A stretch of 64,000 nucleotides of DNA from an uncultured Planctomycetia bacterium (lineage in GTDB: Bacteria; Omnitrophota; Gorgyraeia; Tantalellales; Tantalellaceae). Under the pieces are notes generated by a model. The model had not been told where the DNA came from. It saw only the letters and a list, made by a program, of their open reading frames with translations, and made no database searches. The translations under genes were made by a program, and so were the position numbers. This document shows, one piece after another, positions 1 to 64,000 of this stretch. The first letter of the stretch is position 1. Each line of letters opens with the position of its first letter. The DNA is taken from the NCBI GenBank assembly GCA_964409365.1, contig CAYPCX010000009.1:10390-74389 (forward strand), in the 5' to 3' direction.

Positions 1-1
1 T

Positions 2-427
2 GAATGTGACGACTCTACTGCCAGGCTGGCCGAGGATACGGGAAGCGTTATAGCCGGAGAGGGAGCCGTGCTCGTCTCGGGCGGGCGAAGCGGCGTTATG
101 GAAGCCGCGTGCAAAGGAGCGAAAGCCGCGGGAGGGATCACCGTAGGTATAATACCCGGAGAGGACAAGAAAGAAGCCAACGATTTTGTCGATATAGTGA
201 TAGCTACGGGTATGGGTTATTCGCGTAATGCCCTTGTGGCCGGCACAGCCGATATAGTGGTAGCTTTTCCCGGCAAATACGGCACGCTCTCGGAAATAGC
301 TTTCGCCCTTAACTCGGGGAAAAAAGTATACGGGCTGGGGACCTGGGATATACCCGGGGTGGTTAAGCTCGGCTCGCCGGATGAATTGAAAAAAGTGATC
401 AGGGAAGGGATGCGATGCCTGTCTTGA
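2..427 (+). CDS. LOG-like / TIGR00725-family Rossmann-fold nucleotide-binding protein, 5' end outside window
   Basis: Frame open from the window edge. GG(R)SGVMEAxxKGAxxAGG and PGxxGTLxE motifs fit the LOG/SLOG family. No start codon in the window. Confidence 0.6.
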   Translation, partial: ECDDSTARLAEDTGSVIAGEGAVLVSGGRSGVMEAACKGAKAAGGITVGIIPGEDKKEANDFVDIVIATGMGYSRNALVAGTADIVVAFPGKYGTLSEIAFALNSGKKVYGLGTWDIPGVVKLGSPDELKKVIREGMRCLS

Positions 428-933
428 CGGATTTCGATATTAAACTTTTTTATGAGATCAATGTGGGTTGCAGCAACAAGGTGCTGGATATGATAATGCC
501 GTGGGTTACCGAGATCGGGGGAGGGATAGCGCTTTTTGCCCTGGGTTTCGTGCTTGTGCTCATCGGCAGAAAACACGCCAGGATAACGGGGATACTGCTT
601 CTGGCGGGTCTTACCATGTCCTATTATTTCGCGAAACTCATAAAAGAATTTGTCGCAAGGCCGCGTCCCTTTATGGTCCTGGATGACATGAAAATGCTCC
701 TTACCGCGGACGGTTACTCATTTGTGTCGCACCATGCGACGACGGTCTTTATGGCGGCCTATATTCTTTCGAAGACTTACGGGAAATGGTACATTTTTTA
801 CACGTTGGCCGCGATCGTCGCTTTCTCAAGAGTGTATCTGGGGGTCCATTATCCTTTTGACGTGCTTGCGGGCGCTTTTTTAGGGACGGTCATAGGGGCC
901 ATATTGTTCCGGGCAACGGGAGAGGTCCGGTAA
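415..933 (+). CDS. PAP2-family membrane phosphatase
   Basis: KxxxxxxRP, SFxSxH and SRxxxxxHxxxD motifs plus several TM helices. The ATG overlaps the upstream gene stop. Confidence 0.75.
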   Translation: MPVLTDFDIKLFYEINVGCSNKVLDMIMPWVTEIGGGIALFALGFVLVLIGRKHARITGILLLAGLTMSYYFAKLIKEFVARPRPFMVLDDMKMLLTADGYSFVSHHATTVFMAAYILSKTYGKWYIFYTLAAIVAFSRVYLGVHYPFDVLAGAFLGTVIGAILFRATGEVR

Positions 934-952
934 AGCCCTGACAGGAGAGATC

Positions 953-1537
953 ATGATAGCTGTAGATGTCGTGTTGCTGCCTCCGCGGGAAGTGATGGAA
1001 AAGGCCATCGAGATAAACCGCCGCATCATAGACGCGGAGGGTAATGACATCGTTCTTGATATGGATAAATACATCCCCCATATTACCCTCGCTATGGGCT
1101 GTGTCGAGGAAAAAGACCTGGAAAGGGTGGACTTTATCCTGAATGACATAGCCACGAGTTTCCGTCCCGTCAGCATGAAGACAGTGCCTTCAAAAGGCGG
1201 CAAAGCGTGGATAAAGATCGACAAAACAAGAGATATCGAACTTCTGCACGAGATAGTGATGATAAGAATGCAGAAGTTCTTCAGCTACCGCGTGTCGACC
1301 GACATGATATGCCACGGCGAAAGGGAGGAGATAAACGACGTAACACGCGATTACATCAGGAAGTTCCCTACTGCTTCGAGTTTTGAGAACTACACTCCCC
1401 ATATTACCGTGGGTTCCGGGGAAACGGCCGTAGAAGTGGGATCTTTTGAGTTCACCTCGACCGAACTTGCCTTATGCCACCTTGGCAACTTCTGTACCTG
1501 CGGAAAGGTCCTCTTCTCGCACACGCTTTCAGGTTGA
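953..1537 (+). CDS. 2H phosphoesterase (LigT-like 2'-5' RNA ligase / cyclic phosphodiesterase family)
   Basis: Two H-x-T-x motifs about 100 aa apart (PHITLAMG and PHITVGSG). AGGAGA RBS. Confidence 0.6.
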   Translation: MIAVDVVLLPPREVMEKAIEINRRIIDAEGNDIVLDMDKYIPHITLAMGCVEEKDLERVDFILNDIATSFRPVSMKTVPSKGGKAWIKIDKTRDIELLHEIVMIRMQKFFSYRVSTDMICHGEREEINDVTRDYIRKFPTASSFENYTPHITVGSGETAVEVGSFEFTSTELALCHLGNFCTCGKVLFSHTLSG

Positions 1538-1647
1538 TCAGCTCAAATTCCAACCCCAGACCATCATAACAGCTTCAATTTAAAAAACTTATACAAGTGA
1601 TAATGTTTACATGATATATTAAGGTTTAAAATAGTTAGATTAACATA

Positions 1648-1676
1648 TTGAAAGCGTGGCGCATAAATGATATATT
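1648..1676 (+). promoter_or_regulatory. sigma70-like promoter upstream of the giant ORF (TTGAAA-17-TATATT)
   Basis: Hexamers read directly from an AT-rich 170-bp leader. The second ATGATATATTA direct repeat overlaps the -10. Confidence 0.4.
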
Positions 1677-1708
1677 ACATCATATGTTAAGTAAAAAAAA
1701 AGATATAT

Positions 1709-4700
1709 TTGGCGGCCAACATATATATAACTATGCGTAAATTATCAGGCAAAAGAATTATCAAAGTGATCTCTTTCTTGCTGGCTATTCTAATGGTCTG
1801 GCAGGGTGTGGTATGGGCGGATCCTGATATTTTCCGGGCAAATAACCTGCAGGTCCACACGCTGAGAAAAGAGAGTGACTTTTTCGCGGTAGCCGCCGGT
1901 TATCTTTCGGCCTTCCTTATCGATCTGGAAACGAGGGATGATATCCATAAGAATATCTTCCCCATGGAAGAGGAGGTGCGAAGGGAGCTCGCGAGATTGC
2001 TGGAAAGTGATGATATTCCCAAAACCTACAAAAGAAACCCGCCCACGATAGAAAGAGGGCCCTTTGGGATCGGAGAGTTCGTGATAGATGCCGGTGTGTA
2101 CAAGATCAGGTATTATGCCCCGGGTATTATCCAGAAACGTTACTTTGATGCTGACCCGTCCGATCCGGGAGCGTCTTATGATGTCCGTGAAGACAGGTGG
2201 GTGGGTAAAGGCAGGTATCTTCGCCGGCAGGTTTTCATAAAACGCAGCCCCGAGTCAGAGACTGTCCCATCGGTGGGCAAGATATTGGAAGAAGCGCTCA
2301 GGAAGAGATTTATTTACGAGAGGGTTGGATACCTGCGTGGACTTTGTCCCGGATTGTCCCAGAGAAAACTTGCGGATGAAGCTCGAGTAGAAACTAATAC
2401 GATATCCGAGATCGAAAAAGGGCATACAAAACATCCTACTAAGGATATCCTTAGGCAGATCGCCTTTGTTCTGGCGTACAAACTGCATGTGGATATGGAT
2501 GATCTTTTGGAAAAAGTGTTCCTGGTGTCGCCGAGGCCGACCGTAGCGGGAACGCCGGAGGAGAGACTGGCCGAAGTAAAGGAATTACCCTCCTTGGGTG
2601 AACGGATAGAATACCTGCGGGAAGCCCGGGGATGGTTGTGGCAGAGAGAACTCGCGAGGGAGACCGGGCTATTGGTCAAAAATATACATCTGATCGAAAT
2701 AGGAAAAATAAATAATCTTTCCCCGAAGACAAGCAGTAGGCTGGCCGAGGCCCTGGCGCCCGCGCTTGATATCAGCCCGGAAGAGCTTATCTCAGAAGTG
2801 TTTTTGCTGTCTACCGGCCAGATCGCAAAGGGCAACGCGGGTACGCTTTACCGGGAGTTGCTGGCCCAGGCGGAAAAAGGAAAAGCGGGATCTATGAGGT
2901 TTTATAAAAGGTGGAGGTTGCGAAAGGCGGCCCGGAATCTGAAAAAAAGGATAGAAAGTTCCGAGATAGGATCCAGAGAAAAAGAAAGGATGGCCAAGGC
3001 GATCGACACGTTTTTACGGGCGGATATTCTTGAATTCAAGCCCATAGTGTTATCGGACGAAGGAGTGGATGTTGATGACCAATTGCGTCAGTGCGGCTGG
3101 TGGTTGTTGGGATTCAATACGATAGAGAGTGAAGCGATTCAGTCAGGAGAGCCCGTAAGCGCTTTGAACGCGCTTCTAAAGGAGAAATTCCCGAATACCG
3201 TGGGGCTGTCGACCAGGATGCTGGATCTTATTGGGTTCAACAGGTTTAACTATGATGAGCCTCTCCTTCAGGAATATCTGTTGCATGAGATCATCTGTCC
3301 CGTTTTTGGGCATGCAAGGTCAAGAAAGATACAGGAGAAAATATTTTTTGAAGATAATTATAAAGGTATTCTGGGCGTGACGAAAGACGGACACAAAGAC
3401 GGCGAGCTGACCCTGATCCTTGAACGTGTTATCAAGGAAGAACTGGGGAATTTTCCTAAGGAAGTGGAAAAGGTCTCTTTTGAAGAAGAACTGGACGAGT
3501 TCAAAAAGCTCGGTTTCAGGAATGATGGGCCGCGAAGGGCCGCGCAGATCTACCGTGCTTGGATGTTAAGACAGTCTCGTATTTGCAGGCTTGAAAGGGG
3601 AGAAGACGGGAAGTGTCCGGAAGAAGTAGACAGGCTATCCAGATATATGAATGCCAAAATGAACTGGCTGTTGCAAATGGAGACGGCATGGTCGATGGCG
3701 AAAGATTTTTTGGCCGCGAGAAGTAAATCAAAAGGAACAAGGAAAGGGAGAAGGGATATTTTGGAGACATTATGGGAAGATGAAGAAAGATCCCCGACAA
3801 AACGGCTCCGCGGACGACAAACCCTGAAAAATGCCGTACAGGTCCTTAGAGTGGCATACATCCACATTATGCAGAATCTTGCCGGGACGCTGGACGCGGA
3901 GGTCTTCGATCTTATAAAGGAAGACCCCTATATCGCGAAAGGGAAAAATTTACTGGAACGTATTACCGGTAAGGATATAGAAATCGAAGAAACTGAGGGA
4001 ACAAAAGAAGCAACGGCGACAGCAGGATTTTCAGATGAGGCAACAACCCCTGAAGCGGAAGCAAAGGATATATGGGTCGGCATGAGCTTCAGGGAAAAAT
4101 TAAAATTTGTCATAGGCCATGTAAACTGGAGATCGGTGGGTAAAACGTTCGCTCTCGCGTTTCTTCTTTGCGGGGCCTTTCACCTGGCAGTTCCTTTGCT
4201 GATACCTCAAGCCTATATCTGGATCTTTGACCTGGTCGCTTTCGGCGTTCCTTTCGGGCTCTTCATATATATAATCATGAAGCACTTTAGCTGGAAAGGT
4301 GTGTTCATCGCTGTAGGTCTTTCGATCTTGCTGTCAATGCTGCTTCCTATACGCTGGCTCGGTCTTTCACTGGCGATAGTTATCATGCACCGGATGTGGA
4401 AGCAGAAGGGGAAAGAGGCATATGAATCCCCCGCCGGGCTCTGGGGGAGTGAAAAGGTTTTGGCTGAAAAGGAAAAGGATGAGGATGAAGCCGATGCCGA
4501 GGAGACACATACTGAAAAAGATAGTAAGGCGCAAGAGAAGGTAAAGAAGAAAAAGATCTCACGGGGTTTTCAAGGTAGACACCCGGACATTTATATTACG
4601 GATGACATTTTGACATTGATAGACAGGATAACGAAGCTCAGGTTTCCCAGACCCCAAGAAGGAGGAGAGGATAAATATAAACGTGCTGCAAAACTGGATA

Positions 4701-7165
4701 CGCGAACAGTGCTTGATAACCTATTCAGATTGGAGATCTCATCTGATACGATTCCCGGCCCCGCGTTGATGAAAGAGCTGCGTCCGCGGGTCGAGGAACA
4801 GATGGAAAGACTCGAAAGCGGGTTTGATCCCGAGACTTTTGAATCTACCGATCACGATGTCCAGGAAGCTTTGAGATTTCTGGATGAATGGGACGGAAAA
4901 AAAGCCGAGGAAGAGACCGCGGAAGCCCTGCATGAGGTGTCACGGGAAGTATCGAAGAGGCTTTTACAGTCGTCTGTATGGGAAGAGGAAAACAAGAAAG
5001 AAAAACAAGCCGTTTTGGACCTTATCGTTGAGCGGGTATTGGAGAATGCGCTGGATAATCTCATGGGCATGGAAGAGGAAGAGGAGTGGGAAACGGAGGA
5101 AAAGAAAAAGCAGAAGAAAGAAGCAAGGGAAACAGAAAGAAAAAAAGTCAAGTCGATCTGGGAAGAGAAAATGGCAATAATAAAGTTGCGCATTAGGCTT
5201 ATTACTGCGAGAGAGGAGGTGGAGTCCAAAGAAAAAGATCCATTAAAATCTCCGAGCGCAGGTGATTATTATTTTCTGGGCCGTAATGAATTTTTCTTTG
5301 AGGATCCTTGGAAGCCGAAGGCATCATCCCGGGAAAGGGCGTCTGAGAGCACATTTAAAAATGCGTTATTGAAAACACCGAACGCTGCCCCGTTGAAGAA
5401 AGATTATTATTTGACCTTTGGGGTGGTAAAGCATGTTTATGAGAAATGGAATGAAGCAAAAACAGCTTATGAGTCATGTCTGCGCGAGTTCGGCTTTGAT
5501 CCCGAGGAACTGGATAGCCTCGAAGTGGCGTTAGCCAGATTCCCATGGTGGGATGGCAGGTTGGGAGAGGGGTTAAGGTTATTCTACGAGTTAAGTGCTT
5601 TTCAAATGACGCTGAACAGGTCTCCGAAAGTGGTTAAAAATCTGGGTAAACTGGGCGAATTTAAAAAAGCTGGTAAAAAAGAGGACCTGTTAAAAATAGC
5701 CCTGACTGTGCTTCTTCTGGGAAAAAGTAAACAGAAGATCCCCATCGGCGGAGAAGAAGAGTCGGAAAATGACGGAGCGCCTTCGCCCCAGCGGGGTATC
5801 GGGGCGCTCGCGCGGGAAGACGGCCCCATACCCGACCACAGGCTCGTGAACGCACTTGTTAAGGTGCTTTTTGAAAAAGGCCTTTTTGAGACACAAGAGG
5901 AGGATGTATACCTTTTCGGGGACGATACGTCCGGGAATTTCGGGGATCTTTATAATGACTGTCTGGACGAAAACGGGCAGAGGAAGGTGAGGGATATTTT
6001 CGGGGACGAGTTTCAGAAAGATACGGGTATTCGCCTGACCGATACCCGGGTGCTGCTGGAAGTAGGGAAACTTCGGAATATCGAGGGACATACCGGTGTG
6101 GAGAATGGGATGATCTATATATGCAAGGGCTGGAAATGGGAATTGGATAGATTTGTGGAGCATGAAAGAGCGGCACTCAGTGAGCATCGGGAAAAAGCGC
6201 TGGAAATATACAATGAAGAGGGACATTCTTATGAAACCTGGAAAGACATCCCTGAAAGTGAGCGGGCCGATGCGGCTAATGCCTTCAGAAAGTGGCGAAA
6301 AGAAAAGACCGAAGAGTATAACCGTTTTGCCGGAGAAGTCCATGAAAACGCCCCACTGGTTCGTGTGGCGGATGAACGCGCATCGGCGCAAAAGACCCTT
6401 CCCGAACTTTTTGATTACCGGAGGATCAGGGGAAACGCGGAGTTACAGATAAAGCTTCTTGTGCAGGCCATGATCGAATGGGCGGAGAAAAATAAGACTA
6501 GGGGCAAAGATGATGATAGGCCTTGCGTTCTCGCGTTAGACCTGGAACTTACGGAGGGTCAGATAAAAGGCCTTTATGATAAGCTTTACGAAGCGCTGGG
6601 GCAGCTTCCCCACAACAATGAAGAACTGGAAGTTTTTCTTGATAATCTCAGCATAGTCAGCGGGAAGGGTCCTTCTTTAGCTGAAAGACTTCATAATATC
6701 AGTACTCTGGGGCAAGGCCGGGTGAGTCCGGAAAATATTATCGTCATAACGCCAAGTCCGAATATGGAACATTTTGACGGCATTAAGGACGGGAACAAAA
6801 AAGCCACGGTCGTGGGAATACACGCCAGAGGAGCCCCGGAAACCGAGTATGGATTCCCGGTGAACGAGACATATTTGCCGCTACCGGACATTATGCTTTT
6901 AGCGATAGCAAGGCACTTAGGTAAGAAAAGAGAACATCTGCTGTGTCTTTTAGTAAGGACGCCCGGGGCGTTAAGGGCCGATCAATTGGAAAGATTCAGA
7001 GAAGGCACATTGGACCCGGAAGAGATATACAGGGAGCATAAAGGCATATTTTCGAATGATCCCGGCAGCTTCATCATCGAGCTCATCCCGGACGCGATAA
7101 AGGTCGATCCGGGTGAAAGAACTGAATTGATAGAAAGAACGAATTATCTATTGGCCCAGGCGTAA
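1709..7165 (+). CDS. Giant 1818-aa multidomain protein: N-terminal signal/anchor, two XRE-type HTH domains, 4-TM block, long K/E-rich coiled-coil region and a large C-terminal part with no recognisable domain
   Basis: 5.46 kb uninterrupted ORF. HTH motifs near aa 201-270 and 297-368 (LSQRKLAxxAxVxxxTISxIEKG). Hydrophobic helices near aa 812-894. Alternative ATG start at 1733 gives MRKLSGKRIIKVISFLLAILMVWQGVVWA. Confidence 0.85.
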   Translation: MAANIYITMRKLSGKRIIKVISFLLAILMVWQGVVWADPDIFRANNLQVHTLRKESDFFAVAAGYLSAFLIDLETRDDIHKNIFPMEEEVRRELARLLESDDIPKTYKRNPPTIERGPFGIGEFVIDAGVYKIRYYAPGIIQKRYFDADPSDPGASYDVREDRWVGKGRYLRRQVFIKRSPESETVPSVGKILEEALRKRFIYERVGYLRGLCPGLSQRKLADEARVETNTISEIEKGHTKHPTKDILRQIAFVLAYKLHVDMDDLLEKVFLVSPRPTVAGTPEERLAEVKELPSLGERIEYLREARGWLWQRELARETGLLVKNIHLIEIGKINNLSPKTSSRLAEALAPALDISPEELISEVFLLSTGQIAKGNAGTLYRELLAQAEKGKAGSMRFYKRWRLRKAARNLKKRIESSEIGSREKERMAKAIDTFLRADILEFKPIVLSDEGVDVDDQLRQCGWWLLGFNTIESEAIQSGEPVSALNALLKEKFPNTVGLSTRMLDLIGFNRFNYDEPLLQEYLLHEIICPVFGHARSRKIQEKIFFEDNYKGILGVTKDGHKDGELTLILERVIKEELGNFPKEVEKVSFEEELDEFKKLGFRNDGPRRAAQIYRAWMLRQSRICRLERGEDGKCPEEVDRLSRYMNAKMNWLLQMETAWSMAKDFLAARSKSKGTRKGRRDILETLWEDEERSPTKRLRGRQTLKNAVQVLRVAYIHIMQNLAGTLDAEVFDLIKEDPYIAKGKNLLERITGKDIEIEETEGTKEATATAGFSDEATTPEAEAKDIWVGMSFREKLKFVIGHVNWRSVGKTFALAFLLCGAFHLAVPLLIPQAYIWIFDLVAFGVPFGLFIYIIMKHFSWKGVFIAVGLSILLSMLLPIRWLGLSLAIVIMHRMWKQKGKEAYESPAGLWGSEKVLAEKEKDEDEADAEETHTEKDSKAQEKVKKKKISRGFQGRHPDIYITDDILTLIDRITKLRFPRPQEGGEDKYKRAAKLDTRTVLDNLFRLEISSDTIPGPALMKELRPRVEEQMERLESGFDPETFESTDHDVQEALRFLDEWDGKKAEEETAEALHEVSREVSKRLLQSSVWEEENKKEKQAVLDLIVERVLENALDNLMGMEEEEEWETEEKKKQKKEARETERKKVKSIWEEKMAIIKLRIRLITAREEVESKEKDPLKSPSAGDYYFLGRNEFFFEDPWKPKASSRERASESTFKNALLKTPNAAPLKKDYYLTFGVVKHVYEKWNEAKTAYESCLREFGFDPEELDSLEVALARFPWWDGRLGEGLRLFYELSAFQMTLNRSPKVVKNLGKLGEFKKAGKKEDLLKIALTVLLLGKSKQKIPIGGEEESENDGAPSPQRGIGALAREDGPIPDHRLVNALVKVLFEKGLFETQEEDVYLFGDDTSGNFGDLYNDCLDENGQRKVRDIFGDEFQKDTGIRLTDTRVLLEVGKLRNIEGHTGVENGMIYICKGWKWELDRFVEHERAALSEHREKALEIYNEEGHSYETWKDIPESERADAANAFRKWRKEKTEEYNRFAGEVHENAPLVRVADERASAQKTLPELFDYRRIRGNAELQIKLLVQAMIEWAEKNKTRGKDDDRPCVLALDLELTEGQIKGLYDKLYEALGQLPHNNEELEVFLDNLSIVSGKGPSLAERLHNISTLGQGRVSPENIIVITPSPNMEHFDGIKDGNKKATVVGIHARGAPETEYGFPVNETYLPLPDIMLLAIARHLGKKREHLLCLLVRTPGALRADQLERFREGTLDPEEIYREHKGIFSNDPGSFIIELIPDAIKVDPGERTELIERTNYLLAQA

Positions 7166-7171
7166 CCTTAT

Positions 7172-8611
7172 TTACACATCGGGTGTGTTACACACCCGAT
7201 GTGTAAGGGCGGTCATGAGGGCTTGGGCTTTGTGCAGGGTTTCCTGGTATTCCGCTTCCGGGTCAGAGTCGGCGACTATACCGCCCCCGGCTTGGAAGTA
7301 CACGTCTTTTCCCTTCATTATCATTGTCCGGATGGCTATATTGAGTTCCATCGTGTCATGGAAGCTTATGTAACCGATCGCTCCCGTGTAAACATTCCGT
7401 TTTGAGGGTTCCAGCTCGTCGATTATCTCCATCGCGCGTATCTTGGGACATCCGGTGATGGACCCTCCCGGAAAAGCGGCTTTTACGATATCGATGAGGC
7501 TCGCGCCGGCGTCCGCTTCTCCCTTTACAACGGATATCGTCTGGTGGACGGTGGGGTAAGTCTCGAGGCGTTTATGCTGGATGACCTTGACTGAGCCCGG
7601 TATGGCGACTTTACCCAGGTCGTTCCTTTCCAGGTCCACTATCATGGCAAGTTCCGAGGCGTCTTTCGGGTCGTTCTTGAGGTCATCCTTAAGTTTTTTG
7701 TCCTCTTTAGCGTTCTTCCCCCTGGGGCGGGTACCTTTCATCGGCCGGGTCTCTATCATTCTGTCCGAGACCTTCAGAAAAAGTTCGGGCGATGAAGATA
7801 TTATTTTCGCACCTTCAAAATTCAGATAAGCGCTGAAAGGCGCGGGGTTTATCTCATTCAGCCTCAGGTAGAGTTCATAGGCCCCGTAAGGCCACTTTGT
7901 CTTGAATCTCTGTGACAGGCACGCCTGGTAGATATCGCCCGCGCGGATGTAATCTATGGTCTTCTTTACGGCTTTGACATAACCGGGTCTGGTGAAATTT
8001 GACTCGGGGAAGGGCTTGAAGTTTTTCTTTCCGGCCTTTGGAGGCCGGCCTTCCGGAAGAGGGGAACTTATCATTCTTTTTATCCGATCTATGAGTTTTT
8101 TTGCTTCTTCACGGCCCGCGGTCTCGGGTCCGATGACGCTTATTTTAACGCGGCCGGGGTCCTGGCGGTCATGGATGAGTATAGCCCGGTAAAAGACGAA
8201 ATATAGGTCGGGGAGCAAGAGGTCGTCTTCGGCTTTTTGCGGCAGCTTTTCCAGGACGTCCTTAAGGTCGTAGGAGAGGTATCCGATGCCGCCGGAAGTG
8301 AAAGGCAGGGAAAATAGCTTTTTCATCCTGTAAGTCCTGATGACCGAGTCAAGGTATTCAAAGGGGTCGCCTTTAAAGCGGAGCCGGTGACCGTCGAACC
8401 TGATATTTATGTTCTTGCCTTTAGAGGTCAGAACAAGGAAGGGCTCTATGCCTATGAAGGAAAATCTCGCAACATCGGTTTCCATGGAGCTGTTCAAGAA
8501 GGAAGCTTCCGGAGAGTTTTCGAAATGCCTGAACAGTTCTTCCGGCGGCGAGTTAAGTTCCGCCGTTTCGATAAAGGGTTCGGATCCGATCTTAGGGAGA
8601 CACTTTTCCAT
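7172..8611 (-). CDS. pabB: Aminodeoxychorismate/anthranilate synthase component I (chorismate-binding enzyme)
   Basis: Chorismate-binding C-terminal region (IETRPMKGTRPRG, AAFPGGSITGCPK, YTGAIGY). A GATase gene lies immediately upstream on the same strand and no other trp genes are present, so PabB is favoured over TrpE. Confidence 0.65.
   Translation of the reverse strand: MEKCLPKIGSEPFIETAELNSPPEELFRHFENSPEASFLNSSMETDVARFSFIGIEPFLVLTSKGKNINIRFDGHRLRFKGDPFEYLDSVIRTYRMKKLFSLPFTSGGIGYLSYDLKDVLEKLPQKAEDDLLLPDLYFVFYRAILIHDRQDPGRVKISVIGPETAGREEAKKLIDRIKRMISSPLPEGRPPKAGKKNFKPFPESNFTRPGYVKAVKKTIDYIRAGDIYQACLSQRFKTKWPYGAYELYLRLNEINPAPFSAYLNFEGAKIISSSPELFLKVSDRMIETRPMKGTRPRGKNAKEDKKLKDDLKNDPKDASELAMIVDLERNDLGKVAIPGSVKVIQHKRLETYPTVHQTISVVKGEADAGASLIDIVKAAFPGGSITGCPKIRAMEIIDELEPSKRNVYTGAIGYISFHDTMELNIAIRTMIMKGKDVYFQAGGGIVADSDPEAEYQETLHKAQALMTALTHRVCNTPDV
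7174..7204. terminator. Perfect 14-bp-stem palindrome between convergent genes; likely bidirectional terminator
   Basis: ACACATCGGGTGTG-TTA-CACACCCGATGTGT read directly. It overlaps the stop codon of the minus-strand gene. Confidence 0.5.
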
Positions 8612-8612
8612 T

Positions 8613-9170
8613 TTACATCTTTATAAAGTTGCGAATTATCCTCTTGCCGTTTTCCGTGAGGAACGATTCCGGATGGAATTGGAGGCCTATTATGGGCCAT
8701 TTCTTATGCTGTACTCCCATAACGAGGTTCTTTTTCGTCCATGCCGTGGTTTCCAGGCAGATGGGGATGTCGACCGCTTCAAGGGAATGGTACCTTGCGG
8801 CGGGAAAGGGAGAGGGGAGCCCCTTTAAGATGCCATTGCCGTTATGATATACGGGCGATGTGCTCCCGTGGACGATCTTATTCACCTGGACGATCTTACC
8901 GCCGAATACTTTCGCTATGCACTGGTGACCGAGGCAGATCCCCAGTATAGGGGTGTCGGGACCGAACCTCTTTATGATATCGTTCGAGATACCGGCCTCG
9001 TCCGGTGTCTTAGGTCCCGGGGAGATCACTATTTTTCGGGGCTTGAGGTCACGGATCTCTTTCAGTGTTATGCCGTCGTTCCTTTTTACGAGCAGGCTCA
9101 CGCCCTGTTCGGCGAAGGCCTGATACAGGTTGTAAGTGAACGAGTCGTAGTTGTCGATGAGTAAATACAT
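8613..9170 (-). CDS. pabA: Class-I glutamine amidotransferase component II (PabA/TrpG type)
   Basis: MYLLIDNYDSFTYNL start. GICLGHQ catalytic Cys motif. HPES near the C-terminus. Start re-picked at the internal Met. Confidence 0.75.
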   Translation of the reverse strand: MYLLIDNYDSFTYNLYQAFAEQGVSLLVKRNDGITLKEIRDLKPRKIVISPGPKTPDEAGISNDIIKRFGPDTPILGICLGHQCIAKVFGGKIVQVNKIVHGSTSPVYHNGNGILKGLPSPFPAARYHSLEAVDIPICLETTAWTKKNLVMGVQHKKWPIIGLQFHPESFLTENGKRIIRNFIKM

Positions 9171-9181
9171 GTTAAGAATAT

Positions 9182-9236
9182 ATTCTGGGGACATGTCTGG
9201 TCGTTTACATGGTGTTTACACAGACGTGTCCCCAGA
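9182..9236. terminator. 16-bp-stem hairpin between ispH stop and pabA start
   Basis: TCTGGGGACATGTCTG...CAGACGTGTCCCCAGA with one G-U position. Weak U tract. Position uncertain by about 1 nt. Confidence 0.35.
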
Positions 9237-9239
9237 ACC

Positions 9240-10091
9240 TCAGTTTTGTTTTTTGCTGATTTTCCGCAATTTTCTCACGATTTCCTTAGTGATATAGTCC
9301 GGGGTCGAGGCGCCCGCCATTATGCCGGCCTTTTTGGTGCCTTTGAACCAGGCCTTTTTCAGGTCTTTGGCCGATTCTATCCAGTGGGTATTCCTGTTCA
9401 TGCCCCTGGATATCTGGTACAGGCGTTTCGTGTTCGCGCTTGTCTTTGAACCGACTATAAGCACTATATCGTTCTTCCCGGGCAGCGATCTTATCTCCTG
9501 CTGTTTGACCCGGGTGGTCCGGCAGGTGGTGTCGTACAGTTTTACCTTTGGTATGATCTTTTTCAAGCGTTCCATGATCCCCCGGATGTTGTCCGAGCTC
9601 TGTGTCGATTGTGTTATAACAGCGGCCTTTTTGATACGCGCCAATCTTTTTACAGGTATCCTCTTCGAAGATTCAATGGTTATAGGTCTGGTCTTAAGCT
9701 GGCCGGCGATACCTTTTACTTCGTCATGGTTGATGTCGCCGATTATGATCATCTTGTTGTTTTTCTCGAGCCGTTTGGCTATTTTGTAAATGTCTTTCAC
9801 TTTGGGGCAGGTAGCGTCGACCACCTTATATCCGCATTTTTTTGCCTTATCGAAAACGCTTTTCGGGGCCCCGTGCGCTCTTATGAGGAGTGTCGAGCCT
9901 TTGTCCCGGGCCGTCAGGTTCTTTATCTTTTTTACGCCTTTTTCCGAAAGCTCCCTGACTACGAAGGTGTTATGGACGATATCCCCGAGCACGTAGACGT
10001 TATTTTTGCTTCCGGCCAGGTCCTTGCTTATGTTTATCGCGCGCCTGACACCGAAACAGAAACCCGAACTTTTAGCGATATTTATTTTCAT
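9240..10091 (-). CDS. ispH: 4-hydroxy-3-methylbut-2-enyl diphosphate reductase
   Basis: SGFCFGVRRAI, GDIVHN, ATCPKV and TTCRTT motifs typical of IspH/LytB. Confidence 0.9.
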   Translation of the reverse strand: MKINIAKSSGFCFGVRRAINISKDLAGSKNNVYVLGDIVHNTFVVRELSEKGVKKIKNLTARDKGSTLLIRAHGAPKSVFDKAKKCGYKVVDATCPKVKDIYKIAKRLEKNNKMIIIGDINHDEVKGIAGQLKTRPITIESSKRIPVKRLARIKKAAVITQSTQSSDNIRGIMERLKKIIPKVKLYDTTCRTTRVKQQEIRSLPGKNDIVLIVGSKTSANTKRLYQISRGMNRNTHWIESAKDLKKAWFKGTKKAGIMAGASTPDYITKEIVRKLRKISKKQN

Positions 10092-11149
10092 GTGTCCATA
10101 CCGGAAAAGAGTTTTTGAGAAAGGACTTTCAGCGCCTTTTTGTGCCCTTTTTTCATTTTGAGAGAGCGGAGAAGGGGGTCCGTTTTATCAAGAAGGCCGG
10201 ATATCGTGTCCAGGCAATGGTCCAGGGCTCCGGTCGTGATAACCAGCTTCCTGAACTTCGTGAGGTCCGTGTAGGTCTTTTTCTTTTTTTCCATGAGGTT
10301 TTTTAAGGTTTTCCTGCCACTTTTGTCCAGTTTACTGTAAGCGGACCATACGAGTAGTGTCTTTTTGGATTCGTCCAGGTCCGAAAGGACAGGTTTACCT
10401 ATTTTTTTGCTTGTGGAGAACACGTCAAGCAGGTCATCATATATCTGAAAGGCCTGTCCCAGCAGGATACCCAGCTTTGAAAGTTTTTTTATCTCTTTCC
10501 TGTCGGCCCCTGCCAGCACGGCCCCCATGACAAGGGGACATTCAAACGTATATTTGGCCGTTTTGAGGGTATATGTCAGGAATATGGACTTTCTCGATAT
10601 TCTGTCGACGCTCTCCATGCCGCTGGTAACGTCCAGGAACTCTCCGGCCGCGGTGGAAACCGCCGCCTCTGCCAGAAGTTTTAAGGCCTCTTCTTTGCGT
10701 GCCGGGGTTTCGTCCGAGGAAAGCAAGGCATCTATCGCCAGAGCGAACATCGCGTCCCCGGCGACTATGCTCAGGTCGGGGCCCGTTTTGCTTTTTCCTG
10801 GAAGACCGAGTTTCTTGTTAAAGACCTTATGCAGTGTCGGCTTCCCGCGTCTGATGGCGGAGTCGTCGATCACGTCGTCATGCGCCAGGAAAAAGTCGTG
10901 CATGAGTTCCAGCGAAAGGGCGCTCCTTAGGAGCTTTTTACGGGAAAAACTTTTTCTTTTCGTATATCCGAGATAGCTTATAAGAAAAAGAAGGGGGCGT
11001 ATCTTTTTGCCCTTGCGCCGCAGGAAGTCCTTTATGCCCGCGTAAAGCAGGCCCGATGCCCGGTCAAGGCCGTGCTTTTTATTGGCATACGGCAGGAAAT
11101 ACGCGAGTTCCCTGTCTATGTCTTTTTTGAGTTTTTCCAGCATGACCAT
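10088..11149 (-). CDS. Polyprenyl diphosphate synthase (FPP/GGPP synthase family)
   Basis: Two DDxxD motifs (AHDDVIDD and IYDDLLD). Overlaps ispH by 4 nt, so likely one operon. Confidence 0.8.
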   Translation of the reverse strand: MVMLEKLKKDIDRELAYFLPYANKKHGLDRASGLLYAGIKDFLRRKGKKIRPLLFLISYLGYTKRKSFSRKKLLRSALSLELMHDFFLAHDDVIDDSAIRRGKPTLHKVFNKKLGLPGKSKTGPDLSIVAGDAMFALAIDALLSSDETPARKEEALKLLAEAAVSTAAGEFLDVTSGMESVDRISRKSIFLTYTLKTAKYTFECPLVMGAVLAGADRKEIKKLSKLGILLGQAFQIYDDLLDVFSTSKKIGKPVLSDLDESKKTLLVWSAYSKLDKSGRKTLKNLMEKKKKTYTDLTKFRKLVITTGALDHCLDTISGLLDKTDPLLRSLKMKKGHKKALKVLSQKLFSGMDT

Positions 11150-11288
11150 GTTCTTTCTATATGAGATCCCTCGCTATGCTCAGGATAAATTCGGTCAACA
11201 GGCTTACGTCGTTTCACTCCGTAAGCCTGGACCTCATTTACTCTAACATAACTAATAACGGGCGGCAATAAAATTCAGGGTCAAGGGA

Positions 11289-11557
11289 GTCAGGTCTCAG
11301 GTGTCAGGTTTCAGGTGGCAGGTAACAGAAAACAGAAGACAGAAGGAAGTGTCAGAGTGTCACCGCTCGCTACGCTCGCTAGTGTCATAGTGTCAGTTTC
11401 AGGCGACTTGCGACTTGCGACTGGTGACTGGTGACTTGCGACTGGTTACTGGTTACTGGTTACTGGTTACTGGTTACTTTATCCTTGATACTCGACACTT
11501 TTTCCTTTTTCCTTTATCCTTGTTACTTGTTACTTGCTACTTGACACTTTATATGCT
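11289..11557. repeat. Heptamer-phased tandem-repeat blocks filling the divergent intergenic region
   Basis: Consecutive 7-bp unit arrays: TCAGGTN x5, ACAGAAG x3, AGTGTCA x4, GCGACTT/GTGACTG/GTTACTG x9, TTTATCC/TTTTTCC, TTGTTAC x3. Confidence 0.8.
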
Positions 11558-11582
11558 ATTTTCATTTAGTAAGGCAGGCCTT

Positions 11583-12941
11583 ATGAAAAAACTGATCGAT
11601 ATAGTTCCCGAACAGTACCGCGAAGAGCTCTTGAAAAAACGCACCTCGCTTATCAAGAACAGGGTGCTTCTTCTGTGCATTCTGGCTATCGCTATATATT
11701 TTGCCGTCGCCGCAATATATGTCCTGATAAATCCCGAAGAGTTCAGGACCCTCGATATCGTTGCCGGCCTGGCACTTGCGGCGGGCGCCGCGGCCGTGAT
11801 CTTTCTTAACAGGAAGTCCAGGACGCTGGTCGCGGCTAAATTCAACGCGTATCTTTTCATAGTTTTTCTTTTGGCTCTTGCCGTGAAAATGGGGATAGCT
11901 TATGCCGATGACGCCGAGACCAGCGCAACGACCCTGGTCTTTATCCTGTTCCTGGTATCTTCCACCATACCCTGGACGCCTTTTGAGATCGTATTGATAG
12001 GGGTGATGCATTCTGTCGCTTACACGGCCACGTACTTTATTGTCAATTATGTTCCCGGCCTGGAAATGGAACCTTTTACTATCAGGGATTTCCTGGACGG
12101 CCTGATCTTCATAGTTATGGTCCTGGTGTTGTGCGTTGTGATCCGCAGGAAGGACGCCGTGATGTATACCGAGGATTTCGTCCTCCTTAAAAGAGTCGAA
12201 TCTCAGAAAGAGCAGATGCATGACGAGCTGGAGTTCGCGACGAGGATACAAAAAACCCTTGTCCCGGGCCCCCTGGGCAATGACAGGGTGGATATAGCCG
12301 TGGATTATCTCCCGGTCTATTATATGGGCGGGGATTACGCGAAGTACAACGTGCTCGATGAGTACAGGATAATATTCATCATGTGCGATGTCACCGGCCA
12401 CGGCGTTCCGGCGGCTCTTTTGGTCAACAGGATACATGCCGAATTCGAGCGGCTGGCGAAGGAAGGCAGGGAACCCGGAGCGCTTTTGAACGAGCTTAAC
12501 GGCTTCATAAAAGAGGATTTTGAAGGGACTGACATGTACCTCACCGCTTTCTGCGGTCTGCTGGATTTCAGTAAAAAGGAGCTTTTGTATTCGAACTACG
12601 GGCACCCGCCGCAGTATCTTTACCGCGCGTCGTTATCATCTGTACAGGCCATGCCGGCGCAGACCGCGCTCTTAGGGCTTCCTTTCGATGATACGAACAT
12701 TTACCAGGACAGTATCCCGTTCGGCAAAGGGGACAGGGTGCTGCTTTTCACCGACGGGGTCACCGAGACGTTCAACGACAGGAAAGAAGAATTCGGCACT
12801 GGAAGAGTGGAAGACCTTCTTGCCAGGGAGCACGCGATCCCGGCGGGCGAGTTCAACCAGAAGCTTATCGGCGAGTTGAACGCCTTCAAGAGCGGAGACT
12901 TCAGGGACGACATATTCATCATGAGTGTCGCTATAAAATAG
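11583..12941 (+). CDS. Membrane-anchored PP2C-type (SpoIIE/RsbU family) serine phosphatase
   Basis: N-terminal multi-TM region then a PP2C core (CDVTGHGVPAALL, LFTDGVTE). Start re-picked at ATG 11583. The track ORF start at 11415 only reads through the repeat array. Confidence 0.75.
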   Translation: MKKLIDIVPEQYREELLKKRTSLIKNRVLLLCILAIAIYFAVAAIYVLINPEEFRTLDIVAGLALAAGAAAVIFLNRKSRTLVAAKFNAYLFIVFLLALAVKMGIAYADDAETSATTLVFILFLVSSTIPWTPFEIVLIGVMHSVAYTATYFIVNYVPGLEMEPFTIRDFLDGLIFIVMVLVLCVVIRRKDAVMYTEDFVLLKRVESQKEQMHDELEFATRIQKTLVPGPLGNDRVDIAVDYLPVYYMGGDYAKYNVLDEYRIIFIMCDVTGHGVPAALLVNRIHAEFERLAKEGREPGALLNELNGFIKEDFEGTDMYLTAFCGLLDFSKKELLYSNYGHPPQYLYRASLSSVQAMPAQTALLGLPFDDTNIYQDSIPFGKGDRVLLFTDGVTETFNDRKEEFGTGRVEDLLAREHAIPAGEFNQKLIGELNAFKSGDFRDDIFIMSVAIK

Positions 12942-12969
12942 TTGAAAACGTCCGTTTAAGTTGTATAAT
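12942..12969 (+). promoter_or_regulatory. sigma70-like promoter TTGAAA-16-TATAAT for the small basic protein gene
   Basis: Hexamers read directly. Followed by GAGGAGG RBS. Confidence 0.5.
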
Positions 12970-12995
12970 ATCTCAGCGATCGCATAGAGGAGGAT

Positions 12996-13232
12996 ATGAT
13001 GAAACCCAGAAAGAACTACCGTACACGCCCGAAGAAGACCGGCGGCAAGAAAAAACAAAGGGTTGCCGCCCAGAAAAGGCGGCTCGTGGCTGCCGGATAC
13101 GATAAGGTAAAACTGGATAAATTGACCACTGTAGAGGTACGGGAACTCCAGAAGAAAGCGGGCAAAAAAAAAGGTTCGTCTTCTCCCAGAAAGAGGACAG
13201 CAAAAGCCAAAGCAAAGGTCTCAAAAAAATAG
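12996..13232 (+). CDS. Small (78 aa) very lysine-rich basic protein; possible histone H1-like nucleoid protein
   Basis: Strong RBS and promoter. K/R/A-rich tail (AKAKAKVSKK). The second ATG at 12999 has better SD spacing. Confidence 0.55.
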   Translation: MMKPRKNYRTRPKKTGGKKKQRVAAQKRRLVAAGYDKVKLDKLTTVEVRELQKKAGKKKGSSSPRKRTAKAKAKVSKK

Positions 13233-13233
13233 C

Positions 13234-15144
13234 TTACTCGCAGACGTTATAGGAACATTTGCAGTAAAAGGAAAGCATTTTCTCGGCTATTTTCTTCCAG
13301 CAGAATTCATTCCTTGCCAGTTCGAGCCCGTTGCGGGCTATTTTACTCCGGAAGGTCACATTTTTGTTGAGCACTAAAAGCGCCCAGCTCAGGTCTTTCT
13401 TGTTCACCGGGTTGACGATAAGACAGTTGTGCTTGTTCTTGAGGTATTTTCTGATGCCGGCGCGTTCGCTTACTATGACCGCTGACCCGCAGGCCATGGC
13501 CTCGGCGGCTGTCATCCCAAAGGGCTCGAATTTTGACGGCAGGACGAAGGCCTTGGCTTTCCTGTAATAAGAAGGAACAAAGTTGTCTTTGATGTGCCCG
13601 GTGTAAAAGATCCTGTTTTTGATCTGGGCTGCGTCAACTATTTCGCGAAGGTCCTGTTTTAGTTTTATCTCCCTGGTTTCCGGTCTTTTGGAACCTCCGC
13701 CGATCACGAGGAAAAGGTCTTTTGCCCTGGTAACGACCTTGGCGAAGGCCCTTAACAGGTAATCCAGGCCCTTGTTCGTGTCGAACCTGCCCATCCAGAA
13801 TATATAGTTCTGGGGGACGTCTATTTTTTTCTCTTTTTCTCCGCTTCTTAAGGGCCTGAAGAGGTTGGTATTCACACCGGCCGGGATGACGGTGTAGTTC
13901 TTTGACCTGTAGTTGTAGAACTTTTTTGAGAGTCTGACCATGTCCGGGCTCGTCATCACGAGTCCCCGGGCCTTCTTAAATATGATACGCTCGTATTTTA
14001 TCCTTTTTTTGAAGTTGAAAACTTTTTCCATCGTCTTCGTGTCGCCGCCCATCTGGAATTTCTTCCACGCGCCGAGGGAGTGATGAGTATGTATGAAGGG
14101 GCAGTGCAGCCGCTCGGTCAGTTTTATGGCGACATATCCGGCGCCCCAGTAATGCGAGTGGAACACGTCGTATGCCAGGCCCTGTTCCTTCATGAAACGC
14201 TCCATGTTCCTGGTAAAGGTGTCCAGATACGGAAAAAGTTTCTCTTTGGCTATGAACTTATCTCCGCCGCAAGGTATCCTTATTATGCGTACGTTCTTAG
14301 AGACGGGCTCTATTGTTCTCCTTTTCTGGAACTTCCTCGTGTAGATATCGACCTTGATGCCTTTTTTAGCTATGGCCTTGGCCAGTTCCAGGACGTAAGT
14401 GACCTGTCCGCCGGTATCCGTTTTACCGAGTGTCGGTTTAGCTTCGACATAGCCGTGGATGGACAGCATGCATACCCGTTTGATGTTGCTGGTGACCTTC
14501 CAGATGTCCGCCAGGGAGTAGTTTTTCCCTACCAGTATGTCTGCCAGTTTCGCGTGTTTGGATATGATGCCGTGTTCTATGGCCAGTATCTTCCTGTCAT
14601 AATCGTCTATTTTTTCCCTTTTTCTTTCCAGCCGGGTCTTGAGGGTGTCCCTGTAAGTGGGCAAAAGAAAGACCCTCTTATTGGCGTTCTTAAGCAGGGT
14701 GGTGTAGGTGCCCTCGATTATGAGCACCTCCGCTGTTTTGCACCTCAGGGTCTCCTTGCCGATCTTATCATTGTTGAAGTCGACGAGAGGTTTCAGGAGT
14801 TTTCCCGCACTGCAGTGTTTGAACCGCGCGATGTGCCTGTCCAGAAGGTCGAGTTTTACTTCGGAAGGCCCCACGATGGAGATATCCCTGCGGCGCATCA
14901 AATAGTTGGTCTTCGGGGGATAACGGAAATAGTCATCCTGGTGGATAGTGACGCTCTTTATGTCGTCCTTTTTGAAGAGGCGCGCCAGTTCATGGGCGAT
15001 CTCGGTCTTCCCCGAACCGGATTCGCCCGCTATGGTGATTACGTACCGTGAAGAGGAGGCCTGCACCTCGTGAAGTACCACCTTAACGATCTCTTTGGCC
15101 GCTTTTGTGTGGTGCCGTTTTATTATGAGTATATCCCCGCGCAT
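13234..15144 (-). CDS. Fusion protein: N-terminal uridine-kinase/phosphoribulokinase-like P-loop kinase domain + C-terminal sucrose-phosphate-synthase-like GT4 glycosyltransferase
   Basis: Walker A ITIAGESGSGKTEIA. Then HGY...LGKTDTGGQVTYVLELAKA (SPS/sucrose-synthase N-terminal signature) and the EPFGMTAAEAMACG GT4 motif. Confidence 0.7.
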   Translation of the reverse strand: MRGDILIIKRHHTKAAKEIVKVVLHEVQASSSRYVITIAGESGSGKTEIAHELARLFKKDDIKSVTIHQDDYFRYPPKTNYLMRRRDISIVGPSEVKLDLLDRHIARFKHCSAGKLLKPLVDFNNDKIGKETLRCKTAEVLIIEGTYTTLLKNANKRVFLLPTYRDTLKTRLERKREKIDDYDRKILAIEHGIISKHAKLADILVGKNYSLADIWKVTSNIKRVCMLSIHGYVEAKPTLGKTDTGGQVTYVLELAKAIAKKGIKVDIYTRKFQKRRTIEPVSKNVRIIRIPCGGDKFIAKEKLFPYLDTFTRNMERFMKEQGLAYDVFHSHYWGAGYVAIKLTERLHCPFIHTHHSLGAWKKFQMGGDTKTMEKVFNFKKRIKYERIIFKKARGLVMTSPDMVRLSKKFYNYRSKNYTVIPAGVNTNLFRPLRSGEKEKKIDVPQNYIFWMGRFDTNKGLDYLLRAFAKVVTRAKDLFLVIGGGSKRPETREIKLKQDLREIVDAAQIKNRIFYTGHIKDNFVPSYYRKAKAFVLPSKFEPFGMTAAEAMACGSAVIVSERAGIRKYLKNKHNCLIVNPVNKKDLSWALLVLNKNVTFRSKIARNGLELARNEFCWKKIAEKMLSFYCKCSYNVCE

Positions 15145-15285
15145 ATCGAATGCCTCGGACCCGCAAATATGATTTTCGTTGCCATCCGTTAGATATTTAT
15201 GCTATATATAATACTAAACTAATGGGCTAAAGCAAGCATATTTTGCCGGTACACGCGTGACTTACGTGGCTTACAGGAGGTTTTT

Positions 15286-16359
15286 ATGAAAATAGGTATG
15301 ATAGGAGCGTGGAACGCCGATTCCGGGGCGTCGATCCACGCCGAGCTTGTGGGCAGGGCCTGGGTCGAAAAGGGCATAGATCTCAAGGTCTTCACGTTCT
15401 ACAAACACGCCTTCCACGGCACCGCTCTTACTAAAAAACAGGATGAGGATTATGTTACGCGCTGTTTCACCGCTTACGGGTTCCCCGACCAGCAATTGGA
15501 TTCCAAGCCTATACTTGAAGCCGATTACGATATATTCGTCGCCCAGGACCTCGGCATGCTCCCCATGAACCTTTTACTGAACATATTCCCCGAGATACAG
15601 AAGAAAGCCAAGACCATCAATGTCGTCCACGATGGGGAGCTTTCCAGAAAGCCGGAATATTTCAAATTCAACTGGGACCACGTGGTCTGCTTTGACGACA
15701 GGTATTATGATTTTCTCAAGGGCGCGTATCCGGAGGGCATCCTGAGCATAATACCTTATCCTTCATACCCCCTTAAGCCCGGTGATATGGCGGAATCCAG
15801 GAAAGAGCTGGATCTTCCGATGGACAAGAAAATAGTCCTTCTTTTCGGCCAGGCGGCCGAGCACGCACTGAACACGGTCATCGTCCTGGACCGCCTGGCG
15901 GACAAGTATGATATATGCCTCGTCCTCCTTACCGAGGTGGAGAAGGTCCTCAGCGAGTTCAGGCGAATACAGGACAGGGTGAAGTTCGATTTCAAGGTGA
16001 TCGAGAAGTCCCCGGACCAGGATCTTCTTTTTAAATATCTATACGCTTCGGACTGCATGATCTACAACAAGCACTGGGCTCCCGTGGTCGTTGTGGGAAG
16101 CACTATATTCCAATGCCTGGGGTCTATGTGCCCGATCCTCGCCCGCGACACCAACTATGTTTATTCTTTCGGCAGGGAGGTCCTGAAGCACAAGCACTAT
16201 TATGACCTGGAAGACAACCTGATCGATGTGTTCGAGAAAGGTCAAAGATACCAGATACAGCAGAAAGTGGTCGAGGATTACCTGGGCAGGAACGCCGCGG
16301 CCCCGACCGCCCAGAAATTCCTTGAGCTTTTTGAGGACCTTTTAAAGAAAGAAAGATAG
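15286..16359 (+). CDS. Hypothetical protein with GT-B glycosyltransferase-like N-terminus
   Basis: MKIGMIGAWNADSGASIHAELV...GIDLKVFT resembles a GT-B N-terminal fold. No canonical C-terminal GT4 motif. AGGAGG RBS. Confidence 0.4.
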   Translation: MKIGMIGAWNADSGASIHAELVGRAWVEKGIDLKVFTFYKHAFHGTALTKKQDEDYVTRCFTAYGFPDQQLDSKPILEADYDIFVAQDLGMLPMNLLLNIFPEIQKKAKTINVVHDGELSRKPEYFKFNWDHVVCFDDRYYDFLKGAYPEGILSIIPYPSYPLKPGDMAESRKELDLPMDKKIVLLFGQAAEHALNTVIVLDRLADKYDICLVLLTEVEKVLSEFRRIQDRVKFDFKVIEKSPDQDLLFKYLYASDCMIYNKHWAPVVVVGSTIFQCLGSMCPILARDTNYVYSFGREVLKHKHYYDLEDNLIDVFEKGQRYQIQQKVVEDYLGRNAAAPTAQKFLELFEDLLKKER

Positions 16360-16373
16360 AGAGGAGAGTAAAA

Positions 16374-17294
16374 ATGGTGATGAAAAGATATAAAGGCAAC
16401 CCCATACTCGCTCCGAGGGGGAACGGATGGGAATCCGTTATGGTGTATAATGCAGCCGTTATCTACGAAGGCGGGAAGGTGCATATACTTTACAGGGCGC
16501 AGGGCGGCAAGACGGGCCCCTCAAGAGTAGGGTACGCTTCCAGTAAGGACGGGTTCAACATAGACGAGAGGCTGGATCATCCGATCTTCGGGCCCAGTCC
16601 CGACAGCGACCTTGATTTCTTCGGTATAGAGGATCCCAGGCTGACAAGGGTAGAGGATACGATATATCTCAATTACACGGCTTACGGGTCCAATATGGGC
16701 ATGGTGTTCCCGGTCAAGGGCGTACAGGTGGCGATCACGTCCATATCGGTGGATGATTTCCTCAACAAGAAATGGAACTGGGGGGAAAGGATATACCCCT
16801 TCTACAGAGTGGACAATAAGAATTCGTTCTTCCTGCCCGAGAAAGTGAACGGCAAATTCGTCCTGATACACAGAATACCGCCGCACATGTGGATCGCTTA
16901 TTCGGATGACCTTAAGAACTGGGAGAACCAGAAGATCCTCATGAGCCCCCAGTTCGACTGGGAGTATTTCAAGATAGGGGGAGGCGCCCCGCCGATCAAG
17001 ACGGACAAGGGCTGGATAACGATATACCACGGCGTCGACCGTAAGATGCAATACCGCCTGGGGCTTGCGCTCCTGGACCTCGAAGATCCGGGCAAGGTGA
17101 TCGCCAGGTATGACAAGCCCTTTCTCGAACCCGAGACCGATTATGAAAAGAGCGGCGTCGTGCCGAACGTCACTTTCACTTGCGGGGCAGTGACCATCGG
17201 TGATGAGCTGTTCCTGTATTACGGCGGGGCCGATACCGTTATCTGTGTTGCCACGGCCAAGGTCAAGGATGTCCTTAAGCTTTTGAACGTCTGA
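16374..17294 (+). CDS. GH130-family glycoside phosphorylase (beta-mannoside phosphorylase family, DUF377)
   Basis: NPIL, NAAVIY, DPRL, YYGGAD and related motifs of GH130. Confidence 0.75.
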   Translation: MVMKRYKGNPILAPRGNGWESVMVYNAAVIYEGGKVHILYRAQGGKTGPSRVGYASSKDGFNIDERLDHPIFGPSPDSDLDFFGIEDPRLTRVEDTIYLNYTAYGSNMGMVFPVKGVQVAITSISVDDFLNKKWNWGERIYPFYRVDNKNSFFLPEKVNGKFVLIHRIPPHMWIAYSDDLKNWENQKILMSPQFDWEYFKIGGGAPPIKTDKGWITIYHGVDRKMQYRLGLALLDLEDPGKVIARYDKPFLEPETDYEKSGVVPNVTFTCGAVTIGDELFLYYGGADTVICVATAKVKDVLKLLNV

Positions 17295-17306
17295 TAAGAG
17301 TTTTTT

Positions 17307-19760
17307 ATGGAGAACAAACAGCCAAAAGACGAGAACATCGTCGAAAGTCTGAAGAACGCTTTTATCCATAACCGCAGGTTCTCCCTCGCGAAGGACCTTT
17401 ATACCGCTACCGATCACGATAACTTCCAGTCGCTCGCGATGTCCATACGGGACCGCATGATAGAGAAGTGGATACTTACCCAGCAAAGGTACCATGACGA
17501 GAATTGCAAGCGGGTGTACTATCTTTCCATGGAGTTCCTCCCCGGACGGTTCCTTGCCAACAACATACTGAACCTGGGCCTGGAGGACGAATCCAAAAGG
17601 GCCATGCAGGAGCTGGGGTTCAGCGTGGAGGACCTTTACGAACGGGAGAAGGATCCCGGGCTCGGTAACGGAGGCCTGGGCCGGCTCGCGGCGTGTTTCA
17701 TGGATTCCATGGCTACTATCGGCATAGCGGCTACCGGTTACGGCATCAGGTACGACTACGGCATTTTCAACCAGAAGATCATGAACGGTTACCAGGTAGA
17801 ATACCCGGACGAATGGCTGAAGCTGGGCAACCCCTGGGAGTTCGAAAGGCCGGAACTCACCCACAAGGTGAGTTTTTACGGCAAGACGGCCAAACGCGTG
17901 GATAAAGGCGGCAGGTTCCGGGTGGACTGGATAGATACCAGGGACGTGACGGCGGTAGCTTATGACACGCCCATAGCGGGGTACAGGAACGATGTGGTGA
18001 ACAACCTGAGGCTCTGGTCAGCCAAGAGCACGGATGAGTTCGATCTGGATTATTTCAATACCGGGGACTATATAATGGCCTGCCAGGATAAGATAGTCTC
18101 CGAGAACATCTCCCGTGTCCTGTATCCCAGCGACAACATATATAAAGGGCTTGAGCTGCGCCTGAAACAGGAGTATTTCTTCACGTCGGCGTCGGTGCAG
18201 GACATAATACGCCGTTTCAAGATGCATAACGAGGACTTCCGCACGTTTCCCGATAAGGTCGCTATCCAGCTTAACGATACGCATCCGGCCGTGGGAATAG
18301 TGGAACTCATGCGGATCCTCATAGACGACGAAGACCTCGACTGGGAAACGGCGTGGGACATCACCGTGAGGACTTTCGGGTACACGAACCATACCATCAT
18401 GCCCGAAGCGCTGGAGACCTGGCCCGAATCGCTTTTCGGCAAGCTCCTGCCGAGGCATATGGAGCTTATTTACGAAATAAACAAACGCTTCCTGAGAGAA
18501 GTGACCAGCCGTTTTCCCCATGACCGCAAAAGACTGCAGAGGATGTCCATTGTAGAAGACGGCCCGGAGAAAAAAGTGAGGATGAGCCATCTTTCGATAG
18601 TGGGGAGCCACTCCATCAACGGTGTTTCCCAACTGCACACGGAACTTCTCAGGACCACGCTTTTCAAGGATTTTTACGAGCTTTACCCGCGTAAGTTCAA
18701 CAACAAGACCAACGGGATAACGCAGAGGCGATGGCTCAGAAAAGCGAACCCTCTTCTTTCGAAACTTATAAGTTCCACAATAGGTGAAGAGTGGGTAACG
18801 GACCTGGTGAAGCTGAAGAAGCTGGAACCATACGCGCAGGACCAGTCCTTCGGGGAAAGATGGAGAGCCGTCAAGACGGAGAACAAGATACGCTTCGCCA
18901 GGTTCATCAAAGATAAGAGCGGTATAGTGGTAGACCCTTATTCTATTTTTGATGTCCAGGTGAAAAGGATACATGAGTATAAACGGCAGACGCTTTTCGC
19001 GTTCTTTCTCATAGCCCAGTACCTAAAGATAAAGAATAATCCCAACGGAGACATCGTTCCCAGGACGGCGGTGATAGCCGGGAAGGCGGCCCCGTCCTAT
19101 GTCATGGCGAAACTTGTCATAAAGTTCATCAATAGTATTGCCGACGTGATCGACAAGGACCCCACCGTCAAGGACAAGCTGAAGGTGGTCTTCCTGGAAA
19201 ATTACGGTGTGTCACTGGCGGAGAGAGTATTTCCCGCGAGCGACCTTTCAGAGCAGATATCCACGGCCGGGAAGGAAGCGTCCGGGACGGGTAACATGAA
19301 ATTCATGCTTAACGGTGCGGTCACTATGGGCACGTGGGACGGAGCCAATATAGAGATCGCCGAGGAAGTAGGGCTCGATAACATTTTTATTTTCGGGCTT
19401 AAAGCGCACGAAGTGGCGGAACTGAAGAAAAAGGGGTATAACCCGCGGGATTACGTACAGAAGAATCCCCTGCTCAGCGAGGCGCTAAACCTGATCCGGG
19501 AGGATTTTTTCTCGCAGTTCGAGCCGGGGATCTTCAAACCGCTGTATGATTCTCTTTTATGGCACGACGATTATATGGTCCTGGCGGATTTCGAGGATTA
19601 TTTATTCACGCAGGACAAGGCCGCGCAGGCGTTCCTCGACCAGGACGCCTGGACGGCACGATCCATACTGAACACCGCGAATTCCGGTAAGTTTTCAAGT
19701 GACAGGACCGTCCGTGAATACGCGGAAGATATCTGGAAAGTGGACCACAGGGCTCAATGA
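17307..19760 (+). CDS. glgP: Alpha-glucan (glycogen/maltodextrin) phosphorylase
   Basis: GNGGLGRLAACFMDS, TNHTIMPEALE and PLP-lysine motif EASGTGNMKFMLNGA. Confidence 0.9.
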   Translation: MENKQPKDENIVESLKNAFIHNRRFSLAKDLYTATDHDNFQSLAMSIRDRMIEKWILTQQRYHDENCKRVYYLSMEFLPGRFLANNILNLGLEDESKRAMQELGFSVEDLYEREKDPGLGNGGLGRLAACFMDSMATIGIAATGYGIRYDYGIFNQKIMNGYQVEYPDEWLKLGNPWEFERPELTHKVSFYGKTAKRVDKGGRFRVDWIDTRDVTAVAYDTPIAGYRNDVVNNLRLWSAKSTDEFDLDYFNTGDYIMACQDKIVSENISRVLYPSDNIYKGLELRLKQEYFFTSASVQDIIRRFKMHNEDFRTFPDKVAIQLNDTHPAVGIVELMRILIDDEDLDWETAWDITVRTFGYTNHTIMPEALETWPESLFGKLLPRHMELIYEINKRFLREVTSRFPHDRKRLQRMSIVEDGPEKKVRMSHLSIVGSHSINGVSQLHTELLRTTLFKDFYELYPRKFNNKTNGITQRRWLRKANPLLSKLISSTIGEEWVTDLVKLKKLEPYAQDQSFGERWRAVKTENKIRFARFIKDKSGIVVDPYSIFDVQVKRIHEYKRQTLFAFFLIAQYLKIKNNPNGDIVPRTAVIAGKAAPSYVMAKLVIKFINSIADVIDKDPTVKDKLKVVFLENYGVSLAERVFPASDLSEQISTAGKEASGTGNMKFMLNGAVTMGTWDGANIEIAEEVGLDNIFIFGLKAHEVAELKKKGYNPRDYVQKNPLLSEALNLIREDFFSQFEPGIFKPLYDSLLWHDDYMVLADFEDYLFTQDKAAQAFLDQDAWTARSILNTANSGKFSSDRTVREYAEDIWKVDHRAQ

Positions 19761-19779
19761 AAAGAGGGGGATAACTGCA

Positions 19780-20238
19780 ATGCAGAAAAGCAAAGGGGTG
19801 GCCTTTTTCGGCGTCGCGATCATAGTGCTCGGCGTGTATAACCTGATAGGCATAGGCAATTACAGGCAGTTCGCGCTGATGTTCAAGGGGCTCAGCAATC
19901 TCGTGTCGATATCAGCTTACGTTTTTACCATACTTTACGGTGTGTGCGGCATATATTGCGGCATAAAAATACTGCGCCTCGAGGATTGGGCGAGGAGAGC
20001 CATAATATGGCTGACAGTGGTCAGCGTCATAAGCGGGCTCGGGCTGAACAGGCCGGTCATGTCCAATTTCAGGGAAATGCTCTTCTCGGGCCAGCTGGGC
20101 GTCGAGCCGGACATGATGAGTCCGGTCTACAGGTACGCCATCGCGTTCACGGCTTTGGTGACCCTGTTCGAAATGTCAGTGATCTTCTTTTTTACCCGTC
20201 CGGGTGTCGTCAAGCAGTTCCGCCCCGAAAGCTCTTAA
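19780..20238 (+). CDS. Hypothetical 4-TM membrane protein
   Basis: Hydrophobic helices. Internal ATG chosen because the upstream part of the ORF overlaps the glgP 3' end. Confidence 0.45.
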   Translation: MQKSKGVAFFGVAIIVLGVYNLIGIGNYRQFALMFKGLSNLVSISAYVFTILYGVCGIYCGIKILRLEDWARRAIIWLTVVSVISGLGLNRPVMSNFREMLFSGQLGVEPDMMSPVYRYAIAFTALVTLFEMSVIFFFTRPGVVKQFRPESS

Positions 20239-20248
20239 TAAACGGATC

Positions 20249-22306
20249 ATGAAAAAATACGTTTTACACGAACCTACCGGCAAGGTAGAGACGCATATCG
20301 ATTTCAAGGGCAACCTTAACCCCCAGCAATACGAGGTGGTGACCGGTTCGGAAGGGCCGTGCCTGGTGCTCGCCGGGGCCGGGAGCGGCAAAACGCGCAC
20401 GCTTATATATCGCCTGGCGTATCTCCTGGAACGCGGTGTGCCCGCGAAGAACATCATCCTCATGACGTTCACCAACAAGGCCTCGCGGGAGATGCGGGAC
20501 AGGACGGAGATGCTCCTGCGCTATACTCCCAAGGGGTTGTGGAGCGGCACTTTTCACCACGTGGGCAACCGCTCTCTCAGGATGTTCGCTTCCCAGGTAG
20601 GGTTCAAGAGGGATTTCGGCATACTTGACCAGCAGGATTCGCGTGACCTTATAAAGGCCTGTATGAAAAAGCAGAGCAAGAGGGTCAAGGAGGAGAGGTT
20701 CCCGAAACCTTCCGTTGTCCAGTCGATAATAAGTTTCAGCGCAAATACCAAGAACTCGATCGAGGAGGTCCTGGACGAAAAGTATCCTTATTTTTTGAAG
20801 TTCACCGGGGACATAGAGGAGATCAGACAGATCTACGATAAAAAGAAAAAAGATTCCAACAATATGGATTACGATGATCTCCTCGTGAGGTGGAAGTGGC
20901 TCCTGGAGAACGTGCCGCAGGCAAAACGCAGGTTCACCGAGCAGTTCAGGTACATACTGGTCGATGAATACCAGGATACGAACTTCATCCAGGCGGATAT
21001 CATAGATATCTTAGCCGGGCACCACAGGAACGTGCTGGTAGTGGGTGACGACGCCCAGGCCATTTATTCGTTCCGCGGGGCACGCGTGGATAACATACTC
21101 AAGTTCCCGGACAGGTTCTCCGACGCCAGGATCTTCAAGCTGGAGACGAACTATCGTTCCACACCCGAAGTATTGGCGCTGGCCAACGATTCCCTGAAAA
21201 ATAACGTGAACCAGTTCTATAAGGAACTCAAAGCCGTTAACCCCTCTCTTGAAAAGCCCGCTCTCGTTGAGGTAAAGGACCTTTACGCCCAGGGGAATTT
21301 CGTGGCGCAGAGGGTGCTCGAGCTGAGGGAGGAAGGGATCGAGCTGGATAAGATAGCGGTCCTTTTCAGGGCGCACTACCAGTCCGCGGAGCTCCAGATG
21401 GAACTTGTAAAGAGGGGTATCCCTTACGTTGTGCGCGGCGGTATAAGGTTCTTCGAACAGTCGCATATAAAGGACGTCCTCTCTTACATGAAGATAATAG
21501 CCAACCCCACTGATGAAATATCGTGGATCAGGGCGCTGACACTCAGCCCGGGGATAGGCCCGGGATATGCCGAGAGGATATTTGACGCATTTCTCAAGTC
21601 AGGCGCGGATCTTGCCGCCTTCGTGAAAGCGGACATGTCCGGTATTATTCCCAAAAAGGCGGAAAGCGGATACGAAAGGTTCAGGAAAGTGATGGAGTCG
21701 GTCGCGCGCGAAGGTTCCAACGCCTCGCCCGGCGAGGTTATACAGATAATAATGGAGGCGGGATACGAGACCCACGTACTGGCGAATTTTGAGAACGCCA
21801 AAGACAGGATAGACGATATACGCGAGCTTGTAAACTTTTCACACGATTATGTGTCGCTTAACGATTTTCTGAACGATATAACTTTAAGGGAAAGCTTCCG
21901 CGGTGAGACCGTGCTGGAGACGGCGGAGGAGGACGAACAGCTGGTCCTTTCGACGATACACCAGGCTAAAGGTTTGGAGTGGGACGCCGTGATGGTAATA
22001 GGCCTTTGCGAAGGCCAGTTCCCGCACCCCAAGGCCCTGAAGGAAGACTCCGAGATGGAAGAGGAGAGGCGTCTTTTCTATGTTTCGGTGACCCGCGCGA
22101 AACAGTACCTGTATCTCGTTCATCCGGCGACGCGGTATGACTACCAGATGGGCCTGGTAGTAGCAAGGCGAAGCCGTTTCCTTGAGGAAATAGCGAGCGA
22201 CAATTACGAGGTGTGGGAAGTCGACTCATCATCGACCTCCGATAGCGAAAGCGGGCTTGGTAAATTTGATGACGATGACGATGTGGAGATCGTTATTGAT
22301 CTGTGA
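20249..22306 (+). CDS. UvrD/PcrA/Rep-type superfamily-1 DNA helicase
   Basis: GAGSGKTRTL Walker A, TFTNKA, VDEYQDTN, helicase motifs through VTRAK. Acidic C-terminal tail. Confidence 0.85.
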   Translation: MKKYVLHEPTGKVETHIDFKGNLNPQQYEVVTGSEGPCLVLAGAGSGKTRTLIYRLAYLLERGVPAKNIILMTFTNKASREMRDRTEMLLRYTPKGLWSGTFHHVGNRSLRMFASQVGFKRDFGILDQQDSRDLIKACMKKQSKRVKEERFPKPSVVQSIISFSANTKNSIEEVLDEKYPYFLKFTGDIEEIRQIYDKKKKDSNNMDYDDLLVRWKWLLENVPQAKRRFTEQFRYILVDEYQDTNFIQADIIDILAGHHRNVLVVGDDAQAIYSFRGARVDNILKFPDRFSDARIFKLETNYRSTPEVLALANDSLKNNVNQFYKELKAVNPSLEKPALVEVKDLYAQGNFVAQRVLELREEGIELDKIAVLFRAHYQSAELQMELVKRGIPYVVRGGIRFFEQSHIKDVLSYMKIIANPTDEISWIRALTLSPGIGPGYAERIFDAFLKSGADLAAFVKADMSGIIPKKAESGYERFRKVMESVAREGSNASPGEVIQIIMEAGYETHVLANFENAKDRIDDIRELVNFSHDYVSLNDFLNDITLRESFRGETVLETAEEDEQLVLSTIHQAKGLEWDAVMVIGLCEGQFPHPKALKEDSEMEEERRLFYVSVTRAKQYLYLVHPATRYDYQMGLVVARRSRFLEEIASDNYEVWEVDSSSTSDSESGLGKFDDDDDVEIVIDL

Positions 22307-22313
22307 GGAAAGT

Positions 22314-22730
22314 ATGGAAAGACAGTTTTCCGCCGGTGGCATAGTGATAAAAACAGAAGAAGGACGCTCCTGGGTGCTTCTCATCAAGGACAGCTACGGT
22401 CACTGGATCTGGCCCAAGGGGCATATAGAGCAGGGTGAGACCCCGGAAGAGACGGCTATAAGGGAAGTCTCTGAGGAGACTGGCCTGAAAAGCCTTCAGA
22501 TAGTTGAAAGAATAGGCAAACAGGAGTACGGGTTTTTTCTCGAAGGCAAACATATATTCAAGACGGTCTGCGTTTTCCTGATAAAAGCCGAGCCCCGGGA
22601 AGAGATCTCCGTGCAGAAGTCCGAGATAGCGGAGGGCTGCTGGTTCAGCCCGGAAGAAGCATTGAAAACTATAGAATACGAAGGGTCGCGGAACTTGCTT
22701 AAGAAGGCCATTGACCTATGGAACAAATAA
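22314..22730 (+). CDS. NUDIX hydrolase
   Basis: Nudix box GHIEQGETPEETAIREVSEETGL. Confidence 0.8.
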   Translation: MERQFSAGGIVIKTEEGRSWVLLIKDSYGHWIWPKGHIEQGETPEETAIREVSEETGLKSLQIVERIGKQEYGFFLEGKHIFKTVCVFLIKAEPREEISVQKSEIAEGCWFSPEEALKTIEYEGSRNLLKKAIDLWNK

Positions 22731-23341
22731 AGAGTATATTTTTTGATCTTGGCAACGTCGTTGTGAAATTGAGACCCGAAGCGCTGGAGGAAGGCTACAA
22801 AAGTTGCTGTAAGCTGGAAAAGGGCGCCTTTATCGATTTTATCACCGACATGGATTCAAGAGACATAAACCAGTACATGGAAGGCAAGATCACGTCTTCC
22901 CAGTTCTATAACCGGACCCGCCGCCGCTTTAAGATGGACATTTCCTTCCCGGATTTTTACCGCGTCTGGAACAGCATGTTCGACCATTACCCGGAGGTGG
23001 AAGAGATAATAAGGACGATCAAGAAGAAATACCCCGAGGTCAAGTTGATCCTGGTTTCCAACACCAACGAAGCGCATTATGAATATATAAAAGGTCAATT
23101 TAAGATACTTGAGCTTTTTGACGCCTGCGTGGTCTCTCACGAACATGGCAGGCAAAAACCCGTTCCCAGCATATTCAATGAAGCCATGCGCCTTTCCGGC
23201 AGCATGCCCAAGACCACTTTCTACACCGACGACCGTCTCGATCTTATTGAAGCGGCAAGAGTTATGGGTTTTCGAGCTTTCCAGTTCGTGGGGCATGAAG
23301 AGCTCCGCGCCCAGCTCGCCAAATGCGGCCTCCCCCTCTAA
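22718..23341 (+). CDS. HAD-superfamily hydrolase (YihX-like sugar-phosphatase subfamily)
   Basis: N-terminal FFDLGNVVV motif, as in YihX-type HAD-IA enzymes. Confidence 0.65.
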   Translation: MEQIKSIFFDLGNVVVKLRPEALEEGYKSCCKLEKGAFIDFITDMDSRDINQYMEGKITSSQFYNRTRRRFKMDISFPDFYRVWNSMFDHYPEVEEIIRTIKKKYPEVKLILVSNTNEAHYEYIKGQFKILELFDACVVSHEHGRQKPVPSIFNEAMRLSGSMPKTTFYTDDRLDLIEAARVMGFRAFQFVGHEELRAQLAKCGLPL

Positions 23342-23344
23342 CTT

Positions 23345-23371
23345 AACCCCCGGGATTCAACCCCCGGGGTT
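23345..23371. terminator. GC-rich hairpin between convergent HAD and era genes
   Basis: AACCCCCGGG-ATTCA-ACCCCCGGGGTT imperfect stem. No clear U tract. Confidence 0.3.
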
Positions 23372-23395
23372 GGATAATGGTGGAAGGGGTCGGGT

Positions 23396-24292
23396 TTATT
23401 CCGTGTACCCCATCTCTCTCAAGGCATCGGGGTCTTTCTTCCACTTTTCCTTCACCTTGACCCAGAGGTCGAGATACACGTGGCGCTGGAGGAGTTTCTC
23501 GATGTCGGCGCGCGCCATTTTACCTATTTTTTTCATCATCGCGCCTTTTTTGCCGATAAGGATGGATTTCTGTGATGTGCGTTCCACAAAGACGGTCGCG
23601 TAGATCATGAGGACATTGCGCTCTTTGTCTTCCTTCATATCGTCTATCACTACCGCGACGGCGTGGGGTATCTCTTCGTAAGTCTCGTTCAGGACCTTTT
23701 CCCTGATGATCTCGGCCATCATGAAACGTTCGCTTTTGTCCGTCAGCTCGTCCTCGGGATACATGAAAGGCCCTTCGGGGAGATACGTTTTAATGATCCC
23801 GAGAAGCTTGTCGAGGTCGGCCTGCTTGAGCGCGCACATGGGGATGATCTCGTCGAACGGGTAGGCTTCCCGCGCTTTCTGCATGATGGGAAGGAGGAGT
23901 TTCTTGTCTTTGACCTTATCGGCCTTGTTGATGATAAAAATGACCTTTTTGTCCTTTTTCGGGTCCGGCAGGCGTGCCAGGATGTTCTTGTCGTCCGCGT
24001 TGAACGCGTTCCTTTTCTCGGTTATGAACAGGATGATATCCGCTTCCATGAGGGTGGACTGCGCCCGCGTGAGCATGAGCTTTCCCAGGAGGTCATGGGG
24101 TTTGTGTATCCCGGGGGTATCGACAAAGACGATCTGCGAGTCCCCTTCGGAAAGGATGCCGCGTATGTTGTCCCGGGTGGTCTCGGGCTTCTTGCTGATT
24201 ATGGCGACCTTCTCCTTCAGAAGCCCGTTCAGAATAGTGGATTTCCCCACGTTAGGTTGGCCCGATATGGCTACGAATCCTGATTTAGGCAT
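23396..24292 (-). CDS. era: GTPase Era
   Basis: GQPNVGKST, DTPG, NKAD G-motifs plus a C-terminal KH domain. Confidence 0.9.
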   Translation of the reverse strand: MPKSGFVAISGQPNVGKSTILNGLLKEKVAIISKKPETTRDNIRGILSEGDSQIVFVDTPGIHKPHDLLGKLMLTRAQSTLMEADIILFITEKRNAFNADDKNILARLPDPKKDKKVIFIINKADKVKDKKLLLPIMQKAREAYPFDEIIPMCALKQADLDKLLGIIKTYLPEGPFMYPEDELTDKSERFMMAEIIREKVLNETYEEIPHAVAVVIDDMKEDKERNVLMIYATVFVERTSQKSILIGKKGAMMKKIGKMARADIEKLLQRHVYLDLWVKVKEKWKKDPDALREMGYTE

Positions 24293-24322
24293 GGCAGAAC
24301 AATTATATCACATAAAAAGGTG

Positions 24323-24350
24323 TTGGCAATTTGTGTTTTAGGCGTATAAT
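24323..24350 (+). promoter_or_regulatory. sigma70-like promoter TTGGCA-16-TATAAT upstream of mgtE
   Basis: Hexamers read directly in the era/mgtE divergent region. Confidence 0.45.
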
Positions 24351-24395
24351 AATAATTTAAGCGGCGCATATTATAAATAATAACGGTTGATACTT

Positions 24396-25769
24396 ATGGC
24401 GCAGAAAAAAAATCCCGCAAAAAAGAGAGAACCGACCTTTGAGGACAGGGTCCGTAAGCTCGCAGGTCTTCTTGAGGATTCCCGCCGTTCTGAGCTCCGG
24501 GCCCTTCTCGGGGAAATGGAGCCGGAGGATATAGCGGAAATCCTGGGGGAATTCTCTGTCGACGATAAGCTTATCATATTCAATTCCCTTGACGTTGGGA
24601 AAGCGGCCGTGGTCCTTGACGATACCGACTCCCCGACGCGTCTCCAGATCCTGCAGAAGCTCGACAGCGACAAGCTGGCGAAGATACTCGATGAGATGCC
24701 CGTCGACGAGGCGGCCGACGTGGTCGAAGAGGTCCCCGAAGAAGAACGCGAAGACATTCTCGATCTCATGGAAAAAGAGGACGCCGAAGAGGTCGAGGAG
24801 ATACTCAGTTATCCCGAGGACACCGCCGCGCGCGTCATGAACCCCGACTTCGTCTACGTCAGGGAAGAGAACGACGTAGAGGACGCGATAAGCCACATAA
24901 GGAGCCTGGAAATCGAGGGTGAGATATTCTACGTATATGTCGTTGACGACGAAATGAGACTTCGGGGGATAGTCCCGATAAGAAAGCTGCTTACCGCGCC
25001 CAAAGGCACGCTTATACACAGCATAATGGAGACGAAGGATATCCACTCGATCCTTGTGGACAAGGACCGGGAAGAAGCCGCGCTGATGATCAAAAAGTAT
25101 GACCTCACGTCCCTCCCCGTCGTGGACCACGAGGGAAAACTAGTGGGCCGGATCACCGTTGATGATATCATAGACGTCATAGACGAGGAAATGGCCGAAG
25201 ATATAAGCAGGATGACGGGGACTATCGAGGAGGAGCACGGCACCGAAACCACGATGAAGGCGACGCAGAACCGGCTTCCCTGGCTGATAACGTGCATGCT
25301 GGGAAGCATCATAACGGGGCTCGTGATACAGATGTTCGAGGTGACGCTCGAGGAGACCATCGCTCTTGTGTCGTTCATCCCCGTTATTACCGCTACGGGC
25401 GGGAACAGCGGCGTCCAGGCGTCCACCGTAGTTGTGCGGGGGATAGCCCTCGGGCACCTGGACCTCACAAAAATAGGCGAAGAGGTATGGAGGCAGCTCA
25501 AGATAGCGATAACCCTGGGGCTTGTCTGCGGCATAGTGCTTACGGCCCTGGCCAATTTCTGGAAAAGGAACAGCGTCGTGGGTATGATAGTGGGGCTTTC
25601 GATACTCCTGGTAGTGATATGGTCGAATATCACGGGCGTAGTGATACCCATGACGTTCAAGAAGCTCCGCATAGACCCGGCTATAGCGTCCGGGCCGCTT
25701 ATAACCACGATGAACGACGTAGTGGGAGTATTCATATATCTCAGTGTGGCGTCGGTATTCCTGGCTTGA
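24396..25769 (+). CDS. mgtE: Magnesium transporter MgtE
   Basis: MgtE N-terminal acidic domain, tandem CBS domains, C-terminal 5-TM MgtE domain. Confidence 0.9.
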   Translation: MAQKKNPAKKREPTFEDRVRKLAGLLEDSRRSELRALLGEMEPEDIAEILGEFSVDDKLIIFNSLDVGKAAVVLDDTDSPTRLQILQKLDSDKLAKILDEMPVDEAADVVEEVPEEEREDILDLMEKEDAEEVEEILSYPEDTAARVMNPDFVYVREENDVEDAISHIRSLEIEGEIFYVYVVDDEMRLRGIVPIRKLLTAPKGTLIHSIMETKDIHSILVDKDREEAALMIKKYDLTSLPVVDHEGKLVGRITVDDIIDVIDEEMAEDISRMTGTIEEEHGTETTMKATQNRLPWLITCMLGSIITGLVIQMFEVTLEETIALVSFIPVITATGGNSGVQASTVVVRGIALGHLDLTKIGEEVWRQLKIAITLGLVCGIVLTALANFWKRNSVVGMIVGLSILLVVIWSNITGVVIPMTFKKLRIDPAIASGPLITTMNDVVGVFIYLSVASVFLA

Positions 25770-25777
25770 AGCGCGTG

Positions 25778-25806
25778 TTGACACTTTTAAAAAGGTTGTG
25801 ATATAC
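25778..25806 (+). promoter_or_regulatory. sigma70-like promoter TTGACA-17-TATACT for the small membrane protein gene
   Basis: Read directly (about 1 nt uncertainty). Followed by AAGGAGG RBS. Confidence 0.45.
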
Positions 25807-25832
25807 TCGGATTTCATTAAAGGAGGTTAAAG

Positions 25833-26027
25833 ATGGGTAAAGTGTTGAGCCTTTTGATAGGCGCGATCGTGGCGATCGTAGGACTTATACTTCTTATCGC
25901 GTGGTGGTACGAACTTCTGTTCGTCCTCAGGGGGGTCATCCCGGCTATCCTTATACTGGGCGGTGTCATAGCCGTTATAGCCGGTTTCAGCGAACTCAAG
26001 GACGTCCTGAAGAGTAAAGGTGAATAG
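25833..26027 (+). CDS. Small (64 aa) two-TM membrane protein
   Basis: Strong RBS and promoter. Almost entirely hydrophobic. Confidence 0.5.
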   Translation: MGKVLSLLIGAIVAIVGLILLIAWWYELLFVLRGVIPAILILGGVIAVIAGFSELKDVLKSKGE

Positions 26028-26082
26028 TTCCCGGTTCTTTGCCCGGGCCGGTTTTATTATCCGAGATCAGAGGAGACCCGGT

Positions 26083-26658
26083 ATGTCCCTGTATTTTAGA
26101 ACCCTGCTGATCGTGTTGGTCCTTATCACTTCCTTTTTGTGCCAGGGGTGCGTGAAGGACAGGGCCGAAATGGAGAAAGAGATACTCGGCCACGACCCGT
26201 CTTTCCAGAAAGATCTGGATAAGCGGAATACGGTCCAGAAGGAGATCGCCTCGCTGGAGGCGGCTTACCGCCAGACGTGCATGAAGATAGACGAGGAGAT
26301 AACCGCTCTTAAAGAAAAAAAGACGCAGGTAAAGAACGAGTACCTTACCTCTCTGGATAAGCTTAAGCGGCAGGTAAACCCGGAGGTAAGGGAGCTGCAG
26401 CGCAACCTTCTGGACATGCAGCGCGATCACAAGCGGCAGAAAGAAGAGCTTGGCGACATCGACAGGGACATAAAAGAGATCAACTCCCTGATCAACAAAA
26501 AGGACCAGCTCGTGCTGACACAGGAGGAGGTAAAGACCTGGAACGAGCGGCTTGCTTCCCTGGCGGAGAAAAAGTCCGCGGCAGATTCCGAGATCGAACG
26601 TCTCGCGAAAGAGATCGAGATAACGAAGCTAAAAATAAAAGTATTGAGTATCAAGTAA
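26083..26658 (+). CDS. Coiled-coil lipoprotein (hypothetical)
   Basis: Signal peptide with lipobox-like LITSFLC, then heptad-rich K/E sequence. Confidence 0.45.
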   Translation: MSLYFRTLLIVLVLITSFLCQGCVKDRAEMEKEILGHDPSFQKDLDKRNTVQKEIASLEAAYRQTCMKIDEEITALKEKKTQVKNEYLTSLDKLKRQVNPEVRELQRNLLDMQRDHKRQKEELGDIDRDIKEINSLINKKDQLVLTQEEVKTWNERLASLAEKKSAADSEIERLAKEIEITKLKIKVLSIK

Positions 26659-26759
26659 TAAGTATCGAGTATTGAGTGTTGAGTTGTTAGTTATGAGTTG
26701 TACGACTAAAAACTAAGAACTAAAAACTAACAACTAAGATTTAACATCAAACATCTGAT
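26641..26759. repeat. Heptamer-phased repeat block upstream of purH; left partner of an inverted pair with 29675-29750
   Basis: Units AGTATNG..., AGTTGTT, then NAACTAA x5, all in 7-bp register. Confidence 0.8.
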
Positions 26760-28343
26760 ATGATAGTTAAACGAGCGTTGATAAGTGTTTCCGACAAGAC
26801 CGGCCTGGAGGACTTCGTCAAGGGGCTGGACCGCCTGGGCGTTGAGATAATGTCCACGGGCGGAACGGCTAAAGCGATAACTTCGTTCGGGATCAAAGTC
26901 CTCGAGGTATCTTCCTATACCGGTTTTCCCGAGATGATGGACGGCAGGGTAAAGACCCTTCATCCCAAGATACACGCCGGTCTTCTTGCCCTCAGGGAGA
27001 ATAAAGAGCACATGCGGCAGATGGAGAAGCAGGGAATAGTACCTATCGATATGGTCGTGGTCAATCTTTATCCTTTCGAGAGGACCGTCGCCAAGAGCGG
27101 TGTTACCCTGGAAGAGGCCATAGAGAACATAGATATCGGCGGGCCGACGATGCTGAGAAGCGCCGCCAAGAACTACCGGTCGGTGGGGGTGGTGAGCTCC
27201 CCCGGGCAGTATGCTCCGGTGCTTGACGAGCTTGAAAAAAGCGGGGGCCAGCTTTCGGGAGGAACACTCAAAGGCCTTGCCGCCGAGGTCTTCAGGAAGA
27301 CGTCGGGTTATGACGGAGCTATAGCGGAGTATTTATCCAAAGAAAGTGTCAAAGTGTCTGAGGGTCAAGGTGTCAAAGAGAGAGAGGGACTTCCGGACGA
27401 GATCGACATCAAGCTCAGGAAGGTAAAACAGCTCAGGTACGGCGAGAACCCGCACCAGCGCGGGGCTTTTTACACGGATGCCTCCGGGTCTCCCCGCGGT
27501 CTTACCGCGGCAGAGCAGCTGCAGGGTAAAGAACTTTCCTTCAACAATATAATGGACCTGAATGCCGCCCTTGAGATAGTCGCGGGTTTCAAAACGCCCG
27601 CTGTAAGTATAATAAAACACGCCAACCCCTGCGGGGCGGCTACGGCGGACGACCTTAAAAAGGCGTATCTGGACGCGCTTGACTGCGACCGTTTGAGCGC
27701 TTTCGGCAGTGTCGTCGGCTTTAACGGTGCTATAGACGGCAGCCTTGCCGGTATGATACTTAACGAGGCGGATTTCGTGGAATGTATGATCGCTCCGGAT
27801 TACGCGGACGGCGCTCTTGACGTTTTCGGTAAGAAGAAAAATTTGAGGATTTTACGGCTCCCGTTCGCGGGATGCATCACCGAAGAAAAGATGGACTTCA
27901 AGAAGATACCGGGAGGGGCCCTGGTCCAGGACAGGGATATGGATGATGTCGCTTCCTCGGCGTTGAAGGTCGTCACGAAGAAAAAGCCGTCGGGCGAACT
28001 TCTGGATTCGCTGATGTTCGGCTGGAAGATAGTCAAGTTCGTCAAAAGCAACGCCATAGTGCTGTGCCAGGGGACCAGAACGGTCGGTATCGGGGCCGGG
28101 CAGATGTCACGCGTGGATTCGGTGACGGTCGCCGTGAATAAAGCCGGTAAAAGGGCGAAAGGCGCCGTCCTGGCCAGCGACGCGTTCTTCCCGAAACCGG
28201 ATTCCATAGAAGAGGCCCACAGGGCCGGAATAGCCGCTATAATACAGCCCGGCGGGTCCATCCGCGACGAAGAAGTGATCGCGGCATGCGACAAGTTCGG
28301 CATACCCATGGTGTTCACGGGTTTCCGCCATTTCCGACATTGA
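26760..28343 (+). CDS. purH: Bifunctional AICAR transformylase / IMP cyclohydrolase
   Basis: MGS-like IMPCH domain (ISVSDKTGL) plus AICARFT domain. Full length. Confidence 0.9.
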   Translation: MIVKRALISVSDKTGLEDFVKGLDRLGVEIMSTGGTAKAITSFGIKVLEVSSYTGFPEMMDGRVKTLHPKIHAGLLALRENKEHMRQMEKQGIVPIDMVVVNLYPFERTVAKSGVTLEEAIENIDIGGPTMLRSAAKNYRSVGVVSSPGQYAPVLDELEKSGGQLSGGTLKGLAAEVFRKTSGYDGAIAEYLSKESVKVSEGQGVKEREGLPDEIDIKLRKVKQLRYGENPHQRGAFYTDASGSPRGLTAAEQLQGKELSFNNIMDLNAALEIVAGFKTPAVSIIKHANPCGAATADDLKKAYLDALDCDRLSAFGSVVGFNGAIDGSLAGMILNEADFVECMIAPDYADGALDVFGKKKNLRILRLPFAGCITEEKMDFKKIPGGALVQDRDMDDVASSALKVVTKKKPSGELLDSLMFGWKIVKFVKSNAIVLCQGTRTVGIGAGQMSRVDSVTVAVNKAGKRAKGAVLASDAFFPKPDSIEEAHRAGIAAIIQPGGSIRDEEVIAACDKFGIPMVFTGFRHFRH

Positions 28344-28372
28344 AGCCTGAAACTTGAGACCTGAGACCTGAA
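28344..28372. repeat. Short heptamer array (GAGACCT units) between purH and folC
   Basis: GAAGCCT GAAACTT GAGACCT GAGACCT GAA in 7-bp register. Confidence 0.6.
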
Positions 28373-28373
28373 T

Positions 28374-29678
28374 ATGCCAACCTACGAAGATACCCTGGAA
28401 TTTCTGGATTCTTTCGTCAATTTTGAGCATATCGGTCTGACCGCCCGCGATACCAATTTCGATCTGGGCAAGATAAGACGAGTGCTCAGGAAAATGGGCG
28501 ACCCCCAGCTGGATTACCGGTGCGTGCACATAGCCGGAACAAAGGGCAAGGGATCGGCCTCCGCTTTCCTATCCTCGATGCTGCGGGAATCAGGCTGTAA
28601 CGTCGGCCTTTACACTTCGCCCCATCTTACGTCGGTCCGTGAACGGATACGGGTGAACGGCCGTATGATCGGCAAAAGGGATCTTGTCAGTGTGGCCGAC
28701 CGCCTGCGGGAACATATGGACCCGGGGTTCAGTTATTTCGAAGCGTTTACTTTGATGGCGATATTGCATTTCAGCATGCAAAAAGTGGACCATGCCGTCT
28801 TTGAGGTCGGTCTCGGCGGCAGGCTGGACGCCACGAACGTGATCAACGCCGGTGTTTGCGGTATAAGTCCGATCAGCTATGACCATACCCACGTGCTGGG
28901 TAATACTATTGAAGAGATAGCCGGGGAGAAGGTGGCTATCATAAAGAGGAAAGCCAGATGCGTGAGTTCCCCGCAAAAACCCGCGGCGCTCGAGGTCATC
29001 AGGGAAAAATGCGAGAAAGAGAACGCTTCGCTGTCGGTAGTGGGAAAGGACATCACGTACGATATAAAACGGCTTGACGAAACGGGGAGTTGTTTCGATG
29101 TTTTCGGCAGATCGGGCGCGTATGAAGATTGCCTGACGAGGATGCCGGGAGATTTCCAGCCTTTGAACTGCGCTGTCGCGGTGGGTCTTTGTGAGGAGCT
29201 TCTGCAAGGCGCAAGTTTGGACGCGCGAAAAATAAAGAAGGGAATAGAGAAAGCCTTTTTGCCCGGAAGGCTGGAGATCATAGGCCGCGAGCCGCTTATC
29301 GTCATAGACGGGGCCCAGAACGGGGAAAGCGCCAGGCGCCTGAGGAGCTCTGTTGAACGGATCTTCGATCATGGCAGGCTTATACTTCTTCTGGGGATGT
29401 CTAAAGACAAGGACATCAAAAGCGTCTGCGAAGAACTGGCTCCCCTGGCGGACAGTGTGGTGCTTACGCGTGCCTCCATTGAGCGCGCCGCGGACCCCCT
29501 TCTGATAAGGGGTTACATCAAGGGAAAAAAAGTGACGGTAACGGGGGATACCAGGGAAGCCCTCGGCGCGGCGCTGAGCCGTGCCGGGAAGAACGATACA
29601 ATACTGGCAACAGGGTCTTTTTTCGTGATAGGCGAGATCAGGCGTATGATACTCGGAGACGGTAAGGGTAGATGTTAG
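28374..29678 (+). CDS. folC: Folylpolyglutamate synthase / dihydrofolate synthase
   Basis: HIAGTKGKGS P-loop, Mur-ligase family architecture. Confidence 0.85.
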   Translation: MPTYEDTLEFLDSFVNFEHIGLTARDTNFDLGKIRRVLRKMGDPQLDYRCVHIAGTKGKGSASAFLSSMLRESGCNVGLYTSPHLTSVRERIRVNGRMIGKRDLVSVADRLREHMDPGFSYFEAFTLMAILHFSMQKVDHAVFEVGLGGRLDATNVINAGVCGISPISYDHTHVLGNTIEEIAGEKVAIIKRKARCVSSPQKPAALEVIREKCEKENASLSVVGKDITYDIKRLDETGSCFDVFGRSGAYEDCLTRMPGDFQPLNCAVAVGLCEELLQGASLDARKIKKGIEKAFLPGRLEIIGREPLIVIDGAQNGESARRLRSSVERIFDHGRLILLLGMSKDKDIKSVCEELAPLADSVVLTRASIERAADPLLIRGYIKGKKVTVTGDTREALGAALSRAGKNDTILATGSFFVIGEIRRMILGDGKGRC

Positions 29679-29750
29679 TTCTTAGTCGTACAACTCATAA
29701 CTAACAACTCAACACTTGATACTTTATCCTTTATCCTTGACACTTGATAC
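29675..29750. repeat. Heptamer-phased repeat block downstream of folC; reverse-complement copy of 26674-26723 minus one 7-bp unit, plus a TTTATCCTTGA[C/T]AC block shared with 11480-11500
   Basis: The reverse complement of 26674-26723 aligns to 29675-29716 apart from one missing TTTTTAG unit. Confidence 0.8.
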
Positions 29751-29754
29751 TTTC

Positions 29755-31146
29755 ATGAACAGTATGAACGATACCATAGCCGCGATATCCACGCCTCTCG
29801 GCCAGGGGGGCATAGGGATAGTACGCCTGAGCGGGCGGGCCTCGCTGGCGATAGCCGACAGGATATTCACCCCCCGCACGGGGGCGGGTCCCTCGGCCTG
29901 CCGGAGCCATACCGTCCATTACGGCTTTGTAAAGGTTCCCGGTAAAGATGAGATCGTCGATGAGGCGCTTCTCACCGTTATGTGTTCTCCCCAGACCTAT
30001 ACCACGGAAGACGTGGTGGAAATAAACTGCCATGGCGGGCTCATGCCGCTTAAAAGGGTGCTTGAACTGTGCCTGAAGGAGGGGGCGAGGCTCGCGGAAC
30101 CGGGTGAGTTCACTAAACGCGCTTTCCTGAACGGGAGAATGGATCTTTCCCAGGCCGAGGCGGTCCTTGACCTGATCAACGCCCAGACCGACACCTCGAG
30201 GAAGGTAGCCCTCGACCAGTTACGGGGATCCATCTCCGGGGAAATCCGCGGGATACGCGGTTCCATCCTCGATATCCTTTCGCTCATAGAGCTCACGATA
30301 GATTTTTCGCAGGAAGACGTGCATTTCCCGGAACGTGATAATATCACCGGTAGGGTGGAGGAGATCTCTCGTTCTCTCAGGCGCATGCTCGAGACTTCCG
30401 AAAAAGGCATGGTTTTACGGGAAGGAGCCAGCGTCGTGATATGCGGCAGGCCCAATGCCGGCAAGTCAAGCCTGATGAACGCGCTTTTGAGGCACGACCG
30501 GGTGATAGTGACGCCCGTAGCCGGTACGACCAGGGACGTCATAGAAGAGGCGATAGTGATATCCGGCGTCAAGGTGCGGCTTTCCGATACCGCCGGGATA
30601 GTCGAAACACACGACCGGGTGGAGATAGAAGGGGTAAAAAGGTCCAGGGAGAGGCTGGCCTGCGCGGATGTAGTGATCTTCATGCTGGATTCCAGTCTCC
30701 CTCTTTCGCGAAAAGACAAAGAGATATATAATACGATCAGGGATAAAAGGATGGTGATCGTCGCGAATAAGACGGACCTCCCTTCCGCGCTCGATATGGA
30801 TGAGGCAAGGCGCAGGTTCAAAAGAGATGACATCCTTGGGGTCTCGGTCCTGGAGAAGAAAGGCCTGGAAGATATCGAGGACGCCGTCGCGGCGAAGCTT
30901 TTCAGCGGAAGTATGGGGAGCCTCACGGAAGGGCCGGTGATAACGAACCTGAGGCACAAGAGATCGCTGGAAAAGGCGGCGGAGAGCATCGAGAGGGCCC
31001 TTTCGGTCACAGGCGCGGATTACAACGCTGAACTTCTTGCCAGCGACCTCAAGGAGGCGGCCCACCAGCTGGGGCTTGTGATCGGTGAGTCCGTCGAGGA
31101 CGATATACTGGACAGGATATTCTCGCAGTTCTGCATAGGAAAATGA
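29755..31146 (+). CDS. mnmE: tRNA modification GTPase MnmE (TrmE)
   Basis: N-terminal DTIAAISTP, G-domain, C-terminal CIGK. Confidence 0.9.
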   Translation: MNSMNDTIAAISTPLGQGGIGIVRLSGRASLAIADRIFTPRTGAGPSACRSHTVHYGFVKVPGKDEIVDEALLTVMCSPQTYTTEDVVEINCHGGLMPLKRVLELCLKEGARLAEPGEFTKRAFLNGRMDLSQAEAVLDLINAQTDTSRKVALDQLRGSISGEIRGIRGSILDILSLIELTIDFSQEDVHFPERDNITGRVEEISRSLRRMLETSEKGMVLREGASVVICGRPNAGKSSLMNALLRHDRVIVTPVAGTTRDVIEEAIVISGVKVRLSDTAGIVETHDRVEIEGVKRSRERLACADVVIFMLDSSLPLSRKDKEIYNTIRDKRMVIVANKTDLPSALDMDEARRRFKRDDILGVSVLEKKGLEDIEDAVAAKLFSGSMGSLTEGPVITNLRHKRSLEKAAESIERALSVTGADYNAELLASDLKEAAHQLGLVIGESVEDDILDRIFSQFCIGK

Positions 31147-31162
31147 TGGATATGGAACGTTC

Positions 31163-31275
31163 CAGAAGACAGAAGTCAGAAGACAGAGGTCAGAGGTCAG
31201 ATATTAGGTGTTTGCTGTTGAAAGATACTATAATATTTTTTCTGTCCTCTGTTTTCTGTCCTCTGTTTTCTGAGA
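31163..31275. repeat. Inverted pair of heptamer arrays (CAGAAGA/CAGAGGT x5, then TCTGTCC/TCTGTTT x4) around a 40-bp AT-rich spacer carrying TATAAT, upstream of folE
   Basis: Left arm 31163-31200 and right arm 31241-31275 are reverse-complement-related CAGA-type heptamer arrays. Confidence 0.75.
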
Positions 31276-31298
31276 CATGTATTTAACGGAGGAAAAAA

Positions 31299-31868
31299 AT
31301 GGATAAGGGAAAAATAAAGAAAGCGGTAAAAGATATACTCGAGGCGATAGGGGACGACCCGGAAAGGGACGGCATAAAAGAGACCCCCAGAAGGGTCGCC
31401 GACATGTACGAAGAAATACTTGCCGGCATATCAAAGAACGCCGAGGATGAGGTCAAGGTCTTTTTCGACAAGGAGCACGACGAGATAATCCTACTGAAGG
31501 ATATCCCGCTGTATTCGATATGCGAACACCATATGATACCTTTTATGGGCAGGGCGCATGTGGCCTATATTCCCGACAACAACCGGATCACGGGCCTTAG
31601 CAAGATCGCCCGGGTAGTGGATACCCTCTCCAGGCGGCTCCAGGTCCAGGAAAGGCTGACCACGGAGATAGCCGACACCCTCATGAAGAAACTGGAGCCC
31701 AAAGGGGTCCTGGTAGTGATAGAGGCGGAGCACCTCTGCATGAGCATGAGGGGGGTCAAGAAGCCCGGCACTATCACTACGACGAGCGCCGTCAAGGGGA
31801 TATTCAGGACAAGCCAGAAAACGCGGTCGGAAGCCATGTCGCTTATACGGCACCCCCGTTGGACGTGA
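31299..31868 (+). CDS. folE: GTP cyclohydrolase I
   Basis: CEHHMIPF and HVAYIP motifs. Confidence 0.9.
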
Positions 31869-31964
31869 ACCGGTTTTTAACAATTGCGTTTTTACCCCTC
31901 TTATAATATAATTATCCCATAAAAAATACACCTTTAATTCAAGTTTAAGGCCCGACAGCCATTT

Positions 31965-32429
31965 ATGAACGAACATGCCACATTAGCGCAATTCCTGAAT
32001 AACAAGGTCGCCATGACGACCCTGGCCGCGTGGTTCATTGCCCAGACCATCAAGGTCGTTCTGGGCGTTATCAAGGAGAAGCGGTTCAATTTCAAGTGGT
32101 TCGTGGGAACAGGGGGGATGCCCAGCTCCCACGCGGCCGGAGTGATCGCCCTTGTTACCAGCGTGGGGCTCCAGGTTGGCGTAGGGTCGCCCCTTTTCGC
32201 GTTGGCGCTCCTCTTTACCATAGTGGTGCTTTGCGACGCGCAGGGTGTGCGCTGGTCGACCGGCAAGCAGGCGGAGATACTGAACAGGATAATGGACGAT
32301 ATATATTTCAAGAAGAAGATCCAGGAAGACCGGCTGAAGGAACTCGTGGGGCATACCCCCATACAGGTACTGGCCGGCATGCTGATAGGCCTGACAGTGG
32401 CGTTGATGTCATATAGTGGGTTAAAATAA
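31965..32429 (+). CDS. DUF212 / divergent PAP2-like membrane protein (YuiD-like)
   Basis: GGMPSSHAA motif and 3-4 TM helices. Confidence 0.6.
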   Translation: MNEHATLAQFLNNKVAMTTLAAWFIAQTIKVVLGVIKEKRFNFKWFVGTGGMPSSHAAGVIALVTSVGLQVGVGSPLFALALLFTIVVLCDAQGVRWSTGKQAEILNRIMDDIYFKKKIQEDRLKELVGHTPIQVLAGMLIGLTVALMSYSGLK

Positions 32430-32439
32430 CCGGGGACAG

Positions 32440-33372
32440 GTGGCCGTGAATAAGAACATCATTTATATTTCCGCTCTTTGCCTTGCGGTAGTGATAGCAG
32501 CCGTATCGTTTTTCGTCCTGAAAGCGGTGCCGGACAAAAGGCTCTATCCGGACAAGATAGACAAGGCCGCTCTCATCTACGACAGGGCTAAGGATTTTGC
32601 CAAGGAGAAGGACTACAATAAGGCCATCAACGCCCTCGTGGTGGGGCTGAGCCAGTATCCCGATTCGAAATACACGGAAAAATATCTCAGGGAACTGGCG
32701 TCGATCTATCACGAAAAAGGGGATACGGTAAAAGCCAGGTATTATTACAGCCGCCTGCTCAAGAATTTTCCCGATGTGAAGGACGCCTCCGAGATCCGAT
32801 CCAGGGTGGAAGCTTTCAACATGGACATGATGCTGTCCCCGGCGATAACCGAGGACAGCATGGAATACGTCGTCCAGTCGGGCGATACCCTTTTCGCCAT
32901 AGCGAAGAAGTTCGGTACGACGATCGGGCTTCTTAAGAAAGTCAACGGCCTGAAAGGCGACCTGATCGTACCGGGCCAGAAACTCAAGGTAGTGGTCTCA
33001 CAGTTCTCCTTGTTCGTGGACAAATCCGACAACATCCTGGTGCTGAGAAAGGACGGCGAGCCGCTCAAGACCTACATCGTGTCGACCGGGAAAGATAATT
33101 CCACGCCCGTGGGGGTCTTCAAGATCGAGGAAAAGATGGTAAGGCCCGTATGGTACAAGGTCAACGCGGTCGTCTCCCCTGACAGCGACGAGTACGAACT
33201 GGGTGAACGATGGATGGGGCTTTCCAAACAGGGGTATGGCATACACGGCACTAACGATGAAGGTTCCATAGGCAAACAGATCACGCAGGGCTGCGTGAGG
33301 ATGCGCAATAACGAAGTGATAGAGCTTTACGATATCGTGCCCAGCGGCACCGAAGTCGAGATCGTGGATTAA
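32440..33372 (+). CDS. LysM domain + L,D-transpeptidase (YkuD) catalytic domain protein with N-terminal TPR-like region
   Basis: LysM (YVVQSGDTLFAIAKKFG) and Ldt motif HGT...GKQITQGCVRM. Confidence 0.75.
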   Translation: MAVNKNIIYISALCLAVVIAAVSFFVLKAVPDKRLYPDKIDKAALIYDRAKDFAKEKDYNKAINALVVGLSQYPDSKYTEKYLRELASIYHEKGDTVKARYYYSRLLKNFPDVKDASEIRSRVEAFNMDMMLSPAITEDSMEYVVQSGDTLFAIAKKFGTTIGLLKKVNGLKGDLIVPGQKLKVVVSQFSLFVDKSDNILVLRKDGEPLKTYIVSTGKDNSTPVGVFKIEEKMVRPVWYKVNAVVSPDSDEYELGERWMGLSKQGYGIHGTNDEGSIGKQITQGCVRMRNNEVIELYDIVPSGTEVEIVD

Positions 33373-33378
33373 AAACAG

Positions 33379-33472
33379 TATGTCGTATCTCGCATATAGT
33401 ATATCGTCGAAATCTTTGACGTGCGCTAAAAATAACGATATACGAAATACGATATACGAAATACGAAATGCG
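33379..33472. repeat. Heptamer-phased repeats (GATATAC/GAAATAC units) upstream of accA
   Basis: CGATATACGAAATACGATATACGAAATACGAAATGCG in 7-bp register, with a weaker phased tract upstream. Confidence 0.6.
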
Positions 33473-33483
33473 GCGCGCAAAAA

Positions 33484-34440
33484 ATGGCTATAGTGCTGGA
33501 ATTCGAAAAACCTATAATCGAGCTTGAGAACAAGATCGAGGAACTCAAGAAGTTCACGAACAAGGAGCATATAGACCTCTCCGACGAGATACTTAAGCTC
33601 ACCACCCGGCTCGAAAGGCTCAAAAAGGACGTTTTTGAGAACCTGACCCCCTGGCAGAAGGTCCAGCTTGCGCGCCACCCTGACCGTCCTTATACCCTGG
33701 ACTATATAGGGATGATCATGGGAGATTTCATAGAGATACACGGCGACCGCCATTTCTCCGACGACAAGGCGCTTATAGCGGGACTGGCGCGCATGGACGG
33801 CCAGAAGATCATGATCATGGGGCACCAGAAGGGACGGGAGACAAAGGAGAACCTGGAAAGGAATTTCGGGTGCGCCCACCCGGAAGGATACCGCAAGGCG
33901 ATACGCATAATGAAGCTGGCGGAAAAGTTCGGTATCCCGGTAGTGACCTTTATCGATACCCCCGGGGCTTATCCCGGAGTAGGCGCGGAAGAGCGCGGCC
34001 AGGCCGAGGCCATAGCTTACAATCTGCGTGAGATGGCAGGGCTCAAAGTGCCCATAATAGTGTTCGTGATAGGCGAGGGAGGCTCAGGCGGGGCTCTCGG
34101 GATAGGCCTGGGCGACAGGATATTCGTCCTGGAGAACGGGTATTATTCCGTGATCTCCCCCGAAGGATGCGCCGCTATACTCTGGCGGGAACGCTCGAAG
34201 GCTCCTTCGGCCGCTACCGCCCTGAAACTCACGGCGCAGGAACTTCTTGAATTAGGTATCATAGATGGTATAATACCAGAACCGCTTGGTGGGGCTCACC
34301 GGGATCCCGAAAAGACCGCAGATGGAATAAAGAAGACCATAAGGAAAAGCCTCCGGGAGCTCTCAAAACTTTCAAGCGAAGAACTTGTCGATCAAAGGTA
34401 CGAGAAGTACCGTACCATGGGAGTCTATAAAGAAGGATGA
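33484..34440 (+). CDS. accA: Acetyl-CoA carboxylase carboxyltransferase alpha subunit
   Basis: Full-length AccA ([19 protein letters not shown]). Confidence 0.9.
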
Positions 34441-34856
34441 CGACACCTGCCATGAAAACAAGGATAGCGAACGACAGCCATCTCCTGAAAGAGGTCAGCA
34501 AGGACCTCATAGCAGCGCTCAAAGGCAAAGGCGTTGAAGAGGACATAATATTTGACGTCCATGTGGGTTTCGAGGAGGCGCTGCGCAACGCCATGATCCA
34601 CGGCAACAGGAACGACCCCGAAAAAAAGGTGACCATCGAGACACAGGTCACGGAGGAAGCGGTCATAATCTCCGTGGAGGACGAAGGAGAAGGGTTCGAT
34701 CCCGGGAAGCTCCCGGACCCGACGCTTGACGAGAACCTCCTTAAAGAAGGGGGCAGGGGCGTGTATCTTATCAACCACCTGATGGACGAGGTCGCTTACG
34801 AACGCGGCGGCAGAAAAGTCGTGATGACCAAATATTTTTACAAAAAACACCTATAA
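34437..34856 (+). CDS. RsbW/SpoIIAB-type anti-sigma factor serine kinase (HATPase domain)
   Basis: [11 protein letters not shown]-box and EDEGEGFD G-box. Overlaps accA stop by 4 nt. Confidence 0.75.
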
Positions 34857-34880
34857 GCATATAATTAACGGGGAGGTAAA

Positions 34881-35213
34881 ATGCAGGTTAACATTGAGGA
34901 TAAGAATGGCGTGACTGTTTGCAGCATGGTCGGCGACATCGATATAAATACTTCGCCCGACGTGAAAAAATCCTTTGACCAGATCATAAAGGATAAAAAG
35001 GACAAGGTAGTGATCGATCTTAAGGACGTGGGTTACGTGGACAGTTCCGGGCTTGCCACACTGGTCGAAATACTCAAAAATCTGCGCGCTTACGGGGGAA
35101 AGCTCAAAATAGCGGATCTTTCCGACAAGGTCCGCGGCCTTTTTGAGATAACCAAGCTTGACAAGCTGTTCGACATCGTCGCCGACGAACAGGAAGCCTT
35201 AAGCACTTTCTAA
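34881..35213 (+). CDS. STAS-domain anti-sigma-factor antagonist (SpoIIAA/RsbV/MlaB-like)
   Basis: STAS fold with the conserved DSSGL phosphorylatable-serine motif. Confidence 0.75.
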   Translation: MQVNIEDKNGVTVCSMVGDIDINTSPDVKKSFDQIIKDKKDKVVIDLKDVGYVDSSGLATLVEILKNLRAYGGKLKIADLSDKVRGLFEITKLDKLFDIVADEQEALSTF

Positions 35214-35225
35214 AAAGGATATAAG

Positions 35226-36023
35226 ATGAAAAATACGGTAGAGAATATAGGCAAAACGATCCTCAACCTCGGCCAGCATATAAAGAACATCCTGGCGCTT
35301 TTATATACTACCCTGGAGTGCATATTCACCGGTCCGGTCAAAGGAAAGACGGTCAAACGGGACGGCCTTTTCGAACAGCTGGTATTCGCCGGCGTACAGT
35401 CCGTTGTCATCGTGTTCTTTATATCCCTTTTCACGGGTATCGTAATAGCGATGCAGAGTTCTTACCAGCTTAAGGAGCTGGGGGCCACCATCTACGTGGC
35501 ACCGATGGTCGCCATAGGCATGGCCAGGGAGCTCGGCCCGGTATTCGCGGCCCTGGTCGTGGCGGGAAGAGTGGGGTCGGCGATCACCGCGGAACTCGGC
35601 ACGATGAAGGTCTCCGAGCAGATCGAGGCTATGGAAGTCATGGCTCTCGACCCGGTACGGTTCCTCGTGGCCCCGCGTTTTCTGGCGCTCATCATCATGC
35701 TCCCGTGTCTTACGATAATGGCCGATATAGTAGGCATGTTGGGGGGCTTGATAGTGGGAGTTTTCAGCCTTCATCTTAATGTGTGGAGATACATAGCTTT
35801 TTCGTTGGATTTTCTGGTCTGGAAGGACATCTGGACCGGTCTTTTCAAGAGTTTCGCGTTCGGAGTGATCATATCCATGATAGCCTGTTACGTCGGACTG
35901 GATACCCGGGGCGGGGCCGAAGGGGTCGGGCGGGCTACCACGCTCAGCGTTGTCATCAGTTTTATCCTTATAATCCTTTTTGACTGTATTATAACGGGTA
36001 TATTCTATTTTTCGAACGTATAG
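35226..36023 (+). CDS. mlaE: Mla/Ttg2-type ABC transporter permease
   Basis: MlaE-family permease with 5 TM helices. Confidence 0.85.
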   Translation: MKNTVENIGKTILNLGQHIKNILALLYTTLECIFTGPVKGKTVKRDGLFEQLVFAGVQSVVIVFFISLFTGIVIAMQSSYQLKELGATIYVAPMVAIGMARELGPVFAALVVAGRVGSAITAELGTMKVSEQIEAMEVMALDPVRFLVAPRFLALIIMLPCLTIMADIVGMLGGLIVGVFSLHLNVWRYIAFSLDFLVWKDIWTGLFKSFAFGVIISMIACYVGLDTRGGAEGVGRATTLSVVISFILIILFDCIITGIFYFSNV

Positions 36024-36035
36024 GAAAGAAAAGAC

Positions 36036-36836
36036 ATGGAAGAGAGAGAAGTAGTAATAGAAGTACAGGACCTGGTCAAGAAGTTCGGCGCAAGGACCAT
36101 ACTTAACGGTATAAACCTCAAGATATACAGGGGCGAGACGTTCGTGATCATGGGCGGTTCGGGGTGCGGAAAAAGCACGCTTCTCCGCCACATGATAGGG
36201 AGCCTCAAGCCGAATTCCGGCAGAGTAATGTTGCTGGGAGATGATATAACCGATAAGTACGAGGACCAGCTCGACGATGTCCGCAAGAAGATAGGCATGT
36301 CGTTCCAGTCGTCGGCCCTTTTTGATTCCATGAACGTGGGCGAGAACGTGAGCCTGCCTTTGAGGGAACATACCAAGCTCGATAAGAGCGTAATAGACAT
36401 CGTGGTAAAGATGAAGCTGGAACTGGTGGGCCTCAGGGGATTCGAGGACCTCCTGCCCAGCGAGATCTCGGGCGGCATGAAGAAAAGGGTGGGTCTTGCC
36501 AGGGCTATAGCCATGGACCCGCAGATAATCTTCTACGACGAGCCTACCGCGGGCCTCGACCCGATAGTGGCCGCTGTCATTGACAAGCTCATACTTGATC
36601 TTTCCAATAAACTTTCGATAACTACCGTCGTGGTAACGCATGACATGAAAAGCGTCATGACCATAGCCGACAGGATAGCCATGCTTTACGAGGGCAAGGT
36701 GCTTGAGGTAGGCACTCCCGATGAGATAAAAAATTCGAAAAATGGGATGGTGCAACAGTTCATAAACGGCGACCCGGACGGTCCCATAAAGTTTTTCCAG
36801 CAGAAAGACGATTACCTGGAACATTTAACGGCGTAA
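36036..36836 (+). CDS. mlaF: Mla-type ABC transporter ATP-binding protein
   Basis: Walker A GGSGCGKST, signature LSGGMKKR, Walker B IIFYDEP. Confidence 0.85.
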   Translation: MEEREVVIEVQDLVKKFGARTILNGINLKIYRGETFVIMGGSGCGKSTLLRHMIGSLKPNSGRVMLLGDDITDKYEDQLDDVRKKIGMSFQSSALFDSMNVGENVSLPLREHTKLDKSVIDIVVKMKLELVGLRGFEDLLPSEISGGMKKRVGLARAIAMDPQIIFYDEPTAGLDPIVAAVIDKLILDLSNKLSITTVVVTHDMKSVMTIADRIAMLYEGKVLEVGTPDEIKNSKNGMVQQFINGDPDGPIKFFQQKDDYLEHLTA

Positions 36837-36840
36837 TAGT

Positions 36841-36942
36841 GGTGAGTTATGAGTTTTGAGTTATGAGTCGGCACGAGCGACCACATTCACAACTAATAAC
36901 TAACACCTAATAACTAATAACTAATAACTAATAACTAACTAA
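36841..36942. repeat. Quasi-palindromic heptamer arrays (NTGAGTT x4, spacer, ACTAATA x7) between mlaF and mlaD
   Basis: Left and right arms are approximately reverse complements. 7-bp register throughout. Confidence 0.8.
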
Positions 36943-36953
36943 GGAGTTCCGTT

Positions 36954-37553
36954 ATGAGATTCAGCAACGAAATGAAGGCAGGCATAGTTGTTATCGTGGC
37001 CATAGTCCTGAGTATCTTTTTCTTCCTGAGGACCAGCGATTTCAAGGCCACTAAATACGAGCTGAAGACGTATTTCGTGTACGCCGGCGACCTTAAATCC
37101 GACGCTACCGTGAAGCTCTCCGGCATAGAGGTGGGCCGGGTGAAGAAGATGAAGTTCATTTACAAACCTGAGACCAAAGTGGAGTGTCTCCTGGAGATAG
37201 ACGGCAATGCTAAGGTCCGGACCGATTCCATCGCATATATCGGCACAGCCGGTATCGTGGGCGACGCCTTTGTCGGTATCACGCCGGGCAAGGCCGAGGA
37301 GTTCATGAAAAAGGGCGGCACCCTGGCCAGCGAAGACCCGATCCAGATGCGTCTCTTGTGGAAGAAAGCCGACGAGATCGCCACCAACCTGGACAGCATC
37401 ATCGCGGACGTCAAAGACGTCGTCGCGGAGAACAAAGAGAACATGAGCAACATAATAGTCAACCTCGAGGACACCACCGAGAACTTCAAGGAATTCAGCG
37501 AAGACGTGAAGAAAAACCCGTGGAAACTTCTCTTCAAGGGAGAAGAGAAGTAG
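36954..37553 (+). CDS. mlaD: MCE-domain protein MlaD
   Basis: N-terminal TM plus MCE domain. AAGGAG RBS. Confidence 0.8.
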   Translation: MRFSNEMKAGIVVIVAIVLSIFFFLRTSDFKATKYELKTYFVYAGDLKSDATVKLSGIEVGRVKKMKFIYKPETKVECLLEIDGNAKVRTDSIAYIGTAGIVGDAFVGITPGKAEEFMKKGGTLASEDPIQMRLLWKKADEIATNLDSIIADVKDVVAENKENMSNIIVNLEDTTENFKEFSEDVKKNPWKLLFKGEEK

Positions 37554-37585
37554 TTCAGGTGTCAGGTCTCAGGAGAGCCGGGACG

Positions 37586-38389
37586 ATGAGGAAAGTTTTA
37601 GTATTTGCCGGTTGTTTGTTTTTTTTGTTTAGCACAGTTAGTTCGGTTTTCGGCGTGGGTGAGACGGTACTGGTCATATCCTACGCGGGAGACGTAAAAA
37701 TAATACCCGCCGGCGCCGCAAAGGCGATACCCTGCCAGCCCGGAATGGTACTGAGGGAAGGTACCAGGATAATCACGGGGGAAGAATCCTACATAGAGAT
37801 CGTTTTCGACCGGTCCAGGCAAAACCTGGTGAAGATAAAGGCTAATACCGAGGTTGTTATCAAACTGGATGATGCCGGCAGGATCGATCTGATCGACGGT
37901 GAGGTCTACACGCTCCTCAGGGATATCAAAGAAGGACAGACCTTCCGCGTGCGCACGCCCGGGGCCGTTTGCGGTGCCCGCGGGACCGGCTGGTACACCG
38001 GGGTCAAGGGCAAGATCACTGATATTGTCTCGTTTCAGGACAACGTTTTTGTCTACGGTGTAAATAAAGACGGTTCCGTGAAGGAAGAGATCTTCTGGAT
38101 AAAAGAGGGGTATGAAAGAAAAGTGAAGAAGTTCGGACGCCCCGGTGATATGATCAGGGTCTCCGAAGAACGGCTGGCCAGGATGAGACGAGAGGTCGGA
38201 CTGGGCAGCGGCAAGACCCTCAGGGACGTGAACAACATAGAAAAAAGCACCAATGTCCGGGAATCACAGATAAGCAGCATCATCGAAAAAAGGAACGAGG
38301 AACGTCTGGACAATCTGCGGAGCAAGCGGGATAAATCCGATACCAGAGGAGGCCGCGTCGGCGGCAGGAAGCTGGTAAAAGGCCCTTAA
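37586..38389 (+). CDS. Secreted FecR-domain protein (paralog 1)
   Basis: Signal peptide. GDVKIIP...GMVLREGTRIITGEESYIEIVFDRS...NTEVVI pattern and V(R/K)TPxAxCGxRGTxW motif, compared with the FecR consensus VxTPxAxAGVRGTxF. Confidence 0.6.
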   Translation: MRKVLVFAGCLFFLFSTVSSVFGVGETVLVISYAGDVKIIPAGAAKAIPCQPGMVLREGTRIITGEESYIEIVFDRSRQNLVKIKANTEVVIKLDDAGRIDLIDGEVYTLLRDIKEGQTFRVRTPGAVCGARGTGWYTGVKGKITDIVSFQDNVFVYGVNKDGSVKEEIFWIKEGYERKVKKFGRPGDMIRVSEERLARMRREVGLGSGKTLRDVNNIEKSTNVRESQISSIIEKRNEERLDNLRSKRDKSDTRGGRVGGRKLVKGP

Positions 38390-38478
38390 AGCCCTACCTT
38401 GTTTTTAAACCAATCCTGTTATATACTTAAACTGCTCGAAATATGCGAAAAGGTCTGTCTAAACAAGGAGAGCATATT

Positions 38479-39333
38479 ATGAGAAAATTTTTATTATTAC
38501 TGCTCATATTTTGTCTTGCTGTATCACCGGTCTTGTATGCCGCCCAGGAGACCGTGAGTGTCGTCTCTTTCGAGGGTGATGTAAAGGTCCTGGCGCCGGG
38601 TGAAAAGGAAGCGGTCTCTCCCAAAAAGGACATGGTCCTCGAAAAAGGCACGAAGATAACCACGGGTAAAGGCGGCTATCTTGAGATGACTTTTGATGAG
38701 TCGGGGGATAACATCCTGAAAGTGGAAGAGGAGACCGAGGTTGTCATCAAGATAGACGGGGTCGACAAAGTGGAGCTTGTCAACGGCGAGCTCTTTGCCC
38801 TGATACAGAACCTCGGCGAGGGTGAGGAGTTTCGCGTGAAGACACCGTGCGCGACCTGCGGCGCTCGCGGTACCGCCTGGAAGACCATGACCGACGGCCA
38901 GACGACGGACGTCTCGGTCGTTGACGATAAGGTGTTTGTCCGCGGATTTAACAAGGACGGCACTGTATCCGATAAGGTGTTCTGGGTGAACAAGGGATAC
39001 CGGAGGTCGATCAAGAAATTCCGTGCCCCCGGCGAAATGAAAAAGATCCCCACCGCCAGGTTCGCCAGGATGAAGAGGGAAATGAAGCCGCTCTCTTCCC
39101 GGTTGAACAAGGTGATCGACAAAAGGATCTCGGCGAGCGGATTAGATAAGCCCAGGATCGAAAGAGTGGTCGACCGGCAGGAGGCCATGGATAAAAGGAC
39201 CCGGACCATAGATATCCGTGAAGACCTGCGCGAGAAATCCCTGGACCAGCAAAGAGAAAAGAAAGACGAACCGATCCTCAGGAAGAGAAGGAGGAGACCG
39301 CCGCCGCCGAGTGGTGGTACCGGAAGTCCATAA
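38479..39333 (+). CDS. Secreted FecR-domain protein (paralog 2) with Lys/Arg/Pro-rich tail
   Basis: Same architecture and VKTPCATCGARGTAW motif. AAGGAG RBS. Confidence 0.6.
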   Translation: MRKFLLLLLIFCLAVSPVLYAAQETVSVVSFEGDVKVLAPGEKEAVSPKKDMVLEKGTKITTGKGGYLEMTFDESGDNILKVEEETEVVIKIDGVDKVELVNGELFALIQNLGEGEEFRVKTPCATCGARGTAWKTMTDGQTTDVSVVDDKVFVRGFNKDGTVSDKVFWVNKGYRRSIKKFRAPGEMKKIPTARFARMKREMKPLSSRLNKVIDKRISASGLDKPRIERVVDRQEAMDKRTRTIDIREDLREKSLDQQREKKDEPILRKRRRRPPPPSGGTGSP

Positions 39334-39351
39334 ACGAAGGGGACAGGATAG

Positions 39352-40404
39352 TTGAATAAAAGGGCAATAATATCGTTGATAACGGCGCTGGTATTTTCTG
39401 CCGGTCTTTTTTCTTTCTGTCCTTATGTTTCTGCCGTAGACGAAGTGATTACCGATCTTTTTCCGGGCGCGGCCCCGCCCCCGACCGTCAAAGAAAGGAA
39501 GATTGAAGAGGAAGAAGCCGCTCCGACCTACCGTGACCGCACGCAAATAAGCGCTTTTATAGATATCCAGCAGGGCTATGATAACAACGTGGACCTCGAC
39601 CCACGCCGCCACAAGGATGGGTTCCTTCAGACAACCGCTAACGTGGAGGTCACATACGACCAGACCGATACGTTCAAGTTCGTGGCCGGTTCTGACCTTT
39701 TTAATATAACGTACTATAAATACAATATCGATAACATCCTGGACATAACTCCTTACGTAGGGTTCGACTGGGAGATCCTTCCCGGATTTGTTTCAAAGAA
39801 CCGCGTCACTTATGATTATTTCTCGTTCCCCAATGAGAAAGAAGACACTTTTTCAGGCCTAGTCCTTTCGACCTACTTGCGTCATTTTGTCACGGCGGAT
39901 TTTTACCAGGAGGCGGGTTTCGAGTACCTGAGGCGGTGGTATCCCGACCAGAAAGTGACGATGACCAACCTGGAGATAGGCAATGCGGAGCGCGAGGACA
40001 CGCGTTACAGGTACAAGTACAATCTTGGATACTTCACGAAGATGTTCTTCATCCGTCTGGAGAACGGGTTCATTTTTAACGATTCTACCGAGGTCTACCA
40101 GGACTATTATGATTACTGGAACTACAGGGTGAAGCCGGCAGTGATGGTGTTTTTTACCGATAAGTTGTATGCCGACGTTAGTCTTGTTTACAGGCACTTT
40201 ATCTATAAAGACCGTCGCAGTACCGAAGACATCAATGACGTTACCCGCAACAACCTTTTCATATTCAACTCAACGATCTATTTCGATATAACTAAGAACA
40301 TGACCCTGGAGTTCACTTATACCTATACCGAGAATGTTTCCAATGATCCTTTTGAAAAATATTCCGGCAGCATGATCAGCGGAGGCGTTTACTACAGTTT
40401 CTGA
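39352..40404 (+). CDS. Putative outer-membrane beta-barrel protein
   Basis: Signal peptide, alternating aromatic/hydrophilic beta-strand pattern, C-terminal VYYSF. TTG start per the ORF track. Confidence 0.5.
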   Translation: MNKRAIISLITALVFSAGLFSFCPYVSAVDEVITDLFPGAAPPPTVKERKIEEEEAAPTYRDRTQISAFIDIQQGYDNNVDLDPRRHKDGFLQTTANVEVTYDQTDTFKFVAGSDLFNITYYKYNIDNILDITPYVGFDWEILPGFVSKNRVTYDYFSFPNEKEDTFSGLVLSTYLRHFVTADFYQEAGFEYLRRWYPDQKVTMTNLEIGNAEREDTRYRYKYNLGYFTKMFFIRLENGFIFNDSTEVYQDYYDYWNYRVKPAVMVFFTDKLYADVSLVYRHFIYKDRRSTEDINDVTRNNLFIFNSTIYFDITKNMTLEFTYTYTENVSNDPFEKYSGSMISGGVYYSF

Positions 40405-42317
40405 TGAAGAAATTCGACCGGACCAAACTTGCTTATATCTGTCTTGCCGTTTTCATGGCGGGGCTTTTCCTCTTTTTTTCCTGGGCCAGGGTGTTCGACG
40501 AGTTCGAGTACAGCACGCTGGACTTCAGGTACAGGTTAAGGCCTCCCCAGAAGGTCGACTCGGATATCGTGATAGTGGAGATCGGCGACGATTCCATCGA
40601 AAAACTGGGCAAATGGCCTTTCCCCCGTAATTACCACGCGCTTGTCGTGAATGCCCTCAAATCATCGAACGTAAAGACGATCGTTTTTGATGTTTTCTTC
40701 AGCGAGGAAAAAGAAGGGGACGAGGAGTTCGCCGAGGCCATAAAAGACGCGGGCAATGTGTACCTGCCTTATGTTTTCGAGCTTAACCGCGACCCTCCCG
40801 ACAGGACGCGCGTGTACGCCACCGGTTACGCGGCGGAACTGTTAGATATTTTTAAAAAGGTCGCCAGAGGCATAGGGTTCATAAATGTGGAACCTGACAT
40901 TGACGGGAAGATACGCAGGGTGCCTCCCTTTATCGAGTACAAGAACGTCCTGTATCCGCATATTACGGTGCTTGTGGCGCTGAACAATTTGGGTTACAGG
41001 TTCGACGAGGTTAAGATAATACCCGGCAAAAGGATGATGATCGGCGAAGACCTGGTCATACCCCTGGACAGCGACTCTTCCATGCTGGTGGATTATCCGG
41101 CGGTCTGGGGCAAGGCATTCCGCCATTATTCATACGTGGATATCATCCAGTCGTATCTCGCGGACGTAACGGGACAAAAACCTATACTGGACCTGAACGA
41201 GCTCGGCGGGACCATATGTTTCATAGGTCTTACCGCGACGGCGGCTCCCGACGCCCATCCGTCGCCGATGGAGCCTCTATACCCGGGTATTGGGGTACAT
41301 ACGAGCATTTACAACAGTATAATGAGCAATATCTTTCTCAGAAGGCTTAACAGGTGGTGGAACCTCCTGATACTTATTGTGCTCTGGTTCCTTACCGGAT
41401 ACCTTACCTCAAAGAGCCGGAAGCGTTTCGCTATTCTCTCCATGATCCTTTTAACGGTCCTCTTTATCATGGTGGCCATTTTTATGTTCTGGCCGCTCGG
41501 AATATGGATCGACCTTTTTTATCCGATCATATCGTGTTTGGGAGTCTACATAATTTTTACGTTCAAAAAATACATAACGGAGACACAGAAAAGGGAGATC
41601 ATCGAGAAAGAGCTGAACATCGCCAGGGAGATACAGGAGAGTTTTCTGCCCAAAGAGATCCCGCAGGTCGGGGGGCTCGAGGTGAGCGTAAAGATGCTGA
41701 CAGCCAGGCAGGTTGGCGGGGACCTTTATGATATAGAGCAGCTTGACGACAACAAGCTCGGGATCATGATCGGGGACGTCTCCGGTAAGGGGGTTCCGGC
41801 CGCCCTTTACATGTCAAGGGTGGTCAGTGTTTTCAAGACTTACATGAGGGAAGGAACGGCTTCGGAAGTCGTTAAGAACATTAATAACCGTTTAGTCGCG
41901 GAAGCGGCCAGTAACCTTTTCGTGACACTTGCCTATATGGTGTTCGATACGGAGAAAAAGATAGCCGATTTCGCGATGGGCGGGCACCTGCCGACGATTG
42001 TCATGGAACCGGACGGCAATATAGAGCTTCTTGACGTTTCGGAGGGGATGCCGCTGGGGCTTATAGAAGGGGATTTCTCGCCGGGAAGAAAAGAGTATAA
42101 ACCGGGAAGCATTTTCGTGTTCTATACTGACGGCGTGACGGAGGCTATGAACATAAAGGAAGAGATGTTCGGCCAGGATCGCCTGGTGAAGCTGGTAAAA
42201 GGCCTCAGGGGCCGGTCTACACAGGAGATAGTGGATTCCATACACAAGGTCATCGGGGCATTCGAGGGAAAAGGCAATCAGCATGACGATATCACGGTGA
42301 TGGCGATAAAGACGTAG
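40404..42317 (+). CDS. CHASE2 extracytoplasmic sensor domain - multi-TM - PP2C (SpoIIE-type) serine phosphatase
   Basis: N-terminal TM plus periplasmic CHASE2-like domain, 3-4 TM helices, C-terminal PP2C (IGDVSGKGVPAALYM, FYTDGVTE). Start overlaps the OMP stop (ATGA). Confidence 0.75.
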   Translation: MKKFDRTKLAYICLAVFMAGLFLFFSWARVFDEFEYSTLDFRYRLRPPQKVDSDIVIVEIGDDSIEKLGKWPFPRNYHALVVNALKSSNVKTIVFDVFFSEEKEGDEEFAEAIKDAGNVYLPYVFELNRDPPDRTRVYATGYAAELLDIFKKVARGIGFINVEPDIDGKIRRVPPFIEYKNVLYPHITVLVALNNLGYRFDEVKIIPGKRMMIGEDLVIPLDSDSSMLVDYPAVWGKAFRHYSYVDIIQSYLADVTGQKPILDLNELGGTICFIGLTATAAPDAHPSPMEPLYPGIGVHTSIYNSIMSNIFLRRLNRWWNLLILIVLWFLTGYLTSKSRKRFAILSMILLTVLFIMVAIFMFWPLGIWIDLFYPIISCLGVYIIFTFKKYITETQKREIIEKELNIAREIQESFLPKEIPQVGGLEVSVKMLTARQVGGDLYDIEQLDDNKLGIMIGDVSGKGVPAALYMSRVVSVFKTYMREGTASEVVKNINNRLVAEAASNLFVTLAYMVFDTEKKIADFAMGGHLPTIVMEPDGNIELLDVSEGMPLGLIEGDFSPGRKEYKPGSIFVFYTDGVTEAMNIKEEMFGQDRLVKLVKGLRGRSTQEIVDSIHKVIGAFEGKGNQHDDITVMAIKT

Positions 42318-42356
42318 TATCGAGTATCGAGTATCGAGTATGGAGTATCGAGTATT
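42317..42356. repeat. Heptamer array GTATCGA x5 immediately after the CHASE2-PP2C stop
   Basis: GTATCGAGTATCGAGTATCGAGTATGGAGTATCGAGTAT. Same AGTATCG unit as at 26660. Confidence 0.7.
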
Positions 42357-42370
42357 AAGAAGGGGGACGG

Positions 42371-44005
42371 ATGGGTTTGGAGTTGAAAAAACTGGAGGGA
42401 TTCACGCCGAGGAAGGGACCGCTCCTTCTGATAATAATGGACGGCATGGGCATAGGTAAGCAGGACGAGACGAACGCGTTGTACGTGGCCAGGACCCCGT
42501 GTCTTGACAAGCTGTTCAAGAGTGAACTCTTCACCACGTTGAGAGCACACGGCACCGCGGTGGGGCTGCCGAGCGATGATGATATGGGCAACAGTGAGGT
42601 GGGGCATAACGCCTTGGGCGCGGGCCGTGTTTTCGCGCAAGGGGCCAAGAGGGTTAACAGCGCTATAGAGGACGGTTCCGTCTTCAAGACCGAGATCTGG
42701 CAGCGACTTGTCGCAAGGGCCGGGGGAGCGAGCGCGACGTTCCACTTCATAGGCCTTCTTTCGGACGGGAACGTCCATTCACATATCGACCAGCTTTACG
42801 CGATGATCATGAAGTTGGCGGAAGAAGGGGTGCGTAATGTCTGCGTGCATGCGCTGCTCGACGGCCGTGACGTGCCCGCAAAATCCGCCCTTATTTACAT
42901 AGACAAGACCGAGGAAGTCCTCTCCCGTATACGTTCAAAGGACGGGTTCGATTACAGGATAGCCTCCGGCGGCGGCCGCATGGTCACGACAATGGACCGT
43001 TATAACGCCGACTGGAACGTGGTAAAGAGGGGGTGGGAGGCGCATGTTCTCGGTAAAGGGCGCCAGTTCCCGTCCGCCAGGGAAGCCGTGCAGACATATT
43101 ACATAGAGGACCCAGAGATCACGGACCAGTACATGGACCCGTTCGTCATCGCGGAGGACGGTAAGCCCGTAGGGCGCATAGAGAACGGGGATCCGGTGGT
43201 TTTTTTCAATTTCAGGGGAGATCGCGCCATAGAGATCTCCCGCGCTTTTGAAGAAAAAGATTTCAACGAGTTCGACCGTGAATTCGTCCCGGATGTCCTT
43301 TACGCGGGCATGATGGAATACGACGGTGACCTCCATATCCCGAAGCATTTTCTCGTGAACCCTCCGGAGATAGACAGGACGATCTCGGAGTATCTTTGTT
43401 CCGCGCACGTAAGGATGTTCGCGATCTCGGAGACGCAGAAGTTCGGGCACGTGACATATTTCTGGAACGGGAATAAGTCGGGTTACGTATGCAAAGGACT
43501 GGAAAGATATATAGAGATCCCGTCGGATAAGATACAGTTCGATAAAGCCCCCGCTATGAAGGCCCCTGAGATAACCGAGGAGACTATCGGGCTTTTTAAG
43601 GGAGGGGATTTCAGGTTCGGCCGGCTCAATTTCGCCAACGGCGACATGGTCGGGCATACGGCGGTGGCCGACGCTATAATAAAAGGCGTGGAAACCGTCG
43701 ATTCGTGCGTCCGGCGCCTCCTTGAGGTAGTTAAGGAGCTGGACGGTATAGCCATAGTAACGGCCGATCACGGGAATTCCGACGAGATGTTCACCGTCAA
43801 GGACGGTAAGAAGGTGCCGAAGACCGCTCACACGCTCAACCCGGTGCCTTTTATCATATTCGACCCGCAGTACAAAGGCGAGTACAAGATGGCGTCTCTT
43901 TCCGACAGGGGGCTTTCGAACGTCGCCGGGACTATCCTGAACCTTCTGGGGTTCGAGAACGTCGCGGATTACGACCCTTCGCTCATAACTTTCACGCAGG
44001 GATGA
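42371..44005 (+). CDS. gpmI: 2,3-bisphosphoglycerate-independent phosphoglycerate mutase
   Basis: Full-length iPGM (LLIIMDGMG, SDGNVHSH, metal-binding residues). Confidence 0.9.
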   Translation: MGLELKKLEGFTPRKGPLLLIIMDGMGIGKQDETNALYVARTPCLDKLFKSELFTTLRAHGTAVGLPSDDDMGNSEVGHNALGAGRVFAQGAKRVNSAIEDGSVFKTEIWQRLVARAGGASATFHFIGLLSDGNVHSHIDQLYAMIMKLAEEGVRNVCVHALLDGRDVPAKSALIYIDKTEEVLSRIRSKDGFDYRIASGGGRMVTTMDRYNADWNVVKRGWEAHVLGKGRQFPSAREAVQTYYIEDPEITDQYMDPFVIAEDGKPVGRIENGDPVVFFNFRGDRAIEISRAFEEKDFNEFDREFVPDVLYAGMMEYDGDLHIPKHFLVNPPEIDRTISEYLCSAHVRMFAISETQKFGHVTYFWNGNKSGYVCKGLERYIEIPSDKIQFDKAPAMKAPEITEETIGLFKGGDFRFGRLNFANGDMVGHTAVADAIIKGVETVDSCVRRLLEVVKELDGIAIVTADHGNSDEMFTVKDGKKVPKTAHTLNPVPFIIFDPQYKGEYKMASLSDRGLSNVAGTILNLLGFENVADYDPSLITFTQG

Positions 44006-44031
44006 AAAGGGGCCACATTACCTCATTTCAC

Positions 44032-44060
44032 TTGACTACGGGCGGTTCGGATAATACAAT
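44032..44060 (+). promoter_or_regulatory. sigma70-like promoter TTGACT-17-TACAAT for tRNA-Leu
   Basis: Hexamers read directly, about 25 nt upstream of the tRNA 5' end. Confidence 0.55.
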
Positions 44061-44084
44061 TAACATTCTAAAATATTTTTGTGT

Positions 44085-44171
44085 GCCGGAGTGGTGAAAC
44101 TGGCAGACGCGCCGGACTCAAAATCCGGTGGGGGCAACCCCATGTGGGTTCGATTCCCACCTCCGGCACCA
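44085..44171 (+). tRNA. tRNA-Leu (anticodon CAA), class II with long variable arm, CCA encoded
   Basis: Acceptor stem GCCGGAG/CTCCGGC. Anticodon loop CT-CAA-AA. Long extra arm. TPsiC GGTTCGATTCC. Confidence 0.85.
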
Positions 44172-44191
44172 TGTAAAGGAAGAAGGTACAG

Positions 44192-46081
44192 ATGAAACAG
44201 ACCCTTTTACCCCCGCACGGCGGGTGCGGCCTTATTGACAGGTTCATCCCGGAAGTAGAGAGAAAATACCTTTTTTCGAAAGCCCAGGACCTGAAAAGCT
44301 ACACCATTTCTGACAGTGATCTGGCGGCTTTTTACAGGATCGCCGACGGCGGGTTGTCTCCCCTGGAAGGTCCCATGGGCGAAGAGGAATTCCACAGGGT
44401 ACTTGACGAAGAGAACATCGAGAGGAGCGGCAAGAAATACGCGTGGGCGATCCCCATAGTTTTCCCGGTATCGAAAAGAGATAAAGAGAAACTCGGGGCA
44501 GGCGAGACCGTTCTCATCAAGAACGAGTTCGGGTTCATAATAGGCACGCTCGAGGTATCGGATATCTATCCGTTCGACAAGGATAAGTATAACAGATCCG
44601 TTTACGGCACCGACAGGAGGGACCATCCGGGCCCCCGCATAGTGAACAACGATCCCCGGGACTATCTTCTCGGGGGGAAGATATGGGCGCTTCCGCCGCT
44701 CAATTATCCCCCTTACGGTAAATATATGCTTTCACCGGAAGAGTCAAGGGAGCTGTTCAAAGCGCGCAAGTGGGAAAGGATCGTCGCTTTTCAGACCAGG
44801 AACGCCCTGCACCGCGCGCATGAATACGCGATGGTGTACGGGCTGGAGACACTTACCGGAGAGGGGTATTTTACCGGCGCCGTCCTGAACCCTCTGGTAG
44901 GGACGACCAAATCGGACGACGTTCCCGCCGAGATACGGATGAAGACCTATGAAGCCCTTCTGGACAATAAGCTTTTGGGAAAAGGGGATATCGACACCGG
45001 TCTCTGGAAGAAAAAAGGATACGATATTTATGACCACCTGGTCCTTATAGGCCTTGATATCAAGATGTACTACGCCGGCCCCAAAGAAGCCGTCATGCAT
45101 GCCATATACAGGCAGAACTTCGGGTTCACGGACCTCATAATCGGCAGGAAGCATGCCGACGCGCCTTTTGACGACGGCACTCCCGCGTGGGGCGATTTCG
45201 ACGCCCAGGAGAAGTTCGAGAACCTGAGCGGCGAACTTCTCATCAAGCCGGTCAAGGTGGGGTTCGCTTCCTTCTTCGAGGAGATAGGCAGGGTCGGCCT
45301 TATAGACGAATTCGGCAAAAAAGGATATAAGCCTGTCAGTATTTCAGGCAAGGAGCTCAGGAAGAAACTCCAGGAGAGCCAGCCCGTCGATGAGCGCATA
45401 ATGCGTAAACCGGTCGTTAATATCCTTGAGGAATATTACAAGATCAAGAAAGAGCAGGAGCTCAGCGTAAAGAGCACCAATATCACCTGGCACGAGATGG
45501 GCATCACAAAACCGTACAGGGAGAAAAAGAACGGGCACAAAGGCGCGATCATATGGATCACGGGGCTTCCCAGCTCCGGGAAATCCACGATAGCCGTCGA
45601 GCTTCAGGCGCTCCTTTTCGAGGAAGGCTGCAACGTCTATGTGCTTGACGGCGATAATGTGAGGCACGGCCTGAACAAGAACCTGGGCTTTTCTCCCGAG
45701 GACAGGGAAGAGAACATAAGGCGCGTGGGTGAAGTAGCCAAGCTCTTCGCGGACGCCGGTTTCTTCGTTATAACTTCGTTCATCTCGCCGTACAAAAAAG
45801 ACAGAGACAATGTCCGCAACTCCATGGCGAAGGGGGATTTTGTCGAAGTGTACGTGAAGGCCGATATATCCACATGTGAAAAAAGGGATGTCAAGGGCTT
45901 GTATGGTAAAGCGAAGAGGGGCGAGATCAAGGATTTCACGGGGGTCTCAGCGCCGTACGAGGAACCCGAGGCCCCGGAGGTTGTCCTGGATACGGACAAA
46001 TACAGTAAAGAGGAATGCGGCCAGATCGCCTTCAATTATCTCAAGGACAAGAAGTATATTTTCAAGGAGATCCCCGTTTAA
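44192..46081 (+). CDS. sat/cysC: Bifunctional sulfate adenylyltransferase (ATP sulfurylase) / adenylylsulfate (APS) kinase
   Basis: ATP-sulfurylase QTRNALHRAHE motif in the N-terminal part. C-terminal APS kinase P-loop ITGLPSSGKSTIA. Confidence 0.85.
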   Translation: MKQTLLPPHGGCGLIDRFIPEVERKYLFSKAQDLKSYTISDSDLAAFYRIADGGLSPLEGPMGEEEFHRVLDEENIERSGKKYAWAIPIVFPVSKRDKEKLGAGETVLIKNEFGFIIGTLEVSDIYPFDKDKYNRSVYGTDRRDHPGPRIVNNDPRDYLLGGKIWALPPLNYPPYGKYMLSPEESRELFKARKWERIVAFQTRNALHRAHEYAMVYGLETLTGEGYFTGAVLNPLVGTTKSDDVPAEIRMKTYEALLDNKLLGKGDIDTGLWKKKGYDIYDHLVLIGLDIKMYYAGPKEAVMHAIYRQNFGFTDLIIGRKHADAPFDDGTPAWGDFDAQEKFENLSGELLIKPVKVGFASFFEEIGRVGLIDEFGKKGYKPVSISGKELRKKLQESQPVDERIMRKPVVNILEEYYKIKKEQELSVKSTNITWHEMGITKPYREKKNGHKGAIIWITGLPSSGKSTIAVELQALLFEEGCNVYVLDGDNVRHGLNKNLGFSPEDREENIRRVGEVAKLFADAGFFVITSFISPYKKDRDNVRNSMAKGDFVEVYVKADISTCEKRDVKGLYGKAKRGEIKDFTGVSAPYEEPEAPEVVLDTDKYSKEECGQIAFNYLKDKKYIFKEIPV

Positions 46082-46084
46082 AAA

Positions 46085-47890
46085 ATGGATTTCACCGGTT
46101 ATTTTACAATAGCGATAATAGTTGCGATGACGGCAGTGCTTGCGTTAGAACTGGCGCCTTCATCGATAGTGCTGGCCGGGGCGTTGCTTCTATTTCTACT
46201 TACCGGAGTGATCAGTCCCACTGAGACCCTGGCGGGTTTTTCCAACAGGGGTATGATAACCGTGGGCCTTCTTTTCGTGGTGGCCGCAGGTCTTCAGTAT
46301 ACCGGAGCGCTTAACGCCGTGGCAAACAGGTTTTTGGGTAAGACCGCAAAAGGAAACAGGATCTCTTCTCTTTTCAAGATAATGGTGCCAGTTTCATCTC
46401 TTTCGGCTTTCCTTAATAACACGCCTATAGTCGTCATATTTACTCCGATTATCAAAAAATGGGCTGAAAAACTCGATCTAAGCGCTTCTAAATTTCTCAT
46501 ACCGCTCTCGTATGCCGCTATATTCGGCGGTATATGCACTTTGATCGGGACTTCCACCAATCTTGTGGTGCACGGCATGATGCTCCAGAACAATATTCGC
46601 GGACTTTCTATGTTCGAACTCGGCAAGGTGGGACTTCCGTGTGCTTTGTTGGGATGGCTGTACATGGCCTTCATCGGCCAGAGGCTGCTACCCGAGAGAA
46701 AAGACATAATGGAAGTGGTGATCGAGAACAGGAAAGAATATTTTATAGGCATGAAGGTGACCAAGAAATGCTCCGCTATCGGGAAAACTATCTTTGAAGC
46801 GGGCCTCAGGAACCTGAAAAATGTTTATCTTATGGAAATAGAACGGGGCGGAGATGTGTTCGGCCCGGTTTCACCGGATGAAAGGCTAAAAAGCGGTGAT
46901 ATACTGTATTTTGTGGGTGTTACTTCCGCGATCGTGGATCTGCAAGAGATCCCAGGGCTTGTTCCTGCGGCTCACGAGATGTTCGAAGATGATTTCCAGC
47001 GCGGTACGTCTTATTTTGTGGAAGCCGTGGTATCGGATTCATCCCCGATATTGGGAAGGACCGTCAAGGAAGTGGACTTCAGGGACAGGTACAAGGCCGG
47101 CGTTGTCGCCATACACAGGAACGGTGAAAGGATAAAATCAAAGGTCGGGAGTATAAGGTTGCATGCCGGCGACGTGCTTCTTCTTTTGTCCTCGGACGAG
47201 TTCCTCAAGAACTGGTCCGATTCACGCGACTTTTATCTCGTTTCCACGATAAAAAAACAGGAACCCAGGGTTTATCATAAAGCTTTCATGGCGGTGGCTA
47301 TACTTACACTTATGGTCCTGGCCGCCACTTTTGGTTCGAAACTGCCGGAAATAGGAGGGAATAGGATAGGTATGTTCTACGCCGTTGCGGCCGCGGCAGC
47401 CCTCATGATGATAACAAGGTGCGTGACCATAAACCAGGCAAAAAGGTCATTGGACCTGAACGTGCTTATGACCATAGCCTGCGCCTTCGGGTTGAGCAAG
47501 GCCCTGCAGAACAGTGGAGCGGCGGGCGCGATAGCCACTTTTCTGATAAACCTGGTGAAAGGTTTCGGGCCTGTCGGTGTCCTTGTCGCGATATATCTGC
47601 TTACGACCGTTTTTACGGAGATAATAACCAATAATGCGGCGGCGGCCTTGATATTTCCTGTAGCCTATTCCGCGGGAGCCCAGATGGGCGTCGACCCGAG
47701 ACCTTTTTTTATAGCCATAGCGATCGCCGCCTCGGCAAGTTTCGCGACACCAATAGGATACCAGACCAATCTCATCGTTCAGGGCGCGGGGGGGTACAAA
47801 TTCACTGATTACCTTAAGGTAGGATTGCCTTTGAACGTGTTGTTTCTCATAGTCGCGGCGTTTGTTATCCCAATGTTCTGGCATTTTTAA
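46085..47890 (+). CDS. SLC13/DASS-family anion permease with two central TrkA-C (RCK_C) domains; putative sulfate transporter
   Basis: Two multi-TM transporter halves flanking tandem TrkA-C-like domains. Sits directly after sat/cysC. Confidence 0.7.
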   Translation: MDFTGYFTIAIIVAMTAVLALELAPSSIVLAGALLLFLLTGVISPTETLAGFSNRGMITVGLLFVVAAGLQYTGALNAVANRFLGKTAKGNRISSLFKIMVPVSSLSAFLNNTPIVVIFTPIIKKWAEKLDLSASKFLIPLSYAAIFGGICTLIGTSTNLVVHGMMLQNNIRGLSMFELGKVGLPCALLGWLYMAFIGQRLLPERKDIMEVVIENRKEYFIGMKVTKKCSAIGKTIFEAGLRNLKNVYLMEIERGGDVFGPVSPDERLKSGDILYFVGVTSAIVDLQEIPGLVPAAHEMFEDDFQRGTSYFVEAVVSDSSPILGRTVKEVDFRDRYKAGVVAIHRNGERIKSKVGSIRLHAGDVLLLLSSDEFLKNWSDSRDFYLVSTIKKQEPRVYHKAFMAVAILTLMVLAATFGSKLPEIGGNRIGMFYAVAAAAALMMITRCVTINQAKRSLDLNVLMTIACAFGLSKALQNSGAAGAIATFLINLVKGFGPVGVLVAIYLLTTVFTEIITNNAAAALIFPVAYSAGAQMGVDPRPFFIAIAIAASASFATPIGYQTNLIVQGAGGYKFTDYLKVGLPLNVLFLIVAAFVIPMFWHF

Positions 47891-47902
47891 CGCTGTTTTT
47901 AG

Positions 47903-47931
47903 TTGACTTGCGATTAAGCGGGTGCTATATT
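47903..47931 (+). promoter_or_regulatory. sigma70-like promoter TTGACT-17-TATATT for tRNA-Ala
   Basis: Hexamers read directly, about 20 nt upstream of the tRNA. Confidence 0.55.
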
Positions 47932-47951
47932 GATTTTTCATAAATTCCGGT

Positions 47952-48027
47952 GGGGCTGTAGCTCAGCTGGGAGAGCGCGTGCATGGCATGCATGAGGTCA
48001 GGGGTTCGATCCCCCTCAGCTCCACCA
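47952..48027 (+). tRNA. tRNA-Ala (anticodon GGC), CCA encoded
   Basis: G3:U70 pair in the acceptor stem. Anticodon loop AT-GGC-AT. TPsiC GGTTCGATCCC. Confidence 0.9.
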
Positions 48028-48030
48028 ATT

Positions 48031-48060
48031 TTTGAAAGGGGAACCATTGGTTCCCCTTTT
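48031..48060 (+). terminator. Rho-independent terminator after tRNA-Ala
   Basis: AAAGGGGAACC-ATTG-GTTCCCCTTTT stem-loop with T tract. Confidence 0.7.
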
Positions 48061-48327
48061 ATATATCCCCTCCTTTACAGGAATCAAATATAGGGATCGA
48101 AGGGAGCCGCTGAACCTCTCCATGGCGCTTCGCTGTCACCTCCTCCTGTTCGGTATTCTGCTTATTTGCATTTTTTTATTGACAAATGAAGAGGTAGGAA
48201 ATATACTTTTTCTAAATTACAGGATTATCCTGTATAATATATATAGATCAAGGTGGGTCAGAGATGGTTTTTGTCTCTGTTTTTTTGAACTCTCTGGCAA
48301 AAGCGATAAACGCAAAAATGGAGGCCT

Positions 48328-48747
48328 GTGATGAGAGAAGTGAGAAAAGAAGCGTTTGGTCCGCATCTGATGCTGGACCTAAGGGAGTGTGTCGCGGAAA
48401 AGCTTCGTGATTATGATCTCATTTTCGAGATACTGCACGACCTTCCGGAAAAGATAGGGATGACCAGGATAACGCAGCCGTATGTCTTTCCTTATTCGGG
48501 GCTGGTCCCGGAGGACAAGGGCATAACCGGGACGGTCATCATAGCGGAAAGCCACATATCTATCCACACCTTTCAGGAGAAGGATTACTGCTTTGTGGAT
48601 GTCTTCTCGTGCAAGGACTTTGACGTGGACTTCGCCGCCAAGTATCTGATAAACGCTTTTGAGTCAAAGAATTACGATAAATACGTAGTGCACAGGGGCA
48701 AGGATTTTGCGAGATTCAGGCAGGCCGAAGAAGTGGCCGTAGCCTGA
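48328..48747 (+). CDS. speH: S-adenosylmethionine decarboxylase proenzyme (small SpeH/SpeD class 1)
   Basis: Self-processing motif AESHISIHTF(Q)E. GGAGG RBS. Confidence 0.8.
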   Translation: MMREVRKEAFGPHLMLDLRECVAEKLRDYDLIFEILHDLPEKIGMTRITQPYVFPYSGLVPEDKGITGTVIIAESHISIHTFQEKDYCFVDVFSCKDFDVDFAAKYLINAFESKNYDKYVVHRGKDFARFRQAEEVAVA

Positions 48748-48755
48748 CCATACTG

Positions 48756-49610
48756 ATGGGACACGGAATATGCTTTGCCGGGTCTGAAGGATCATGCGGC
48801 GATCGGGATAAAGCGGAAATAACGATACTGCCTGTTCCTTACGACAGGACAAGTACTTGGATAAAGGGGGCCGATAAGGGCCCCCTTGCTCTTTTAGAGG
48901 CCTCCGCGGCTCTCGAGTTCTACGACATGGAGACGGACTCCGAGGTGTACAGGCGCGGTATATATACGTGCCCTTTTCTCGAGGTCGATGTTCCGCCGGA
49001 AGAGATGGCGCTCCGGGTAGAGGAAAAAATCACGGAGCTCCTGGACGAGGGTAAGTTCGTCGTAACGATAGGCGGGGAACATTCCGTGAGCGTCGGCCCG
49101 GTAAGGGCGCATAACAAAAAACACAAAGACCTCTGCGTTCTCCAGCTGGACGCCCATTCCGACCTGAGGGACGAATACGAGAACAGCCGTTATAACCACG
49201 CCTGCGCCATGGCCAGGGTAAAGGAAACATGCCCGGTGGTCCATGTCGGCGTAAGGAGCATGGACGTATCGGAAAAGAAGAGGCTCGATCCGGGAAGCGT
49301 CTTTCCGGCCAGAGACATCTTTGGGAAGAAGGACTGGGTAGACTCCGTGGTTGGACGGCTTTCGCCGGACGTTTATGTGACCATCGACCTGGACGTGTTC
49401 GACTCGAGCCTGATGCCGTCGACGGGCACGCCCGAACCCGGCGGCCTTACGTGGTACCAGGTGCTCCGGCTTTTGAGGACCGTGACGGAGGCGAGGAACG
49501 TTGTCGGTTTTGACGTGGTCGAGCTTTGTCCCAGTGAACACAACAAGGCCCCCGATTTTACGGCCGCGAAACTGGTTTATAAGTTTTTAAGTTATGTATA
49601 TAATAAGTAA
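48756..49610 (+). CDS. speB: Agmatinase (arginase/ureohydrolase family)
   Basis: GGEHS, DAHSD and TIDLDVFD metal-binding motifs. Polyamine context next to speH. Confidence 0.75.
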   Translation: MGHGICFAGSEGSCGDRDKAEITILPVPYDRTSTWIKGADKGPLALLEASAALEFYDMETDSEVYRRGIYTCPFLEVDVPPEEMALRVEEKITELLDEGKFVVTIGGEHSVSVGPVRAHNKKHKDLCVLQLDAHSDLRDEYENSRYNHACAMARVKETCPVVHVGVRSMDVSEKKRLDPGSVFPARDIFGKKDWVDSVVGRLSPDVYVTIDLDVFDSSLMPSTGTPEPGGLTWYQVLRLLRTVTEARNVVGFDVVELCPSEHNKAPDFTAAKLVYKFLSYVYNK

Positions 49611-49670
49611 CCAGTAACCAGTAATAAGTAATAAGTAACCAGTAACCAGTAACCAGTAACCAGTAACCAG
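49601..49670. repeat. Heptamer array TAATAAG/TAACCAG x10; overlaps the last four speB codons and its stop
   Basis: Reverse complement of the CTGGTTA arrays at 11440-11480. Perfect 7-bp register. Confidence 0.85.
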
Positions 49671-49696
49671 ACTGGGAACTAAACAAGCGTATTCAT

Positions 49697-52162
49697 ATGG
49701 AACAATATAACCCCGGTAAAATAGAAAAGAAATGGCAGAAGCGCTGGAGGAAAGAAGGCCTTTTCAATATCGACGTCAAGGATACCTCCAATAAGTATTA
49801 CTGCCTGATGATGTTCCCGTACCCTTCGGCGGCGCTGCACGTCGGCCACGGGAGGAACTACATAATAGGTGACGTGGTCGCCCGCTACAAGATGATGAGG
49901 GGCTTGAACGTGCTTACGCCGATGGGGTGGGACGCTTTCGGCCTTCCCGCGGAGAACGCCGCTATCAAAAGCGGCCTGCACCCCAAAGAGTCCACGTTGG
50001 ATAACATAGCGATGATGAAGAAGCAGATGGATTCCTGGGGGGTGGATTATGACTGGCAGCGCGAGGTCACTTCCTGCCTGCCCGATTATTACAAGTGGAC
50101 CCAGTGGATATTCCTGAAACTTTTCGAGAAAGGTCTTGCCTGCCGCAGGGAGGCGTTCGTCAACTGGTGCCCGTCCTGTAGCACAGTTCTTGCCAACGAA
50201 CAGGTCGTGAACGGCCAGTGCGAAAGATGTGACACCCGGGTCGAGCAAAAACAGCTGGAACAATGGTTCTTCCGTATTACGGAGTACGCCGAGCGGCTGC
50301 TTAACGACCTGGAGAAGCTTGACGAGTGGCCCGAGAAGGTGCGGATAATGCAGCGCAACTGGATAGGCCGCTCGGAAGGCGTGAACATAGACTACCCGAT
50401 AGTAGGTTCCGACAAGAAGCTTACTTGCTTTACGACTCGTGTCGACACCATATATGGATGTACTTACATGGTCCTTGCCGCGGAGCACCCCATGATAGAA
50501 GAGCTGGTCGCGGATGATCCCGAGAAAGAAAGAATAATGGAATTCGTCCGCGAAGTGAGGAACGAATCCAAGATCGAGCGGCAACAGATCGAGACCGAGA
50601 AAAAAGGAATATTCACAGGTAAGTACGTCATCAACCAGATAAACGGGAGGAAGATACCTCTCTGGATAGCGGATTATGTGTTGATGGAATACGGTACCGG
50701 CGCCGTGATGGCCGTGCCCGCCCATGACCAGAGGGATTTCGAGTTCGCCAAGAAATACGGCCTGCCGATAGAAGTGGTCATAGACGACCCGGCCGGGCAT
50801 CTCGAGGCGAAAAAAATGACCGAGGCGTACGAGGATGAAGGTGTCCTTGTCAATTCCGCGCAGTTCGACGGCATGAAGAACACGAAAGCCATGGAAGCGA
50901 TAGCCGACCACATGGAAAAAGAAGGTATCGGCAAAAGGGCGGTCCATTATAAGCTGCGCGACTGGCTCATTTCCAGGCAGAGGTACTGGGGAGCTCCCAT
51001 ACCTATAGTTTATTGTGACAAGTGCGGGATCGTCCCCGTTCCCGAGGACCGGCTTCCCGTTATCCTGCCGGAGGCCATAAAGTTCAAACCGACGGGAGAA
51101 TCTCCCCTTAAGGGAATATCCGATTTCGTTAATGCGAAATGTCCGTCGTGCGGCGGGAACGCCAAAAGGGAGATCGACACGATGGATACCTTCGTCGATT
51201 CAAGCTGGTATTATCTCCGTTATATCTCCCCGAAACTGGAGGACAGGCCGTTCGACACGGAAGACGTGAACAGGTGGCTGCCGGTAGACCAGTATATAGG
51301 AGGGGTGGAACACGCGATATTGCACCTTTTATATTCAAGGTTCATCACGAAATTCCTTTGCGACGCCGGTTACGTGGGTTTCGACGAGCCGTTCAAACGC
51401 CTGTTCACACAGGGCATGATAATCAAGAACGGCGCCAAGATGTCAAAGTCGAAGGGGAACGTCGTAAGCCCCGACAACCTTATTAAAAAGTACGGCGCCG
51501 ATACGGTACGTTTGTACACGCTTTTCATAGGGCCGCCCGAGAAAGACGCCGAATGGTCCGACAGGGGAGTGGAGGGGGCGTACCGTTTTCTCAAGAGAGT
51601 ATGGAACCTCCTCGAGGTATATGAGAACTCCGGTGAGGAGGGCGCCGACGGGGCGGCGAAAGAAGACCTTATGAGGAAGATGCACCAGACCGTCAAGAAA
51701 GTGACCGACGATATAGACGGGGCGTTCCATTTCAATACCGCTATCAGCGCGGTCATGGAACTTGTTAACCAGGTGTATGTTAGCGTGAACGAAAAAGGCA
51801 AGCATTGTTTCAGCAGGAAATGTCTTGAAGAAGTGATAGGCAACATAACGCTGCTTTTGGCGCCTTTCGTGCCTCACATAGCCGAAGAGATACGCGGAAG
51901 AATGGGAGTGAAAACAAGCGCTTTCAGGTGCAAGTGGCCGGCCTACCGTGAAGATATGCTGCTTGCCGATACCGTGGTCGTTCCCGTCCAGATAAACGGT
52001 AAGCTGCGCAGTACCATAGAAATGCAGCGCAACCTGGACCAGGATAAGATACGGGCGATCGTCGCGGAAGACGAGAAGGTCAAACAGTGGGTCGGGGGTA
52101 AAGATATCCGCAAATGGATAATCCTTCCCGATAAGCTGGTGAATATAGTCGTTAGTCGTTAG
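49697..52162 (+). CDS. leuS: Leucyl-tRNA synthetase
   Basis: HVGHGRNY (HIGH-class) and KMSKS motifs. Full-length bacterial LeuS. Confidence 0.95.
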
Positions 52163-52174
52163 TGCCGAGGGATA

Positions 52175-52936
52175 ATGAAAAGAATATCCTTATTTCTGAT
52201 ACTTGCGTTTCTTCTGACACCTGCGCGTGCCGCTTTTTCCGAGGTCCCGGACCTTAAGAAAGCGAAAGAATATGACGCGAAGATCCCCATAAAGGTGGTC
52301 AGGGAGATACCGCTTCCCAAAGGGTATCATGAGGGCCTCTTCTATGACGGACAGCACATGTGGGTGTGTAACGGCGAAAAAGGGAATATCTGGCTTGTGG
52401 ACCTCGGAACGGGCGCCGTCGATTCGGAAATAGAACCACCGGGAACGTTTACCGAGGGAGTGACGCTTTCCGGGAAAGGCACCTTCTGGGTGACCGACTG
52501 GGACGAAAAGAAGCTTTACCGCGTAAAGGTCGAAGACGACAAGATGGTCGTGGATTATGACATCTCCCTCGAACCGGCGCACCCGACGGGTGTGGTGTGG
52601 ACGGGGAAGAACCTGTACGTTATTACCTGGACCAGGGGTGTGACCGGGACCACGTACCATCTCATGCAGATGGATGAGGACGAACGCCTTTTCCGCAAGA
52701 TGCGGATAAAAAGGATACATGAACCCGCGCACCTGGCGTGGGATGGACATTACCTGTGGATAACAAGCTGGTACAGCCGGCTCGTGTATAAGGTGGATGT
52801 GGAGACATTCAGGGTCCTCGGGTCTTTCCGTTCGCCCGCGGTGGCGCCTACCGGGATCACCTGGGACGGGCAGTATCTATGGATAACGGGGACCCGTGCG
52901 GGGCTGTATCAGGTAGAGGTGGGCAAGGGGGAGTAG
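52175..52936 (+). CDS. Secreted beta-propeller-like repeat protein (glutaminyl-cyclase-like repeats), function uncertain
   Basis: Signal peptide. Four repeats of the G-x-x-W-D/T-G-x-x-L/M-W-V/I type. Confidence 0.45.
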   Translation: MKRISLFLILAFLLTPARAAFSEVPDLKKAKEYDAKIPIKVVREIPLPKGYHEGLFYDGQHMWVCNGEKGNIWLVDLGTGAVDSEIEPPGTFTEGVTLSGKGTFWVTDWDEKKLYRVKVEDDKMVVDYDISLEPAHPTGVVWTGKNLYVITWTRGVTGTTYHLMQMDEDERLFRKMRIKRIHEPAHLAWDGHYLWITSWYSRLVYKVDVETFRVLGSFRSPAVAPTGITWDGQYLWITGTRAGLYQVEVGKGE

Positions 52937-52942
52937 GGCCCA

Positions 52943-52970
52943 GGGAACGTGGGAGACCACGTTCTTTTTT
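52943..52970 (+). terminator. Rho-independent terminator
   Basis: GGGAACGTGG-GAGA-CCACGTTC followed by TTTTTT. Confidence 0.65.
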
Positions 52971-53037
52971 ACCCATAAATTTGATGAAAAACAAAAAATA
53001 AATAGACAAATAATCAATATTGAAGGATAATGATTAG

Positions 53038-53063
53038 GAGAGTAACCAGTTACCAGTGACAGG
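53038..53063. repeat. GTAACCAG-type heptamer repeat upstream of the four-helix-bundle gene
   Basis: AGTAACCAGTTACCAGTGACAG. Inverted relative to 53454-53483. Confidence 0.5.
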
Positions 53064-53436
53064 GAAAATGGCAGGATTTAAGTTTGATTTCGAAAATCTG
53101 AAAGTTTATCAGAAGTCTTTGGATTTCATAGATGCAGTTTTTAAAATATATAAAAACTTAAGCCATGAATATAAATACTCGATAGGCAGCAATTTGATCA
53201 GAGCAGCTTTGTCAGTATCCAATAATATTGCAGAAGGTAACGACAAGGGGTCTAACAGGGAAAGAAATAGATACTTGTCTATTTCATCTGGTTCTACGAG
53301 AGAGTGCGTCTCGGTTTTAAATATTTTAAAAAGACAGAATATGATTGATACAAATGTCTATTTAAAGTTGAGAAATGATGCTCGGGAAATTACGAATATG
53401 CTTCAAGGTTTGATCAAAAATAATTTAAAACGATGA
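53056..53436 (+). CDS. Four-helix-bundle protein (TIGR02436 family, the so-called 23S rRNA intervening-sequence protein)
   Basis: YQKSLDF...IYK...FP..E.Y.I.SQL.RAALSVSNNIAEG...S.RE...YL.IS.GS..E is the family signature. Sits in an AT-rich islet. Alternative ATG at 53068. Confidence 0.7.
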   Translation: MTGKMAGFKFDFENLKVYQKSLDFIDAVFKIYKNLSHEYKYSIGSNLIRAALSVSNNIAEGNDKGSNRERNRYLSISSGSTRECVSVLNILKRQNMIDTNVYLKLRNDAREITNMLQGLIKNNLKR

Positions 53437-53453
53437 ACTTTTTAATTCTATTT

Positions 53454-53483
53454 CTGGTTACGGGAAACCGGTTACTGGTTACT
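53454..53483. repeat. CTGGTTAC-type heptamer repeat downstream of the four-helix-bundle gene
   Basis: CTGGTTACGGGAAACCGGTTACTGGTTACT. Confidence 0.55.
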
Positions 53484-53488
53484 TTAAT

Positions 53489-53860
53489 ATGGATTCAAGA
53501 ATATCCGAGAACATCGTTCTAATAGTCCTCTCAGTGATCCTCTTCACCGGGGGCCTGGGGCTTCATTTAAGGCGGCATAGGCTGCCTCAAGATACGGCCA
53601 TAGTGATTGACGGAATAGAAAAGAGACTCACACTTACGGAGATCGAAGAACATTTAAAAGAAAGCAGGAGGGTCAACATCAATACTGCTTATATCGAGGA
53701 AATAACTTCCATACCGGGTATAGGAAGGGTCATGGCTTCAAGGATCGTAGAATACAGGGATGCGCATGGCAGGTTCTTCGATGAGAAAGATCTATTAGAG
53801 ATCAAAGGCCTTGGAGAGAAGAAGCTGAACCGTATCAAAGAGTATATACGATTAGATTAA
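53489..53860 (+). CDS. comEA: ComEA-type helix-hairpin-helix DNA-binding competence protein
   Basis: N-terminal TM plus tandem HhH (IPGIGRVMASRIVEYR...GLGEKKLNRIKE). Confidence 0.8.
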   Translation: MDSRISENIVLIVLSVILFTGGLGLHLRRHRLPQDTAIVIDGIEKRLTLTEIEEHLKESRRVNINTAYIEEITSIPGIGRVMASRIVEYRDAHGRFFDEKDLLEIKGLGEKKLNRIKEYIRLD

Positions 53861-53938
53861 GGAGGAAAGGTGCTCCCTACCAGGGCCCCTCCGCCCGGTG
53901 TGGATCCTCCCTGTACGGGAGCACCCTTCCTCCTTTAA
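53859..53938 (+). promoter_or_regulatory. Long hairpin (18-bp stem, about 40-nt loop) coextensive with a 22-codon GTG-start Pro-rich mini-ORF, between comEA and comEC
   Basis: AAGGAGGAAAGGTGCTCCC...GGGAGCACCCTTCCTCCTT. Mini-ORF V-LPTRAPPPGVDPPCTGAPFLL-stop. SD immediately follows the comEA stop. Mini-ORF stop is 8 nt before the comEC ATG. Confidence 0.4.
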
Positions 53939-53946
53939 GCGTAACT

Positions 53947-55485
53947 ATGTATCGTCCATTATTACTACCGATGATCGGTTTTCTCTCTGGTATTCTTATT
54001 GCTGAAAAGACCGGCATCGAAAATATCAGCATACTTATCTTTGGGCTTATCCTGCTGCTATTCGCGCTTTTCCTGTCGATTAGAGGCCAGCGGATATTCT
54101 TGATACTTCTTTGCGCTTTCTTCTTACTTCTCGGCGCTTTCCGCTGTATTTCCGCGAGAAATACACAGTCGCATGATATCAGCAATTTTGCGGATAAGAC
54201 ACCGGAAAAAGTCCTTGTTTACGGCACCGTGGCAAATGACCCTGAATGGAAAGGGAAAAGTTACATGTGCCGCCAGGTATTTACCTTAAGGGCGGAAAGG
54301 CTGCTTTCTCAGGAAAAAGAGAGACCGGTGACAGGAAATGTCGAAATAGGTCTTTATTCCTGGAAAGAACAGCCGGAGGTGGGGGACAAGATCGTTATCG
54401 GCGGAAGGATATCCGTTCCCCCGGGAAAAAGAGAGCCTTCCGACTTCGATTACGGAAGATACCTGAGATCCAGGGGCATCACTGCCGTTCTGAGGTCCGC
54501 GGAGAAGGATCATTACATGAAAACAGGGTTAGATAGTTCCCCGTCCTTCATGATAAGACGTTCTCTTTCCGAAGTGAGAAGGAAAAGTTATCACACCATC
54601 CAGGGACATCTCTGGCCCCGGCCGAAAGCCCTTATCAGCTCTGTGGTCCTCGGTATGAGAGGGGAGATAGATGAAGAGATGAAGGAACTCTTCATCAGAA
54701 CGGGCACTTTGCATATGATCGCCGTCAGCGGCCTGCATGTGGGTATTGTGGCTTTGATCATAATGGGGCTTTTGCGGCTTTTATATCTTCCGAGGAACGC
54801 CATGTGTTTTCTGACGGTATTGGGTATCTTCGCTTTCGCCGTTCTGACAGGGGCAAGGCCTTCCGCCGTACGCGCGGCCCTTATGGGGGCTTTTATCCTT
54901 TTCGGCATGGCCCTGGAAAGAAAGCCGGACCTCTTGAGCGTGCTCGTTTTGTCGGCGTTTATCATTACGTTTTTCCAACCGTCCCAGATTTTTCGGGCCG
55001 GCTTCATATTGTCATATCTGGCGGTCCTTTCGATCATGTACATTACCCCGTTCACCGACAGGATATTCGTCAAGGATAGTGGTGCCGGAAGATCATATTT
55101 CCTCTGCGGATATTTCTTTAAAGCCGTATCCGTGTCCCTGGCCGTCTGGATAGGGATGCTTCCCGTTATCGCGGCATATTTCGGTATTGTTACTCCTTCG
55201 GTAGTCCTGGCAAATCTTTTAGCGGTTCCGGTGCTTACCCTTCTGGTGGTCCTCGGGGGAGGGCTCATCCTGGCGGGGTCCGCAGGCTTTCTTGCGCCGG
55301 TAGCGTTTTTGATAGCAGGAACTATAAATATCATCGTGCTGTATTTCATTAGAACACTTCATCTGATATCGCTTGTGCCTTTTTCATTCATACGTGTTCC
55401 CGCTCCGGGTTTGATGGTGATGACCGTCTATTACGCGGTATTGGTGAGCATATTGGCTGCTTTCGGCAGGGATAGGCAAACATAA
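53947..55485 (+). CDS. comEC: ComEC/Rec2 competence DNA-uptake channel (DUF4131 + Competence domain; no metallo-beta-lactamase domain)
   Basis: Multi-TM. HMIAVSGLHVG motif. Confidence 0.8.
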   Translation: MYRPLLLPMIGFLSGILIAEKTGIENISILIFGLILLLFALFLSIRGQRIFLILLCAFFLLLGAFRCISARNTQSHDISNFADKTPEKVLVYGTVANDPEWKGKSYMCRQVFTLRAERLLSQEKERPVTGNVEIGLYSWKEQPEVGDKIVIGGRISVPPGKREPSDFDYGRYLRSRGITAVLRSAEKDHYMKTGLDSSPSFMIRRSLSEVRRKSYHTIQGHLWPRPKALISSVVLGMRGEIDEEMKELFIRTGTLHMIAVSGLHVGIVALIIMGLLRLLYLPRNAMCFLTVLGIFAFAVLTGARPSAVRAALMGAFILFGMALERKPDLLSVLVLSAFIITFFQPSQIFRAGFILSYLAVLSIMYITPFTDRIFVKDSGAGRSYFLCGYFFKAVSVSLAVWIGMLPVIAAYFGIVTPSVVLANLLAVPVLTLLVVLGGGLILAGSAGFLAPVAFLIAGTINIIVLYFIRTLHLISLVPFSFIRVPAPGLMVMTVYYAVLVSILAAFGRDRQT

Positions 55486-55644
55486 ACTGTCTTTCTAACA
55501 CTTTTACACATAATAATTTTGTAAATAATCAGATATTGGCATTGACTTTGGTTATAGAATGTGATAATTTCGTTCTAATAACTATAGTATATTATTTAGC
55601 TTACTAAGGATGTTTAGCTAAGTGACCAGAGAAGGAGTGTCCTT

Positions 55645-56376
55645 ATGAAGAAGGCATTTTTATTTGTTACGGTGATCGCGTTAGTAACAGGTTTTGCCGT
55701 TATTTCCAACGCATCGGTCGACAGTATCTATGAGGCCGCGGTGATCAATATGAAGGGCGATGTCAAAGTAGACCCGAACGCTGATGGCAGCTGGTTTACC
55801 CCCTGGATAGGTATGAAGCTCAAAAAGGGCGCCCTTTTGAAGGCGGGTCCGGATTCCTGGGCCGAGATCGTTTTTGACGTGGACGGCTTGAATATATTAC
55901 GCATCAAGGAAAATACCCAGATAACCATAGATAGATCGAGCGTAAAGATGCCTGAAGGTTCCGTCCTTGCCAAATTCGACAATCTTACACCGGGGTCTTC
56001 TTTTGTGGTAAGGACACCCAACGCGGCCTGCGGGATAAGGGGGTCGGGTATGGGTGTCACGGTTGTTAAAGGCAAAACTATTGTCGAAGCGTTCGAAGAT
56101 AAGGCTTACTTAACGACTTATGATGCGAACGGTAATGTAGTAACAACGGAATTCATAGTTCCTGAGGAATGGAAAACAACAGTAAGGTCTGATGGGAAGC
56201 CCGAACAACCTGTGGCGCTGACCCCTGAAGAAAAAGACGTATGGGAAGTCTGGGTGGATGCTCTTGAAAAAGGTGTGGGGGAAGCCCCGGAAGGTTATGA
56301 ACCCGAACCTGACAGCAAAGACCTCGAAGATATTAAAACAGAAGAAAAGAAAAAAGACGTAAGTCCGTGTTCATAA
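55645..56376 (+). CDS. Secreted FecR-domain protein (paralog 3)
   Basis: Signal peptide. GDVKVDP...ALLKAGPDSWAEIVFDVDG...NTQITI pattern and VRTPNAACGIRGSGM motif. Confidence 0.55.
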   Translation: MKKAFLFVTVIALVTGFAVISNASVDSIYEAAVINMKGDVKVDPNADGSWFTPWIGMKLKKGALLKAGPDSWAEIVFDVDGLNILRIKENTQITIDRSSVKMPEGSVLAKFDNLTPGSSFVVRTPNAACGIRGSGMGVTVVKGKTIVEAFEDKAYLTTYDANGNVVTTEFIVPEEWKTTVRSDGKPEQPVALTPEEKDVWEVWVDALEKGVGEAPEGYEPEPDSKDLEDIKTEEKKKDVSPCS

Positions 56377-56402
56377 ATATACGATAAAAAGGGAGAAGGG
56401 AT

Positions 56403-57569
56403 ATGAGGTTTAGACTTTTCGTAATTTTTATATTGGCTGTCTTCGTCGCGGGCATCTTTTTCGCTGAACCAGCCCTTGCCTGGGAAAAAGGACATATGAA
56501 GGTGGTTCCTGCGGCGAAATATGAACAGCGCTGGGACAGCAATATCTTTTATGATACCGACGATCCGAAAAGTGATCACATGTCGATCATCACTCCCAGT
56601 ATACTCGGAGAATTCGGTTTCGGGGCGGCAGGCAAACACAAAGCAAGAGTTGCTTATAACGTCGAGTGTGGCATTTTTTATGAACATACTGACCAGAACT
56701 ACGCTAATCATGATGTTTTCGGCGAACTGTTCCTGGATGTCAACGAGAATTATAATATCAGGGCGAACAATACGTTCCTTTTCACTTCTGACCGCGCCGG
56801 TACGGAGTTTACCCAGAGGATATTGAGAAAAGAAGATACATTTAATGCCGTTCTTGAGATGGAATTCAATAAGCTTGCTTTTGATGTTGGGTACAGCTTC
56901 TATATCATAGATTACCTGAGCGATACGCTGGATCAGGTGGACCGTTATGAGAATTCGGGATGGGTCACCGGTTATGTGCAAGTAGCCCCGAAGACCAGGG
57001 TATTGGCGGAATACAAATACAAGAATATCAAATACACCGATGACAGTCCCCGTGATGCTAATGCTCATTATGCGCTTTTGGGTGTTACTGGTCAGATCGC
57101 TCCCAAAGTAACAGGTACTGCCAAGGTAGGTTTTGAATATAAAAAGTATGACAATTCATCACCTACCGATTTCACCAATGCCGTGGCAATGATTGATCTG
57201 GACTGGACCCCGACAGAAAGAACCAATGTGCATTTCGGGTACGAAAGGGAAGCTTTTGAGTCGGTTTTCAGGGATAACAATTACTATGCGGGTGACCATT
57301 TCAAGTTAAATTTCAAGCATAAGCTGCCGAGGAATTTTGCCGTGATAGTAAATGGTATGTATTTCCTGAATCAGTATCCCAAAGAGCGAGAGGGCGACAA
57401 CGACAAGAGGACCGATAATATCTGGGCGGTGGGTCCCAGACTTGAATACTACTGGAAGGAATATCTGGTAGCTGGCGTTGGCTACAGGTTCAAACAAAGG
57501 GATTCGAACGTGGCCGACAGAAGCTACGATGACCATATCGTTTACGGTGACGTGAAATTAGCTTTTTAA
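56403..57569 (+). CDS. Putative outer-membrane beta-barrel protein (BBP2/OmpL-like, EPS-locus type)
   Basis: Signal peptide, beta-strand alternation, C-terminal KLAF. Confidence 0.5.
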   Translation: MRFRLFVIFILAVFVAGIFFAEPALAWEKGHMKVVPAAKYEQRWDSNIFYDTDDPKSDHMSIITPSILGEFGFGAAGKHKARVAYNVECGIFYEHTDQNYANHDVFGELFLDVNENYNIRANNTFLFTSDRAGTEFTQRILRKEDTFNAVLEMEFNKLAFDVGYSFYIIDYLSDTLDQVDRYENSGWVTGYVQVAPKTRVLAEYKYKNIKYTDDSPRDANAHYALLGVTGQIAPKVTGTAKVGFEYKKYDNSSPTDFTNAVAMIDLDWTPTERTNVHFGYEREAFESVFRDNNYYAGDHFKLNFKHKLPRNFAVIVNGMYFLNQYPKEREGDNDKRTDNIWAVGPRLEYYWKEYLVAGVGYRFKQRDSNVADRSYDDHIVYGDVKLAF

Positions 57570-57595
57570 TACTTTAAAATAAAGAAGTTATAATA

Positions 57596-57630
57596 AAAAT
57601 GACCCGGTTTTATTTCCCGGGTCATTTTTT
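57596..57630 (+). terminator. Rho-independent terminator
   Basis: AAAAATGACCCGG-TTTTATTTC-CCGGGTCATTTTTT. Confidence 0.75.
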
Positions 57631-57658
57631 ACATAATTTCCACAACCCCTGAAAACTA

Positions 57659-57687
57659 TTGATTTTCCTTACTTAAATAGGTATAAT
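57659..57687 (+). promoter_or_regulatory. sigma70-like promoter TTGATT-17-TATAAT for the EPS export operon
   Basis: Hexamers read directly, 10 nt upstream of the wza ATG region. Confidence 0.5.
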
Positions 57688-57696
57688 AACTCTGCT

Positions 57697-58305
57697 ATGA
57701 ATTTTATTAAAAGATCGTTTTTCGTACCCGTTGTTTTTCTAACCCTTACACTGGCTGTTACTTGCGTAAATGCGGAAAAAATACAGGAAGAAAATAACAA
57801 CCTTGCCGGATATACGATCGGCCCTGAGAATGTATTACAGATAGATGTTTATTACGGCAGAGACAGGAATCTTTCCCGCAAGGTACGCGTTTCATCAAAA
57901 GGTTTTATTACATTTCCCCTGCTGGGGGAAGTGGAGGTCAACGGTCTTACTGTGGCCGAACTTGAAAATAAGCTCACGTATTTACTGGCAAAAGATTATC
58001 TGGTAAATCCCCAGGTTTCGGTATTTATTGATGAATACAGTACGGTTTCGGTATTAGGTCAAGTCAAAAGCCCCGGAACTTATCCTATTAAAGGGAAACT
58101 TTCAGTAGTTGAGCTTATTTCCATGGCAGGTGGTTTTACGAAAATCGCGGCTCCGAATTGGGTAAAAATAATAAGGACACATTCCGATGGCACAAAAGTC
58201 ACTATTCCGGTAAGAGTGCACGATATCATAAACAAAGGGAAAGAAGAAGATGATATCCAGCTTCAGGCCGGAGATATAGTAACGGTGGCAGAAAGCATAT
58301 TTTAA
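57697..58305 (+). CDS. wza: Polysaccharide export periplasmic protein (Wza/PST-like, Poly_export + SLBB)
   Basis: Signal peptide. YTIGPENVLQIDVY...NPQVSV...LGQVKSPGTY signature. Confidence 0.8.
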   Translation: MNFIKRSFFVPVVFLTLTLAVTCVNAEKIQEENNNLAGYTIGPENVLQIDVYYGRDRNLSRKVRVSSKGFITFPLLGEVEVNGLTVAELENKLTYLLAKDYLVNPQVSVFIDEYSTVSVLGQVKSPGTYPIKGKLSVVELISMAGGFTKIAAPNWVKIIRTHSDGTKVTIPVRVHDIINKGKEEDDIQLQAGDIVTVAESIF

Positions 58306-58319
58306 AAAAGAAAAGTGAT

Positions 58320-60224
58320 ATGGATAACAAAAATCCCTTTTTAGAGCAAGAGATCGATATCAGGGAATATTTTCGTATTCTCTATGAGAGAAAGTGGCTG
58401 ATTATCTCCCTTACCATTGTATTGTGCACATTCTCTTTGATAAGATCTTCCATGTTGAGGCCGGTTTATAGAGCAAGGGCCCAGGTTCTCATAGAGCGGG
58501 AAACACCTCGTATACTTAATATAGAAGAAGTTTCACCGACCGAGTTCAAGGACAGGGACTATTATGAGACGCAGTATAAGATACTTAAAAGTCGGTCTCT
58601 TGCCGAGAGGGTCAATAAGACCCTGGGGGGATATCAGCCCTGGGATAATTGGGGAGGTCGCAGGAAAGCCAAAGAAAATGAACAAAAAATAAGCGACGAA
58701 AGTCGAGCTAGGGCGCTTTTAGGCAGAGTGGAAGTAAAGCCGGTACATAAGACGCAACTGGTGGAGATAAACGTCGAGGACGTAAACCCGAAGATGGCCG
58801 CAAAGATAGCCAATCTTTGGGCCGAAAATTACATCTCCTATGTGCTGGATACAAAATATGAAGCTACGCAATACGCTTCCGGATGGCTTCAGGGGAAAAT
58901 AAAAGGGGCCAAGGCCAATCTGGAAAAATCTGAACTTGATCTTCAAGAATACCGAAAACAAAACAAGATAGTTATCGATTCGGATGAGAGGACCAGCATG
59001 CTGCAACAGCTTTTTCAAAAAAAAGCTGAACTGGAAATAACGCTCTCTGAAAACCTTGAATATTACAAGGAAAAACATCCCGAGATTATAGGCATCAGGT
59101 CCGAGCTTGATTCCGTAGAAAGCAAAATAGAAGCTGAAAAAGAAAAAGAGCTTTATACAAAAGATAAGGAGATACAGTACCAGATACTCAAGAGGGATGT
59201 GAAGACCAACAGGGAAGTATATGAGGCGCTCCTAAGTCGTATTCGGGAAACTGAAGTAACGGGTGGATTGAAGGCCACGAATATCAGGATAATCGATAAG
59301 GCCACTGTTCCGAGAGGGCCTGTACGTCCCAATAAGGTCAAGGATCTTATAATCGCATTTTTGGTGGGAATAATAGGAGGCGGAGGTCTGGCATTTTTGT
59401 TCAACAGCCTGGACCAGAGCATAAAGACGCCCGAGGATATAAAAAATTATATCAGATTACCCGCCCTGGCATCGATCGCTTTACCCAAGGAAGATGATAG
59501 GGAAGCAAAACCTGAGTTCATCACTTCACAAAAACCCTATTCCACGATATCTGAAGCATACAGAAGTTTGCGGACAAGCATAATGTTTACAGCGGTCGAA
59601 CATAAGCGAAAAACGCTTATTTTAACAAGTTCCGGCCCCCAGGAAGGGAAGACCACGATCGCCATAAATCTTGCGATAGTTATGGCTCAGGCCGGGGAGA
59701 AGACTATCCTTCTTGATTGTGACCTGCGGCAGCCGCGTGTTGAAAAATCCTTCGATCTGAATATAGGGAACGGATTAACCGAAGTACTTGCTGGGAAAGA
59801 AGAAATCGATTCTGTCATCCATAAAACGCATATAGAGAACCTTGATCTAATAACATGTGGTTCGATCCCTCCCAACCCTTCTGAACTTCTGGGTTCAAGG
59901 AGAATGGATGAATTTTTACAAAAAGTTGAAGAGAGATATGACCGGATAATCATAGATTCACCGCCGGTTCTTGCCGTAACTGATGCGGTGGTCCTATCCG
60001 GCAAGGTCGATGGGACTATTGTCGTAGTGAAAGCCAATGAAACCAACCGGAATGCGATGTTAAAAACAAAAGAGATCCTTGAATCCGTCCAGTCATCAAA
60101 TCTTATTGGCTCTATTCTCAACATGGTCGAAACCGGTAAAACCGGCGGCTATTATTATTACCACTATTATGGCAAGTATGGTAAATACGGCCAGAAACAT
60201 AAGAAGCAAGAGCAGACCACGTAA
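58320..60224 (+). CDS. wzc: Polysaccharide co-polymerase / BY-kinase (Wzc-like chain-length determinant + tyrosine autokinase)
   Basis: N-terminal Wzz domain with TM. Long coiled coil. C-terminal Walker A SSGPQEGKTT, DxD, and the Tyr cluster GGYYYYHYYGKYGKYG. Confidence 0.85.
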   Translation: MDNKNPFLEQEIDIREYFRILYERKWLIISLTIVLCTFSLIRSSMLRPVYRARAQVLIERETPRILNIEEVSPTEFKDRDYYETQYKILKSRSLAERVNKTLGGYQPWDNWGGRRKAKENEQKISDESRARALLGRVEVKPVHKTQLVEINVEDVNPKMAAKIANLWAENYISYVLDTKYEATQYASGWLQGKIKGAKANLEKSELDLQEYRKQNKIVIDSDERTSMLQQLFQKKAELEITLSENLEYYKEKHPEIIGIRSELDSVESKIEAEKEKELYTKDKEIQYQILKRDVKTNREVYEALLSRIRETEVTGGLKATNIRIIDKATVPRGPVRPNKVKDLIIAFLVGIIGGGGLAFLFNSLDQSIKTPEDIKNYIRLPALASIALPKEDDREAKPEFITSQKPYSTISEAYRSLRTSIMFTAVEHKRKTLILTSSGPQEGKTTIAINLAIVMAQAGEKTILLDCDLRQPRVEKSFDLNIGNGLTEVLAGKEEIDSVIHKTHIENLDLITCGSIPPNPSELLGSRRMDEFLQKVEERYDRIIIDSPPVLAVTDAVVLSGKVDGTIVVVKANETNRNAMLKTKEILESVQSSNLIGSILNMVETGKTGGYYYYHYYGKYGKYGQKHKKQEQTT

Positions 60225-60248
60225 ATTCGAAATGTCATAAGATCGGAC

Positions 60249-61721
60249 ATGAAATCCAGTCGCGTCCAAATTGAAGATTCCCTACTTATAGGATTATTAG
60301 CCTTTGCACCGTTAGCTTTAGGAAGTGTTCATGTCTGGGCATATTGTATATTAGCGACATTGTCTCTTATCATTTTTGACCTGCATTTTCTGAATAATAT
60401 CGATAAGTTAAAAAGAGTTCTAACCTTGCCGATATCTGTTGGAGCTGTAGCTTTTATCGGACTAACCTGCCTTTACGTTATACCTTTTCCGGAATATCTC
60501 ATTAAGGTTGTTACACCGGGAGCTTACACGCTTAGACAGACATATATGCTTGCACCTGTTTCCTGGCAAACGATCAGTATATATGCATATCCTACTATAA
60601 CAAGTATAATTAAACTTATTTCCTATGTAATGGTTTTTCTGGTCGTTGTTTCAAAAATCAGTTTGACAAAAAATGAAAATCAGGCAGCAGACAGTTCCCA
60701 CCCGGAATTCGTGCCACATACATTTATATTGCTCGGTGCGTTAACAGGTGTTCTTACGATTATTTTTCATAGTTTTTCTGATTTCAATCTTCGCATTCCG
60801 TCTAACGCGTTATATTTCACGGTATTCTCAGGCATTATTGCCGGGATCGGCTTAAAAAAGGACAAGAGCGTTCTTAATCTACCGTTTATCAAAAAATTAG
60901 TAAATTCAGTCATCATAATAGGTTTTGTCGTAGCAGTATTCGGTATCATACAAAGGTTCAGCTGGAACGGTAAGATATATTGGCTGATAAGAAAAAAAGG
61001 CGGAATATTCGGCCCGTTTATAAATTATGATCACTTTGCCGGATACATGGGCATGTGCGCAAGTTTAGCAGTGGCTTATTTTATGGCGTGCATAAGATAT
61101 TCGTCATTTTTTCAGATTAAAAAAGTAAAAGAAAAGCTGCTATGGTTTTCATCAAAGGAAGCCAATATGGCACTGATCTATTTGTTTTTATCGACAGTTA
61201 TGATAACAGCGCTGTTTTTAACCACATCGAGAGGGGGAATATTGAGCTTCAGCGCGGCTATGCTGGTGTTTTTCTTCGCGTGTATTGTAAGAACAAAGAG
61301 GAAAAGACGAAGCCGCGTGGTTTTTTCCATTCTGTTGATAGGACTGTTATTCTGTGTTCTGGTCATATGGATAGGGCCGGAACCGACGGTGGAACGTTTT
61401 AGGATGTTAAACAGAATGACAAAAGTCGTAATAAAGGAAAAACCCATTTTAAGCGAGATTAGGCCCCTAATATGGAAAGATACTTTGAAAGTAATAAAAG
61501 ATTATCCCGTTACGGGTACCGGGATGGGAACATTTTCATATATATTTCCCAAATACAGGTCATTCAGGGCTGATGATAAAAATTTGAAGTATGCTCATAG
61601 TGATTATTTGCAACTTGTATCAGAAACGGGTATCTTCGGGCTGGTATTTGCCATAGGTTTTCTTCTCTGGTATTTAAAGATGTTCGGAAGATGTCTGCGC
61701 GGGTTAAGGGAACAAGAATGA
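60249..61721 (+). CDS. O-antigen ligase/Wzy-like polymerase family membrane protein
   Basis: 10+ TM helices with the Wzy_C-type central loop region. Confidence 0.6.
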   Translation: MKSSRVQIEDSLLIGLLAFAPLALGSVHVWAYCILATLSLIIFDLHFLNNIDKLKRVLTLPISVGAVAFIGLTCLYVIPFPEYLIKVVTPGAYTLRQTYMLAPVSWQTISIYAYPTITSIIKLISYVMVFLVVVSKISLTKNENQAADSSHPEFVPHTFILLGALTGVLTIIFHSFSDFNLRIPSNALYFTVFSGIIAGIGLKKDKSVLNLPFIKKLVNSVIIIGFVVAVFGIIQRFSWNGKIYWLIRKKGGIFGPFINYDHFAGYMGMCASLAVAYFMACIRYSSFFQIKKVKEKLLWFSSKEANMALIYLFLSTVMITALFLTTSRGGILSFSAAMLVFFFACIVRTKRKRRSRVVFSILLIGLLFCVLVIWIGPEPTVERFRMLNRMTKVVIKEKPILSEIRPLIWKDTLKVIKDYPVTGTGMGTFSYIFPKYRSFRADDKNLKYAHSDYLQLVSETGIFGLVFAIGFLLWYLKMFGRCLRGLREQE

Positions 61722-61727
61722 ACGGAA

Positions 61728-62231
61728 ATGGTGAACGTGAGTAAGACGATCAGATCGATAGTAGTTGTGTTCTCGATTCTTTTTTTTATCCGTGTTGCAA
61801 CTATTTTTACCGCGGATCGTTTGTCCAGCATAAGTATGCTTGCTGAGAAGGAGAAGATAAACCGGGAAATCGCGTTATCTCTGGTTAATATTTCTATAAA
61901 GATCGATTCTGCCAATGCGGATATTTATATGCGAAAATATGATATTTTGCAAGATATCATAAGAAACGATGGAAGAGATAAGAGGTATGTCCTTTTAGAG
62001 CGTCAGTTGCACACCCTTAGACGTTGTATACAGCTTTGTCCGTCCTGGCCGGCATACCATATGTATTATGCGGTTACCGTAAGAAGAATGAGCCCACAGC
62101 CGAATATTCAGACCCGAAAGCTTATTTTATCGGAGATGGAAAAGGGCACGAGGCTTAAGCCTTATAGTAAACGTTATAGTAAAATTTACAAAAGATACCT
62201 TCAAAAATCCTCCTCCGAAATCGAACAGTGA
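61728..62231 (+). CDS. Hypothetical protein, one N-terminal TM
   Basis: ORF with GTG start immediately after the ligase gene. No recognisable domain. Confidence 0.35.
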   Translation: MVNVSKTIRSIVVVFSILFFIRVATIFTADRLSSISMLAEKEKINREIALSLVNISIKIDSANADIYMRKYDILQDIIRNDGRDKRYVLLERQLHTLRRCIQLCPSWPAYHMYYAVTVRRMSPQPNIQTRKLILSEMEKGTRLKPYSKRYSKIYKRYLQKSSSEIEQ

Positions 62232-62343
62232 TCTTGGTCTTGACATTCCAGGCTTATATTAGTACAATGTTCATTCATTGAACATATATTAAGTTCTTAT
62301 CTTATCTCTACTTAAAACCTGTTATCATTCGCATCTTAAGATC

Positions 62344-62682
62344 ATGAAAAATGTTGAAGATACTATAAAACTTCTTAAATATTTACAGGAAAATCCAAAG
62401 GCGACTCAACGCGAGCTAATGCGAGAACTTGGAGTAAGCCTGGGGAAAGTCAATTACCTGATAAATTTTCTGGCCGATAGGGGATTGATCAAATTAAAAA
62501 GATTTCGTAAATCCAATAATAAAGCCGCGTACCTGTACAAGTTGACCCCAAAAGATATTTACGAAGAGATTTCTGTCGCCAGGAAACATATTAAGAATAA
62601 GTTAGCGGAATATGAAGAATTAAAGGCACAGATCGAGATCTTTGCGAAAAGTATCGGGGAAAAAGACATCAATAGAAGTTGA
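62344..62682 (+). CDS. Small winged-helix (MarR-like) transcriptional regulator, EPS-locus associated
   Basis: About 110 aa. Helix-turn-helix QRELMRELGVSLGKVNYLIN. Resembles MarR-family EPS-associated regulators. Confidence 0.55.
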   Translation: MKNVEDTIKLLKYLQENPKATQRELMRELGVSLGKVNYLINFLADRGLIKLKRFRKSNNKAAYLYKLTPKDIYEEISVARKHIKNKLAEYEELKAQIEIFAKSIGEKDINRS

Positions 62683-62701
62683 TATTTTGATCAGGAGAAA
62701 C

Positions 62702-63898
62702 ATGAAAATAGCTGTTATAAGTTCAGGCCACATACCATCTCAGTGGGCTCACAGCATAAACACGATGAAGACCGCAGATTCTTTTTATAAGCTCGGACAC
62801 GATGTTGAAATTTTGACGGTAGAAAGATACCCGGAAAATATGCAACGAAAAACAATAGAAAATATCCATGACTTTTACGGCATAAGCAGGGGCATAAAAA
62901 TATCATTTTTCCGGGACAACCTTTTTTTTTATTACAGCGGCATAAAGCCTGTACGGTTGATGAATAGAGCTTTGGCAAAGATTACGGGCAGCAGGATAAG
63001 ATATATCCGGGACCCGGAAAAGGTCATGAGTGAGTATTGCAAGGCAAGCAATGTCGATGTTTGTTACTGTAGAAGCTATAGGGCGGTCTATTATAACATT
63101 AAAAATAAAGTGCCTACTGTAATGGAATCCCACACTCCAAAGGTCGGGCATCCTGACCTTGAAAGGGTGATCGATCTAAGCGGGTCAGAACATTTTTTGG
63201 GTATTGTTACTATTTCGGAGGCGCTTAAGGATAATTTCGTTACCAAGGGAGTTCCCGCGGAAAAAGTACTTGTGCTGCAGGACGGTGTTGATGTTGGGGA
63301 TTTCATGGAACTCCCGTCAAAAGAAAAAAGCCGTGATATTCTGGGGTTGCCGCGGGATAAAAAAATAGTCGTTTATTGCGGCTCCCTTTTTCCGGATAAA
63401 GGGATAGAACATATATTACTGGTCGCTAAAGAGGTCCCGGATGCGGTTTTTTTGCTGGTAGGCGGCAGGGAGCGACAGATAAGGGCGTGGAAGGAATACG
63501 TCAGTTCTCAGGGAATAAATAATGTATGGTTCCAGGGGTTTGTGGAGAACAGGAAAGTGCCGTTTTATCTAAGAGCAGCAGAAGCGCTTATCATGCCTTA
63601 CAAAACGGATCAGGAAATAAAGGTGATGGATATCAGCACTACCTCACCGTTGAAGTTGTTCGAGTATATGGCCGCGCAAAAACCGATAATTTCTACGGAT
63701 ATCCCGGCGATCTCAAGGACTATTACGAATGGAGTGGACGGATTACTGGCAGAGCCCAACAATGTACAAGAACTGGCCCGGTTCGTGAAAATGGTTTTAA
63801 ATGATGAAAAGTTATCGGAAAAGCTTTCAAAAAATGCTTACAAGACCGTTCAAAAATATGATCTAAAAACGCGATGTACCAGGATCCTTCAGAGATGA
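62702..63898 (+). CDS. GT4-family glycosyltransferase
   Basis: GT-B fold. C-terminal E...ALIMPY...EYMAAQKPII motif region typical of GT4. Confidence 0.8.
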   Translation: MKIAVISSGHIPSQWAHSINTMKTADSFYKLGHDVEILTVERYPENMQRKTIENIHDFYGISRGIKISFFRDNLFFYYSGIKPVRLMNRALAKITGSRIRYIRDPEKVMSEYCKASNVDVCYCRSYRAVYYNIKNKVPTVMESHTPKVGHPDLERVIDLSGSEHFLGIVTISEALKDNFVTKGVPAEKVLVLQDGVDVGDFMELPSKEKSRDILGLPRDKKIVVYCGSLFPDKGIEHILLVAKEVPDAVFLLVGGRERQIRAWKEYVSSQGINNVWFQGFVENRKVPFYLRAAEALIMPYKTDQEIKVMDISTTSPLKLFEYMAAQKPIISTDIPAISRTITNGVDGLLAEPNNVQELARFVKMVLNDEKLSEKLSKNAYKTVQKYDLKTRCTRILQR

Positions 63899-63922
63899 CG
63901 GGTATATTGAGGCGGTAAGGAA

Positions 63923-64000
63923 ATGTGCGGAATTATAGGTGAGATATCTAGTAAGCAAATAGACGTTAATAAATTCATCCGGATGAGAGACGAATTGTTC
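63923..64000 (+). CDS. asnB: Asparagine synthase (glutamine-hydrolysing), N-terminus only (3' end outside window)
   Basis: MCGIIG class-II amidotransferase N-terminal nucleophile motif. Confidence 0.65.
   Translation, partial: MCGIIGEISSKQIDVNKFIRMRDELF

Follow-up and report, generated by a model that had tools for sequence, protein, structure and literature searches.

What does a partner-switching module control when its genes enclose those of a lipid transporter? The question is raised by an Omnitrophota bacterium in which nine tightly spaced genes, at 34437–42317 on the forward strand of a 64,000-nucleotide stretch (the whole of the DNA analysed, hereafter the window), encode in order a kinase, a STAS protein, MlaE, MlaF, MlaD, two FecR-domain proteins, an outer-membrane barrel and a phosphatase. 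The initial annotation had described this run gene by gene, and we find all nine in that order and on that strand at the positions it gave. Pfam and NCBIfam profile searches uphold each of its domain calls (CHASE2, FecR, STAS, HATPase_c_2, SpoIIE and MlaE/F/D). Only three starts needed correction, to 37586 and 38479 for the first and second FecR genes and 39376 for the barrel gene, the likely starts being taken from gene calls on an identical contig; an alternative ATG for the second FecR gene lies at 38443. Both overlaps that had been pointed out are present: the kinase ATG overlaps the accA stop codon (ATGA), and the phosphatase ATG has one base in common with the barrel stop codon (TGATG). 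The upstream gene, accA (acetyl-CoA carboxylase carboxyltransferase alpha; 33484–34440, +; Pfam ACCA on the identical contig), is a flank and not part of the core. Because the window is entirely forward-strand from 15 to 64 kb, a shared strand is by itself uninformative.

The first gene of the run (34437–34856, +) encodes an RsbW/SpoIIAB-type serine protein kinase of 139 aa that matches HATPase_c_2 (PF13581) with 105 bits. In NCBIfam it matches RsbW and SpoIIAB best, reaching the equivalog cut-off of neither, and its closest solved structures are likewise RsbW (6m36) and SpoIIAB. The N-box (E47..N51..HGN57), G1 (D82xGxGF) and G2 (GRGV) motifs are at least 98% conserved among 63 distinct orthologues. 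The single-domain STAS protein that follows (34881–35213, +; 110 aa) scores 80.5 bits against PF01740 and 82 bits against ant_ant_sig (TIGR00377; cut-off 53). Its motif D54-S55-S56-G57-L-A-T does not vary across 79 distinct sequences, and Ser55, the serine of the DSSG element, falls in the same alignment column as the phospho-Ser of TM1442 and RsbV and is aligned to T52 of Escherichia coli MlaB. Nevertheless, the MlaB model (NF033618) gives 34 bits where 90 are required, HHalign returns the RsbV/SpoIIAA type at 98% over 107 columns as against MlaB at 88% over 46 columns, and no MlaB was matched at E < 0.01 among solved structures. By sequence this candidate MlaB-like subunit is a canonical full-length protein of the RsbV/SpoIIAA type, not a minimal MlaB. 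Nor does it sit where MlaB normally sits, as had been supposed: mlaB is the last gene of E. coli mlaFEDCB, whereas the STAS gene here adjoins the mla genes from the 5′ side of mlaE.

The run ends with a phosphatase of 637 aa (40404–42317, +), in which a CHASE2 sensor (PF05226, 178 bits) is followed by three TM segments and a PP2C/SpoIIE domain (PF07228, 165 bits). The PPM motifs GGDxYD, GDVSGKG, DGVTE and DDIT show no variation among 14 orthologues, and the hydrophobic segments fit a periplasmic CHASE2 domain and a cytoplasmic PP2C domain.

The transporter genes lie inside this triad. MlaE, the permease (35226–36023, +), matches PF02405 with 265 bits and TIGR00056 with 248 bits, the latter above the cut-off. 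The ABC ATPase MlaF (36036–36836, +; ABC_tran/MlaF PRK11831, 257 bits) carries an SGGM signature and a C-terminal extension; its closest solved relatives are the MlaF proteins of Pseudomonas aeruginosa, Acinetobacter baumannii and E. coli, the alignment reaching residue 262 of 266, and equivalents of E. coli MlaF Y261 and L265 are retained in the main family. In a sister family in which kinase and STAS protein are fused, the extension varies or has been lost. We do not take it as diagnostic, because Veillonella MlaF keeps a shorter extension without MlaB, whereas in loci L168 and L169 it is degenerate or lost despite the STAS protein there. MlaD (36954–37553, +) is a short-type protein of 199 aa with an N-terminal TM segment (residues 7–25), one MCE domain (PF02470, 53 bits) and a helical tail. 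Neither MlaC nor MlaA was found in the window.

We then compared the window with 87 related Omnitrophota loci, representing 78 distinct STAS sequences 56–75% identical to that of the window, and limited adjacency counts to loci with enough sequence to judge. The kinase gene directly precedes the STAS gene in 72 of 72 loci, mlaE is directly 3′ of it in 72 of 72, and the PP2C gene closes the block in 34 of 35, either after mlaD or after mlaD, FecR and barrel genes. The run is thus strongly conserved, not scattered, among relatives. Median gaps within the block are 15, 21, 17 and 33 nt, which is operon-like, and the interval from STAS stop to MlaE start is 12 nt in the window and an overlap in the fusion loci. 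Upstream, accA precedes the kinase gene in 43 of 46 loci; its place is taken by a SYLF-like gene in L166, NMO/EngA in L143, SNase in L171, omptin in L172 and a hydrolase in L168. On the downstream side the neighbour varies (gpmI in the closer clade, elsewhere GAF-HD, a PilZ glycosyltransferase and others). Both flanks have been swapped in at least five lineages with the order of the six-gene block unchanged, and mlaEFD are the sole non-signalling genes that it never lacks. In Omnitrophota, the kinase, its STAS target and the sensor phosphatase almost always form one block around Mla; no similar arrangement was seen beside about 70 PP2C homologues from other phyla. A single phylum accounts for all the linked loci, the fusion contigs being of unassigned taxon.

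That leaves the genes between mlaD and the phosphatase gene. The two secreted FecR-domain proteins (37586–38389 and 38479–39333, both +) match PF04773 with 29.9 and 38.2 bits (cut-off 24) and, as had been claimed, are paralogues, with 36% identity (E 1e-63) and hydrophobic N-termini; the first has weak similarity to Leptospira Lsa33/LipL45. The protein encoded at 39376–40404 (+) had been called an outer-membrane barrel. It has no Pfam match of its own, and we regard it as a probable BBP2_2-related β-barrel: orthologues match the C-terminal part of PF10082 (BBP2_2) in seven of seven cases tested, just one of them (L171, 29.6 against 23.7) exceeding the gathering score, the N-terminus is signal-peptide-like, and the C-terminal end ...YYSF is retained in 13 orthologues. 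These genes had also been cast as components of the envelope sensor. They are certainly there, but they are an optional insert and not core, found in 13 of 34 complete blocks and lacking in the other 21; the barrel never occurs without at least one FecR gene, and gain or loss of the insert never parts the PP2C gene from the block. Moreover, a paralogous FecR and BBP2_2 pair lies elsewhere in the window beside polysaccharide-export genes (Wza/Wzc/Wzy). One might suppose that the insert has nothing to do with CHASE2 sensing and forms a periplasmic and outer-membrane lipid route, in place of MlaC and MlaA, which are missing, next to an MlaD of the short type; its position between mlaD and the phosphatase gene would suit such a role, and a published survey table lists neither MlaC nor MlaA for Omnitrophus magneticus. 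We think this unlikely, given the many blocks that lack the insert, the pair beside the export genes and the recurrence, in Burkholderia and Campylobacterota, of FecR-domain proteins by CHASE2 sensors that have other outputs.

What the triad acts on is a separate matter, and its relatives offer another candidate. In the sister family, kinase and STAS protein form one protein of 248 aa, whose gene lies directly before mlaE in L168, L173 and L174 and one gene away in L169; in L168, the phosphatase after MlaD has a cNMP-binding domain instead of CHASE2. In the fusion clade comprising L167, L170 and the P0273 contig, a CHASE2-PP2C gene and the fusion gene stand next to a K-channel-like gene, mla genes being absent within 10 kb, so the triad can function apart from Mla or has a different partner. 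An Ion_trans_2 gene adjoins the fusion in all five contexts with enough sequence, and one follows MlaD in L143/L150. The module might accordingly regulate membrane transport proteins generally, as STAS domains are known to do (SLC26/SulP), its primary or ancestral partner being this TPR-like K-channel protein or some other, and the adjacency to Mla being secondary. We consider this improbable, because linkage to mla is far more widespread and neither the window nor any of the other 85 main-family loci yielded an Ion_trans_2 homologue. Even less probable, in our judgement, is that the block is merely inherited gene order, a syntenic housekeeping stretch of a little-rearranged phylum with no functional tie. 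The frequency of accA upstream, gpmI downstream in the closer clade and the single strand of the entire region would agree with it, but the replacement of flanks around a constant six-gene order, the operon-like gaps and an insert that comes and goes without separating the PP2C gene would not.

There is also the possibility, which we rate as rather unlikely though well worth weighing, that this is ordinary partner switching with its output elsewhere: the kinase would hold a distant sigma factor or other regulator, the CHASE2 phosphatase would report envelope stress, and the mla genes would be co-transcribed or be targets, without any protein contact. The kinship of STAS protein and kinase with RsbV/SpoIIAA and RsbW/SpoIIAB favours it, as do the clade whose triad has no adjoining mla genes, the presence of the ordinary triad in many phyla and, within the PVC group, the rsb genes of Chlamydia, which include an RsbU with a periplasmic sensor. 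Furthermore, no STAS–MlaE or STAS–MlaF fusion was found among ten multi-domain relatives checked from the best 150 relatives listed, and STAS–MlaF rate covariation was absent in a test of low power. However, classical partner-switching systems have a sigma gene next to the kinase gene, and 0.91 Mb of related loci, taken together with the window (about 97 loci), shows no sigma-70-family gene close to the module. In addition, mlaEFD splits the triad, and this split, kept through changes of flank, sensor and fusion state, is hard to explain by co-regulation alone. The close or overlapping junction of the STAS gene with mlaE also speaks against an output elsewhere. The initial annotation had tied the triad to Mla and suggested that Mla itself, instead of a sigma factor or alongside one, may be what it controls; a triad functionally tied to Mla, and possibly acting on it in place of a sigma factor, is the best-supported reading, inferred as it is from gene neighbourhood and residue alignment.

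Comparison with known systems brings out what is unusual here. The Bacillus RsbU–RsbV–RsbW and SpoIIE–SpoIIAA–SpoIIAB modules comprise the same three families, whose catalytic and phospho-acceptor motifs are intact in the window, but here there is no adjacent sigma factor gene, a transporter operon lies between the three genes and the phosphatase bears a periplasmic CHASE2 domain. Chlamydia RsbU/RsbV1/RsbV2/RsbW, from a related superphylum, also has a membrane PP2C with a periplasmic sensor and an output other than a classical alternative sigma factor; it differs in having a sensor domain other than CHASE2, no link to Mla and rsb genes that are scattered in the genome. STAS proteins serve as module outputs towards a glycosyltransferase in Anabaena (HenR/STAS; PMC13555669) and in SiaC–SiaD of P. 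aeruginosa SiaABCD (PMC8457831). In these systems and in Vibrio SypE/SypA (PMC10120452), the phospho-state of a STAS-type protein is proposed, as here, to control an envelope-related effector directly; they contain no Mla/MCE proteins, whereas here the effector is presumed to be an ABC lipid transporter. A secreted FecR-domain gene adjoins a CHASE2 membrane sensor also in the Burkholderia BiofilmReg operon (PMC5192318) and the Campylobacterota CHASE2 adenylate cyclase cluster (PMC9239204), where the output is a histidine kinase or an adenylate cyclase instead of a PP2C; another difference is that the FecR gene here is always accompanied by a BBP2_2-type barrel.

The closest comparison is with E. 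coli MlaFEDB, which likewise encodes MlaE, an MlaF with SGGM and C-terminal extension and a single-MCE MlaD together with a small STAS protein that has Ser/Thr in the phospho-site column (T52 there, S55 here). MlaB, however, is a truncated, minimal STAS protein encoded at the 3′ end of an operon that includes mlaC; in the window, the full-length RsbV-type protein is encoded 5′ of mlaE, no MlaC or MlaA is seen nearby, and the STAS protein has its own kinase and phosphatase, as in no described Mla system. The composition had been presented as undescribed, which holds in part: the supplementary table of an independent phylogenomic survey already records ‘MlaB in cluster’ for this STAS protein of two Omnitrophica genomes, with no mention of kinase or phosphatase. 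In E. coli, MlaB binds MlaF (Thong 2016, PMC5016091), MlaF needs MlaB to join MlaED, and T52 is at the centre of the MlaF–MlaB interface, where T52E weakens binding (Kolich 2020, PMC7367683).

We therefore favour, at about an even chance, a partner-switching module dedicated to MlaFED and not to a sigma factor, probably acting through a phospho-regulated MlaB-like STAS protein, or else a close variant in which the kinase touches the transporter and the STAS protein only relieves it. With Ser55 unphosphorylated, the STAS protein would serve as the MlaB-like cytoplasmic subunit, binding the helical subdomain of MlaF and keeping the ATPase assembled and active. Phosphorylation of Ser55 by the RsbW-type kinase would detach it and lower transport, and the CHASE2 phosphatase, reading a periplasmic envelope cue, would remove the phosphate in the cytoplasm and restore transport, perhaps helped in its sensing by the secreted FecR-domain proteins and outer-membrane barrel in some lineages. 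A single helical face of the STAS protein may be offered to either the kinase or MlaF, so that the partner switch would be between those two. Such an Mla-directed reading fits a question that the Mla literature explicitly leaves open, that of whether MlaB is phosphoregulated (Kolich 2020, PMC7367683), and the phylum-wide linkage suggests, short of proving it, that phosphorylation turns the transporter on and off.

The genes from accA through the phosphatase gene (33484-42317) all lie on the + strand, in the order accA, block, gpmI. Within the block, a HATPase_c_2 kinase of 139 aa and a STAS protein of 110 aa precede MlaE, MlaF and MlaD, followed by two FecR-domain proteins, a barrel candidate of 342-350 aa that Pfam leaves unassigned, and a CHASE2 + SpoIIE protein of 637 aa before gpmI. 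The domains named in the initial annotation were all matched by Pfam and NCBIfam models, at E-values between 1e-7 and 1e-79. The start codon of the kinase overlaps the stop of accA (ATGA), the phosphatase ATG shares one base with the stop of the gene before it (TGATG), and the remaining intergenic gaps in the block are 12-117 nt. The gene block as observed is real, far beyond chance.

In a promoter and terminator scan, promoter-like counts were ~2, and terminator-like counts ~3, standard deviations above those in shuffled sequences, with no convincing intergenic terminator inside the block. An Rfam scan gave no match within the block and one tRNA gene downstream of gpmI (44085-44168, + strand, 55 bits), lying between gpmI and a sat/cysC fusion gene; any transcript spanning the block and gpmI ends there. 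A sequence resembling a sigma-70 promoter, TTTACA-17-TATAAT (34837-34865, + strand; 11/12, a consensus match only), falls within the 3' end of the kinase gene and ends 16 nt before the STAS ATG; from this predicted promoter, the STAS and mla genes could be transcribed independently of the kinase gene. On the strand opposite mlaE and mlaF there is a 507-aa open frame (35301-36824, - strand), which we take to be a shadow ORF because the sense-strand genes match their families strongly. Elsewhere in the window, an ORF of 1818 aa (1709-7165, + strand) has as its only Pfam matches HTH_3, HTH_19 and HTH_31, near residues 215-361.

Gene order was compared across 80 STAS-anchored metagenomic loci and 7 loci from genomes or assemblies, representing 78 distinct STAS sequences that are 56-75% identical to the window STAS. 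Scattering of the genes in relatives, which the initial annotation had named beforehand as an outcome that would speak against a single module, was the opposite of what we found. The kinase gene is directly upstream of the STAS gene in all 72 loci where the contig reaches that far, the one apparent exception being a 4-nt overlap; MlaE is directly downstream in 72 of 72, and the STAS gene is adjacent to mla genes in every locus. Median gaps are 15 nt (kinase-STAS), 21 nt (STAS-MlaE), 17 nt (MlaE-MlaF) and 33 nt (MlaF-MlaD). A homologue of the window CHASE2-PP2C protein follows in 34 of the 35 loci with enough sequence; one related locus, L163, is without a PP2C gene. The block might be merely an inherited gene order, a reading that draws on the presence of accA upstream in 43 of 46 loci and of gpmI downstream in the closer clade. 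However, the block order is kept where both flanks change. Upstream genes in L166 encode a histidine kinase, a GGDEF regulator, UppP, DedA and a SYLF-like protein; in L171 the block, including FecR and barrel genes, stands between an SNase gene and a PilZ glycosyltransferase gene; an omptin gene precedes it in L172, and a GAF-HD gene lies downstream of it in L003. We conclude that the linkage of kinase, STAS, mla and PP2C genes is conserved across a phylum. Some 70 PP2C homologues from other phyla, among the matches listed, belong to ordinary triads of kinase, STAS protein and phosphatase without mla genes.

The three signalling proteins carry the residues expected of active components. The kinase is a HATPase_c_2 serine kinase (PF13581, 105 bits) whose closest solved relatives are RsbW and SpoIIAB, and it scores under the equivalog cut-offs for both; among 63 distinct orthologues, conservation of its ATP-binding N, G1 and G2 boxes is 98% or higher. 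The STAS protein is a single-domain phospho-acceptor type (TIGR00377, 82 bits against a cut-off of 53), closest among solved structures to TM1442, RsbV and SpoIIAA. Its D54-S55-S56-G57-L-A-T motif is invariant in 79 distinct sequences, with the serine aligned to the column that holds the phosphorylated serine in TM1442 and RsbV. In the phosphatase (PF07228, 165 bits), a PPM/PP2C enzyme of the SpoIIE family, the metal-binding aspartates are present, and the four PPM metal-binding motifs GGDxYD, GDVSGKG, DGVTE and DDIT are invariant in 14 phosphatases. CHASE2 (PF05226, 178 bits) spans residues 21-333 and has the layout of CHASE2 sensors, with an N-terminal transmembrane segment, an extracytoplasmic domain, further transmembrane segments and an output domain. 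Because one hydrophobic segment (9-27) precedes CHASE2 and about three (~319-387) follow it, ahead of PP2C at residues ~395-637, CHASE2 should be periplasmic and PP2C cytoplasmic. The best relatives of the phosphatase, at 48-72% identity and all with CHASE2 + SpoIIE, come from Candidatus Omnitrophota and include Ca. Makaraimicrobium and Ca. Tantalella (PVC group). Judged by sequence, kinase, STAS protein and phosphatase form a working partner-switching triad, in which phosphorylation and dephosphorylation of the STAS protein are predicted.

A second membrane-bound PP2C protein, with ~seven hydrophobic segments and then a SpoIIE domain, is encoded at 11415-12941 (+ strand) and is 27% identical to the CHASE2-PP2C protein in the catalytic part. 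An HMM search of the window found no second STAS protein and no second kinase, and this phosphatase could feed into the STAS protein of the block.

Searching the STAS protein against 1.84 billion representatives yielded a sister family of kinase-STAS fusion proteins (~248 aa, at least 26 clusters), of which we read seven genomic contexts. The fusion gene directly precedes MlaE-MlaF(-MlaD) in L168, L173 and L174, and in L169 one gene intervenes. The gene after MlaD encodes a PP2C protein with a cNMP-binding domain in place of CHASE2 in L168 (7921-9045), and a cNMP-binding patatin-like phospholipase in L169 (4142-6232); both are cyclic-nucleotide inputs at the position held by CHASE2-PP2C in the main family. 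The arrangement of a kinase/STAS unit before mlaEFD, with PP2C behind, has thus been assembled from differing components, which points to a functional link. In one fusion clade (L167, L170 and the P0273 contig), CHASE2-PP2C and kinase~STAS genes occur with a gene for a TPR-like K-channel protein, with no mla genes within 10 kb. The channel-like protein is 246-265 aa long, with a TPR-like N-terminal half and the K-channel pore motif TVGYGD (Pfam Ion_trans_2). Its gene adjoins the kinase~STAS fusions of L167-L170 and also follows MlaD in L143 and L150, where no PP2C gene was seen, and the protein may be another partner of the module.

The STAS domain of the non-Mla clade is further from the window STAS (74-76 versus 96-112 bits), while its kinase domain is not more diverged, a pattern that fits a constraint on STAS imposed by Mla. 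The STAS motif KL[DNE]KLF versus K[IV]HKLI predicted mla adjacency, and two blind look-ups were both right. We do not count the motif as independent evidence, because the non-Mla group is one clade and therefore one evolutionary event, on which the divergence pattern rests as well.

MlaE, MlaF and MlaD are encoded together (PF02405, 265 bits; TIGR00056, above cut-off; PF02470, 53 bits), and the ATPase, which has the SGGM signature, is closest among solved proteins to MlaF. MlaD (36954-37553) is of the short type, 199 aa in length, with relatives of 198-221 aa; the short type has been described as almost restricted to Proteobacteria (Grasekamp et al., 2023, PMC10665443). Among window ORFs that are 150 aa or longer, none matched PF05494 or PF04333, the models for MlaC and MlaA. 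Neither protein is listed for two Omnitrophica genomes in the same survey, in which MlaA, MlaB and MlaC are mostly proteobacterial. Its supplementary table enters 'MlaB in cluster' for Ca. Omnitrophus magneticus and Omnitrophica SM23_29, and for none of the neighbouring candidate phyla shown, without comment on a kinase or phosphatase (PMC10665443). The view that this gene composition had not been described holds in so far as the literature searched contains no mention of RsbW or RsbV together with mla genes; the STAS component was partly foreshadowed by that table.

The STAS protein reaches 34 of the 90 bits required by the MlaB model and matched no solved MlaB; it is a full-length RsbV-type protein and not the truncated, minimal MlaB type. 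Its Ser55 nevertheless aligns with Thr52 of E. coli MlaB by both MAFFT and HHalign (88% probability, 46 columns). In E. coli, MlaB is required for MlaF to join MlaED, Thr52 is at the centre of the MlaF-MlaB interface and T52E weakens binding; phosphoregulation at Thr52 was posed as an open possibility, with no kinase known (Kolich et al., 2020, PMC7367683). [quoted passage not shown] We rejected the extension as a marker of an MlaB partner, because Veillonella keeps a shorter extension without MlaB and because it is degenerate or missing in the fusion loci L168 and L169, which do have STAS. Rates of MlaE, MlaF and MlaD co-varied across 28 taxa with accA controlled; no covariation was seen between STAS and MlaF (0.08), and power was low, the sure pair STAS-kinase being weak too (0.13). 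Among the ten multi-domain proteins checked of the 150 best STAS relatives from the 1.84 billion representatives, none was a STAS-Mla fusion; the domains joined to STAS were kinase, PP2C, additional STAS domains or a WecG glycosyltransferase. The last of these, P0170, carries two STAS domains on a WecG/TagA-family glycosyltransferase; this natural joining of an envelope-polymer enzyme to STAS is in line with STAS acting directly on envelope machinery.

In classical partner-switching systems a sigma factor gene lies beside the kinase gene. With E. coli FliA, RpoS and an ECF sigma as queries, tblastn detected no sigma-70-family gene in the window, and none close to the module across 0.91 Mb of related loci. 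The single exception in the related loci is in L167, where an unrelated ECF sigma is encoded 9 kb away from the module; Pfam annotation, which covered the window and five loci, is in agreement with the absence. The target of the kinase could be encoded at a distance, away from the block. Within the block, mlaEFD are the only non-signalling genes always present, and we give about even weight to Mla being the regulated partner of the module. The specific route, by phosphorylation of an MlaB-like STAS protein, we hold to be somewhat less probable than that.

By that route, the unphosphorylated STAS protein would bind MlaF in the manner of MlaB and keep the transporter assembled; the kinase would phosphorylate Ser55, releasing STAS, and the CHASE2 phosphatase would reverse this on an envelope cue. 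The serine-bearing helical face of STAS binds the kinase in SpoIIAA-SpoIIAB. In MlaFB, the corresponding helical face binds MlaF (Kolich et al., 2020, PMC7367683). Because the same face is used in both of those complexes, the partner switch would be between kinase and MlaF, on the helical face carrying the serine.

The two FecR proteins, 36% identical to each other, are paralogues, and their N-termini resemble signal peptides. The barrel candidate has no Pfam match itself, a hydrophobic N-terminus and a C-terminal YYSF. The seven orthologues tested all match PF10082 (BBP2_2, putative beta-barrel porin) at its C-terminal end, and one of them exceeds the gathering score, which makes outer-membrane barrel a fair assignment; aligning the barrel family by HHalign to the true BBP2_2 protein of the window gave a probability of 3.7%. 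The interval between MlaD and the phosphatase holds nothing in 21 loci, FecR and barrel in 7, two FecR and barrel in 5, and a remnant of FecR in 1. FecR/barrel is thus optional, and its insertion never displaces the phosphatase. Secreted FecR-domain proteins are known companions of CHASE2 sensors with other outputs, and in some lineages FecR and barrel probably extend sensing to the outer membrane. At 55645-57569 lie genes for a third FecR paralogue (27-31% identical to the block pair) and, after it, a genuine BBP2_2 barrel (100 bits). Immediately downstream come Wza-like, Wzz/GNVR tyrosine-kinase-like, Wzy_C and glycosyltransferase genes (57697-63898); GC falls to 0.39-0.43 across 56-64 kb. 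Given this second pair, FecR plus BBP2_2 barrel looks like a reusable two-gene cassette.

The block is a partner-switching-like system containing an Mla transporter. It shares with RsbU/V/W the three enzymatic and acceptor features but not the sigma factor. With MlaFEDB it shares MlaE, MlaF and MlaD, although MlaC and MlaA were not found, and its STAS protein is a candidate MlaB. It differs from FecIRA in that the FecR proteins have only a periplasmic FecR domain after the signal peptide, without a cytoplasmic anti-sigma domain, in having no sigma gene, and in that its outer-membrane protein is BBP2_2-like and not a TonB-dependent transducer. The closest functional analogues are Anabaena HenR/STAS and SiaABCD, partner-switching-like systems in which STAS acts directly on an envelope enzyme.

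The interpretation of the block as an Mla phospho-switch is a plausible and testable hypothesis. Against it speak the RsbV-type sequence of the STAS protein, the lack of STAS-Mla fusions among the relatives checked, the absent STAS-MlaF covariation, the fusion clade away from mla genes, the channel gene behind MlaD in L143 and L150, the missing PP2C gene of L163 and the ordinary triads of other phyla. Tentatively, we propose that a dedicated kinase/phosphatase pair gates an MCE/Mla ABC transporter through the STAS residue equivalent to MlaB Thr52, with the envelope sensed by CHASE2 and, in some lineages, by FecR/barrel as well. We know of no described post-translational regulation of the Mla transporter and of no ligand assigned to CHASE2. 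The phylum-wide block offers a defined set of six proteins for an in vitro test of MlaB phosphoregulation. Even if the proposal is not true, the block clearly exemplifies a partner-switching module without a nearby sigma factor, whose target merits a search. If true, it would be the first partner-switching system whose switched partner is an ABC transporter, and a direct answer on the phosphoregulation of MlaB-type proteins; it would also link envelope sensing by CHASE2 to lipid trafficking, and could help to explain envelope control in the hardly cultured Omnitrophota.
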